A stretch of DNA of 64,000 nt from Klebsormidium nitens (lineage: Eukaryota; Plantae; Klebsormidiophyceae). Under the pieces are notes generated by a model. That model saw only the letters and a list, made by a program, of their open reading frames with translations. It was not told the origin of the DNA and ran no database searches. A program made the position numbers and the translations under genes. The first letter of the stretch is position 1. Each line of letters opens with the position of its first letter. Shown here in pieces: positions 1 to 64,000 of this stretch. The stretch spans positions 92,397 to 156,396 of the forward strand of contig DF236996.1 of assembly GCA_000708835.1 (NCBI GenBank), read 5' to 3'.

Positions 1-222
1 TCGTCGACTCAATTGGCCATACTCATATGGTCCTGTCTATCAGAAGGTATCGCACTTTTTAGCACTGACGACGATCAAAGGCACCCTTGAAGCCAGCGTC
101 AAAACGCGCATATCAATGGATCCTGGTGTCTAACAAAGGGTGGAAAACTGTGTAATTTTGAATCTTATCGCACCCGACGGGCAGCAAATTCTTCTTTAAC
201 CCCTTCTCTACGCTTCGTCCAG

Positions 223-3200
223 ACGACAGCTTCGTCTTCTTCGACGCCAGCAGCGGTAGCCCCCTCTTGTCGACCGCCGCTGTGGCAAAAGGGGCGCTCT
301 CCCTGTCAGCAGCGTTGGGCGAGTCTCTGCCGGTAAGGATCGCACACGAGGATTGTCGCTTTCCCCGTTTACACGTAATTACAACTCAGTGCCCGTCCAA
401 AACATCTTGCCCCCAAGAGGAAGTAGGAATCTACAGGTCTTTCGCGGACCGTTTCGATTTGGCGGCGCATGTTTGAGACATCGGATTGTGCTCGTCAAGA
501 TAGAGCAGTTGTTTGCGGACACTTAATGGGACGCTTGGCCCCACCCCGCCTGTCTGTTACTTGCCTTTGCCGTCTATGCCTGGCGTTTCCATTCCCTCAT
601 TCAGTAAACGCGGTTGATGTCCTACCCTCAAACAAGACCAGGGGAGAACCTACGGTGAAGATTGAACCGAGCCGCCGCCTAGACACGCCTTGTAAAGGGT
701 CTTGCAATCGGAGGCCAGCTTTGAACTTGCCTTTTGGTCCAAGGACTTGCAGGCAGATTCGTTGTGTAGGGAATGCTTGACTACATATGCTCTAATTCTT
801 CTAATCAACAAAGCACTTATCTAGTGTTCGCCTCCACATTGGGTTTTCAGCTTATAAATTTCACATAGAACGTTATTCAATCAAGATAATAATAAGCTCC
901 GGCTAACACTAGAATCCTACCCTGAGAATACGCCTGCTCCGCACCCCTACCCACCCTAACCCCCAAACCAACCTCACCCGACTCAGTGCGCTTACCTTAT
1001 CGTTACCTTGAATTGTTATCTTCTCTTTTGAGTTCGATCTCCAGCCTAAGCAGTGATGGATTCTCTTCCTACTCCCCCCAGATCGTCGAGAAGCTCCCCG
1101 GCGTCGCGCAGTATCTGCTGGCCAGCAAATCCACCAGCTCGCCGGTGCTCCTGTCGGAATTGGTGGACGCCCTTTCGATCATCTCAACCAACAGGTACGC
1201 TTTGAAGTCAAATCAGACTCGAGGCAGAAGCTTCTTCTCCTCTTTTGCCTTCTGCTCCGTTCTGGATAGGATTCATATGATTGCCCAGCGTCCGACAATG
1301 TGCGACTGGCCTCATTCCCCTGCCGTTCGTAGTTGCTCTATTCCTTGCTTTGCTTCATTCTTGACCTGCAGTCCTTGTCCCTTTTCCGTTTTCCTTTTTC
1401 CAATTCCAGTCCCCTTACTCGAAGTCGCTCACTCCCGTCAAATTCCGTTCTTTTAAGGTCCAATTCGCTTCTTAGCATAAGTTGCTCAACTGCACAAACC
1501 TACTCATCGACTATTCTCATCACTTAATTTTCTTCGCCTGTGATTTCCTCCACAGTTTCTCGGTCCCGCTGGTCGTGTCCCTGGCCAAGACGTCTCTGTC
1601 GCTGAAGAGCAACGACAAACTCGAGGTGAGAAGGATAGTTCCGCTCCACACTTTTCTTGTCCCTTGACACCTTTTCCGGGCTCTGCCGTCTTCCCGTTTA
1701 CTAGTGCTCCTCTCGGTCCAACGCCGCTCTTCCCAGTCTCTAGCCGCTTTGCTCTTCCCAATCTGTAGCCACCCCTTACGAGCTCTGCCACTCTTTTCGG
1801 TCTCTAGTCGCTCTTCCTGATCGCTAGCCGCTCTTTCCGGGCCCTGCCAGTGTCTTACCGCTCTGTTGGAATTTAAGCATCCTTTTCGTTTTCTAGCCGC
1901 TCTTCTCGGTATCTATCCACTCACTCCAAAATTTCGGTTTGTCAAGCTCAGGTCCTTCTGCTTAGGAAGGACCGACGGATCTAGGCCACCTTTCTGCTTT
2001 ACATGAATATTGCTTTAGCCTGTCCTTTAAGAATGGTTCAAACTCCTTCCCCCTCTTTCTTGTCTCCTTTTGCAAAGCGCTGGCACCCACCTCTGATTGT
2101 CTCCGTTCAACACGACTGGCTCTCGGGGTTCTGGGTTCCCCATAGCTGCAAAGTTTAAGTCTGAACTCTCGGCTATCCCTTTGACCCTGGGAATTTTGCG
2201 TCTGAGAACGATGTGGACAAGTCTCGACGGCGCTGAAATCCCCATCCGCAGGTGTCTGTGAGCACGCCGCTCGGCGCCCCCGTTGCGGCGCCCGTCACGC
2301 TCAAGCGCGCCAAGCGAGCGGGGGCAGAGAACGCGCTCTTTACAAACGAGGTGAGCAAAACAAGCCTAGCATGATATCTTCTCCTTGGACTCTCGCTTCC
2401 ACTTCCCCAGCAAAACCCGCTGAGGCAATGTATTAATCTTCCCAGTTACTCGCAAGCGCGCCAATAGGTCGGAGCGCCAATCGAACGCAGTGACCAACCA
2501 ATCCTAATGCTCTGATCTCCTCTCCTGTATGTGTTTTCTCTGATCTGATTGTCCGCACTCAATATAGTCTGGGTTTTCACCTTCATCTATCAATTTGCTG
2601 GAGATCCTCTTGGACGTGTTGGACAAGCGCCTGCCCGTACCTTGCCGCTCATGCATCTCCTAACAGGCCTCAGCTTCCCTTCCGACGGATGCGCTGCGAT
2701 ACAAACATAATAGGGGGACGCTAAAACGACCCGATCCTGGTGGAAAAGGTCAACGTAACGTGTAACATCGTCTTTCCACCCGGTCTATAGCATATCCAAC
2801 ATACGACAACGCTACGCGTATCGTCTTATGCCTTCCGGTCGTTTCGATGCGAGACCTCCAATATCCCAACTACTCAAGCAAGTACCTGATTCTAATTCCT
2901 AAGTCTCCTCGGATGAGACCTAAGCGCGGGAACCAATCCCTGAGCAATTATTCTGAACGGTGTGGCTAAGTCCGACTTTGGGTCCGCAAGTCCAACGGCC
3001 TTTGGTCACCTTTGGTTACCCAGCCGTCAAAAATAAGCCCTGAAGAGACAAAGCTCGATCCGCCATCCTCGAATGTTGTTTCACTCTGCGGATTCCTTCA
3101 CGTGGTTTGCGGGGTGTTTCATACAAAGCCGTGAAAATAACCCGGGTTTCCTGGATTTACCGTGGTTTTGCGGGTCACTGCACTTCAAACCTGCAGGTTG

Positions 3201-6200
3201 GTAGCTGTTCGGGTCCTACTCACGATGGTCAGGGGCACTCCTCGTAAAAGCGGAAACGTATGGATGAGGGGTTCATCTTTTCTTTGGAAGCTCACAGGTC
3301 TGCTTACGTGTTTCTGCAGAACCTTGAGGGCGGGGCGTTTGACTTCTTAGCCTCCAAGCCGGCGGTTGGGAAGTACACGCTAGTCCTTGAGGTGAGAAAG
3401 GGACGGTCTCCCTTCTTTTCTGTGGGCTTTCGTAAAGCTTGAACGCTGTCTCCGCGGCGTCGATCAACAGATAGCTTCGTTTTGTGAGGCCAGGCGTCAG
3501 ATGTTCACCCTTGTGGAAAACTACGGTGTAGGGACTCACAATCTTAATATTCGATCTGCCACAGCTCTGAAATTGAAAGGATGCTTTTCAGGCGTCCGAG
3601 GACGAAATCTGGTTGCTTTCAGCACAAGGGACCAGATATTTCCGAAGACCTTTCCCGCTCGCTCTCACCAGCTAGATGCTTCGAGACTGACTTAGGCATC
3701 GTCAGCTCCTTTTCTGCCAGAAGCCGAATCTAAAAGTCAAAGTTACTTTTGGGAAGCCCGTTGCTCTCCCAAAAAATGGATGCGGACGTCCATACTTCAG
3801 CGACGTGCCTGAGGACTGCCAACCCTACGAAGCTCTTGTTTACACATCGCAGTTGCTGTGCTTTGCGCAACGAAAGGCACTGCTGGTTTTGCATAGCCCG
3901 CAGTCACTCCTCGTTCTCTTTGCACAACTGGTGGTGCTCCTAGCATACGCAAAATCACTGCTAGTTTCCTTTGCCTAACGTGTAAAAACGCACTGATGAT
4001 TGTTTTCGCAGGTCGAGGCGCCGGAGAGGCACGCCGTCGTCAGCCCCGTCAAGAAGGAGCTGCGGGTTCTCGGGAGTGCTACGGTGTCTGACGTCATGCT
4101 GACCGTGGAGGACGATGGCGGCGCCAAGAAGGAACACAAGTGAGGATCGGTCAAGAGGAAGGTGCTGAAGCTTAACGCCTTGGAACAAAAGATAAATCGA
4201 GTGAACAGATGCCAGACTGACGAAAGAGCATTGGTCCGTCGGGTGAACTGATTACCTTCCTGTGCTATCGGAAAGTTTATGATTCAGTGCCCATGTTTGC
4301 GATTCATATCGGTGGTAAAATTGCAACAACCATTTCCGCTAGGGTGCACGCCTTCTCAGGTGCCTATCTGAGCGCAAAGGTTGGCGTTGAATAGTGATTG
4401 AGCATCTACTCTTCACAGTCCCCTGCTGGGATCAACCATAGCTTTCTAAACAGTTTGCAGTTGGCTGTAGAGCCACAAAATTGCAAGCCGTTTCTGAAAC
4501 ACTGACGATACCAAGATCAAAGCTCTCCTTTCTGTGTGTGTGTTCTGACTTTGCCGTCTCTAGACGTCTGGCTCGGCCGTTCTTGACCTTCCCATCTCCG
4601 GCACCCCGGCTTCTGAAGGACCTTTCATGGACGGCAACTTCTGTGTTGAGGACCCAACATTGGAAAGCCGCAATTCTTAATCGAAGCCGCCCCTTCTGCT
4701 CAGCAAGCGCATCTCGTTCATTCGTTCTTTTTGCACGGGGCAAGCCTGCGGGCGAGCGTATAAACCATACTCAAGCAACTCCCATCGAAAGGAGAGGCTT
4801 TTCTGAATCGTTTCTAACCGGAGATGCTCGTTCCATTCTTCAGGGTGCCCGCCTCCAAGGACAGCTTCAGGGCCGCCAAGGTGTCTGCAACGCACAGCGA
4901 CAAGCTGGGCCTCCAATTCAAGGTCATCGGGCCCGACGGCGCCGCTTTTGCGCCTCAGCAGGTAACCTCTTCACCTGCATTGGCCAACGTATGCTTCATT
5001 CCGAGAATTGAGCCGCTGTGCCATCCTGTGCGGTAGTAATTTTGTTCTTTGATTCCTCACGGAGGAGTCCTTGCCGCACTCTGTACTGTCGTCTCTCACT
5101 CGGTCGCTTGGACCCTTTATTGTATGCGTGATGCTTTCGCTTCTCTCGTCAGTAAAGTCACATACTCTGCTGGCAAAGGAAAAGCATAATCTGCACGCAT
5201 GACGATCTTGTAATTGCAACTGGACCGGTCAGTTTGTGCTTTCGCCCTTAGTGCTGGATTCGGCTCTATCAGCCCCACTCTGAGATCGACATAGAGAGCC
5301 GGACCAGCTTTCTGAGCTGTCCAGTGGTGCCTCGTCTCGTTTTCCTGTCCTTCCGAGTCCCTTTGCGCTCTCCCCTCTTCTCACGATCTCCTGAGATCGG
5401 CCCTCCTGCACATATTTTCGCCCATATCTGCACTTTCGCTTCGTTCTGTCAATAGTCGCAACCCTAGAATCTCGCATGTGTCGCAACTTCCTTTTGTTCT
5501 GACATCTTCTGACCCTAGAATCTTACATGGATTGCGACTGCCCTTTGTTCGGTCATAATCTTAACCCTAGAATCATACGTGGATCGCAATTTCCCTTTGC
5601 TGGGTTGCAATCTTAGCCCTAGAATCTTACGTGGATCGCAACTTTCCTTTCCTGGGTCGTAATCTTAACCCTAGAATCTTACGTGGTCCGCAACTTCTTC
5701 ATCTTTTGTCGTAATCTCAACCCCAGTGTCTCACATGGACAATTTTCCTGCTCGGCAGACGTTCGTCCGCCTGGCTCACAAGTCTGGTGTGGACGCCCTC
5801 TTCCCGGCCAAGGGCGCTGGCGGCGCGTACAGCTTCGAGCTGGTAAGAGCAAAGTTGTCCGCTCGCTTTTCTGGAACCAACAACTTCCGACCTGTCCGCT
5901 CGTCCTCTTCTCGGTTTTTGTGACTGTTAACACGCGCTGGCCTCGTGTCGACTCAAAAGGCCCAAAGATCGATTTCGCTTCTTGGAAGGAGCATTTTTGA
6001 TACTGAAAGCAGTTTGGAGGAGGTACATAACTGCTAAGCGACAAATCAGGGACGGTATCGTACCTTTATTGAGTTGCACTTGGAAGGTGCGATTTGGGAA
6101 GCAAGTTTTTCAGGTCAATTCTTGAATTGGGATCTAAGAAGGACAAGTCCTGCTGTGCGTATTCTTATGCCGCTACAGCCCCACTGTTACGCTTGAGAAC

Positions 6201-8470
6201 GGCTTAGGCACGTTTACGCATTCCTTTGATGGGCGACAGAACCAGCCCTTGGTTTCGACCCTGCTCAAGAATATACTATTCGTTTGCAAGCTCCCCCGAA
6301 ATGACATTGAGAGATAGTGATTGCTTATCTGAGGGAGAAGACCCTACCTGTGGATCTGTTGGGATCCTTCATTTGCCCTCGACCTAAATCCTTAGGATCC
6401 AACGAACGCTGCGTCCGTTGTGCAGGGCCTTGGGGAAGTCCGCGACAAGATGTACCACCAGTCGGGAGCTTACACGTTGGAGCTTATCTTGGGGGATCCC
6501 TTCATCGTGAGCTTCTGTTACTACCTGCTTTCATTTCGTACCGCTGATCAGTCTGCGGTCTTTTGGACAAAGGCGTGTAGGGCTGAAGGATACCGCATGC
6601 AACGTCAAGAATCGCATGCAGGATGCTGCTGTTGCGATCCTGTCCGGGTAAAACTGTTTTCAGTTGCCGTTGTGGACCCCTTTGAGGATCCACAAAGTTC
6701 TCATTGCCTCCATACAAGACCCTACTGTAGAGGTTTGCCATGCTGCTTTCCACTAGAAATACAACTATCCGAGCGTATGGTACACGGTTAACCCTCGGCT
6801 TACAATAAACTTCCTCCCTGCAGGAAAACTCGCTCCATACCGTAGTCGCAAACCTAGACCTCAAGCTGCCCCCGGCCCCCGAGGGCGCCCCGCCGCCGCC
6901 CGCCGACCTCAGCGAGGACGTCGCACCCCCCGCCGAGATCGCGCACATTTTCCGGGAGCCGGATAAGCGGCCCCCCACAGCGGTGTCGACGCTTTTCACC
7001 GCGCTGTCGCTCGTGCCCTTCGTTGGATTACTGATCGGGGTGAGCCGTAACCCGTTTCGGAACCGATCAATCCCGTTCTGTTACCCTTTTTGGTCAGCTA
7101 TGCTTGGGTCAAGTTCGAGGGTCGTGAATCATGGGAGAGCCGTCCTCTGCACGGTGACAGCTGTCAAACCTGTCCTGTCGCATTTGCCTTAATGGTCGAT
7201 TATCAGGGTAAGCGCTGACTCGTTGCCTTTCAAGAACACACGGGCTGCTGAGGGCTTCCTGCCGGCCCTTCCGTTTTCGTTCTACTTAGCAAATGCTCTG
7301 CCTGAGTGCTGACTGGAACTTCTGAGTTGGAAACGAACATTGAGTGGAAACGCTGCAAACCCTTTCGAACCCCATTCCGAGCATCTCTCGTTTTTAACAA
7401 ACGTCTTGGATTTTCTCTCAAGTGTCTCCTTCCCCCAAACCGATCTCGTGTGCTAAGTGCGCCTACGTTTGATCGAATCTGCTATGGCAGCGGGCTACGT
7501 AGAAGTCATTGGGGAGGCTTGTATTGCAAACACAATGGGTACTCCTCAAGGGAGCGTTCTAAGCCCTCTGCTGTGCAATATCCTCCTGAATGAATTAGAC
7601 TTAGCCCGCCTTTGTCGCTGCAGTTTGCCGCGTTGGGCGTCAGCTTCAAGGGCTTCCCCAGCAGCGGCCCCGCCCTCATCAGCGCAGTCATGTTCCACAC
7701 GGGCCTCGCTGCGATCGCGGGGCTCTACGTCGTCTTCTGGTTGAAAGTGAGTGCGCTAAACCAGCCCAGCCCAAAAAAAAAGGGCGTTTTGAGATGCGTG
7801 ACGCCTTGGCGACGAGATACTGTGCAAGTGGGGACAGTGGTCGCTGGAGGGCAAGATGCAACGTGGTCTGTCGATGACAAGTTTGCCCAGGACCTAGATG
7901 CTAGTAGTCCGTTTTTGTGATCTGATGTCCCCTTTGAGGGGGGCTTCTTAAGAAGGTGCCAAGTGCTGGGAAAAGCAATTGCTCGTCAACTGCCTTCGGG
8001 GTTGTGCGGGTGACTAGCTTTGATATAAGTTTGATGAGGTCAGATGCGGAGGGTTCAAGGAGGATCGAGAGTCTTTGGCGTTCCGAAGGCTAATATTTGA
8101 CAAGGACAAACGTGTCTTGTCAGGCACGTTTGGCCGGCAGCTTTTTGAGATTCATTTCATGCTTGTGGTCCTTACAAAATCAAGCGTAAGCTTTTTCAAG
8201 GGCTAGGTGGATGTTCCAACACGTTGATTCTGAGATTTACCGTCCTCTTTTCTTGTGTTTCGTGGGACTGATCATCATCTGAACCTGTCCTTTGGGTGGA
8301 TTTGTGAGAAACTTCTGAACATTTCATTGACAAATTCGTTTCGTCTTGCTTTGGTGCAGTTGAACCTGTTCCAAGTTTTGGGAGCATTAGCCGTTTTATC
8401 GGTGTTCACAGCATTCTCGGGGCACTTCATTTTGTCGTCGTTAGCAGACTCGAAAGTAAAAACGGCCTAG
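223..8470 (+). CDS. RPN2: Ribophorin II (oligosaccharyltransferase subunit 2), 3' part; 5' exons lie upstream of the window
   Basis: 12 GT-AG exons with consistent phases: 223-332, 1082-1194, 1556-1625, 2252-2350, 3320-3391, 4012-4139, 4844-4961, 5759-5842, 6426-6506 (alternative in-frame acceptor ~6396 possible), 6824-7039, 7624-7746, 8360-8470 (TAG). The spliced protein has FSVPLVVSL, GKYTLVLE, AEIAHIFREPDKRPP, three TM segments (LSLVPFVGLLIG; AVMFHTGLAAIAGLYVVFWLK; LNLFQVLGALAVLSVF) and the tail LADSKVKTA*. This is collinear with plant RPN2/HAP6 as I recall it. Confidence 0.95.
908..980. repeat. Short dispersed C-rich, telomere-like element (copy 1, RPN2 intron)
   Basis: actagaatcctaccctgagaatacgcc...cccctacccaccctaacccccaaaccaacctcacccg aligns over ~70 bp with 42567-42641. 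Confidence 0.6.
1735..1910. repeat. Degenerate ~20-bp pyrimidine-rich repeat in RPN2 intron
   Basis: Recurring tctagccgctctt(c/t) variants near 1737, 1802, 1822 and 1891. Confidence 0.5.
5461..5726. repeat. 51-52 bp minisatellite, about 5 units, in RPN2 intron
   Basis: The accctagaatc anchor recurs at 5461, 5512, 5564, 5616, 5668 and (degenerate) 5720. Consensus is approximately accctagaatcttacgtggatcgcaactttcctttcctgggtcgtaatctta. Confidence 0.9.
7463..7600 (+). mobile_element. Fragment of a group II intron reverse transcriptase/maturase inside a spliceosomal intron
   Basis: Translates to LRLIESAMAAGYVEVIGEACIANTMGTPQGSVLSPLLCNILLNELD. This matches the group II RT pattern L.LI...LKAGY.E...GTPQGS.LSPLL.NI.L.ELD. 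It lies in RPN2 intron 7040-7623; no YADD motif or flanking RT domains are present. Confidence 0.85.
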
Positions 8471-9099
8471 CTAGAGCAATCCGCTCTTGTAACCAAGCTA
8501 AGCGCTCCGATTAGGGGCAAAGAGATCCTATTCAGCTTTCTTGGTGAGAGGTCGACATTGTGCTCTACTTGCTCAAGTCGATGTTAAGTTGAGAAGGAAA
8601 GGAACATGGTTTTGGACGAAGATTACCAGAAGTACTCTCAACCATGCGCTGTGTGACGATCATCGGAAAGACCTTTGCGTGGTTACTGCAAGGTTACTAC
8701 AAATTTGTCTTTTCGGAATTGAGGTCTTCCAGACTTGATCATTTTTTTCAAGATCAACGTGAATGGTTGAAGGCCATGGCATGGGCACAGTGTGGATTGC
8801 AACTGGTATCGTTAACTCATTTGCAACCTCTTGCATAAAGTTTCAGATGCAATTACGGGGCAAGTCTTGCAGATTCAAAACGCTGACGATCAGAGCCTTG
8901 TAGACAACCGGAGATGCTGCAACCTACACCGCGAATGCTGGTTGGCATGGACCGTCAAAGGCAGGATAATCGACTGAAGGCCGTTGAACGTTTTGCATGC
9001 AAGGCGCGCGCAAGAATTGCCAGGCTTCATCTATCTTTGCGCAAGCATGATCCGAAAACACGACCCGGACTTCTGACAACTGCAAATGATTGGGAAACA

Positions 9100-9180
9100 G
9101 ACCAATAGGCGAAAAATCTGTCAGATCGAACATGCGCGGCCCAATCAGAATGCTCGTATTGACCACGTGGTGCACGTGGC
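9100..9180 (+). promoter_or_regulatory. Putative promoter elements upstream of the bestrophin gene (two G-boxes, CCAAT boxes)
   Basis: CACGTG at 9164-9169 and 9173-9178 (the second reads ACGTGGC, ABRE-like); CCAAT near 9102 and 9141; about 600 bp upstream of ATG 9773. Confidence 0.35.
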
Positions 9181-9772
9181 ACGCCCTTTCGTCTTGGGCA
9201 CATTTCGACTCCGATTTTCGAGTCCTAGACCGTAGACGGTTTGCGACTCAATCCGCTTTAATTCATGTGCAAGCAATTCTCAGACAGTCCTGCTGCCTCC
9301 TGCATAGGATACATCACATTCACAGGTCAGCACAGTGGCGTGCAATGTGCATCCTGCAAGGGGTCTGAGGAAAGAAGGGATTGCCGGATTGGACGCCACC
9401 CAGTTGAGTGAACACCTCGGGCGTTTGGGGCAGGTCTCAAGGAAGTAGAGTCTGGACAGAGATTCAAAGGAAGGGATGCAAGCTGCTGCACCGCTTGCTC
9501 CTCCATCGATTCACGCTCACTCTGTGTAGCATTGCCCATATTGGTGCTGGAGCCCTCTTAGTCAGTCCAGGACTTGGGCTCAGACTCCATTTCCAACCAC
9601 TTGCGCTTGTTTGGCGAGCAATCAGCGGCTGCCATTGTTTTCCAGCCAGATGTCTTATCTTAGCAACAAGTAGGAAGCCAGCATCGGTTGATACAAAGAG
9701 CTGTGGGCAAAAACTGAAGAAGACTCTGGAGTTGCATTATGAAGCCTCGATAAGCAGCGATAGACAGCTCCA

Positions 9773-10879
9773 ATGAACGCCCCAAAGATCGACCCGGAGC
9801 CCCTCCTGGAATACCTCCAGGACGAGACCAAGAAGACCATCTTTGACTTTGTGCGCTGGGCGACGCACCGCAACACGCGCCGCTACGCGCGCCACGTCAG
9901 CGGCCTGTGGCGCTCAGGGATCATCCGCTCGCTGCGCTCCCCGCTCCTCTTCGTCTTCTTCTCCTCCCTCTCGCTAGTTCTCTACCACACCGCCAAGGAC
10001 CGCGCCTGGATTTCACCGTCCTTTCCTACGCTCTCCCTCTCCAGCACGCAGCCCTTCACGCTTTCGTCATTAGCGCTGTCCCTCTTGCTTGTCTTCCGGA
10101 CCAATGCTTCGTATGCAAGGTTCGACGAGGCGCGGACAATCCTGGGAGCGATTCTGTGCCGCACGCGGCATTTAGCGAGGCAGGGGCTAGCGTGGATCGA
10201 CCCAAAGGATGCTGACCTCATCGCTTTGCTGGAGCGGTGGACGATTGCATTCACTTTTGCGCTGGCGGTGCATCTGAGGCCGGACGGCGACGTCCGGAAG
10301 GAGCTACAGGGTGTCCTTCTGCCGTCCGAATTGGCAGCCCTTGAGGAAGCTGAGCACAAGCCCAGTTTCGTCCTGAGTGTTCTTCAGCACATTCTGCCGC
10401 AGGCGGGGGTGTCGGATTACCTTCAGGGGTGCATGAACGAGAGCCTGGCGCAACTAGAGACGTCGCTCGGGTCGTGCGAGCGGATCTTCAACACCCCCAT
10501 CCCGCTTATGTACACACGTCACACGTCGCGGTTCCTCATGCTCTGGATTGGGATCATTCCGTTCATGATGTGGGAGGCCTGCGGTTTTGCAAGCCTGATC
10601 CTGAGCCCTGCGATCGCGTTCTTCTTGCTGGGGATAGAGGAGATCGGGGTGCAAATAGAGGAGCCGTTCAGTATTCTTCCCATAACGTACATAGCTTCGG
10701 TCGCGGAGCGCAACATTCGGGAGATGGTTAAGAAGAGGGAGCTGACAAGGGGCATTGTTGGCAGGGGCAGAAGGGGAGTTTCTTGGGAAGGGGGTCTAGG
10801 GGGTCCGCTCGATGGGGTCATGAACGGGTGCAATGCTGTCAGTGGACAGCAGAGCGAGGGGCACTTCGAAAGAGCGTAA
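9773..10879 (+). CDS. Bestrophin-like / UPF0187 anion channel (VCCN/YneE type), single exon, 368 aa
   Basis: Uninterrupted ORF with family motifs W..HR...RY..H, LSLLLVFRTNASYARFDEAR, YTRHTSRFL and LLGIEEIGVQIEEPF, plus hydrophobic TM segments. Confidence 0.92.
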   Translation: MNAPKIDPEPLLEYLQDETKKTIFDFVRWATHRNTRRYARHVSGLWRSGIIRSLRSPLLFVFFSSLSLVLYHTAKDRAWISPSFPTLSLSSTQPFTLSSLALSLLLVFRTNASYARFDEARTILGAILCRTRHLARQGLAWIDPKDADLIALLERWTIAFTFALAVHLRPDGDVRKELQGVLLPSELAALEEAEHKPSFVLSVLQHILPQAGVSDYLQGCMNESLAQLETSLGSCERIFNTPIPLMYTRHTSRFLMLWIGIIPFMMWEACGFASLILSPAIAFFLLGIEEIGVQIEEPFSILPITYIASVAERNIREMVKKRELTRGIVGRGRRGVSWEGGLGGPLDGVMNGCNAVSGQQSEGHFERA

Positions 10880-12894
10880 GGAGAAGGGGGGCCCTACATT
10901 ATTTGGGGCCTTTTTAGCTGGGTGCTAATTCTTTAACCCAACTAGGAATGTCTGAGACCTGTGGCCCTAAAAACGAGATGCTATGTTCTTGAGGTGACGG
11001 AAAGCGCAGCGCCAGGGTGGTTGCTTACACTAGCTGAAGAAGGTTTGGGAGAAAAGTAGACCTATCGAAGGAAAGCATGTCTGCGAGGAGGCTTCAATGT
11101 TACTGGTATGGGACAGTGGAGTTCAATGGAGGCTTGTAGCTACATTCTAGTTAGGGACAGCAAATATCAAAGTTAATGCGAGGCTTTGATGTTTTTGATT
11201 AGCAGATAGACGCTTCTTATTAAGGAGAGCAATGGCATCGGATCTTACAAAGGGCACCTGAAGTGAAGCACTTGCCAGAAGCGCAGGTGCTCTTTGAGAG
11301 CAGTGCCGCAGCTCGTTATTTGATTGTTATATAAGTACTGTAGGCTTAAGGCAGGGTCAGTACAGGAGTGTAGTAGACAATTCTCTGGTGCAAATTAGCA
11401 CATAGATCAGGGATAGAATGATAATCCAGAAATAATGATACTATGTTGGGCAGAACAGGATAAACCTCACCAAAGGTAAGCCGGCGAAGTTATCACCTTG
11501 TTCTCTTCGCTCGTTTCTGGATTGGCAGCCAGAAACGATGCCTCTTTCGTACGCATTTTAGCTCACTCTAGCTGCCAGACAGCCTTACAAACAGTGCGGA
11601 AAGACCGACAGTTCGAGATAACTTGCAGCAGCCACTCTAATTTCTCTATCCTTTCACAGCCCTCACTCAATAGGAGCACCATTGCTGCAATTCGAGTCCG
11701 GAATTCCAAAAGACAATGATCATCTGGCCAATCACCATGTGGAATCCCCTTGTCTCAGAGCAGATGGCGTAAGTCTTGACGCCTTACGGAGAACTTAGCA
11801 GATTGTATCAGTAGATGAATCAGCGTGTGCTCCACGTAATTCAGGAAGCAGAAAATGAGGCAACCGTTGCCCAACAATCATGCAGTCGAACTGATATATT
11901 TGTGTGCCATGTATTCGCATGATCAAACTTCAGACAGGCGACGACTTGGGTCTGATCGACCATTTTCGCGAAGTAATCCTTCCTTTCAATTGTGCATGCA
12001 AATACCAGGTCGTTGCCATGATGACATGCATGCACTGTCGGATATGGTCACGTCGATCAGAGCTAGTGATATTGTTATATCGTTACGGGCTCAGCAGGCC
12101 ACAAGTTCCATTATATATGAAGCCCAAATTTTCTGGCAGATTATCCAGTCACAACGGAAAGTCAACCATTGTTTACATGGAAAGGAATCCGATCAAGGTG
12201 CTTTAGCAAACTCTTCGTACGTATACGTATGCAGAAGCTGAGACTAGGTATATGATGGCTCTGGCCAGGCTCCGACATGCTCAATACTTGACACCTACTT
12301 TAGTGATTGTCCTTTTCGAAGCGTGACTCAAATCTACCCGTACCATTTGTCCGGTTGGGCAACAATATTATTCTTTGACTTGCCCAAAATCCTGAATATT
12401 AGCATGCACATGCATGTGAGCCTAGCCGTGCGGGCCATTGTCACACGTACTTCAACGTGCAGGCGCCATGCGGCGGCCCATATGGATTTGACAATTTGAA
12501 TCCACTACTCATTCAGTTTTCAAACAAGAAAGAGCACCACATGCCCTCATATAATCAACCTTCAAGGCCCGTGACAGCATGCACCGTGACGGCACCCGCA
12601 CTCAGCAATCCGTTGCAACTACTTTCACAATAACTTAGCTAGATGAATGGTGGCCGTTTTTCTTCTTGAAACTCAAAAGGTAAAAGGTGCGCTTCGTCGA
12701 GCTCGAGCGCAACGTTGCTTTTGACCTCAAAATGGATAACTTAACTGAAAGCAAGCTCATCTGACGACCGCAATAACTCCCCTTATGCCCACGGCCCACT
12801 TGCCGAACCGGCCAATGCGGACGCCCTTCCATCGCAACCCAATCTCAAACATTTATGTTACTGCTATTTTGCAGGTTTCGCACCCAGATCCAGA

Positions 12895-15629
12895 TTAAGG
12901 GCTCGGCCCCGCTGCCGCAAGGGCTGGGGCAGGCGCGCCCGCGTCCGCGGACACGGGGAAGAATTGGACGGGAGCGTCTGCGGGGGCGTCCGCAGGAGTC
13001 TCCTCGTCGGAGGGAGTGCCCGGGTCTTGTTGGATGACGTTCTGCAGATAGTCGTACGTGCAGCACTGGTTGTCGCAGCACTTTTGACCGGTGCCGCAGC
13101 AGAACTGGCTGCCCTTGACGAAGTTCTGGCAGATGATCGGCTTGTTGAACGGGCACGCTGCAGGGGGGGCAATAGACGCGATTGGCAGGCATGATCTCAG
13201 TTGTAAGAGGATTCAGGTACGTGTACGATGTGAGTGTCAGAAAGGTGGCAAATGATGGCTTGTCATACCAGCGCGCTGCAAGAAGTGGTGGTTTGTGGTC
13301 AAGAGCTCATGTAGTGTAGCAGAACGATGGGCGCAAGAAGGGTTACCAAGAGGGTTGGAAGCTGATTTTCACGGAAACGAGAGGGTATCCAAGCAAAATT
13401 TGGAGATGGTGTGCCGCAGCTTGCGGTACTGGATAAGGGATCGGCTTCCTGCTGAAGAACGGTATGAAAGTCTGGGTTGTCCAATGGCTGCATCTTCCGT
13501 GATTGCTTGTACGCTCATGAGCTAAACGGCATGAGGCGGACAATCGACAAGGTGATGTGCAGGCCCCTTTTAACGGGCCAAGGGCCGAGACGGAGAAACC
13601 TTTGAACATCTGGGACTGCGCGAACTGGGCGATCTCAGCAGGAATTGTCAGGGCCTATGGGAGACGGCTTTTCGGAGTATGAGCACCCCGGCACAGAGAG
13701 ATTTGCTTTCCCACTGCTCATAACAATCAACTGTGAGCAGCCTGCAATCAATTGGGGAAAACAGTAAGTTTGTCTGACGGCCCTTGCCAGAGCGGAGGTC
13801 CTGGGGGCGGAAACGAGTATAGACGTGGAGACGCGTCAGCGAGACTTCGTCAGCACTTACGTGAGCGGGCTTTCCGGGTGGTGCAGCACTGATTGTTGCA
13901 GCAGGTCTCGCCCGTGGCACAGCAGTAGGCGCCACGGCCGGTTGTCAGGAAGCACTGCTTGGGGTTGCTGGCAGGGCATGGCTCCTGCAATCAAGGGCGT
14001 TCCTAAATCAGACTATCTAAACTTGAAGCCAACCGTGAGTACGAGACTCTTTTCTCTTGAATCTGTTGTCTCTTGACCCGTCGCTCCCAAATGTGGGGGC
14101 CATTGCCTTCATATCAAGGAGCTTTACAGGGCGCCTGGATGGGAAAGACTTATATTGACTTCAGTTTCGACTTTCTTCCTGTCATGATGGCTCGACAAGT
14201 CATGGTGGGCAGAAAGCCACGTAGCGTGTCTGCTGAAATTTCTCCGGATGATCATCGATGCTATGACGCCCTCCCTTTTCTGCTCAATGCGGAGGCGGAG
14301 CAAGACACCGGTGTAGGCGAAATGAAATACCGTCTCCTTCATGCTTGGGTTCCCTGGACCTTGTGTAAGGACCACAACAGAAGTGTATGCATCGATCTCA
14401 GAAACTTCGAGGGGAACGTCTTCTATTTGTCTTCTGCTGCTTCCTCAGCAGAGATGAACACTAACGGCGGTCACGAGAGATGGTGAAAATGTGGTGATAC
14501 ATCCGAAGCAGACATGAGAGGACGCAGCGCTCATTTGAGTAGAAGCAGGAAGGAAACGGAGTCGCACTTGGGGCGCGGGGGGGATGCAGACGTTGCCACC
14601 GCATGCCTCTCCTTGCTTGCAGCAGAACACTTCTTGGGCATCAAGCGTGTAGCACAGCTTGGGGCTGGCGTCGGGACAACCAGGGAAGCCAGCGGGGACG
14701 GGCTTCGTTATTGGGACAACGGGGCAGCACTTATTGGGGCCTCCATCATCGCAGCACTGCAAAAGGGAGACATTAACTTGCTAAAGAAGCGCGGGTATGC
14801 TCAGATCTTCAAACAAGGAAGGAAGGGACAGCACGTGTGGGGCCCCGCTTTCAGAGCAGAAGTGCAGAGAATGCAGGGAAACAACGTATAAGAACTGTTG
14901 GTTAAAGGCGCAACAGAGTCTCAGCTGTGACCCGCCAAATACTCAAATGTGCTCCTGTTGTTGAAGCGGAAAATATCAGCGAAGGTACGCGAGAGGGGAA
15001 AAAAAACTGCTCTCAGCAAGCCACAGAAGGTGCCCTAAGTTAGCAAGCTGAAACCAACGAGGCCTTTAAAAGGCCCCGGGAACATCCATAAGGCCTCAGA
15101 TTGACGTCCTTCAGATTGTTCGGATCCGGATGCAAGCCCAATGCAGATGCAAGCAAACGTTCACCCCTCGTTCCACTATACCATTCTGTTAAGCTGTACG
15201 TCCATAACACCCGCTCCTCATGATTGACTCGAGCTGAACCGAATTCGCAGACCCACAGACCTGCAATTCTGTGGCCCAACAAACTTTCCATGTCCTTGAC
15301 CAACTGCTCACCGTGAACCCTGCGCTGCAGCAGTACCCCCCCTCAGGCCCAATGCAGATATTGCCGGTAATGCTCCCGGCAATGCACGGCTGGGGGGCAC
15401 TGGTGGGCATACTGGTCACTAGGTCGGACCCCACTGCTAGGCTGCGGCCCTCCTTTGCAATTGATGAATAATTGTTTCGCCGAATGAACGCCACACCGGG
15501 CCGTTGGATGGGCTCCCAATACTCAGTGGGGGGAGCTGAGGTCCGGAGAGTTTGGGCCACCGCATGGGGGAGAGTTGTGAGGAGGACCACCAGAGAGAGA
15601 ACGGCAAGGGTTTGAAGCTGGCGGGCCAT
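12895..15629 (-). CDS. Secreted Cys-rich repeat protein with Pro/Ala-rich tail (~297 aa, 4 exons)
   Basis: Exons 15312-15629, 14568-14756, 13861-13984 and 12895-13157 are all GT-AG and phase-compatible (894 nt). Signal peptide MARQLQTLAVLSLVVLLTTLPHAVAQ; four Cys modules (e.g. CPASNPKQCFLTTGRGAYCCATGETCCNNQCC); ends AGAPAPALAAAGPSP*. An AG acceptor just before the ATG implies a 5' UTR intron. Confidence 0.85.
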
Positions 15630-17467
15630 CCTGCAAAGGTGGTCAGAGTGGATTGGGGCTTTGTAAGGAAAGGACAAGGTCTGACCTCAGAGACTGGTTA
15701 GGAGTTAAGTAGTTAGAAGTGTCATGCCAACCGGCAAAGACGGGGTGAGAAATGTTGACTCTGGGAGCCCCGAAGGAGGACCTGACGTTTGAGTTCAAGG
15801 TCTAAAACAAGGCTTACTCCTTGAAATGTGTTGAGGTGAACATGCGAACGGAAGAAGGCTTACTGCAGGCAGGTGAGTCGTTTGGAGGCTTTGGCGTGTC
15901 AACATTCAAGAGACACGGGAGCCATGTTTCATTCGTTCAAACGGAGTGCGCTATCATGTATTTATCTTGATAACAAGAAACCCATAGGGCGTTACTTTAT
16001 TGCTCAGATAATCAACCACAACAATGCTGCTAGTGCCAAGGCAGACTTAAATGGTGAACCCTCAAACAGCTGATCTAGATTGTCGTCTGAATCGCTACTT
16101 TGACAACACAATCAGCGACCCATGACTAAGAGCATTTGCTGCCTGATGAAATTTCCAACCAATCCTACATCTAATATCTTCTAAAAGCACAAGAAGCATT
16201 ATGCGAAAACTGCCGAGGTTAGGTTTTTGTAGACATCGTTCACGAAACATAAGCAGATTCTTTAAAGTTGTTCACTGTTGAGCTTGCAAGGTCAGATCTG
16301 CCTCAAGTGTCAGACTGCATACCAAATGCAAAACAGCAAGCTAGCTGGCCGGCTAGGATGTCCTAGGCTTGGTCAAAGTAACCCAGGGACGCCATTCTTT
16401 TGTAAAGTGTCGTCTGCACTTGTCTAAATACAAACAAGGGTACTCAGTCACAAACATCGGTACAGATCTAGTTTGGGCTCAGGACTCTTCGTAGGGGCTT
16501 GGTAGAATAGTTTGATAGGGACTTGGGATGTTAAGCAGCAGCATTGTAGTCAGCTTTCCAGATGAGGGAGGTAAGGGACGCCAGCTACATGTCAGTTGCT
16601 CTGTCGACCATTTGGGATCCACTGGGAAAAATCAAGTGACATTCCCTTAGCGCCGCCGGAAAATGTACATCAGAGCAGTTTCAAAACTCAATCATACTTT
16701 GGCTGGAGTGGTGTTGGCGTCCTGATTTTTCTTTACTCAGGCTTTGAGACCCTTCATTGTTACCTGCTTCAAGAGCTTAATAGAAAGGTTCATCAGGCAC
16801 TGTGAGCTCACCTGCAGACACAATGTCGAAACAGGGACCTCCTATGCGATATGTCGTACTTGCTGTAACCAACTCAATGCTGATTTTTTGCTCCCTCTTC
16901 CTCACAGACGACCTCCTCTCGCACCGCCACCGCTTAAACAAACGCAAGCATGCCGTTGATCCCAATACTAAACTTTGGATGACTTAAGCAACAAAGATAC
17001 AGCATGAACCAATGCTGACCAAACTTGTCAGAAACCCTTTCTTCTCTGACCAGCAGGCTTTCCGTGTGCTCTGACGGCCAGCACCCTTGAAAAGCTACCT
17101 CTGCAGAAGAAGCTTGTCAAACTCTGCTTGGCACCCCTCGTCTCGCAGCGCCCTCTTCGATGACACGTTCAGCCTTCGAGTTTGAACAGGACTTTGATCA
17201 CGTTGCCATTGCCATTTTGCCATTGGCCATTGGCCCCATTGCCCATTGGACTCGGAACTTTGACAGTCCTCAGACGGTACCGACTCGTCGGACGTACCGT
17301 CAGTACACTTCAAAGTAGGTAGGTACCTAGTAGGTATGCACCGGCCAGTACCTTTTGCACGTGTACTGTGAGTGCCGTACGCTGCTTCGTACGGGGTGAT
17401 CCCTTGCGTGCCACATGGCGGCAGCTAGGATACTATGCAGCCATCCATGGTTCTCGGTCACGCTTGA

Positions 17468-17664
17468 CAGGGGTCGGCAAAAGCGGGCCCAAACCACTGA
17501 GCGTGGGGGTGGAATTCAAAAGCCGACCGAAACGAGAAGTACCCGGCTGAAAGCCGGCCCATACTTGGAGGGGCGGGGGGGAATGGCCGACACCACCTTT
17601 AGAAGCCGACTGGAAGCCAAAGTACCCGGCTTGAAGCCGACCCCGTCGATTATGCCGACCCCTG
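17468..17664. mobile_element. MITE-like element with hAT-type terminal inverted repeats
   Basis: Perfect 12-bp TIR CAGGGGTCGGCA (17468-17479) / TGCCGACCCCTG (17653-17664); internal repeats aagtacccggc and GCCGAC. No 8-bp TSD is visible (acgcttga vs ggcggatt). Confidence 0.55.
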
Positions 17665-17893
17665 GGCGGATTATAGATTATGATTTAAATTTACATGGTT
17701 TATATTTGAACAATGGGCACCGCGGCGCACACACACTACACGACAAGCGCACCAACTTGTACCGACCGTCTCGATTGCCGAACGACGATTGATTGCCGGT
17801 ACAGATTGCGGCCAGATCACCGTCGTGGTGGACAAGAAACGCGGTGTGCGTGACGTTTAACCGGTACCTTTCACGTGCCCTTAATTAACGGAG

Positions 17894-18156
17894 TACCGTA
17901 GAGACATTGCCATTCGCACCAACATTGGTGCGAATACTTGTTTTCTAAAGTTCTGGCATTTCGCACCAGCTTATGGGATAGTTATTATTTTTTCGCACTG
18001 AGCCCATTTTACAGTGTTTTAGGCCTGTTTTGCACCTTTCGATGCTGGTTTTCGATTTCTTTTCAATTCGCGTTTTCGCACCAAGCCAAGATCTTAATTT
18101 TGATTTTTTTGCAATGGCCTAGAATGGATTATTTTAGTGCGAATGTCTCTACGGTA
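17894..18156. mobile_element. Tc1/mariner-type MITE (~259 bp) with TA target duplication
   Basis: TA|CCGTAGAGACATT...AATGTCTCTACGG|TA (element 17896-18154). AT-rich interior with repeated ttcgcacca motifs and a hairpin attcgcaccaacattggtgcgaat at 17912-17935. Confidence 0.8.
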
Positions 18157-19074
18157 GACCTACCCACGGCCCACGGTAACAAAATCGGGACCCGAACATT
18201 ACATACCTACTACCGGTATGCGGGACTCGCCGTCAAGTTGTACCGGCACAAGGGGGCTTCAAGAATCAAGACTCATGAGAACTCGCGAGGGGAACGAACT
18301 CGATGATTGAGAACGTGCGACAGAAAATCTGGATACCACCACGTGTGAAGAGCTGAACAGTACCGCGAGGACTCCGGTAGATCCTATTGATAACACCGTA
18401 ACGATAAACACGCTTGATAATTGCTCATAGCGGACCATTGGTGCCAACCAAATTTGGACCGAGGACTGGACGGTACAAAAGTTACCCCACGTACCGTACA
18501 GGGCATTTCAGTTGGTACCGCTCCTGGATTTGACTTTCGCACTGCGCAGCCTACGACTCTGGCCCTGGCCGGGTTGCCAAGTCCAACGTGCTGAACCGCT
18601 GATGTCACATTGTGATCCCAATGTCAACAATCTGAAGAAGGCGGCAGCTGGCTTTGCAATGCGGTGGTAGCAAGCCTAGCTAGGAGAGGGGGAGTCCGAA
18701 AGACCCTCACGCCTTGTAATAGGTACTACAGTATCAGGGCAAGGAGGGGTGACTTCACTTTCAGGGAGCATCTCAACATCGCTGTGGAGAAAAAGATTAT
18801 GTCTCCATAGTCAGCACCAGCTAAGATAGAAAAGAAAGGAGCTGGTTGGAGCAGCTGTTGTGCTGAAGACTCAAGGAAGGAGACTCTCGTTTGCATCTGT
18901 GTTGTGGATGTTGATGTTGTTGATGGTGTAAAGGTGGCTTTGAGTGACACAAGGAGACGCTTTGGCTGCCACTTCCTGTTTGTATCCACACAGCCACAGA
19001 CCGAGTTCAAGCTGGTAGCCTGTCTCAGAACCACTGAGCTGAAGGGGGACTGCAGCAGCCCGACTGCTGCTACC

Positions 19075-22000
19075 ATGGGCGGCGGTCACTGGCCCGGGGT
19101 CAAAGTATGGACAATGTGGATATTCCTGGCAGGTCTTGCTGCAGGTAAACTATCATTTCTTGTTCCATGAGGCCACAGCATTCCGCCACATTAGATCTTG
19201 CATTGGAAATGTTGTCAAGAGAACCAGAAGACTTGGAATAGGTCATCCATCTGGAAGGTTTGACCCGCTGGAGCAACCATATTATTGTATCTGGATTACA
19301 TACAAGTTGACAGTGTTAACAGTTGGAAATTTTTTGGTCAGATTTCCACAAATGCTGATATGAATTGCACAAGGTGAAGACTTGGAAAGTTTTGAAACAT
19401 GTCCATATCTCAAAATGAGCTTTTGTTTGATCAGCAGCCCTGACCATCAAGGTCATCAAAGACTTGGCCACTATTTGTTCAGGTCTCTTCTGAACCTGAG
19501 ATCCACTCAAACGTCCAGATGCTTTAGATGGCGCCAGAAACGAAGATCTCTGGCCTGTATGTTCCCTGCGCCTTTTGCCTCCTTTCAACTATGCTCTAAA
19601 GGGCTCACTCTAAGTTCCTTTGGCAGCAAACCTGTAAGGTTTGTTCATGGATCTGCAATCAGAAGGCTAGCCTCCAAGGTGGATCTTTAGCTCATCGGGC
19701 TCCTTTATGTCCCTTCTTCACCAGATTAAAATGCAAGGCACATCCCGGACTTCTTCAATAAGTACCAACCCCTGTATTATGGAGTCCATCTTTTTCCTCA
19801 GAACCTGTTGAGTGTTGCAACCACAGTCAATAGTCTACACACATCCTGAAACCTGCAATGCTGTACCATACGATCTTGCTTTGGTTCAGCACTACACTCA
19901 GTCACAGCACAGGACTTTACTGGACCCGCGGTTTTCAGCTCAGCAGCTAGTGGGAGAACGCCGCTTTTTGACTTGATAATCCACAGCACCAATAACTGCA
20001 CACAATTTCACCTTCACACCACCTTTTCAGGGTGCAATACTGCCTTCATGGGCCGATATTTGAATGTACTTGGATCACACGTTCCATCAAGCAGGCAATT
20101 TCAGGCCGTCTTGGAGCTGCCACAAATTCCACCTTTGGGCAGACTTTGAAGATTCTCTTGACAATGATGACAACTTCTGTCACGCTTGCAACCAAAGGTT
20201 TTTGCTTGGTTGACACTGCCTGCTTGTCTGTAAGACCAATAGCAAGGGGCTTCCGGCCCCTAGCTGAAGGGGTTGGTTGATGACTTGGTTCCTGTTTAAG
20301 GACCTGTCAAATGCTTTTGCTGTAGTCACTCTTGAACTTCACCCAGCACTGTCTGTCAGTGCAACGCTGTTGTCTGATACACTCATTGCTTGACCCTGGC
20401 TGATAGGTCGAACTCAAGCTCTGAATCGGGAGGCTACTCAGCTTACGCAAAGATCTCTCACTATGGATTCCGGCACAACTCTGTAAGAGAAGTCAGGAGT
20501 ACCACTGCAGCGTTCCCTTTGCTGTGCTTGTAAACTCTGCAAAAAACACCAATTGTATCGAAAGTGACTATTTGCCTCATTGTCAGGGTGTCACTTAAAT
20601 GCTCTTGCTGCACTTGTCCAACTGCCACTTGCATATGCAAGACAGTTACAATAGTTGACAAACTCATATCACCTCTGAACTCGACTGCCCCTTAGTGCAG
20701 GTGTCACGCAAGCAGCCCCTGTGACTGACTGCAACAACCTGGCGGCTGAAATATCGGCAGCAGGGGCGGGAGGAACCGTCGAGATCCAGGGTATCCTCCC
20801 CTGCAGTTCCCCCATAACGATTGGCAGCAGTGTGACGTTGGCCGGAGTCTCTAGCAATGCAGCCAACGACGGATTCGACGGCCAGGCCATGACACAACTC
20901 TTCGTCGTTCAGGGGTCTGGAACGCAGGTTAACTTCAATTTCCTGACACTTACAAACGCGAAGGTGAGGCGCACACTTCTGTATCCACCTTTTTCAAACC
21001 ATTTCAATGGAGGGGCAAGAAGGTGGTGGACGAAGGAGGCTGCTTTTATATTTGCATGTTTGGAAGAGAATGTTACAATGTAGTTCTACTGAATACTACT
21101 TGAGTACCCCAATTTCCCTCTGCCTTGGATGATAAAGCTGGTGTCTTCTTGAAGTGTTAAGGACATTGCTGCCATCTGATGGTCCTTGAAAGCATGGCTT
21201 TCTTTTGACCATGACAAGCGCAACACTGTCATCATCGCACAGTCAGTACTGCTTACAAATGGAGCACATGCACCCATTCCCAGAGAACACCGTTTCCACT
21301 GACAGGGCAGAGCTTCATGAAAGTGCTTGCAGGCGGAGACCTCAGACCTGATTCGCAGGAGGGGAGGGGGTCTCGCACCTGCACAAGCTCTTAGTGTATG
21401 CAACTTACTCACATCACCTTCTTGCCTCGTACAGACCAATGCGCAGGGTGGTGCGGTTTTGGTCAACTCGGCGGCCTCGGCTTCCTTCTCCAACTTTGTC
21501 ATCAGCAACTGCGTTGTGGTAAGTCATCTTGCCGAAATCTTTCTGTGACCTTGCCCAAGAGGGAAGTTGCGTCTTGCTTTGACGTCCACATCGCTCTTCC
21601 TTCGCTTGAAGTGATATTTCAGATTTGCAGCCGTTCCATTCAATACCATAGGTAGGCACAAGGCGCCATGCTGTGTCCACACCATCTAGCATATCCTCAT
21701 TTCTACCCTAGAAAAGAACGACGCTTGAGCGCTTCTTCGGGTTCAAAGTTTCATTTGTCGCCAGTTTTCTTTCATAGCTTCTGTGAAACGGTTTGAAATG
21801 CAGAGCATCCGGAACTCCTTACTCAGCCTTGGAGGATTATGCACTCCTCACTGTGGACAGCCTTGGTCGTGGGCCAATGACCAGGCTGCTGACATGGACA
21901 TCTTTCAGCCAAACAATCTTTGCATCCGTCTGTATTTTGTTACAGAACACTGGTTTTGCTGGAGCGGCCGTGTTCATTGGAGGTTCAGCCTCGTTTTCCG

Positions 22001-25000
22001 ACGGGCTGATCACTGGCAGCAGCTCGGTGAGGAATGCAGCTAGGCACCGCAACTTCAGCAAAGCAGACTACGTCACATCCCTTTCTTGCTTTCTCCAGCG
22101 TTGCATGATCAGAAGATACAGGGAGCAGCCTTCTCTTGGCTTTCTCAACATCTCCACTGTAAGCACCTTGCTCAACGTCCGATTGCAAGTTCAATGGGTT
22201 TCGAATTGCAGGAAGTTCCATTTAGTTGCAGGACGCTGTGGTTTTCAACGTTTGGCTTCTGACAGACCTGTTGGCAAAACAAGATGAGATGCACAACATC
22301 CTCTGCAGGACTATGCTGGGGGTGCCATCTTCGCTGACACAGGCTCCTCACTCAGTCTCGACAATGTCCAGTTTACCAACAACGTGGCTCGCACAGGCGC
22401 AGGAGGGGCTATCTTTTCAAATTCTGGACTGCAGGCGTCCTTTACGTCAGTCACCTTCGATACCAACATGGCGGTGAGGTTTGCTTTCCAACGCTCTCTC
22501 TGCATGTGAACAAGTGCATTGTATCTGTGTTGGGGCTCGAATGGAAGTTGTCCTACTCCAATTCAGATTGTTGAAAGGTCCCATATCTAATTGAAGGTAC
22601 TTGCAACAGATCTTAGATGTTCGTGAGGCTGGATTTACCTACATGTGTCCTTATCCACCTTATCCGCTGGCTGAGATTGAATTGCTGGTAACAGACAGTG
22701 GTCTTAGATTCGGTTTGGAATGCAACGAATTAGACTTCATGGATGCATCTAGTTTCAGAAGAGGCCGCTTCGTAGGACGTTAGATTCGAAGGTTAAGGTC
22801 TTGGCAGGCAGAGATTCTTCGTGTGCTTTACGATGCTAATTTGTCTGAGACGGACTCTTGGTATGGAGGCAGCTGTTTGCGTAGTTGGTCTCCAAATACG
22901 AGGCTTCTACAACCCTGGCATGGTCGCTGAGCAATCGCTCAGTCGTGAAGTGGCTGGTAGCTCTTTTGAGAACGTCAACTTTGTAATGATGAAGTCGTGG
23001 TCCTGCGAAATCTGCATTTCCCGTTATCAGTTGCTGATCAGAAATCTCTGCCTCCAGGCAACCGACGGTGGCTGTGTCTTTCTTGGCGGCTCCATCAAGT
23101 CTACGTTCGCCGGTTGCACCTTCACGAATTGCACCTCAGTAAGCAGATGACTATTCGAGCTTTTCTCATACGTCAGCTTTGTCAATAGCCGGCATACGGC
23201 CGCTGTTAGATTCAAGTTTGGCACCAAATGCGTCGTGTCAGACCTTCGACCCGGGTAAGTGTCAGGAGGTTGCACCAGAGAGTTGTCGGCACTGCCACCA
23301 CTTAGATACCGAAATGCGAACATCACGCTAGAGCTTTCACTGGCAACGATCTGATGGAACTCTACTGTTGGTCAGCCTGCAGGAGCACGAACGTACCCAA
23401 AAAAACTTGCTTACCGCCGCTCCCGTTTTTTTTCTGGTCTTGGGTTGCGGCTCTTTATCTGATGTTGGGCTCGTTGCAAAGAGACAAGCTTTAGCGCTTT
23501 CTCGCGGAGTCTTTTGTGGCAGAATCCTTCCGGCGCGTCAACTTTCCCTAAGAGATCTTCCGTGACTTGTGACGTCAACGTGACCCTGGAGGACCGTGAC
23601 CAGCAGCAATTCTTGCTCTTAATTGATAGCTGTAGCATTAGGCGTACAGCCATTAAATCCTGTTCACTTGTCCGACGAAATTCTGCATCCCTTGCAGACG
23701 AACGGCCGAGGTGGCGCCCTGTTCATGGGAGGTGACAACGCTTTAACGTCCATAATAGACACATCCTTCATGGGAAACCAGGCGGTGAGTTGCTCTCTTA
23801 TGAGACTGAGCAGCGCTGGCCCTCGAGAGGACGCAGTCAGAGGCTATACTTAACCCTTACAAAAGATCAGGTTGTTTTGAGCATGGTCCTGTGAAGCGGA
23901 TTGTTGTTTTGTCTGACCCATACGACTGTCTACACATACGCAAGCTGACTGAGTGACACGAATGATGACGAAGGCGTTTGCTTTCGCTTGCCCCACCGAG
24001 GTGGTGGCCTCAAAAGAATCTGGTGAGAGATGACGTCCTAAATCGACTCGCTTGTGTAAACCCAGCTTGGAAACGGTGGCGCGGTCTTTGTCTCAAGTTC
24101 CACGTCCGTCACGACGCTCACAAACGTCCAATTCACCAACAACAAGGCCACCAGACCTGCTTCCGGTGGCGGGTCTGCCGGAGGCGGCATGCTGGCTGAT
24201 GGTGACGTCAGCATGCAGCAAGTCACAATGACTGGCAACACTGCGGTGAGCACCGTTCTTGCTGGGAGGGAGTCGTGGCCCCGCCAAGCAGAAGGGACGG
24301 ATGGATGGATGGATGTTTGGAGAGACCTGATTGATTGCCTGACTAATACCAGCGGCTTCAGCCTAGATTTTGATAGTTGAGGAAGTTGAGAGTTCGAGAC
24401 GTACTCGAGTCTTTGAAGCGTAGAGGCTCTGAATGCAAACGAGGTTAGCTTGCTCAGCTCCTGGTAGATCTTCAAGTGCGGATGGTGCTTCTGAATGGGC
24501 TGGGTCGCTACTGACACAAATGTTTGTATGTCTTTTGACCAGACGTTAAGTGGAGGCGGTCTGGCGACTCAAGCTGACCGTGTGAGGATCACAATGTCCG
24601 ACATCGAGGGCAACGACGCTACAGTGAGTTGTCATCGCGTTTGTTGCGACTCTTGGCTAGCCTCAAGAAAGAGTAGCCTCGTCTTCCAGATTCCCTCCAA
24701 CGAGTTTAAATTGGATCGACCTGGATTGAACTGAATTGTTGAACTGCAAGATCGTGCGAATCTCTTCAGTCAATCAAAGTGCTGGGGATTGCTTTTTGCT
24801 AAGGAGACTCGTTTGCCTTCGGAGGCAAACGCACGTATATTTTAGATCTCAGCGATGACTTGCGCACACTACAGTTTTCTGGAGGAGGGGTCTTCGTTTT
24901 GAAGGGAAATGTACAGATCGACACAACGAAGTGGCACATCACCGCAAACAACACGGTCACCGGCACCAACGTAAGTGCCACCCAGACTGCCCATATCTCC

Positions 25001-28000
25001 TCGAAGAGCAGGAAGGTCATCTTTTGGATCTTGGGTCCTTTTAAACGAGAGCAACATCTTAGTTGTTCAGGCCAGACTAACGCAAATCAAGGAAGCAATC
25101 TCAGGCATATTTGATATCCAAAAGCCACCTCGATTCGAGCAGACTACTCCATCGTGACTTCCTCGCTTGTGTTTCTTTGGATTCTGTAGCTGGGCTGATC
25201 CTTGACACGTTCCCACTTCGGCTCCTTCCCCTCGTTCTTGCAGGGCGGTAACCCAAATGACGGGTCGAGGGATGTATTTGTCAACGAAGGTGGCTTCGCT
25301 TACTTTTGTGACGAGCTTCCATGGCCCGGGAATACAAACGTGAGCTGTCATCTCCTGGTCCCCTCGTCCAGATCAGTTCGAAGACAAGGTCCCAGGATTC
25401 AAATCAGTTTGATGCGTCAGCGACCCCCCGGAAAAAAACTTGCCTTGACCAGAAACGGTCTGATCAATTTTGAAAGGATTGGCGACACATTTTGTTGAGG
25501 TGACCAGCACAGCAACTTGCCATTTTGACAAGCTGCAATCACATGTGATCTGTGCTCTTGCTGAGACTTTCCTTGCGTCCTTTCTATGCAGCCGCATACT
25601 GTCTCAGGACCATACAGTCTTGGTAAGTTCCTCACGTCCACATCGAGCAATTCTTTCCCCTCTTGACCTGGATGCTGAATTTGAATCTGTAAGCACCCGC
25701 GGTTCAGATAAAGTTGACGGCTTTCTTCTATCTGCAGAACTTCTTTCGTTGGCGTTCTTGGATGCAGCCGGTATACTATGTCGAAATCTCGCCTTCAAGC
25801 CGAGGAAGTGTTTTGGTCATCCTTCAGCTCTCTTCTTTGGGCCCTTTTTCGCGGCCAACCCTGTTCATGAGTCTCTTGTCGTCTTGCAGGTTGTCCCGGT
25901 TACAACAACACCACCCCTATCCCTGCCAACAAAGACTGCGTCAGCTTTTTGACTGCTCTCCAGAACGCGCCCAACGATGGCACTGGCGTAGTGAACTTCA
26001 CAGACGTCATCCGCTTTGACGCGCTCACTTGCGGCACCTTCTCGCTTCCTTTTGTGATCAGCAAATCGGTCACGATTCAGGGGGCGTCTGACAACCCGCT
26101 CTACAACACTCTCGACGCATACAACAACAACGCCCTGTTCAGGGTCACGGGCACCGGAGTTAGGGTCTTTTTCAATCGCGTGCAACTCACGAGAGGAGTG
26201 GTGAGGAGGGTATCCCTTTACATTTTCGGTCTGTTACAGAAAACCTCATAAGGTACCCCGCTTTCTGCTTTCAAGGTTCTAACCCGTCTGTTTTGAGCGA
26301 GATTTGTTTGTTATATCTTCAAGATCCAAGGCAAGGCGTTTGGGTCGCAACCTCGCTCGACCTTCAATATCAAGTACTGCTTTTGCAGTATTTTCGCCTC
26401 GCCCAAAGACCTTTGTTAGTACGAAGTAACGATAGACGGCACTTGAAGGTCGTCTAACCTCAGACTCCTGTGAGCCTGTCCGTCTTGTTGAGCTTCGACT
26501 TCATGTGGCATTGTCCCATGCTTGTGATGCAACGCCCAGCTCTTCCATATAGTCGCTTTCACCACTGGACCAGTGACTTTGAGGCCACCAAGGGGACGGC
26601 TTTAGTGGGGAAGTGTGAGGACATCCTTAAGGCTTGCCAACTCTTTCCTACAGGGAGGAAACGGGCCAGCGATCAGCGTCGAATCAGGGGCTTTCGTACA
26701 GACCAATAACGCCGTCTTCTCGTACCACCAGGTCAGTTCAAGCCCACACATGTGAAGGAAACGAGATCGCAAATCGAAGCTATCCGAAACGAAGCAGTGG
26801 TCCGTGGTTTATGTGGAGATATCATACCTTGTCCTTGTAAAAGATAAAGAGTCCTTGTCAAGGGGGCAGACTTCCGATTGTCCTTGTAAAAGATAAAGAG
26901 TCCTTGTCAAGGGGCAGACTTCCGATTCTTCTGATACAGTGCAGACTTTTCCGAAAACGCTAACATGAGCCGATCAAGGCATTTCAGCAGGACCTTCTGT
27001 AGAAACCTAGAGCCTGATTCTGAAGTTTTGCGTCATATTTGATAGTTGCGCTCCCCTTTTTGAATGATTGCCATCGCCATGTCCTTACAGGCAACCGGTA
27101 ATGGAGGTGCGATCTACCTCGCCCCAGGAACCAGCATCGAAATGTTGTCTGGTACAACTCTCACAAACAACATCGCGGTAAGCAATATCTCAAACAAGAC
27201 AGAAGGTTCCCGTGCCTGTCAAAGTAAGGTGTTAGACATCGCTGCTTCAATTACATCTCCCGTTGTCCAAGATTGAGATCGTCGTTCAGTCTCTTTTGAT
27301 TGCGACTTGCGAAAGCCAACAAACGCCTTTGACTGCCGGATGCAATTCGCTTGAAGCTTGGTCTTGAAGAAGTTTTCTATGCTCTCCAGAAAAAGGTCGC
27401 CGGAGGTGGAGGTGGCAACGGAGGTGCCGTGTATGGTGATGATGGATCGAAGGTCTACTTGTACACTGTTACCATGCAATTCAATAAGGCGGAACAGGTA
27501 AAGGATTAGCTTGGATCGTACCTTCGCCTGCAATTGTCATGAGCTTCCGCTTCAAATTGGGTCTTGCTCATTCAACATGTGTTCTTAGTGCTGCAGTCCA
27601 CATTTCCTTTTGTGGAGCACTCGCTCAAGTGCGGAGTGCTGGAAGCTGTTGTTCTAGGGAGGGAAGCTAGGGCAGCACCGTCTACTTTGAATCCTCTTCC
27701 ACGAGGGTCCCATTGTATACTGTCAACTTGGCCATCGCATCCCATTTTGCTTCTGGCGCATGATCTGCTCTTTCTTTCATGCAGGATGGTGGTTCTCTTT
27801 GGGTCGGAGGCAGATTGGACAGCTTCTTTACCACAATGTCAAACTCGAATGCGGTAAGTCTGAACCGTGATGTGGGTTGCACTAGTTTGATCCCGCGCAC
27901 ACCTAGATAGTACTTCCTGGCGCTTCTCTTGATCAGAGCTCAGTTCACAGAAGTTTGCATATCTCATTGATAATTCTTGAATTGCTGCTTCTCATTGACA

Positions 28001-31000
28001 ATCCCTGAATTTGCAGAACTTTTGCGGACAACACACAACACAACAATTACTTGGACTAATTGGAGCGAGTCTTTCTTCGTTTCAGGTTGAGCCTTTCACG
28101 AAAACCACCCCTTACCTCTGATTAAAGAGTGCAGAATCATTATGGAAAGCCTGTACTTAGAACTTGGTTGCTCCAGTCCGCTACAATTTCAACACTTGAT
28201 GATATTTACGTGCCGGGACCGAACACTCTACTATTCTTGTACAGGGGGGATTGGGGGGTTGCGCTTTTGAGAAGAAATCGTCAACCTCTCTTGATGGCGG
28301 GTTTTATCAGGGAGGGCTTTTCCAAATCTGCAACGCGGTGAGCACCCTCGGCGATAGGAAACCTATTTCAGGGCGAGTCCGTTTGATGGTACCTTCGCCT
28401 TGCTTGGCGACTCACCTTCCTATGCAGAGTTCGTAAAGCAAGTGGCTCTCCTTGCAGATCAAGGCAGTCATTGCTCGTCATGTGAGTGTCGAGATCGTCG
28501 GAGAAGGATTCAGTATCGAAGGAAGGCAGCTACGCGGCTTCGTTGTGCATGATCGCGCAGCTGTTATACTATACGTCAATATTCATGTCACTATCGAACG
28601 GAAAGACTAGAAAGCTGGGTTTCATTAAGGTACCAAATCTTGGACATCTTTGCAGGTACAAGGAGGTGCCATGTACATCCAGGATGCTCAGGTCACTTCC
28701 TTGTTCACCGGTTCCTTCAACAATACAATAAGTGTAAGTATCACAATCGGGTGTCCATGGATGACGTCATCTACGTTCTTGGCTTTGACTTTGACTCAAA
28801 GACAGACCTGGAATCTCCGTTGGTGACTCAAATGGACTTACTGGAAGGCTCCTTCATCAATTGATCTCATTAAGAACGAATGAAACCACTTGACATGTCT
28901 GAAATGTGTTTTGGTACGTGTGTCCTCGACAAAGGCATGGCTCATCACACTCTTCTCACAGCGGTTGAACGTGCGTGCAGGGACCAGACAACTCAAGGAG
29001 CGTTTTCATAACGCCGGGGGGTCTCCTGCGAATCTGCTCGGATCAGTTTGGCTTTAACGTGAGACATTCATCCGGCTTTCTGAGCGAAGCATAGAAGATC
29101 CATTTAAAGTTATAGCGAGCATTTGGAAGCTACTAGTTGCTTCTGGGAATAAGCTTTTACAATATATCTGGATCCGCTAGTTAGGAATCAAGTATTGACT
29201 CGCCTATCACGAACTTTGCCACAGGCTTCATCAATTCGAAGAATCCAGATCCTGGGAAAGGCGCTAAATTGGATGTTCAATCGGACACGAAGCTATGAAC
29301 AAGAGCTTGGCGCTTCAGAATCGGCGTTCGCCGAAGGTAGAGGAGGCCTTTGAGGCAACCCGACAACATACTTTCATAAAGAACATGAGCAAGAGCAAGA
29401 GCAAGAGCTATGCGCAAGCCTGAACAAACACATGCATTCTGCACTTGTCACTTTAGCTAACGGGGTTCCTCGCCTTTTGCAGTTCGCCACAATCGTTGGG
29501 CCCTATGAAACAAGTGAGTCTCCGAAATTTCTCGTGCTTTCCTCATCTTTTGCAAAAGAGGCAACGGGAAGCCTGCTGCCGGATGCAATCGTAACCGAGT
29601 ATGTATGTCTGTTTGCCTGCATCTGCAACCTCGACACGAGCTAGGAGTGACTGGTCCAGAGCTTTGGTGGCCAGATTGCGAATGCTTCGGAACTGGAAAC
29701 CTTGCGTGAATGCAGCCGTTGTTCTAAATTGCTCTCTTGCAAATCCTTTTCGGGACTGCGTCACAACAAACCCTCTCCAGCATTAACTCGCCAAGAACAC
29801 CGCCTCAAACACTGTCGTTCCTCTTGTAACAAGCGTTTCTAAGCACCCGTCCCACACACATTTTCTCTCTCCAGTCTGCCCGCTGAACATTCCCGACGTC
29901 GCGAGCACGTGCCCGGAGCTCCTCATGAGAATCGCGAACCCCGTCGTATACTCGTATGATGGCGGTAACAGGGATCCTGCGGTGCCAACCATTCGTTTCA
30001 CGGGCTTCATCACCTTGTCACCCGAGTCGTGCCCAGCTGGGACCACCTTCCCCATCGTGATTGACAGCGATGTTGCTGGGCTGCGGTTCCTCGGAGATGA
30101 CGCTAACCCACAGTTCAATCAGATCACGGGCAACGGCTCAAACGCATTGTTCAAAACGACCAACCCAAACGGGATCCGGTTTGAGCGCCTGTGGCTGACA
30201 AGGGCCTTGGTGAGACTTCATTGCAGAGCCCCGTTTTCACCTGACTGTGGCAACATCTACACGATAAACACTGGTTTGAAGTCGTTGCAACTTGTGAAGC
30301 ATCTGACTTTGGAAGCAATCGCATAACAAAAGTCTTGGGAAGTTTCTGAATTAAGGGAGCGTTACTTCCTAGCGCCGTAATTCAATGTTGTCGCCTTTGA
30401 CGTGACTATATTGCCTCGTGCAAGGGCACCTGTTTCAAAGCCGAAGTGTCGTCTCCGAGTGTTCTCCACTCCGTGTGCCGCTGTGAAAGTAGAGAGCAAA
30501 GTCTGTCTTCTTTGTTCCTTTCACCTCGTGTGTTCTTGTGAAGTGACTGTGGTTGCCGTCGTCTATTTCTCTCAGGTAAATCTGCACTTCGGCTACAGAA
30601 CAAGGACTTTCGTTCACGGCTACTTCTTGCAAACTCGTAACAAGGATCAGAGTGATCATAGGTCAAGAATACAGGCATTTCTTCCGACAGCAGCTCATTC
30701 TGAAAGCCTCACCCGGGAACGGGTGCACTTCAAACGATTGCTTTTTACTCCCAAGACAAACTGGGCTAAGACTCTTCGCTTCTCTTGCAGAGAGCTTCTG
30801 GCAATGGGGCGTGCCTGGAGCATACTGCTGGGCCGCTGACTATCCTGAACGTCAACTTTCAGGACTGCATTGCTGTGAGTTATCTATTGCACCCATGTGA
30901 TTCTGAATCTGAACCATCTGCAGCCACGAATCTGCTTTGCACTCACTTGGTCTGTCATAAGGCGGTTTTCGTCATGCTCAGCCCTTAGTCGAGGCTGGCA

Positions 31001-34000
31001 ACAAGGGCAAGCGATTGTAATTTGCATAACAAGGTCGGCGTAACTTCTGGGTGGGGCAAACGGTCCGCTTGTATTACCTTTCTTGACTCTTATATGCGAC
31101 TTGAAAAGAAGGGGTTACGAACACCTCCTGATATCTGCAGACAAACGGAAACGGAGGGGCTGTCTACCTGGGCCCCGGCACCAGCGCTTCTACGACGAGC
31201 TTTGCAGCTCTGAGAAATTATGGGGTAAGCTTGTCGAGGATGCCCCTTGCGACGTTAGATACGCAACCACTGGAGATCCATCTACTTAGGATCAACCTCA
31301 AGTCGATAGCCATGCGCTCAAGCCCCAAACAGCTCTGAATGCAGGAAGAGGTTGGCATCCTCGTCTCCCCCTCGGAAGGCTGTAATTCTAAGCGGGTAGT
31401 TGGATATGGCAGCTTTTCAGCATCCTTACCGGCCCTCACATTTGGCAACTGCGGTTTCCTTGCGTCCTCCTGTTAAGTCTCTTGAAAGATATCAAGTTCT
31501 GAAAGCCAACTCAAGATGGTCTGTTCTTTCGTTTTCTGCAGCAATTCGGAGGCGCGATGTATACGGAATCGAACGTGCCTGTGATCGCCAGCGGGTCTGG
31601 GTTCTTTCAGGGAGGCGCTTACCAGGTAAGCTAACTTGTAGCTGGCAAAGGAAGTACTCTCTTTTTGCCACAAGTCCTTCTGCCACGTGTCCTTCTGCAC
31701 TTTTGAGCTGGAGCTGACAATACCTTGAATATCAGGAAAGACTCCTATCTAGTAGGCCGAGGTACTTCGCAGGCACGTTTTCCCGCTTAAATTCTCGGTG
31801 ACGCTTCTTACATTTGGGCAGAGGCTTAGCCTGTGGTCTCGCTTATACAAACGACCGCGAGCGGGTGTGCAATCTCGAAGCTGCATTCCGGGTAGGATAG
31901 GGTGGAAATAGCAATTCCGTGAAACCCTGGGGTCAATGCTTGCAGAATGGCGGTGGAATCTACGTGCAAGGTCCCTTCAGCGCCAGCCGGACGTCCATCA
32001 CTAGCAACATGGCGGTAAGGTTCCGGCCAACTCTTCGAACTCTTCACTATCCTGTGCATCCAGTCCCTGATGTTTTTAGCGTTCTTTGACCTCGCTAGGT
32101 GAGGCATGCAGCGAACTCTGAATATCGTATTGAGGAAGATTGGCATGCTTGTTTGTAGGCGCATTTCTGGTACCCGTAATATAAGACTTATTAACAGAAC
32201 TGGAGAGTCCGTGTACTTTACTTGGACAGCCTTGCGAGTTTGGGTCTTTATCAAGATACCACGGAGTATGAAGCGTTCAAATCACCATTGCGTACAACCT
32301 TTTGAAAGCTTCAATAGCTAGCTTAGACTAAGCTTGAGGTTCCTTAAAGTCCTCCCGCCTAGTCATCCCGCCCGCTCACTCCGATCGCGCAAGTCATAAA
32401 AAGCTTAGGCCTGCTTTTCATAGCTCTGTGTCGCTTGCAGGATGCTTTCGGTGCTGGGCTCTACATGACCGGCCCTGCCAACGTCCAGTGGAACACTGGG
32501 TCCTTCGACAGCAACACGGCAGGGGTGAGCTCCCTCACATTCGCGCCTGTTTTGAAACTTCAGATTCAAAGTTTGAACCCACCCCGACTTCGTGGTTCTC
32601 CTGTGCTTTGGACCAAGTCAGCATTTGGACCAAGTCAGCAGAAGTTGCGACTCGCTTCGTCCCTTTCATTTCACTGCCTTTATGAGTTTTGGGCGAGCTT
32701 GCTTGTCTGACACTCTGTTGGTGCGGCCCTCTTGTTGCCTTTTGCCAGCTTCGAGCATACAAGGCAGCCTAGGAATCTCGAAGTGAAGTGGGGATACCGA
32801 GCAGGGCTCCAGTCCTGTGCTAACCCAACGTAACCCACCTGTTGCTGCAGACCGAAGGAGGGGGTGCCTTCTTCGGTGCTAGCACTATCTTCAAGGGGGT
32901 CTTCTTTACCCAGGCCAACAACCAGCGCAGAGGCGTAAGTGACGTTCATTATCGCTGTCTTTCAATCAGCATGGTTCCTCTTCCGCAAGAGCATGGGCAA
33001 AACTGAGCAACACAGGTTCAAGGATGTCGTGCACTCACGTGCCTTCGGCCTAGCTTACAGAGTATCCTTTCTGAAGATTGGTCATGTCACGAGCGTAATG
33101 GCGTCATTCCTGCCGCTCGTGAAGGACCCTTGACAACAGAAGTGGAGAGCCGGGAGCTTTGGAATTGTATACTGCCTTTTGTTGGCCGACACCAGCCGCC
33201 CTCTCGAACAGAACTCTTGTATACGTTCACTTTTTACCTCACGCGTCGAGTCTCTTTTGTCTACCCCCAAAACCAGTTCACTGGACAGGCTAACGGAACA
33301 GTCCTCGGCCGCCAATGGTGTCAAATCCAGCGAACGTGATCTGGCCCCCAGAACCATATCTTATGAAAGCGGCACTCCTTTTTATGGTCGGGTCGCCACC
33401 CGTCGAACTCAGAAGCGTCTAACAGTGGGAATTTTTTGGAATCTGCAGAAATCGAGGACTCCCCCGCTGGGGGGTAGCATCTCCGACGCAGGCTATCTGG
33501 ACACTGGCGCCATGGTCACGCTCTGTCAGTACACGGGCCAAAACAACGACCAAGGGAATAATGGCACGGTAAGCTTCTTGAAGCCTGGACGATGTCCCAA
33601 AGCGCGCTGTGTTCTGGTGGAGCTTCGAGATATATTGGCCAGTCGAAGTTCAAAGCTGCCTTTCAAAAGCATGCTTTCGGTTGTGTTTTGGAACTGTACT
33701 TGAGAGGAGTTCCCTTGTGAGATCAGAGATCGGTGACTACTGTCGCTTGGTGTGTTTCGAGTACGAGTTGCTCATTGAGGGCGCGTTCTGCAGAATTAAA
33801 TGCAAGAAAACAAACAAAAAGGCAATCGAACGCGGCAGCTCCTCGCCAATCTGAGTGATCCAAAATTTTTGACGAGCTCTTCCCTTTAGCTGGTATCCTT
33901 GAGTCATCGAGACAGCCCAGAACACTTGATCGTCCGTACTTTTTAAAAGTTCGAGCCTTCAACCCTCATCCCGATTAGACAATCAGGCCACATTGCCAAG

Positions 34001-37000
34001 ATCTATTGCACCGTGTCGCCTGCGGTAACCCTTTGCTTGGTGTCGACCCTTACTGCAAACAAATGCAATCAGCCTGTTGACCTAAACCTTACCGAGCTGC
34101 TTCCAATAGTTCTTCCGCTTCGCTTGGCCCTCACTTACTTCCGCCCCCAAGTGCTCTGCCGCCGCTTCTCAAGCCTTCGCCGTTCCTTTGCAGACCCCGT
34201 ACCAGTACTTCGCTGGGCCGGGTAAAGATGGCCTAGTTATCTTTGATAACCAAGGTAAGCCTTCCGTCTTCTGGACCTCCCTCTCCGACATCCAGACCCA
34301 TCTTTTAAGCGCCTCCGTTTCGAGTAGAATCCTAATCGACCTCGCAAACCCGCCCCTCATGCCTAAAATGGACCCGTCTCAACTCCCGTTGCCAGGGCTT
34401 TGTACTACTACGTAGTAGTCGCTGCCAGCTCCTCAAAGGACAATCTGCATGCCATCATTTCCTTTCCACGCATCTTTGGGTGTATGTCGCGCAGACTTGT
34501 ACGCTGATGCGTGCGCACTGAGTAAGCGCGAAAGCTCCTCTTTGTAACTGCTTGCATGATTCGAGAACGAATTTCAAACCCCCTACTAACACGTTTGCCC
34601 TGCGCTGTGCTGCGCCTTGGCGTTCCCCCTCCTGCCAGACTGCACAAGTAAGTCGCAACCTTCTTTTTTCAGCTGGGACTGCTCATAGATATTCCCAAAA
34701 AGCAGACAAGATGCCTTTGCAGCGAGTGGTTTCAAGTGCTGAGCACCCGTTGCTAGTATAGGCACGTCGACGTTTTCGGTGATCGAAAGATTGCTAGCCC
34801 TGCCTCGGAAGCAGCAACGCGCAATCCGCATCCATCCCTGGCTTGCATGTGATCTTGTTCGGATCCGCGTTTTGCCTTTTGACTTTTCAAACAGAAAGCA
34901 CGCCAACGGCACTGAATCTGCTCTTGCCCTCTGCAGATAGAGGACCACCGCCGCCAGCAAGCCCCCCGCCCTCCCCTCCTTCAGCCAACCCCCCGCCCCT
35001 TGCAAATCAGCCCNNNNNNNNNNNNNNNNNNNNNNNNNNNNNNNNNNNNNNNNNNNNNNNNNNNNNNNNNNNNNNNNNNNNNNNNNNNNNNNNNNNNNNN
35101 NNNNNNNNNNNNNNNNNNNNNNNNNNNNNNNNNNNNNNNNNNNNNNNNNNNNNNNNNNNNNNNNNNNNNNNNNNNNNNNNNNNNNNNNNNNNNNNNNNNN
35201 NNNNNNNNNNNNNNNNNNNNNNNNNNNNNNNNNNNNNNNNNNNNNNNNNNNNNNNNNNNNNNNNNNNNNNNNNNNNNNNNNNNNNNNNNNNNNNNNNNNN
35301 NNNNNNNNNNNNNNNNNNNNNNNNNNNNNNNNNNNNNNNNNNNNNNNNNNNNNNNNNNNNNNNNNNNNNNNNNNNNNNNNNNNNNNNNNNNNNNNNNNNN
35401 NNNNNNNNNNNNNNNNNNNNNNNNNNNNNNNNNNNNNNNNNNNNNNNNNNNNNNNNNNNNNNNNNNNNNNNNNNNNNNNNNNNNNNNNNNNNNNNNNNNN
35501 NNNNNNNNNNNNNNNNNNNNNNNNNNNNNNNNNNNNNNNNNNNNNNNNNNNNNNNNNNNNNNNNNNNNNNNNNNNNNNNNNNNNNNNNNNNNNNNNNNNN
35601 NNNNNNNNNNNNNNNNNNNNNNNNNNNNNNNNNNNNNNNNNNNNNNNNNNNNNCTCTCCTCCCGGTTCCGCCCAGCCGCCCCCTCTTTCCGTCGACTCTC
35701 CTCCCGGTTCCGCCCAGCCGCCCCCTCTTTCCGTCAACTCGCCCCCGGGGTCCGTCGCCTCGCCCCCTCCAGACGTCAACTCTCCCCCGGTGGCAACCAG
35801 CGCTAATCCACCCCCTGTCTCAATCACTCCCTCTCCCCCGGGCGTGATCTCCTCTCCGCCGTCAGACGTTCCTCCCCCTCCTTTCCCGACGAACGTCGCG
35901 TGCGACCCGGCGTCCCCCTTCAAGTTCACCTGCTACAGCAGTGGGGGGGACAGTTCCATCTGCTGCGACACCCCCTGCCCCGAAACTCCGGGCCCGGTCG
36001 CGTACTGTTCGGGCCAGCCGTTCCCCACGCTCCCCCCCCGGTCGCACAGGGCCCCGCACCCCCCTTCCCGACGAACGTTGCCTGCGACCTGGACTCGCCC
36101 AACAAGTACACCTGCTACAGCAGCACCGGCGATTCGTCGATCTGCTGCAACACCCCTTGCCCCGCAATCCCGACCGCGGTTCCGTACTGCGAGGGTCAAC
36201 CGATCCCGACGGCTCGTCGGCCCCGCCCCCCCCCCCGTGGCGTGCTCACCCTACTCGCCCCTGCCCTACACGTGTTACGACAGCATTGGCTCCAGCTTCA
36301 TCTGCTGCGGCGAACCCTGTCCCGGAACCCCAGGGCCTATTCCCGCCTGCACCGGGCAGCCAATCACCGCCATTCCCCCGCCGGGGCTGGCCTCCCCGCC
36401 CCCCCCAACGCCGTGCGACCCCGCGTCGAATCGCTCCAACACGTGCTACAACTCCGGGGGGAGCACCTTCGTGTGCTGCGACTCGCCGTGCCCCGCAACG
36501 CCGTCGGACGTTCCGTTCTGCTCCGCGCAGCCCATCGTGGCACTCTCGGCGCTTTCCGCGCTGAGCGCGCCGGCCCCGGCCCCACTCGCGGTCACCGTGT
36601 CGTTTCCCCCCCCAGCGGAGGTGCTCGCGAGCCCCCCACCTCCGCAGCCCATCGTGGCACTCTCGGCGCTTTCCGCACTGAGCGCGCCGGCCCCGCCCCG
36701 CTCGCGGTCACCTTGTCGTCCCCCCCGCCAGCGGAGGTACTCGCGAGCCCGCCCCCGGTGGAAACGACGGCTGCCCCCGCGCCGGCTCCGGACACTCCAA
36801 CGCCGACGCCAACAGCGACCGTCGCTAGTTCTCCCCCCCCGGCGGAAACGACGGCGGCCCCCGCGCCGGCTCCAGATACTCCGACGCCGACGCCAACCGC
36901 GACCGTTGCGAGTTCTCCGCCCCCGTTGGAAACTATCGGGGCGCCCGCGCCCGCGCCGGAAACCCCAACCCCAACCCCTACGCCGACGCCGACTCCAACC

Positions 37001-37171
37001 GCGACCATCCCAAGCTCACCGCCCCCGGTGGAAACAACGGCGGCGCCCGTGAACCCGCCCCCCCCTCCTCCGAACAACCCACCTCCTCCTCTTGAAACTC
37101 CTACCCCTACCCCTACCCCTACTGCCACGGCGAGCGCCGTCGCCCCCACAGCAGAGGGGCCCGCGCCTTAA
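19075..37171 (+). CDS. Giant secreted chimera: three PMP-like (GGA/FxxN) beta-helix domains + Pro-rich stalk + four 6-Cys modules + Ala/Pro/Thr-rich tail (~1,800 aa, 31 exons)
   Basis: Phase-consistent GT-AG exons: 19075-19144, 20701-20963, 21435-21518, 21946-22026, 22309-22473, 23058-23138, 23698-23784, 24066-24245, 24543-24623, 24875-24970, 25244-25339, 25592-25622, 25890-26200, 26654-26731, 27091-27177, 27390-27497, 27785-27853, 28245-28337, 28656-28733, 28981-29058, 29483-29513, 29875-30209, 30791-30874, 31141-31224, 31542-31625, 31946-32014, 32441-32524, 32851-32934, 33449-33568, 34194-34221, 34937-37171. Signal-like MGGGHWPGVKVWTMWIFLAGLAAG; repeats such as GGAIFADTGSSLSLDNVQFTNNVA and GNGGAIYLAPG...TLTNNIA. 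The last exon crosses the N gap, has frameshifts in C-runs and ends AEGPAP*. Confidence 0.8.
26829..26925. repeat. Tandem duplication of 49/48 bp in an intron
   Basis: ttgtccttgtaaaagataaagagtccttgtcaagg(g)ggcagacttccga occurs twice, differing by one G. Confidence 0.9.
35014..35653. other. Assembly gap (640 N) within the Pro-rich coding exon
   Basis: Run of N. The right flank is a 42-bp coding repeat (SPPGSAQPPPLSV[D/N]), a plausible cause of collapse. Confidence 0.98.
35654..37130 (+). repeat. Coding tandem repeats of the stalk and tail
   Basis: 42-bp units at 35654-35737; four ~44-aa Cys modules at 35895-36530; a 117-bp duplication (starts 36526 and 36643, PIVALSALSALSAPAP); about four (V/A)ETT(A)APAPAP(D/E)TPTPTPTAT(V/I)xSSPPP units at 36758-37130. 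Confidence 0.85.
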
Positions 37172-39755
37172 ACACGCTGTTTTCGCGGCGCCAATAATAT
37201 TGCAGGTGAGGCGTGACGGAATTCGACCTTAGGCTGAACGCTACAGTACGAGACCCTGTTGTTTGCGTCCACAGCTCTTTGCAGGGCCAACAAGAATCTG
37301 CGTGGAGACTGCTCAATCAACCTACAACCTAGTGGCCAGCGTTTGCAAGCATAAGCCGCGAATTGTGGGTGAAGCTCCTTGGCGCTTATGAATCTTCTTG
37401 CAACAAACACCCTGTTAGCAGTATACCCGACTCAAGACGAGAAGAGTCACGGTATTCAAAGGGAAGAGCCTCTGAATCGCAGTATCAGGTGCAGGTATAA
37501 ATTGCCGGATTTTTGCTTGTGGCCGGCAGCATCGTACAGATTGGCTGCTGCTGTTCTTGTTGGCCTTCTGAACTGAGTTTGAATCTCGCAGGGTGGACAA
37601 ATACGAGACGGGAGTGTGATCAAGTAACTTAAGGTGGAACAGAGGAGTTGCTCCAGCGTGACGGCTTCTCGTTTTGGAGTGGAACTAGAGTAGGGAGGAT
37701 TCTAGAGGAAACAGCGGATGTCCTTCTGATTATGATTTGTTTGCCTGGTGATGAAGGCTGTTTAACTTAGAATTCAAAGACCAGCATAAGGGTGGTTTGA
37801 GAGGCCTGAAAAGCTTGCTCGAAGATTGTCTTGAAAGAAGTTTAGATTCTGGCCTTGTGCTTACTTTTCGGGTAAGACACTGAGTCACGTTTGTCAAGTC
37901 GTAGTTCTTAGCGGCTGCCAGTGTCGTTGGAGGTCTGAACAAGGCCCTGGGAAAGTCGAGCCTTCAAGTCTGAACGGTGTGTTAGGCACAAACCTCGCTA
38001 GGAAAGTTAAAGAGGGTCGTCACGTCGCAACCACTTTGGCACACTCGCGTAGACTTCTTCTAACTATGTCAAGGCCAGCTTTTAGCTAGTGACGCCAGTG
38101 ATTCACGCTGTGACGCGCTTTCCATGGCTAGCAAGCTTTTAACTTCGATGGACAATTAGTGCCATTCCTCATAATTTTGTGGCGCCCAATTGTATGAGAA
38201 CCATGCAATCGTTGTCGCGGGCGATTGAGTTTCTTATTCTACATAAGGTTTTGCGTGGCACTGCATCGAAAGCCCGCCTGACATGCCAAGTAATCAGTGA
38301 AGTGACTCTCTTACCCGCTGAGCGTCAGTGTGCACCTTATTAGAAATCAGTATACGGTATGCTATTGCAATTAAGGCCATACGTACCAACGTACGTTCAT
38401 TTGCTAGTGATATCACATGAAAACTTTGGCAGCAAGCTGCCGGCCGCAGATACGACGGTGCGCTGAGCTAGATACTAACCGATCGACTGCTCCACGCAAC
38501 TAATCATTGAATAAAACCGACTACAATTATATTACGTACACGCGTGCATGGCCCACACATGGCTTGATCGATTATTTATGGACTTACCTACACATGCAGT
38601 TGCTGTTGTGCGCGGCCTGTACGTTTCATCATATGATAGGGATATAATAAGACATCATGCATTGACCCGGCGCGGCGCGTGCGCCTAGCTAGCCAGCATG
38701 CCATGAAATCATTTGCCAATCGATATCTGCCAGACTGATAAGATAGATAATGATTCTATCAGACGCGGCCTAAACTATGTTTGCAATTGAATGCGTAGTA
38801 ACGCGCGCGGCGTCAGGCTTTAGACGATTCACCCGGTCATTGCAGCAGAGGCGGCTCTATGGTCTTGAACCAGAGCGCAAACTTAATTATGGGCCAAGCA
38901 TGATGCATGTACAATTCAATCCATCCACCGACAATGTGAATGTTTCACATTTTACGTTGATCAACATGGCATGCAATTGGGTGATGAACTTCGCACGCCT
39001 CACATGCAGTGCATTCAAAAATTTGAACGTATCCGGAATACGCTTCCGCAAGACGATCGATGTGCAAGTCTAGCGAAGCGCTTTAAGTGTGGGCCCCACG
39101 CATGACAACGGCTCGATCAACAACGACACAGACTTCCTTCAGTCCGGTCGGGATGTGAATTGATCCATATGGAGTTGGAGGGGCATTATACCTTACTACG
39201 CTAGCAAGTACAGTGGAAAAGCAAGCCGTCGCTTTCATACTTTCGAAGAGGTAAAAGCAAGCTCGGTCGCAGAAATGCTCCGGTCTTCCAACTGGCTAGA
39301 AACGAGATTATGCTCCAACATGGGAGAACACTTTCGCTATAATGCGCGAGTCGAGTGATCAAGGGAGCGGGAGATATCTAAAATAGATCCGTCTTTACAC
39401 AGATGCTAATCATACCAGTTTGGAACGGCTATCTAAAGCACAAGGCTGAAGCGGAAGGTCGTTCTGCTCTGCCCACTCTTAGATCGAAAGCTAAGATTCC
39501 CGTCCTTCAGCTTACATCTGGATATATTCGTTTGTGCTTCTGGTCGGATCTGTTTTGGAAAATTGGGATTACGGATGACCTTGCATACCAATCTGTATGA
39601 TAGATTTCGAATTTCCGCTGACATGAAGCCATCTGTATGTACATTGGGGTGACTCCCCAAGACCTTCGAGCCCGCGTTCCTTTGTAGTACACACATGCTG
39701 ACTGTCGTCGCAAAACGTTGCCGTTTGTTGCAAGTCGTTGGATCGGCTCCTAAGT

Positions 39756-42700
39756 CTATGACATCTGCTGTAAGTCCACAATATACCCCTTGCGGAAGAC
39801 ACCCGGGTTCAGGCTGGTGCAAAACATAACCGGCGTGATGTCCCTGCCAATGACGAAAAAGAGCACTGGTTATTTGATTTTTTTTTTTTATAAAACGCAG
39901 TCACCTCTAAACCGCTGAGATGGTTGCTGCATTTTTGCAGAGAGAGTAGAATTGCGAACCTACTCAAAGTGCAAGCCTACCCGTTAGGTTGTCGTGGTGA
40001 CCCTCTTCTCGCCTTCCATGAAACGGGATCTAGTTTCGAAAGCATTTAAGAAGGAAAGCCAGCTCGCTTGAGCCCAGCAAAGCGCCGATTCGTTCGGATG
40101 CGCTTCCAACCTACGAACACGTGGCTTCAAACCTTGCTCAGTATCCGATCCAACAATTTTCGAACACGTCAGCTCGAAACGGCGGGTTTCGAGAGCGAAA
40201 GTGGATTCAAAAGGACCGATTCCTGGGCTGTTTACTACCGAAAATGAATTCCGAGCCGCCTCACACAGCGCGCTGTTTGTCGCACTAACGGGATCGTTTG
40301 CAAACGCTTCGTCAATGCTTGACTTGTGGCTCTCTTATTGTCAACGACAGCAACATGTTTCCTCTCGGCTCATGCCTTTCAAAAGAAGCCCCTTCTTGCA
40401 AAAACGGTCCAAACCTGCTTGTCACCCGTAACGACTCCAATGTGCGCGCTTCACATGCGCTGCCCTTAAACAGACTCAGGAGAGCAAACTGGGGCGTATT
40501 CACACTTTCCAGTCACCACCAGGAGACTCCGAATACCGAGCTCTAAGTCAATGTCCTTACACCACGAAGTCACCATCAAAGAATCAAACCAGCATCATGG
40601 TTCGAAGCATTGTTCAGTCGTAAATCGGAGCCCGACACTGACGAGTGCATTCACACCATTATGCTCGCCCTCACCTGTCCCTGGTGTAAAGACGCTCCAA
40701 CCAGAACGCGTGCAGCTCGGCGACCCGGGGCTCCCACACCTCCCGCGGCGCCGCGGGGTTAACCTGCACGCAGGAATTGGGTCAGCTTAACCAAGTCTTA
40801 CCAAGTTTGGAAGCGGGAAGCGAAACGTAGACGAACACCCCAGCCCCAAAATCCTGAATCACCTGTACCCCAATGGTCGCTCCGAGCTCCCGGAACGCGA
40901 GTCGCAGCGCCAGATTGAGAGTAAAGCGAGTCATCACGATGCAACGATGCTATCACGAAAAGGATTACAGCAAGAATCAAAACGGAGAATGACAACCCAG
41001 AACCCTGAAACCCTACAATTCTAAACCCCCAAAATCCAGAACCCTGAAACCCTGTGTCACTTGCACTCCGATGGTCGCCCCGAACTCCCGGAACGGGAGC
41101 CGCAGCGCCAGCTCAATCTCCGTGATTTAGAACTTCGAAGCATAAAAAACAATCCTCAAAATCACAATCCAAAGAAGCAAAGAAAGACAGCTAGAAGCAA
41201 AAAACAGGTTCTTTAAATGCAACCTAAAAGCCTGTTATCACCTGCACTCCGATGGTCGCCCGGATCTCTCGGAACGCAAGCCGCAGCGCCATATTCAAAT
41301 AAGCGAGTCAGAGCGAAGTGACACAAGAAAAGGAACACAGCAAGAAGCAAAACGTAGCATGACAACCCAAAAGTGGACAACAAAACCCTAAAAGCCAGAA
41401 TCACCTGCACTCCGATGGTCGCCCCGAACTCCCGGAAAGCAAGCCGCACCGCCAGGGGATAAGCAGGCTAGTCAGAACGAAACAACAAAGAAAAAGAGAA
41501 TATCATAACATCGATTAACCCGGAACTTCGACATGGAACATAAAATATTAACCCAGAAACCCTCAAACCGTAGATTACCGTACCTGCACTCCGATGGTCG
41601 CCCCGAACTCCCGGAACGCGAGCCGCAGCGGCGCCGGCTGCCGGAAGTAGCCTAGCTGCCAGAGCTGCTCGAGCGTCTGCACGGAGCGACTGCTGATGGT
41701 GCGCGACCAGGCTTCGCGGTCGCCGCTCCAATGGGCCAGCCACAGGGCCTCGCCCAAGTCGAGGGGGTCGTCGCTGTGGTAACTGCAGGGAAAGGAGGAG
41801 GATTCCGTTTTGGCTGGAACGGTGATGGGCGGTAAAGAACAGGCTCGGTTTGTATGTAAAGCGACTGAAAAGGGGAAGGTTTTGGAGGTGCCCGGATGTT
41901 ATACTGGCGGAAACAAGAGGGTTACACCGACCAGGTATCAAAATAACGGGAACGAGACAAAAGGTTCCGACCACTTTGCGGACTGGGGGCAAGGGTTGAG
42001 TGTTTTCTCTGGGCAGTTGTTGGACCGCGGCAAGAAAGCTTCTGAATCCTTGACCATACGTTGGACGGGCGTTCGTTTGCGACACGCTACGTGGGACGAG
42101 ACGATGAGAAAGAAGTAAGGTCAGCTGTTTAACACCAAAAGAGTCAGATAAGGTATCGTGCGTCTCATAAAAATAATCACGGAGTCGACCACGGGGGATA
42201 GGATCTGCGGCAAAGGTCTCATCTCATTCCATCCAGCTTGAGAAAGAGAACGGCAGCCAAAGTGCAGGGAAAAAAGCGATTCTACCTCCAAAGCAAACAG
42301 AATCCAGGCATCTTCACATCTCGAGAACCAGCCTCCCCCGACCACACCCCCCGCCCACCTCTGGTACCGCTTTTGTTTTCTATCTTGAGCCGTACAGTAT
42401 CTACGGGCACGAATCGCATGCTATGCGGCGGTCTCTATCTCCTAATACGAGGGCATCGAACCACCATCGCATTTCAAGGAACAGTCTCCCCCGACCGCCG
42501 TTCCCGCCCGCCTCTGTCTGGTATGTTCCTTTGTCAAATCGTTACAGCAAGCTTGTAGCTTGTAAAACTAAAAATCAACCCTGAAGACACCGCCCCCTTA
42601 CCCACCCTAACCCCGAAACTAAACCCACCCGTCGGGAGGCTGGCGAGCTCACTATCTTTGGAGCATGATATACTTAACTCGACGCTACTTACCTCTGGTA

Positions 42701-42935
42701 CCGTTTCTCCACCATCTTGCGCATGTCGGCGATTTCCCCCGAGAGCACGTCCCGGTTCCCCGCCACCGCCTGGACGATAAGATATGTCACGTATCCGTCA
42801 TACGCGTCTAAGTTGCCCTGAGACGGAACCGCGGGGCGGCTCAGGTCGATGCTCGCTTTCCAGATCATGCGCGGGTTGTCCGTTTCGCGGCGGAACACGA
42901 ACCGGGGGTGTACGGACTGGGCTAGCTGAACGGCC
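39756..42935 (-). CDS. Conserved uncharacterised protein, C-terminal half (4 exons); 5' exons not found in the window
   Basis: GT-AG exons 42693-42935, 41584-41782, 40675-40763 and 39756-39843 are phase-compatible and stop-free. Translation: AVQLAQSVHPRFV...PRMIWKASIDLSRPAVPSQGNLDAYDGYVTY...YHSDDPLDLGEALWLAHW...RLAFREFGATIGVQ...ELHAFW...RDRDITPVMFCTSLNPGVF...QMS*. The motifs resemble a hypothetical-protein family I recall from fungi and bacteria (not database-checked). Confidence 0.75.
40862..41640 (-). repeat. Tandem copies of an exon 3' end plus 5' splice site
   Basis: A ~55-nt block encoding (L/M)ALRLAFREFGATIGVQ followed by GT occurs at donors 41583 (true exon), 41404, 41241, 41060 and 40862. 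Spacings are 179, 163, 181 and 198 bp. Confidence 0.9.
42567..42641. repeat. Short dispersed C-rich, telomere-like element (copy 2)
   Basis: actaaaaatcaaccctgaagacaccgcccccttacccaccctaaccccgaaactaaacccacccg aligns with 908-980. Confidence 0.6.
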
Positions 42936-43899
42936 CTGCAAGGGGGGTGGAAGAGAAAATTGTATAAGCTAAGGAGAAGAACCGGAAGAATAGGAAAAGG
43001 AGAATCTTCAAACGGAGTAAGGACTTACTTTGTAAAGGGAGAAAAGAGTAGCTAGTGATGACTGCTGACGGTAAGATAAATACGTTTTGGGCTAAATGGC
43101 ACGCCCTGCAACGCCCGGGGAAGGGAGGCTTGTTCGTGAGCAGATCAGTAACCTGGGAGGGTAAAACAAATGAAACTTTCGCCTGGAAATCTATCGCTCT
43201 CAAGGTAAGGGAGAAGGAGATGATCAGCTGTCACGCCATATATTCAAAGGAGAAGCTTTGGTTACTTGTAAGGCCTTGTAAGGGACGGAAAGAACAAGCA
43301 ACAAAACGATATTCGTCTTCTGGGCAGGTCGAGGAGGAAGTGTTCGTGACGGTTACGGGTCGACGTGAGAAAACCTCATCTGATGAGACGCCCTGCAGGA
43401 AGGGAAGCCGCAGGGAGAGCACATACTAGAATGGAGGACTTCCTTTTTGATGCGGAAACGAAGGAGAGGGTTAAGTGGTGACGGGTGAAAGTTGAAATAT
43501 TTCCGGAACGGGCACTTAGAGCATGTTTGAAGAAGAAAGTGAGGGCTCAGAGCTGAGAGATTCTGCTCTCTGGCAAAGGACATGAGGCGGCGACTGCTGA
43601 CACCTGGACGTTACTCGTGTTTGATCGGGGTTGGACACATAGGGTTTTGCGAGAAGCGAGGTCACGTTTTGAAGGAACGGACGGTGGCGCTAACAATCAG
43701 CGGCGGGGAGTTTGACATTGTCACTTGAGGGCTCTTTAACGGGTCCGTTGATTAGAAAACAAACTGAGAGTCCAATTGAAAATATATCGGGAAGGCGTGA
43801 ACACAGATATAACAGGCGGAAGACCAGAGTACCTATGGTTTACATATCGTTCATTTGTCCGGCAGATACAGAGGGTAGTTCTCAACTAGTGAAAAGCAG

Positions 43900-46800
43900 T
43901 GACTGTTCGGAAGCAGCTCACTCAACATCGTTAGCTTCAGCAACGGAACAGGATTTAGAATCAGAGAGTCCGAGCCTCCGTGAAAGCATAAGAGGGACGC
44001 AAAGAAAAGGAGCCAGCATCAGAGCCAGTTCCGGACAATTTTGACACTATAAGTGGAATGCAATGAGCGAAATAAGCAGGAAGGGTACGTTGTACGCTGG
44101 ACGGCTCTGTTCCAAAAGACTGTGGATGCTTGCGACACAACACGATCGCAGCAGCGGGGTCATCACAGCCGTCCGATGTTTTTACGATCTTGCGTATTTT
44201 CACAGTATGCTCTGAACGTCTCTAAGATTTAGGGCGATCCAGGAAGTTTTTTCCTTGCCACACTTCTCCTGTCTTTCTTCTCAGAAGGTAGTGAAGACTA
44301 CGATCAGAAAGAGTTCCGTGTCTCAACCAGTACCTCAGAATGCACAAACAGCGGAATGGCCACCGAAATGAGCGGCAGAAAAACAGAAAGACAGGCGCAT
44401 CAGCGACGCCCAGATAACGCAGCTGCTGATATTTCTGTAGGAACGACGCCGCTCTTCTTTTACATTTTTGAAAGCGGACCCCGGCCCGCTCAGTAGGCTA
44501 CAGCAAATCTATAAGCCTTCGCCTGAACGGATAGATTCAGACGTTCTCTTTTAAAGTCCTCTTCGTACGAGCTGACCTGCGCCTAGTAGACGGGCCGTCT
44601 AAGGACTCTGGACAGTCTTTCCGCGTCTAAGCACAAATTCAAAGCGACGTACTCATCTTGAAGGGATGCTCGGAACGCAATTCCGGAGAAGACGAATGAC
44701 ACCAAGCATTAAAAGGACCGGGCGAAGCAAAACGACGTCCTCAAGAGGGAACGGAGGCTTGCTATGAACGGCTCAGTAAAGCAGCTGCTTTCATGGGCCA
44801 AAGAAAATTGGGCCAAGAAGATTTACAGCTCCCAAAGCCATCATAGCCCTTGTCTTGGTTGTTTCCGCCCATTCCTCTAGTGTCTCTAACGCCCGCATGA
44901 GGAAGGTGCAGATCCAAGCTGAACGATCACCACCATACTGGACTTGACTTGATTGCTACCAGCAGAATGCTCAATGACGAGATAACAAGTGCTGGAGAAT
45001 GATTTAACCCTTTTGGCAAAAGTGATTGTGAACTGGTCCGCTGCTGAGAAGGCAAACGAAAATATAAGCGAAAAAAGAGACGGGGAAGGCGTATGTTCTC
45101 GAACAACGTCATGACTCAGCAGTAAAGAGCGATAATCTTTAGAGAACGTCATCTTCGCGGCTGATACACAAGATGAATCTGGACTGTGGGATGTACATCA
45201 CGTTCGGAAGCATCTCAATGAATAGCAAGAGCTGAATAAAAACCTAAGAGCCCATTCTGGAGCAATGGCAAAAGCATAAGTTGCACGCAAACGAGCTGTA
45301 AAGCGTGAATTGTGGATTGTTGCATTTTCTGCATGGATGGCTCCGTCCAAGCAGAAGGCTTGATTGCAACGCAGCGTGGTCGCAGCAGCTTCATTCGTCA
45401 CAGCCGTCCAAAGTGTAGTCTGCGTAGCACAATCCCCTCTCGACGTTTGTCTAAAAATATAAAGCATTCAGAAAGCCAGCATCGTGGGCGCTTCTGTTAT
45501 TTCTCCAGGCGACCCAAGTTGTCAGGCTTTGTGCAAAAGAGCGCGTTTCTCCAGCCAATCCAGAAGGCATAGATTGGAACCAATCTGTGCCGGTTGCCGA
45601 CGAGAGAGGATGAAGGAGAGAAAGCACGAGGCGAACCATGGCAGAAAAACATGATGTTGCTTTGTGAGGAGTGCCAAAAGGAACCTCTCACAACAACATT
45701 ATAGACAACTTTGAGGTACTTGACTGAGTCCAAGATAACCAAAGCCTTAACAAAAAAGCGAGACGTATTTGAGTTAAGTTGACCAGCACCTGCACTGGAC
45801 CGGAAAGATCTCTACTACTGTTGTCTGCTCGCGAATGGGCAGTTTTTCAGCACGACGTGGATGCATACGTATCTTGAAGGGGTTGCGAGAAACAGGGTCC
45901 AAGAAATGAGGGAGTCCAAGAAAAGAATCAGGAGGAACGGGCGAAGTATCAGAAGTCCTCGAGAAGAAAAGACGGCTGGCTACAACGGCTCAGGAGAGCA
46001 AAACCCCTCCAAAATTCTTGTGCTAAAAGATACATGCCCAATGCAGCACCCATCAAAGCTCTATATGTACCATGTTTTTCTGGGTTTACTTCGCCCATTA
46101 ATCTTGTGCATCTGACCGTTTATGTAGGTTCCAAGATTCTGATTGGAGTTACCAATGGTATATGGTCTCAGATTCTATGCTAGCTACCGCCCGATTCAAC
46201 CTCCCTGGATTGTAAAAGTTGCGTCTTTCAGATGCAAAGGAGGAAACGGAAGGGTCAGCGTTCTGCCGACAATTTGACTGCAAATCGTCCCTACGGGTGG
46301 CAAACCGGAAGCACAGAGACGCGCCGTCCAGAATAGTAAAATCCACCTGAGCGACCCGCCTTAACGGCACCTCGAACGCCAATCGTTCGCTTTTGCAGGC
46401 TCAGCTTGCTGACGACATTTCTGGCATTCCCTTTTTGCCAGCATTTCATAGCTTATCGTCACAGCCCTGAACTCAACCATGCGGCGCTCCACTCAAGGAC
46501 GTGAGTCGCTGCACCTATTGTGGCACTCCGCGTTTTGTTGAACGACCATAGCCGTTGGACAAGCCTTCAGAATCTCTGACGGCTGCACAGTCGGACTTTG
46601 AGAGCTGTAACGCAGATCGAGTGGCGTTAAATTCTACAAGATTTAGTGGAGACGCTCGCAATGTAGAATCCCGACCGGACTGAGCTTCGGTGCTTGCGGC
46701 TCAGACAGTCGTAGCTCTGGCAAAGGGCAATTGACCAGCCAACGCTCGCTGACTTCCTCCTAGCCCTTGAAGCCCTTCGTTTCCGACATGAGTTTGGTCG

Positions 46801-49800
46801 CTGCCTTTACGCTTGGTCAACATCTCGCAAAATCTGCCAGCCAATTGGAAAAAGGAAGGTTTCAGTAACAGCCGGCGCCGATTTCTGTACTCTAACAAGT
46901 CATGAGAAGCAGGTTCGTCGAGCGGGTACAAAAAGCCGTCATTTTAGTAATTACGGACTTATAACGGGCAACTTCGACCTTTGGCCCACGCCGTCTCTGA
47001 GCTTGTACCTTACCGCAAGTGAGTCGGACCACCCACCTCGAACATTGGTCGTCAGGTCCCTTACCAAGTATCAATGATACCATTTTGACCACCGAACGAG
47101 AATCGCTTTAGGCAAGTGTCAGAAAATGTTTCTGAGACAGTACTATCATGTGTCACGTTTGCCGCATCACAAGGGTCAAGACGGATTTCGGACAGCTGTG
47201 CAGTAACTTCTTTTTGAACGAAATCTTCAGTGGTTCAAGGCGGGGGGGGGATCATCCGACTCGCTATCAAAGAAGTCATCCTTCTGGTGCAGTGGATGCG
47301 AAAACGAAGCAACGAACACAAGTTCGCCCGGACTTCAGATCAAAAAGCGGTTGATGCCGAATCTGGCAAACGAGAATGACTGACAAAGCCGACGAATTGT
47401 TTATCAGTTGCGAACCTCGATGAGCCACTCCAAGCACACTTCTATCGCACGGCTCAGCCCTCGTCGACCCTGCTGAGCACATACTGCCCAGGTATTGAAA
47501 ACATCAGAGCCGGCCCTTGAAAGGAATCAATCTATATGTCCGCTGAACTTCAGGACCGTGTATTTCTGGCGCAAGTGACCACCGTGCTCTTTTCCACTCA
47601 ACGCCCCGGGAAGTTCAAGTTGAAGATGGTCGCTCCGGGTAGAGCAGCGAGCCTGACAATCGCAGAGTCCGGATCTCCGGATGGCCCTTCTTTAAGCGGC
47701 ATCGAAAAAGAAGTGCACCAGAGGAAAGCCCTGCCAAATGCCCACAATAATGATCGACCAGAGCGACGTCGCTGCATTGGATGGGATTGCAGGGGAGAGC
47801 TAAATTCAGACAATCAACGCAAGAGCTGTTTGAGGCAGGCGAATCGTATAAATGACTCCGGTTCGGTTAGTTCGCTTTGAGGTCGAGTGAAGCGCTTCGG
47901 GTCAATGTCACCCTCAATACATTCTAAAGAGCACCGCTTGGAAAACGGCAACAAATTCCTCGCATTTGATGCCCAATATCAGAAGGTTAAGAAGGGCTTT
48001 TTAAGTGTTGGAATGCTTGACGTTTTGGGTTGAGGCGTACGTTCTCCTCAAACATCCAGCTAGAAATTCTTATTGCCCCTTTGGAAAACTTCCAACATCG
48101 TCATCAATTTGCCCAGGGTGTTCCACGTAAGTATTCCAGACTGAAACGAAATAGGCCTCAAGCACTGCACGCGTCTGTGGCGCTGTCTTGTCAATTCTTA
48201 ATTGCGGTTTGCAAGAGTCTTGCTGTGCCAATCTACAATGTTTCCGAACCACAGCAAACTGCTCGATGCTCCGAGTCTTAGTAGACCAAACTTAAATTCC
48301 ATGTTTGAATGCTTTAAAGCACTGAGAATACACCAGCAGACGTGACGGAACAGACCGAGCGTCGGGCGAGTGGGCAATGAGTACTGGATCGCCGGCCTAA
48401 GCCACCAGCTACTGGGCTGGCAAAATACGATTCAGCAGGCTTGTCACGTCCGTAATTGCCACACCTCACAAATTTCAGTCAAAGCACGTTGCAATCTGCT
48501 CGACTGGATACCGAGTCCGGGTTTGAACAACCAGCCGGCGACCCCACTGACTCTTTGCGATGGCCCACCAAAGGTCTGGGCAAAGGAACAGATGGGGCTT
48601 GGCCCGAAAATACTAGCTTTACACTTGCACTAAGCTCTACTTTTGAGGGGGACTGAAGCCGCTGCCATTCAGTTCAAAGGTGAGAGTTTGCAGGCACCGA
48701 ATGAACGAGTCTTTTGGAGATTTGACGGTACGGGAAGATTGAACCGTTCACAGAAGTCGCTCAGCGTTTTCCGGAGTGCCGCCCAAGTTCCCCGAGCGAT
48801 TATGCGGATGCAAAACCTCGCCAGAGCGACGAGAACATCTTGCCATGTCAGCGAGAGCTAGAGCGCTTATCAGAGCTTGCACTGGGAAGGAATCATGCAT
48901 GCAATCAAGCGAGCTGCGGGCTCAAAAGTCATGGAAAATTGGTGAAAGGGGATGAGGAACACAGTTTTCACTCCCTTTCCACAAGCAAATCCGGTCGTAA
49001 GCTAAGAAACCTGAGAAAGGCGTACTTGGGTACATTATGGGGGAGCGTGAGGGCTTCATTTCAGCAGAAGCGAGGGCCAGGTAAACAGAACAAAGTAACA
49101 GTCAATCCGGACCCAGAATATCAAGAGCTTCAAGAGAAGATCGAGAGCCCGTTCTGAGCAGTCGTGAAATGATAAGAAGAACGCGCGCATCGCTTACTTC
49201 TTCGCAGGGACGGCTCCGTCCCATACGGAGATCGACTGGCTTGCGACACATCACGGTCGCAGCAGCTGCTTCATCACAGCCGTCCACGTCTTCCATAAGC
49301 GTGCCCACTTTCGCAAATCTACCTTACATATGGAAAGTGTCAAGAGCGACTTAGAAAGATGCCACCATGGCGCTTCTTCTGTTCCTCGCAGAAGGTCGTA
49401 AGTACGGGCTCTTTGCAAAATGGTTTCGTTTTTCTGAAGAACCTCAGAGTGGACCAGCCCGTCGGAACGAGCAATTAAACGCAGACATAAGCGAGAGGCA
49501 TAAGCTCTTTCCAGAGAACGGTACTGATCCTGATACACATGTATGGACTGCAAGCACGATTCTCACTGGAGGTCAACAAGATTGTTTGAAAGCCGACTCG
49601 GCACAGCATGCCTTAGCAAAAGCCTTTGCCTGCCTCCATATTGTCACAATTGGCGCTAAGGTTTTTCCACGCAAGTTAATGAGACCCGAGAATGGGCGTT
49701 TAGGTGCCTACTTTCATTGCCTGAAAAGCAGTGCTTCGATGCAACGTGCACGCCGCCCTTTTGGAAGGTCAAGCCCGTGGTACAAACTGACCCGAGCGGC

Positions 49801-52800
49801 AGGATCACTGTTAGGTATTGGTTTAGAACGAGAAAACAATCCTTAGAGAATCTTCAACGACCGTTGCAAGTTTTCCTTGAGACTCAAAACGAAACACAGA
49901 AGATTCAGCAGCATTTTGCCTCGACATGACGTTGAATGGTTGAAAGCGCTTGCAGCCAAAAGCCAATCGACGCGCCGTCTGGGGTTCGATTGGCCAGCGC
50001 AACCGCATAGATGGCACCCAGAGCGTAGTCTATCACTGTTGCTGGCTTAGGTTGCTACTTCGTGTGACAATCTCTAGTTGCCAGGAGTTGGTAGCTTATC
50101 ATCACAGCCCTGACCTATTATGCGACACTCCCACTGGAGGACCTGAGTTCCCGCATTACTTGTGGCACTCCGCATCTGATGCCACGACCATAGCCGCTGG
50201 ACAAGCCTCTGATTGCTATAACGGCCGCACAAACGATACTTTGATGCCGTAATCAAAGTCCAGGGGCGATAAGAGCGATCAAACGGTGAGGCCCCCGAAC
50301 TGGCAGCTTGAGTGGTCCTTTCCGAGATGCTCGATCTTCACTAGAGGCGGCTCAGAAAGTCGTCCAAGATACGCTGATGACGGACGACCGACCAGCCAAC
50401 GCTGTTTGGCTTCCTCATAGCCCAAGGACTTTTTTGTTTTCGTAGTCGAGATTCTATTGGGCGACTCAGACGTGTGTGGTGATGCCATGGTTGAGCTTTG
50501 TACCTTACCACAGGTACGGACTCACCCACCTCAAACCGTGGTCGTCAGGGCCCTTACTTATCTTTGACAAAAAACCTTGACAACGTTTGTCTGACTCAAT
50601 CATCGAACGGGATGGCTCAAAGCATGTTATCATGCCATCGGGATCAAAAAGCGCTCTATGATTGTGTGATGTTGTGTCATGGCCCAATACATGGTCGAGA
50701 TGAATTCCGCACAGCTGCCGGTTCGCTCCTTTCTCGGCAATCAAATCTCAGCACTGTTGAATCCTGCCATGCTTCTGACTCGCTCGTAGAGAAGCTGCCG
50801 AAAGTGGCTGTCGCAGTGGATGCGAAAACGAAACGACGTAGCCGAGCTGGCGGCGAATCCACAGCAAATAAAGAAAGGATGTCTGATTCAAACAGCGGAC
50901 ATTTCGGGTAAGGCACTCCAAGCGCCGTCTATCGGGCGGCTCAGTTTTCATGGCTGCTTGAGCCCATACTGCCCAGTCATCAGGTACTGAGAACATCAGA
51001 GCCGGCCCTAGGAATGATTTCACTTCTGCTTGCTGAACAAGGATCGAACATCTCTACTGAGTCCGCTCATCAGAAAGTGACCGTCGTTTCTGCTCAACTG
51101 GAGCGGAACATGGTCATCTTCGACAATGCGAGACAAATGCCGAGTCTATCGTAGACAAGAAAAGTTTCCAGATAGAGGCTGTGTCCGAGCAAGAAGAGGC
51201 CTACTGGATGGTAGAAACCGTCCTGAAAAATTGAAGCGGGTGACGTGGCGCCCATAATTGTGATCTGAGAGGTTGCAACGCATTATTTTGAACGGACATT
51301 CCGTGTCCCCAAAATTATCGGTCACACGCTCAGACGGAAAGAAACGGGAAGAGCTGCGTGGCAGATGGTCTCTTAAGGGACGCAAGAGGAATAGATAAAC
51401 AAGTACAAGTGATCTTAAGAACAATCAGATCAATGATCTTCATCGCTTTGACTGATTCAGGATGAATTGAAAGACGGCTCTGGGCTTAAAAGGGCTGTGG
51501 CCGTAAATCCAACGCAATCTCACGAAATCTCGTCACGACCCTGTCTCTAGTCTCCATGGAACCCCCGTGAAAGATATTTGGCGGCACCTTCAGCGACAAA
51601 TTTCGTGCAATAACCAAATCGCCGACCCGTATAAGGAGGGCAGGTGGTCAGATTGTGCTACTCCAGGAGATTCCGCCCGCCGCGAATCAGCAAGAGTCTG
51701 CCGCACACTGAGAGACTTCTGCCGAAGCTCGACTCCCACGAACTAGATGGAGTTCCGTTTTTACGAAGTTAAGCCGATCCAATATTCCTTCACAACAGCG
51801 CCCACAAAAGGGAGCGGCAACCATGTGTGGAACCTTCCGAGACTTTGGGGTGGAGATTTTCACCAAACTGCACACAAAACCAAGCGCCAGATGCTCATCG
51901 TAGAGAAGAGTCAAAATGGATCCGAGTATCAGGATGCATAACTGGATTTTGGTACACGTTACATGGCCGAGCTGACGTGACGACACAGACCCTAGCGTCG
52001 GGTGATTAGGAAACATAGTGGCTCGCATGCAGACCGCGGGAAACAGCCTCTGGGCAAACAAATGAGCCCAGCGGACTTTTCGAAGTCATCATTGCCATTT
52101 TCGACCGTTTAAGATTGGTAGAAAGCAAATCGCTTTCTGCTTCAAGCATGAAAAAGAAAGAGTGCCACAGGTTCAGATGTAATCGACCAGCCTACGCCAT
52201 TCATTTTGACCCTTTTCGATGGCCGATTGCAGTCGTGTTCCTGAAATGGTGCAGAATCCCGTTGAAACTCGGTCTCAACCTACCAGGCTGACACTTGCAC
52301 CAAGTCCTGACCTTGAGAGAATCCGGAACCCCAGCCGCTGCCTCAAAATGGAGTATTGAACGGTTTATCAATGTTCCGTAATATTTTACTAAGTCAAGAG
52401 GCAAGCCAATATTGAACGGTCTAAATGGTAACAACTCGTTTCGAACCAACCAAAGTTGAAGTCCGGGAAGCGTCGTGAAACTGATGGGTCGCTTTGACGG
52501 TAAAAATTAGCAAGCGCAAGCATCGAAAGCCTGGCCTAGAAAGTAAAGGCTCCGGGCGCCAGTGCTTCGAAAGATTGTGGAAGGAATTTGCCTACCTGAT
52601 TGGTTACTCGAATTTTCGCAAAATCCGGTCGTGATCTAAGCAAGTTGGGAAGGGTGTTGTCCGGTGCAGTAGATGGGGAAGCGTAAATTGTTTGTTTCAG
52701 CAGAAGCAAGGTCAGCTGTACGGAACAAAGCGACACTCCTTCCGGTGCCAGAATATCCGGAGCCGTCATATCAGGAGCCGGAATATCAAGAGCCGGACGA

Positions 52801-55800
52801 TCGAATTTAAAGCGGACATTGAGAGCACGTTGTGAACAGTCGTGAATTGACAAGAAGAAGGAGCGCATCGCATACGTCTCCGCATGGACGGCTCCGTTAC
52901 AAACACTGCAAGCAGCTTGCGGTATAGCGCGGTCGCAGCAGCGGCTTCTTCACAGCCGTCCACGTGTTCCATAAGCGTGCCCAGATCGCAAATCACCAAT
53001 TAAGTGAAGAACACATAAACAGCGACACAGATGCTACCATGGCGCTTTCTTTGTTTCTCTCAGAAGGTCGTTACTATGGGTTTTTTGACAAATTGGTCCC
53101 ATTCTAGATGAAGAACCTCAAAGCGGACCAGCCCGTCGAAACGAGTAGGTGCACGCAGATCTAAACGAGAGGCATAAGCCATTCCCAGAGAACGGTACTG
53201 CTGATATAAACTGCAAGCACAATCCGCACTGGAGCTTCAATAAGAGTACATGGAAGGCGACTCCGCACGGCAGGCCTCAGCAAAAGCCCTCGCCTGCTTC
53301 AATACTCTTACTCTTCTTGGTAAGGGCTTTTCGCTTACGTTAATCAAAACCGAGAATGAGCGCCTAGGTGCCTACTTTGCACGCAAATAAGCAGTGCTTG
53401 ATACGACGCACGTGCTGCCATATACTGGAGGGGATGCTAGAGCCAAATCCCAGAAGCGAGGAATTTTTTGAGAGGCACTGAAAGAAGCAGGCGAAGCGGA
53501 GGACGTCCTTAAAAACAAGAAAGGCGGTTGACTGTGGACGGCCCAGTAGAGAATCAGCACCTCGAGATTATTGAGCCGAAAGAGACGGGCCCAATACACC
53601 ACTACCATCAGAGCCCTACTTAGGAATGATCTTACTTCTCTTTGCCCATCATCCATCTGGTGCTTCTGACCCGCGGCACATGAAGGTACAAACTGATCCG
53701 AGCGAAATGGTCACCGGTGAACGTTGGGCTGGAAACAAGAAACATTCCTCAGCAACCTTTTTACGATTGTTGCGTCCTTTTCCAACTCCAGAATGCGACA
53801 AATAATCAGCGTTGCGCGTGCGATTTGTGAAAAATAATAAGGGCTGGCAATCCGAATTCCCAATGATGCGCCGTCCAGAGTGAGATCGGCCTGCGCGACT
53901 GCAGAAACGGCGCCACGAGCGATTTATTACCACTTTCGCTGGCTCGGCTCGCTACGAACCTGTGACAATCCCTTTTTGCCAGCAATTCATAGCTTATCGT
54001 CACAGCCATGAACAAAATGCGACGCTCCCACTCGAACACTTGAGTGCCCGCATCACTTGTGGCATTACGCAATCAATCAGCCGAAGATAGCCGCCGGACA
54101 AGCCTCTGAATCTGATAACGGCTGCGAAAACAAAACTTCAAGGCCGTGTTAGTCAAAGTCGAGGGGCGTCAAGGGTGTCAATACAACGGTGAGAGGAAGC
54201 CCCGAACTGGCAGCTTGAGTGGCCTTTTCCGAGATGCGCTTCGGCATAGACGGCTCAGAAAGTCGTGGAGATAAAGTGTTGACGAAGGACGACCGCTGGC
54301 AAACTTCCGTCATAGCCCCCGGAGATTTATGTCTTCGTAGTCGAAATTCTATTGTGCGACTCAGATGTTTGTGGTGATGCCACCTTTAAGCCTGTGTTTT
54401 ACCGCAGGTACGGACCAACCATGCCTCAAACAGTGGTCGTCAGAGCCCTTACAACCCCCAGTGAAACTCCTTAACAACATTCGTCCAGACTACGATCACC
54501 GAACGGGGATGGCTCAAGGCATGTGATCATGCGTGGATTCAAACCGCTCTAAAACTTCCTTATGTTGTGTCATGATGGGTGCACACAAGGGTCAAGACAA
54601 ATTCCGTACAGCTGTCGGGTAGTCCCTTTCCCGACGACAATGTCAGCACTTTTGAGTTCCGCCATGCTCCTGACTCGCTCGTAGAGAAGCTGCCAAATGG
54701 CTGTCACTGTGGATGCGAGAACGAAGCAATGAGTACGAGCTAGCCCAATTTCGATCAACAAAACATACGATAGAAAAGCGCGTCTAATTCAACCTTTAGA
54801 AAACCTCGGGGGAGCCATTCCACGAACCATTTGTCGGACGGCTCAGCCTTCTTGACGTCCTGAGCAAATACTGCCCAGTTATCAGGTAGTTACAACATCA
54901 GAGCCGGCCCTAGGAATCAGTTCGCAAGACTTCCTTTTCTGCTTGCTGACCAAGGACTGTAGATCTCTGCCGAATCTGCTCATCGGAAACTGACCGTCGT
55001 TCCGCGCAACGGGACCGGAACCTGGTCATTCCGATGAGGCGGCAAGAGATATCATACAATGACTTCAACCGATTAAAAAATTCAGTCGGCAATATAATCA
55101 GTATACGACTGAGATAATACACCCGAGATTCGTAACATCCAGACATTCCTGAAGGCCTCGCCGTTGAGCACTTTCCATACGACATTAATGCCGCTGAGGG
55201 AGAGCCTACGGAAGACCCACGACTGGAGTGGAATCACAGCGACGCTGCGTCAAAGCGGAGCTGCCGACGTGGTACTTCGGATGCAGGCAATACGTGGGTT
55301 AGCGGATCGAGGCAGTCAGGTAAACCTTGCTGAGCCCACTCGAACAGTTTTCATCAAAGAATCAAGTGAAAGCGCTGTGAGTTACTATCATGCTTCAAGG
55401 CGTTTTGATATAAGCACCCCAAAACGATCTACTCTAGAAGCAAAGGGAATCCTTGAGGACAGGGAAAAGATTCTCCGCGTCCAACTGAAGCGTGGCTCAG
55501 AGAAAAACCTTCAAAGGCAAACTGGGTACAAAGGAGGAAGTCTTTCCTAACGACCCAGCGTACATCTTTCATCGCCTCCTAAATTAGAACGACCAATATA
55601 CTAAAACTTCTGTTTTGTCTACACATTTCCTGCAAGTTTCACGCAACCGTCCGCACTAGAAAAGCAGCCTCAAGCACTGCCCAATCATGAGGCGCTGCTT
55701 TCAGTGCTAACAGCCAAATCCACAGAAGTTCGCACTAGCCTAGCGTTTGAATGCGTTGCCGAGGAAGGATATTTCAATCCAGAAACCGGCGTCTTGGAAA

Positions 55801-58800
55801 GTTTTCAAGTCCGCGATAGACTGACATGCGTCTGCGACGGTGATCGAAACGGTTGTAATGTTACCCGTGTCGGGCTTCCAGCATCGTCCACATATTACGT
55901 CAACTGTCAAGCGTCCTTCACTCCACTTACACTCGATAAGCATCGCAGGGCTACCTGCTGAGTTGCGCAGAGCAGACTAATGGCCTTCTCTGATTCGCTC
56001 TGCGTTGTAGCTGATCTGCATTGAGTCTTTTCCCAATCGAAGACCCGAAGTCCTACACCGGTTATGGCAGTCGAGGCGACGATTATTGCCGTAGCACAAG
56101 CCTTTGACGGCAAACCGGCTGCCCAATAGGTTACTCGAAACTGAAATGAAAGTCAGGAATTTTAACAAGAGCTCGCTGACGAACCCAAGAACCCTGATGT
56201 TGAGAACTTATCATTGAAATGCAATTCGATACATGCGGCTCAGGAAGTCATAGTTATACGACAGACTTCGAAGAGGACGCTTATTCCGCCAACGCTTGCT
56301 GACCTCCTTACAGCCATTTGATCCGCTCTTCTTCCAAGCGCGAGTTTGGTGCCTGCTTACGATTGCACTTGGGCAAAAATCACTTCAAGAGCTGCCACCT
56401 ACTTTTGAAGAAATTCTCAGAACCCCGGCGCCAAAAAGTGGGCATTGATAATGCGTTAAAAGCGACTCGGCTTTTGGATGAAAGAATGTTGCTCAACGGC
56501 CTCGAACTAGTGTTGGGCGGGTCTGACGATTTAGAAGAGACGGGATGTGAGCCTGTATGGCAAGTATGGCCCACCTGTCTCAAAGGCCTCTCATCAGAGG
56601 CCTCACAAGCATTCGAGGCCAACCCTACGATCGCAAGCGTTTTGACGAAACTACACAGAAGCATGCATGGGTGTCACCGGGACTTTGACACCAGAGACGA
56701 GCTTGATAACGACGTGGAGCTTGTCCAAAAAGCGGTGTAATACGGCTCCCGAAGAACTTATAAGGGGCTGCGTGCAGTCGTAATCAGATCTGCATGAAGG
56801 GTACAACATCCCTATCAGCACTCGAAATCCCAGTGCCAAAGCATATAGTCAGTCTGGAGGTAGTCAACGAAGCAATCTGCCGTCCTTGTCCATAAAATTG
56901 TGAAGGCTCAGCAGGGCTGAAGGAGCAGTGAGACTTGCATGCGCCCATCGCAAACCGCTCGCCTCATAGCCATTTATAAAACTTCGTAAAATTCCCCGCA
57001 ACGTTTCAGTATTATTGACACACTCACGCACTCGCTGGCTCCAATCCGGTTGGCAGTCTGGAGTACGTGAAATGGGTTCCGCCTTCCGTATCAGTCGCTT
57101 CAAGCACGCAATACAATATCAACAGGGAACAACAACGACCAGTGGGCAGATTTGCCGGCCCTAAGATGCGAGAAGCAACGTACGTCCCGTAATGTCCGAG
57201 CGCTGGCCCAAAACATACTCCGACACTGCGCGTCGGACGAAAATCATCAGCCTCTGGACTTCCGATTTCGGCTAGAGTGTACATGAGCTGCACATTCGAG
57301 TTTGTACCATGCCGCGCAAGAAGCCGCTGTCGTTCAACCCGGGCAAGTAGCGACATTGAACACTACGAAGGAAAGGGATCTGCTCCAGACGATGAGTGCA
57401 TTCAGAAGAGAGACTGGACGTCAGACACCGTGACGGCCCTGTTTCGAAAGCGACTTGGTATTAGTCAGAGTTGCCACCAAAGGTCGCAGGGCGCACGTCC
57501 CTTCCTAAACCGGCTCAATGACTTGGCAGCTGCCGTGCGACACAACGTGATCGCAGCATCGGCGTTCATCACAGCCTGCCCCCCTTTGGAACTTATCTCA
57601 AGAACGAACAATATTATCATCCGCGGTCATGCCTGTTATCTGCAAAAGGCCTTCCTTCACGCCCTTCGCCAAAGCACTTGCTCAACAGAATCAACACTCT
57701 CAGAGTGCAGAGTCTTAGGCAAGTCTGCCGGAAAAATGAGCGCCGCTGAAAACCAGATCTCGAAAGCGGCAAGAAAGCCATGCCAAGAGCACGAGAACGC
57801 TGGATGCAGTAACTAATATATACCGTCCGCATCGGCTGTCGAGACACACGCTTTCCAAAAAGAGAATCCCGCACAGGCCAAAGCATGCAAGATGTGTAGG
57901 CCTCTCCCTGGTTCGGATTTGAATGACTCGGCTTACATAGCCTTACAGGTTGTAAGCCGACCCGCACCTAGACAGCCAGTCTAGGTGCGCGAGACTGCTC
58001 AAGGAAAAGCAGTGCTCAATGTGACGCACATGCAGATTCCTTTTAAGGAGATCAGAAAAGCTAGCATCCAAGTCACGGAGGAATTATCACACAGACATCC
58101 GAAGGAACGGGCGAAGCAGCATTTCCTCAGGAGAGAGGGCGGCTAGTTAATCGAATGACGTTGCTTGGGCAGAATGATTATAGCCACCATTAAAAACTTT
58201 CATAGCCTTTCCCTATGTCCGTCTTGAGCCAAACGCCTGGGCCTTTGATTACCTCGTGAATTAATCGAAGCTACAGCTTCGCTCAGGCGTCACGAACAGG
58301 GTCTTAGATTCTGATCAGCAGACTATCCTCGAAACCTCGTCTTGCGTCCTTCAAAGTTCAAATCAGATAGTGAAAGACAAAAGAACCAGCACTTTGCTTG
58401 ACTTTGGTCTATGAACCGTAGTGTACGTCAGAATGAGAGAGGGGGTTGGTAAAACACAGTTGGACATCAGCAACAGACCGTGGAGACGAAGGGAACAGAT
58501 ATTACCGACGGCTCAGGAAAGAGAAGGATCTTCTCGTGGGCCTGTACGTTTGACGAACGCTGTGATCAGCCCAACTTCGGCATCAGAGCCAGAATAAGGA
58601 CGGCATCCATGATCAAATCAAAAGATCTGAGATTTGGCGGAATCGAAACGCCGACTTCCAATCTGAAGAACAATGCGCGATTCACTTTTCAAGATTCTCA
58701 ACAGGGCATACGTGCAAATCGAACGCCTCTTTCTGGCTCCTTCAATCGGAGAATGTTAGCGGGACACAGGGAACTCAGCCATCGACACATCTGAACCCTT

Positions 58801-59600
58801 GGATGAATCCTTCGAATCTTGAGTACATCATTCTGCTAAGAATTATTGTAGCCCCTTGAAGGATTCCCTTACAAGATCTTGGTTTCGAAGGACTTGAGTG
58901 AATATCAGCCGAGTTGTTACTTTAGGCTACTCCAGCAGCGAAGAATGTGCACACGGAACCCCGGTGCAGAAGCATGCTAGGACGAGAACCTTGTAACAAC
59001 CAAACGAACCAACTACCCGGTGCCGGGTTGGCACCTCCGAAGACTTGGAGCTTACAAGAAGTCTCACAGCTCATGGCTTCCGTACACAGCCTCATATACT
59101 TGGAGGGCTTGAGCTTTCAGAAGTCACACACGTGGGAATTGATGCCCGCCTTGGCAGTTGACGAAGTTTGACAAAAAAGAACCATATACAATAGGCAATC
59201 CATCAGGACCGATAAGATTTGACTTGTTTAGTAGATGCGTCAGAGGAGACTTGGGCGATAAGGCGGACTTGAATCCGCTCCCTGGATGCGCAACCCATCG
59301 GCCTCTCTCGACAACGCTTCTCCGCTTTCCGTTCTGACGTGGACTTGGAAGTCTGCGTTTGTGCTTCAAGGAAAAGGACAGTCAGAATGCTTCCCTACAT
59401 ACATCAGAAAGACGAAAGAGTCCGTCTATTGTCGGATTAAACGGCTCAGAACCACCGCAGGATGGCAGCCCTGGATGGACATCCCATGGGCACCGGGATC
59501 ACAGCCTTTCGCATGCAATTATGAAGTCAATCTTTGGAGTAGTCGAAGAACCAACTCGTCGAACGATTTGGCCCCTGGGATCCCATGCATTAGAACTTGA
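43900..59600. repeat. Diverged tandem array of ~3.5-3.9 kb units (three near-full copies plus truncated ones), probably decayed coding or TE sequence
   Basis: Collinear markers: cacagcc(g/t)(t/g)cc at 44164, 45399, 49275, 52951, 57570; agcttatc(g/a)tcacagcc at 46450, 50093, 53991; acatcagagccggccct at 47501, 50993, 54895; gtggatgcga(a/g)aacga near 47292, 50816, 54709; aagcagtgct near 49727, 53389, 58007. Boundaries are approximate. Confidence 0.75.
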
Positions 59601-62600
59601 TATAGGATCTGCGTCGCAAAAACTGCGCGGAGCCTTAGCTCCAACTTCAGCATCCAATCGACGGCGATGGCAGAGGAAAAGGATGAAAAATTGCATAACC
59701 TAGGGCGCTGCCACGTGGCGTCGCTCGTACGCGGCTTGCCTTGCAATTGCTGCAGCCTCGCTACTTCGTCTGGTTGGTTAAGATCAGCCTGCTGACTGCA
59801 CGGGACGTTGTGATGCTCAGGAGCATTGAACACCGGACGGCGAAGGACCCTTGTCCAAGGAACCGAACCTTGAAAAGCAGAGGACGATCGTGCAGCCTAC
59901 CAGACCCAAACCATCAACAACGCCCGCTCTCCTGCATTCTTGAAACACACTTTCTTGGTTGTTTGCTTTTTGAAACCACCCCCAAGTAACCGCTTGGCTG
60001 AAAAGGGCCCATTGGGAATGTACATAGCCAAATCATGCCAAGGGGTTGAGTTGGCAGGCGCGTGGAGTTCCTTGCACACAGCGCCTTGTTTTGCCCTATA
60101 TCTTTGTACAGGGCCAGCCTGTTGACTGGCTCGACGGTGGAAAAGGTCCCTTCAAGGCCTGACGAAAAAGAGGAAGAGATCGTTGAGGTAGAGTACAACG
60201 GAGGTCCGAATACGGCCACGTATATAAGAAGACGCCAGAAACTGCTAAAAACTGCTTCAGAAACAAGAAGCGGGGTTCAAAGCAAGGTTCAGCACATGAG
60301 GCCCAAACACAAGCCTGAGTCGACGGCAACTTCAAGTTATCAGATAAGGCTCAGGACAGGTTCCATACAGACAACACTGGGTTTGCATCTACCCAACACG
60401 CTTGCTGCTTCCATCGTCGCCCTAAGAAAAGTGTTTTCCACCTTGACAGGACTCTCCTTGACTCCAGATGCTCTTTTGTCTTTGAATTTTTTGACCTCTC
60501 AAAAGCGGCTTTACTCCAATAGCATAGCTGGTAAAACTAAGATTATGGTAAAGGCCACGGCCACTCACGAGGAGATGATGCACTTTCCTGATCTGCTTAC
60601 AATAAACGACTTGAATGATTTTATTAGCTTGATCCGCTCATTTTCGAGATGGCCACCAATCCGAGGAAACGAACGTAGACGTTGACAGCAACCAGCACAG
60701 CATCAGAATTGCTAGTCTAGAAGGTTCAAACGTTGATCTAGAAACATGGGATCGCCGATCAGAAAAAAGAGAGTGCGGCAGGTGCAGCGTCCCTGCCGAA
60801 CAGACACGGATACTAAACATACAAAGAAACGCGCTCTTTTCCTGAGAGGGGTAGGAGGATTGCCCCGCTACGACTTCAGTAAACTTTCAAGCGCTTGGTT
60901 GACCTTCCTTCTATGAAAGTGGTTTTGATCAAACTACTGTAACTTCAAAGAACCTTCTGCCTTTCTATTCGAAGCGGCCTCTTTAGCAAAGGCCTAACCG
61001 GTTGCTTATTAGAAGCTAACAGTGCGTTCAAAGAGCTTGTTTGGGCTATCTGCAAGTAACTGCCAGTACCAAAAGCCTAAGAAAGTGCCGGCTCAACGCA
61101 CCAATCAAGCCATCCGTTGGGCTTGAAAAAACGACTCAGCCCAAGAAGGTCAATCTCATCTTAGCCTCACTTGAGATCAAATTATGGTTTAGCGGTTCCG
61201 GCCACTTGCCTCAACTCTACGAAAAGTGCTTTAAGACCCTCGCCGGCACGACCGAAAGTAGCAGCTAGAGAACGAGCAAGGCGAGGGGATCATCCAGACG
61301 TCTGTGCGGTCGGAATGCTGCTTTCGATCGCAATATCACCGGGTAATCGGACGATGTCCGCGACACGAGCAGACTCGTCCGGACCGGCACAGGAAGCTTT
61401 CGCCCTTACCAAGACTGGTTAAAGTGCAACGAACCAGATATAAACCCAGGTTCAGATGTAGAAGGGCATGTAACCAATCACGAGCCAAACTTGGTTAATA
61501 TCTGTTTCGTCCGGTGCGGACGCCTCACGGAAAGCTGGGGCATGGCTTTAAGCAGTTCCTTCACAACAAAACTTCCCAGGCACGGGCACGGCGAATATCC
61601 ACATACATACGAACGCTTCATCCAAATCGCCGGAGGTTTGAACGACTGGGAAGCAGCAGCAACCAATCGGACCATACTCGAGACGATACGAACAAACCCG
61701 CCGCATGCTGGCCGGTCAAGCAAACCCAACTGGAAACCCTCGGTTCAAGAATCCAGTCATACGAGGTCTTCCAGGCTTCGGGTGGAGCACCTCCAAAACG
61801 TAACGGGCATATGGGAAGTCAAAAGTTACAAGCAACTCAATACTTCCAACGCTCCAAGTTGTTCGTCGAGAGAATCTTGGTGGCTTGTTTCATTGCCCAC
61901 GACGGGTTATTTCAAGCGTATTTCGGCTGATTCACCCTCGGACGTTTATGCTCGGGATAAAGCGGCAGGACTCCATCAACCTTCATTTTACAGTTCAACT
62001 TTCGACACAACAAAACCTTGCACGATCATGAAAGCTGTAGCGCTCGTGAGAAGGAGCAGGAGGTTTTCTTTGTCCCCAGACTTACAGAGAAGAAAGATGA
62101 CATGAATGCGTCATGACGACCACGAGAGAGCAAGAGCTTTGATTCTCCTTGAGGATTGAGGCACTAAAATGCGCCGATTGAGCCTGAAACGCTGATTGAT
62201 ACGACGTCACTGCGGATTGCACAAGCCTTCAGATCGACGTGCGAAGAGCAGGACAACAAAGTCGCCATCTTCTCGCAACATACGGGTGCGAGGCATCAAA
62301 GGCCGCTGCGCTAACACGGAAACGGTCCGCGACTTGACCTTTTCTGTATCCAGCAAGGCCTAGGTCGAATTGTCAGAACAAGTACCTAGCACGGAACAAA
62401 CCAGGCGCAGCGCTTGCACGCTTCCGCCATGCAGCATTCTGTCGGATTCTTATTCTGATCGAGCTGAAGCTACTTCTTCTCAAGTGCACTCTAGAAAGTA
62501 CCTCAATCACAAACTCAAATGTCAGCGCGGTCGCCAAATGCTCCCGCAATATGGACGTCGGACGGCGGCGCTTCCCTCTGCTTAAAGTGCGGGCTCCAGG

Positions 62601-63233
62601 GGGAAACGAAAGCAGCCCACCTTGTGATTTAGAAGCGTCTTCCAATGCTAGGTCACAGCGAACATAAAACTACAAGATGGTTTTTTTAGAAAACTCAAGC
62701 GAAGTAGAATTTGTCCTTCAAAATAAAGAGCCTGCAGATTGGCCAGAGTGAAAAGTTTAAGTTTTGAGTGTATCTCGCGACAGGTCCGAGCAGTGCAAAG
62801 GCGACACAAGGATGCTGGAACTTGCAGAACAGCAACTTACTGTGCCAATCACAAGCTCACGTTATTTCATTCTGGGACAGACGTTATTGGATGGCATCCC
62901 TAGAAAAGCGGCTTAGATGATCACACCTCCCTGGTTGGGCTCCATCAAGAATGGCCCATTCAGTCGTTCCGTTCGTCATGGCCGTTCTCGTTTCGAATAA
63001 GATCACATGTTATAGCTCAAAATACATCGGCATCGGATGTAATATCAGCGGTGCAATCGCTTCAGAAAAAGCCGTGTGACGCAAAGGCGTCTCTGAAAAT
63101 GTCACTGTCAATCCATCCATAGATTTTCAGGGACTCAAGAGAATCAGAATCTGCCAGACGTCCGACATTTCGGCTTGGGTGCTGGTTGATCTCCATATGG
63201 GCCTTTTGGTTTGAGTTAAACTCGTTTCTGATC

Positions 63234-63268
63234 GGATACTGGATACCGGATACCGGATACCGGGTACC
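63234..63268. repeat. 7-bp microsatellite (GGATACC)x5
   Basis: ggatact ggatacc ggatacc ggatacc gggtacc. Confidence 0.85.
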
Positions 63269-64000
63269 CAAAACTGCTCTTTCTAGCGCAAATCATCCAT
63301 GTAAAGGAAGTCAAACCTCTGCAGACGTTTGACGGGGACGCGCAAAAACGGACGCACTCTCATCGACAGACTAGAAGCGAAAGAGCCGCGGTTGAGCAGC
63401 CCAATAACTCCGCTTTTGCGGGGCCAACCAATGCATCACGTGCAGGAGCTAGATGCATTCGAATCTGACCAATCCTGAGATGCGTTCTAGCGCAATAATG
63501 ACAAAGGCCTTGAAAGTGGGGGTTTATACTCTCAGCTGGCTCGACAACCGGCAGGAGAAGCTGGTGGCCTCGTCCTTGTATTCGCTATCGCTGATAGCGA
63601 CAGGCATCTCACTAACACGCCAACTTCTTGTGTGGTTACGCCAATTACTTCGGAGTTGACATCTCAAAGTTAAACAGTGACCTCAACCCCGAAGATTTCC
63701 TCCCTTTCAAGTGCAAAGCAGGATTATGGAGTTGTAGTCCGAACGTTCCCACAGCCCAGTTGCAGCTCAGAACCTCTGGGAGCGGTACGCAAGAAGGTAC
63801 GGTCATTCAAGACCTCTGTTGGTTGTTCTTGCTGAAGACCTTAATCTCAGGAGCGACCAATTGCAGAAGGCATCTGGGCTGTAATTCTGAAGTTGGTTGG
63901 AGGGGCCAATGAATACTCCCATCATAGCCTTCGACTCTTCAATTTTGTTGCCTGCATCCGCAATTACTAACGATGGCTTTGCTGCTTCCTGAAAGGGCAT

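Follow-up and report, generated by a model that had tools for sequence, protein, structure and literature searches.

We analyzed a 64,000-nucleotide window of the Klebsormidium nitens genome (contig DF236996.1, positions 92,397 to 156,396), in which KFL_000470130 (= kfl00047_0130 = GAQ80139.1, "hypothetical protein") of strain NIES-2285 is a real gene. All coordinates below are positions in this window, and all coding features lie on the forward strand. The public protein model (P0001, GAQ80139.1; 1501 aa) maps exactly onto 19075-37624 in 34 exons. Exon 1 (19075..19146) contains the start codon and encodes a 24-residue signal peptide with a hydrophobic core (Kyte-Doolittle 15-residue maximum, 1.59) that exactly matches residues 1-24 of this model, and it is directly followed by a 1.56-kb intron. 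The introns in the region encoding the head of the protein have GT[AG]AG donors and CAG acceptors, are in phase 0 nearly throughout, and usually separate exons of one coil each; a search of the long introns for missed coil exons found none.

After the signal peptide exon, the gene contains three mutually homologous units starting at 20703, 25892, and 29877, each consisting of an N-cap exon, 6 to 8 coil exons (7 to 10 coils), a C-cap, and an 11-residue linker. Based on the exon map, splice sites, and coil listing, unit 1 (20703..25624; 11 exons) comprises the N-cap (20703-20963), coil exons at 21435-21518, 21946-22026, 22309-22473 (2 coils), 23058-23138, 23698-23784, 24066-24245 (2 coils), 24543-24623, and 24875-24970, the C-cap (25244-25339), and the linker (25592-25624). 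Unit 2 (25892..29515; 9 exons by exon map and splice sites) comprises the N-cap (25892-26200), coil exons at 26654-26731, 27091-27177, 27390-27497, 27785-27853, 28245-28340, and 28659-28733, the C-cap (28981-29058), and the linker (29483-29515). Unit 3 (29877..34254; 9 exons by exon map, splice sites, and unit-to-unit BLASTP) comprises the N-cap (29877-30209), coil exons at 30791-30874, 31141-31224, 31542-31625, 31946-32014, 32441-32524, and 32851-32934, the C-cap (33449-33568), and a linker exon that begins at 34194. The units are ~30% identical to each other (E 6e-14 to 3e-7 in unit-to-unit BLASTP; E 5e-9 and 5e-6 at the window level).

The coils resemble those of chlamydial polymorphic membrane proteins (PMP). 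GGA[ILV] occurs 8 times in the head compared to 0.38 ± 0.63 in shuffled sequences, and the relaxed motif GG-x-hydrophobic occurs 22 times compared to 2.8, with a spacing of ~27 residues. Strict FxxN is at chance level (6 observed versus 5.9 expected), and the only regular form of the xxN motif is a position-specific [FLMI]xxN ~17 residues after GGA. Of the two motifs named in the original prediction, GGA(I/V/L) is thus enriched and strict FxxN is not.

We identified 144 sequence relatives of the head (best E 8e-36), the majority of which have PF02415 and/or PF13229 and which include proteins of the algae Bryopsis and Ostreobium as well as Methanobrevibacter proteins. The two-coil exon at 22288-22506 matched PF02415 (Chlam_PMP) with 21.3 bits (cutoff 20.6), the exon at 24060-24377 reached 18.4 bits against the same cutoff, and TIGR01376 scored 9.5 against a cutoff of 15 with the whole protein. 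Single-coil exons gave no useful Pfam match because the 19-residue PF02415 model straddles the exon junction. Whole-protein searches of Pfam, NCBIfam, and PDB sequences returned nothing significant, and a coil-exon profile had no match in the PDB. The chlamydial Pmp middle domain (PF07548) was hit only by one exon (E 0.13, 12.7 bits) and was absent from the whole-protein scan, and the autotransporter barrel (PF03797) had no match in the whole protein, the C-terminus of which is instead Pro-rich with Cys modules.

AlphaFold modeling, which the original prediction had proposed for its domains, was run on the unit 2 N-cap exon, folded as a single exon, and gave a model with a pLDDT of 84.4 and a pTM of 0.79. 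Nearly all of the best 50 structural matches to this model in VIA-align are right-handed beta-helices, the best being 5nxk_A (Z 6.5, rmsd 2.1 over 78 residues, 14% identity); the Z scores are modest (≤6.5), and the Foldseek E-values are not significant. Judged from this confident model of one N-cap exon, the head belongs to the right-handed parallel beta-helix fold class. The homology of the units, the GGA enrichment, the relatives, and the N-cap model bear out the idea of three PMP-type beta-helix domains. A HMMER search with the unit 2 N-cap exon matched only its own gene and two short Logan fragments, and we therefore consider the N-cap to be lineage specific by sequence. In the entry for unit 2, two orthologous fragments (P0002 and P0003) show 75-79% identity.

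The linker exon of unit 3 has two alternative phase-1 donors, one after 34221 (GTAAAG; used in the original prediction) and one after 34254 (GTAAGC; used in the annotation). Both public gene models, i.e., GenBank and v1.0, connect the head to the stalk and use a candidate 9-nt micro-exon (ACTGCACAA; 34640..34648), which is preceded by ccag and followed by gtaagt, contributes the residues DCT(N) to both models, and is frame neutral in that the downstream frame is the same with or without it. The stalk begins at a strong acceptor (ctcttgccctctgcag, directly followed by AT) with a Pro-rich exon, of which 34937..35013 encodes 25 residues (52% Pro, one SPPP) and is open into an assembly gap of 640 N (estimated length; 35014..35653). 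The frame is kept in every combination of the two donors, the optional micro-exon, and the acceptor at 34937, including the originally predicted junction of G (34221) with AT (34937) to give Asp. The gap probably lies within a repetitive Pro-rich exon; we found no overlap between its flanks, which share only Pro-rich coding on the forward strand.

Downstream of the gap, the Pro-rich stalk continues in frame 2 (35654..35900; SPP seven times, SPPP once, 42-nt and 21-nt repeats, PAST 67%) and is followed by four copies of a 36-residue Cys module at 35901..36008 (module 1, frame 2), 36083..36190 (module 2, frame 1, and thus out of frame with its neighbors), 36243..36350 (module 3, frame 2), and 36414..36521 (module 4, frame 2), all of which share the spacing C-x9-C-x9-CC-x3-C-x10-C. 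The protein ends with an SPPP/AP/TP tail in frame 1 (36692..37171, stop codon TAA at 37169-37171) of 159 residues with 84-nt repeats, which contains SPPP five times and [AT]P 29 times and has no Tyr, Lys, or Arg. With a PAST content of 81% and 29 [AT]P dipeptides, the tail might carry glycomodules like those of arabinogalactan proteins, for which PAST of at least 50%, clustered AP/TP/SP dipeptides, and often a glycosylphosphatidylinositol (GPI) signal are expected; it has no GPI signal. In total, SPPP occurs nine times across the stalk pieces, each read in its own frame, with PAST at 66-81%. Tyr is absent from the stalk pieces outside the Cys modules, and the three YXY counted by Liu et al. 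2016 fall in the head. Every stalk element of the original prediction, from the Pro-rich segments through the four Cys modules to the TP/AP tail that stops at 37171, is present. The six-Cys module gave no match to Pfam at E ≤ 10, only a chance hit in a PDB profile search (E 0.05), only itself in word searches, and no match in a metagenome pattern scan and the ESM Atlas, and its AlphaFold2 model was unusable (pLDDT 56.7). As judged by these searches, the module is an orphan without detectable relatives.

The original prediction had joined all these parts into one reading frame without accounting for the frame breaks or the gap; this fails because modules 1, 3, and 4 read in frame 2, whereas the tail and module 2 read in frame 1. 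The modules are spaced by 182, 160, and 171 nt, and three 1-nt corrections are needed to obtain one frame. The switch between modules 1 and 2 (182 nt = 2 mod 3) has a C8 homopolymer (36032..36039), and the switch between modules 2 and 3 (160 nt = 1 mod 3) has a C11 homopolymer (36226..36236). Over both switches together, modules 1 and 3 stay in register (spacing divisible by 3), which is what two length miscalls of opposite sign would produce. The third break is in a tandem 117/116-nt duplication (36526..36758), the second copy of which is one G short (CCCCGGCCCC versus CCCCGCCCC, about 36690-36700), so that the same peptide is read in frame 1 instead of frame 2. Short introns do not account for the switches, since between modules 1 and 2 a GT..AG pair occurs only once, with a span of 9 nt. 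The tail frame would be restored by removal of a 116-nt GT..AG "intron" as long as one tandem copy, but its signals are weak, and a mis-assembled duplicate explains the data equally well. The copies of the tail repeat differ by eight synonymous changes and one nonsynonymous change in frame 1, compared to 0/9 and 1/8 in the other frames. Module 2 differs from module 1 by 9 synonymous and 11 nonsynonymous codons in its own frame, compared to 3/16 and 6/14 in the others, and in its own frame it keeps 6/6 Cys and their spacing. These substitution patterns show that the frames originally read are the selected ones. Because the selected frames match and the genome was assembled with Newbler from 454 GS FLX plus Illumina reads (PMC4052687), the three breaks are most likely sequencing or assembly errors. 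At the 3' end, the GenBank and v1.0 models are both incorrect. The TAA of the TP/AP tail is also where the v1.0 model stops, and this stop codon and tail frame, also given in the original prediction, are better than those of the current GenBank model in view of the repeat differences.

We found no hydrophobic end resembling a transmembrane segment or GPI signal (the Kyte-Doolittle 19-residue mean peaks at 1.54 for the stalk and at 0.65 for the tail), in agreement with the original prediction and with the GPI entry "No" in Liu et al. 2016. Together, these data make it probable that the locus is one intron-rich gene for a secreted protein with a three-unit beta-helix head and a stalk of Pro-rich segments and six-Cys modules, the frame of which is broken by assembly errors; a secreted chimeric protein of the hydroxyproline-rich glycoprotein (HRGP) type with PMP-type heads, as originally proposed, fits the data.

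We weighed three other explanations against this one. An unlikely one is that there are two genes, one for a secreted triple beta-helix that terminates soon past 34254 and another for the HRGP part and Cys modules that begins in or close to the gap, with the public joins being annotation artifacts. The gap is located exactly at the join, which the GenBank model crosses via the 9-nt micro-exon and the v1.0 model via a GC donor inside the Pro-rich exon; moreover, read-through from 34254 meets a stop after ~50 codons, so that a head-only product is possible, and a start for the part after 35654 could be hidden in the gap. However, the Pro-rich exon at 34937 has its strong acceptor and, in 34254-34937, neither an in-frame ATG nor an ATG-started signal peptide exon for a separate stalk gene, and hence needs an upstream exon. 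Secretion of an HRGP requires a signal peptide, and none was seen other than that at 19075; the frame is also kept across every splice combination. The coding sequence is presumably continuous across the gap. It is similarly improbable that the frame breaks are real and the stalk is decaying, with a product much like that of the GenBank model, which keeps modules 1, 3, and 4 but has Arg-rich sequence where module 2 would be and again at its end, stopping near 37049. Frame 2 stays open over 34941-37049 and would still yield a protein; three breaks within ~700 nt could mean a decaying 3' end, and the third, the loss of one G from a GG pair, is not a classic homopolymer error. Against this, 8/9 tail-repeat differences are silent in frame 1 only, module 2 retains every Cys in its own frame, the module 1 to 3 spacing is in register, and the first two switches lie at C8 and C11 homopolymers of a 454/Newbler assembly beside a gap.

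The third explanation accepts the architecture and assigns a different function, with the beta-helix units acting as enzymes (polysaccharide lyase, hydrolase, epimerase, or esterase) that the stalk would anchor in the wall. The fold is common to many polysaccharide lyases and hydrolases, and among the structural matches to the N-cap are alginate lyases, including PL6, as well as pectate lyases, a pectin methylesterase, and the AlgE4 epimerase. However, no enzyme family in Pfam or NCBIfam matched the whole protein or its exons, and the polysaccharide lyase, GH28, and pectin methylesterase Pfam families were absent at E ≤ 1 from both. By sequence, the head is related to surface proteins of the PMP or "outer membrane repeat" type, its N-cap is structurally most similar to the binding region of an adhesin (5nxk), and the regular GGA coils would leave scant room for the loops of an active-site cleft. 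We consider an enzymatic head quite unlikely.

Returning to a single gene with a noncatalytic head, the product would, with the gap closed, be ~1,600-1,850 residues long and would be secreted without a membrane or GPI anchor. From the N-terminus, it would consist of the signal peptide, three tandem, separately capped right-handed beta-helix units, and the stalk; each coil would present GGA-hydrophobic and, ~17 residues on, [FLMI]xxN, with a period of ~27 residues, and the stalk would combine SPP/SPPP segments, the four six-Cys modules, and the SPPP/AP/TP tail. The stalk prolines are predicted to be hydroxylated and O-glycosylated, with arabinosides on SPPP and possibly arabinogalactan on the clustered AP/TP; K. 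flaccidum walls contain Hyp-Araf4 as detected by mass spectrometry (PMC5371791, Fig. 8). A stalk glycosylated in this way may form a stiff rod that lies within the wall or crosses it, in which the disulfide-knotted Cys modules could act as rigid spacers or cross-link points, and the three heads would offer long flat binding faces for wall polysaccharide, a neighboring cell, or a substrate. From the fold and the type of repeat, we infer an adhesin-like or wall-binding role.

Green algae, to our knowledge, lack classical extensins. Four extensin-type proteins are catalogued in the early-diverging streptophyte K. flaccidum, and one of them can now be described as having three PMP-type heads and an orphan Cys module. 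KFL_000470130 thereby offers wall biologists a specific candidate for wall binding or adhesion in a terrestrial alga that forms filaments and crusts. On the practical side, the locus needs resequencing before expression or knock-out of the gene, given that the public models are wrong at the 3' end. In the same alga, kfl00031_0230 (Liu et al. 2016, S1 Fig) has, as read by eye, a Pmp-like GGA/FxxN-type head on an SP-rich stalk. Unlike KFL_000470130 with its four six-Cys modules and no anchor, genes of this kind encode EGF modules and, in the receptor forms, a transmembrane helix and a kinase. KFL_000470130 might be the secreted, anchorless member of a Klebsormidium-lineage family with a PMP head on a glycosylated proline rod, the other members of which are receptor kinases including kfl00031_0230, a reading that we regard as doubtful. 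If it is true, the free triple-head protein and the receptors would recognize the same wall or environmental ligand and would make up an early streptophyte system for wall sensing and adhesion that lacks a land-plant counterpart and includes an orphan six-Cys spacer domain.

In a literature search, we found no paper on the KFL_000470130 identifiers, on PMP in Klebsormidium, or on an extensin combined with a beta-helix in a green alga. The original prediction did not recognize the architecture as a described one. Liu et al. 2016 (PMC4769139, S4 Table, S1 Fig) already list kfl00047_0130 among four "Chimeric EXT" of K. flaccidum, with signal peptide "Yes" and the head domain unnamed; the novelty is therefore limited, and the PMP-type identity of the head and the orphan Cys module are the additions. 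The protein has what these authors define as a chimeric extensin, i.e., at least two SPPP in a P/A/V/S/G/T-rich region, a non-HRGP domain, and a signal peptide. With chimeric extensins and HRGPs (LRX, PERK, formin-EXT, and "other chimeric EXT"; PMC4769139) it shares the signal peptide, SPPP, a PAST-rich rod, and a non-HRGP globular domain. Unlike in these proteins, the globular part is a triple PMP-type beta-helix, the stalk contains the orphan module and lacks Tyr cross-link motifs, and the tail mixes extensin-like SPPP with AP/TP resembling that of arabinogalactan proteins.

Chlamydial Pmps (PF02415), which are adhesins with surface-exposed heads (PMC10715098, PMC11166332), also have GGA(I/L/V) and a downstream xxN once per rung. 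However, KFL_000470130 has no Pmp middle domain and no autotransporter barrel, belongs to a eukaryotic intron-rich gene, divides its beta-helix into three short, individually capped units where a Pmp has a single long passenger, and is not enriched in strict FxxN. The best sequence relatives of its head are nonchlamydial PMP-repeat surface proteins, namely adhesin-like proteins of Methanobrevibacter, "outer membrane repeat proteins" of bacteria, and Pmp proteins of Trichomonas vaginalis (bioRxiv 10.1101/454884; PMC10715098, section 9). These relatives show that PMP-type helices serve as surface and adherence modules in all three domains of life. Anchoring in the PMP-repeat relatives is by transmembrane, dockerin, Ig-like, or barrel domains, whereas KFL_000470130 lacks a membrane or GPI anchor, and its Pro-rich stalk and Cys module were found in 0/120 of the relatives listed. 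The best structural match of the N-cap is the binding region of the Lactobacillus reuteri serine-rich repeat protein (SRRP; PDB 5nxk). We take the two proteins to follow the same design logic, in which a beta-solenoid binding head is carried by a long, heavily O-glycosylated low-complexity stalk at the cell wall. The SRRP differs in that it is bacterial, its stalk is Ser-rich instead of Pro-rich, it is anchored through LPXTG, and it has only one head; the two proteins have no sequence similarity (14% identity).

The window consists of intron-rich eukaryotic DNA with a GC content of ~50%. In a full HMMER search, the exon at 25871-26248 matched only three proteins, including the 1501-aa Klebsormidium nitens model GAQ80139.1 (KFL_000470130; UniProt A0A1Y1HSI1), which is annotated as a "hypothetical protein" on a scaffold of 284.9 kb and opens with the start codon of the original prediction. 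Because this protein could be placed with letter-for-letter identity on 34 exons at 19075-37624, the predicted locus is the annotated gene. Upstream of it, we noticed an intron-free 368-codon open reading frame on the + strand at 9773-10879 with a strong match to Bacterial/Fungal Bestrophin (PF25539, E 2.6e-70) and, on the − strand at 13853-13978, a Cys-rich stretch with CC pairs.

Liu et al. 2016 list the older model of the gene, kfl00047_0130, as one of four K. flaccidum "Chimeric EXT" in their S4 Table, with SP3/SP4/SP5/YXY values of 5/0/0/3, a signal peptide and no GPI, and print its sequence in S1 Fig with the head domain left unnamed (PMC4769139). The original interpretation, i.e., a large secreted wall or substrate-adhesion glycoprotein of undescribed architecture, was reasonable, but the gene is already known as a chimeric extensin. 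Literature searches for the gene identifiers, for PMP repeats in Klebsormidium, or for a green-algal beta-helix/extensin chimera found no paper. By eye, a second K. flaccidum "chimeric EXT", kfl00031_0230, combines a head of the GGA/FxxN type with an EGF-like Cys region, an SP3-5 stalk, a TM segment, and a PERK-like kinase (PMC4769139, S1 Fig).

Downstream of the signal-peptide exon, the head consists of three units (starting at 20703, 25892, and 29877) that share a common plan. Each opens with an N-cap exon (87-111 codons), continues with six to eight coil exons of 23-60 codons, mostly with one beta-helix coil each (two exons hold two coils), and closes with a C-cap exon and a linker exon of 11 codons that carries a GPY-like motif. 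The head introns, nearly all in phase 0, use GT[AG]AG donors and pyrimidine-rich CAG acceptors; a search of the long head introns for overlooked coil exons found none. The motif GGA[ILV] was observed 8 times compared to 0.38 ± 0.63 in shuffles, and the relaxed motif GG-x-hydrophobic 22 times compared to 2.8, mostly spaced by 25-31 residues. Strict FxxN occurred at chance level (6 observed, 5.9 expected), and [FLMI]xxN recurs ~17 residues downstream of each GGA. Across 20703-34254, most coil exons contain one coil, with phase-0 introns throughout that always lie after the xxN-x-A end of a rung and before the GGA of the following rung. One-coil exons with phase-0 introns at this position are a textbook pattern of growth by exon duplication. 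Since the three units share ~30% identity (E 6e-14 to 3e-7, also found as window-level matches), the triplication of the head is old.

Pfam detected PF02415 on one two-coil exon with a score of 21.3 bits, barely above the cutoff of 20.6, and not on the whole GAQ80139.1 protein or on single-coil exons; the latter fail because the 19-residue PF02415 unit, which runs from FxxN to GGA, straddles the intron positions. The head has 144 relatives (best E 8e-36), including proteins of the green algae Bryopsis and Ostreobium and of Methanobrevibacter, and most carry PF02415 and/or PF13229. At the level of sequence homology, these relatives settle that the head belongs to a wider PMP/beta-helix group. 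Outside the K. nitens genome, 0 of the 120 relatives listed have a Pro-rich stalk or the six-Cys module described below. For the N-cap exon of unit 2, AlphaFold2 gave a confident model (pLDDT 84.4, pTM 0.79) from an alignment of two orthologous fragments and two paralogous exons. The two fragments, genomic open reading frames on Logan contigs of 2484 and 1062 nt, are 75-79% identical to this exon and continue into intron-like sequence at the identical exon end; they are orthologues from at least two related organisms. Foldseek found no significant match for the model, and beta-helix lyases dominate its weak list; enzymatic heads are a less likely alternative to binding heads. An independent structure search returned right-handed parallel beta-helices in nearly all top 50 rows, with the binding region of the L. 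reuteri SRRP adhesin (5nxk_A) at the top (Z 6.5, rmsd 2.1 over 78 residues). We conclude that each head is a short right-handed beta-helix with its own caps and PMP-type rungs, a fold modeled for one N-cap exon.

Head and stalk probably belong to one gene, with two genes as a less likely alternative; an assembly gap at 35014-35653 spans 640 N. The last head exon, from 34194, has two phase-1 donors, 34221|GTAAAG as originally predicted and 34254|GTAAGC as annotated; a strong acceptor at 34937 leads into a 25-codon open frame (52% Pro) that extends as far as the gap, and a frame-neutral 9-nt micro-exon at 34640-34648 with good splice signals is present in both public models. However these elements are combined, the frame is maintained, and the predicted Asp junction (G at 34221 with AT at 34937) is therefore valid, though one solution among several. 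A search for an in-frame ATG or a signal peptide of a separate stalk gene at 34254-34937 found neither. The gap could not be bridged, as its flanks do not overlap; both flanks code for peptide of the SPP/SPPP/NPPP type on the + strand, consistent with a gap within a repetitive Pro-rich exon.

The original prediction was largely right, but its single reading frame fails on the assembly as given: after the gap, frame 2 holds an SPP-rich stretch and Cys modules 1, 3, and 4, and frame 1 holds module 2 and the SPPP/AP/TP tail (modules at 35901-36521, spaced by 182, 160, and 171 nt). The switches occur at a C8 run (36032-36039), at a C11 run (36226-36236), and in the second copy of a 117/116-nt tandem duplication, which lacks one G. 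At 35655-37624, the public models conflict: GAQ80139.1 keeps to frame 2, renders module 2 as an Arg-rich stretch and then introduces spurious introns in the tail, while kfl00047_0130 v1.0 (1438 aa) shifts to frame 1 within module 1 and translates modules 3 and 4 out of frame. Each has a different subset of Cys modules in frame, and only v1.0 reaches the selected stop at 37171, as in the original prediction; thus, the two models patch the frame problem differently, and each is wrong somewhere. The 3′ end of the stalk may truly be decaying, with real frame breaks. However, reading in frame 1 makes 8 of the 9 codon differences between the two best tail repeats silent (0 and 1 in the other frames), and module 2 retains all six Cys, their spacing, and the TCY/ICC/PCP core, with 9/20 silent differences from module 1 in its own frame compared to 3/19 and 6/20 in the others. 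These patterns show that selection marks the stalk frames that matter, i.e., frame 1 for the tail and its own frame for module 2. The genome was built with Newbler from 454 GS FLX and Illumina data (PMC4052687). The 454 chemistry miscalls long homopolymers, and 8 of the 22 homopolymers of ≥7 bases in the window lie in this 1.1-kb part of the stalk. Three assembly errors beside a gap are the most economical explanation. Dropping one 116-nt copy of the duplication at 36526-36758 would put the tail in frame with module 4, and the duplicate may therefore itself be an assembly artefact instead of a 1-nt error.

When its pieces are translated separately in the selected frames, the stalk contains 9 SPPP, many SPP, 66-81% PAST, and a tail with 29 AP/TP dipeptides; outside the modules, it has no Tyr and a single Lys or Arg, at the start of the first piece. 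In agreement with the predicted lack of a hydrophobic end, 19-residue Kyte-Doolittle windows revealed no such end, with maxima of 0.65 in the tail and 1.54 in the stalk, the latter in a Pro-interrupted IVALSALSALSA segment present twice. Hyp-Araf4 is present in K. flaccidum walls (PMC5371791, Fig. 8), and extensin-type arabinosylation therefore exists in this alga. For the module (C-x9-C-x9-CC-x3-C-x10-C), no relatives were detectable using Pfam, a PDB profile, word searches of proteins of 166-528 aa and 825-2627 aa, a JGI metagenome pattern scan, or the ESM Atlas, and its AlphaFold2 model (pLDDT 56.7) was too poor for use.

Based on the fold, the repeat type, the function of PMP-type proteins as adhesins (PMC10715098; bioRxiv 10.1101/454884), and the analogy to SRRP, the best reading is that the gene product would be a secreted wall glycoprotein with binding heads. 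The three beta-helix heads would be non-catalytic and bind a wall polymer, an adjacent cell, or the substrate; they would be kept within or across the wall by a Hyp-glycosylated rod whose spacers are disulfide-knotted. We rejected an identity of the heads with chlamydial Pmps, which carry a middle domain and an autotransporter barrel, whereas the K. nitens protein carries neither.
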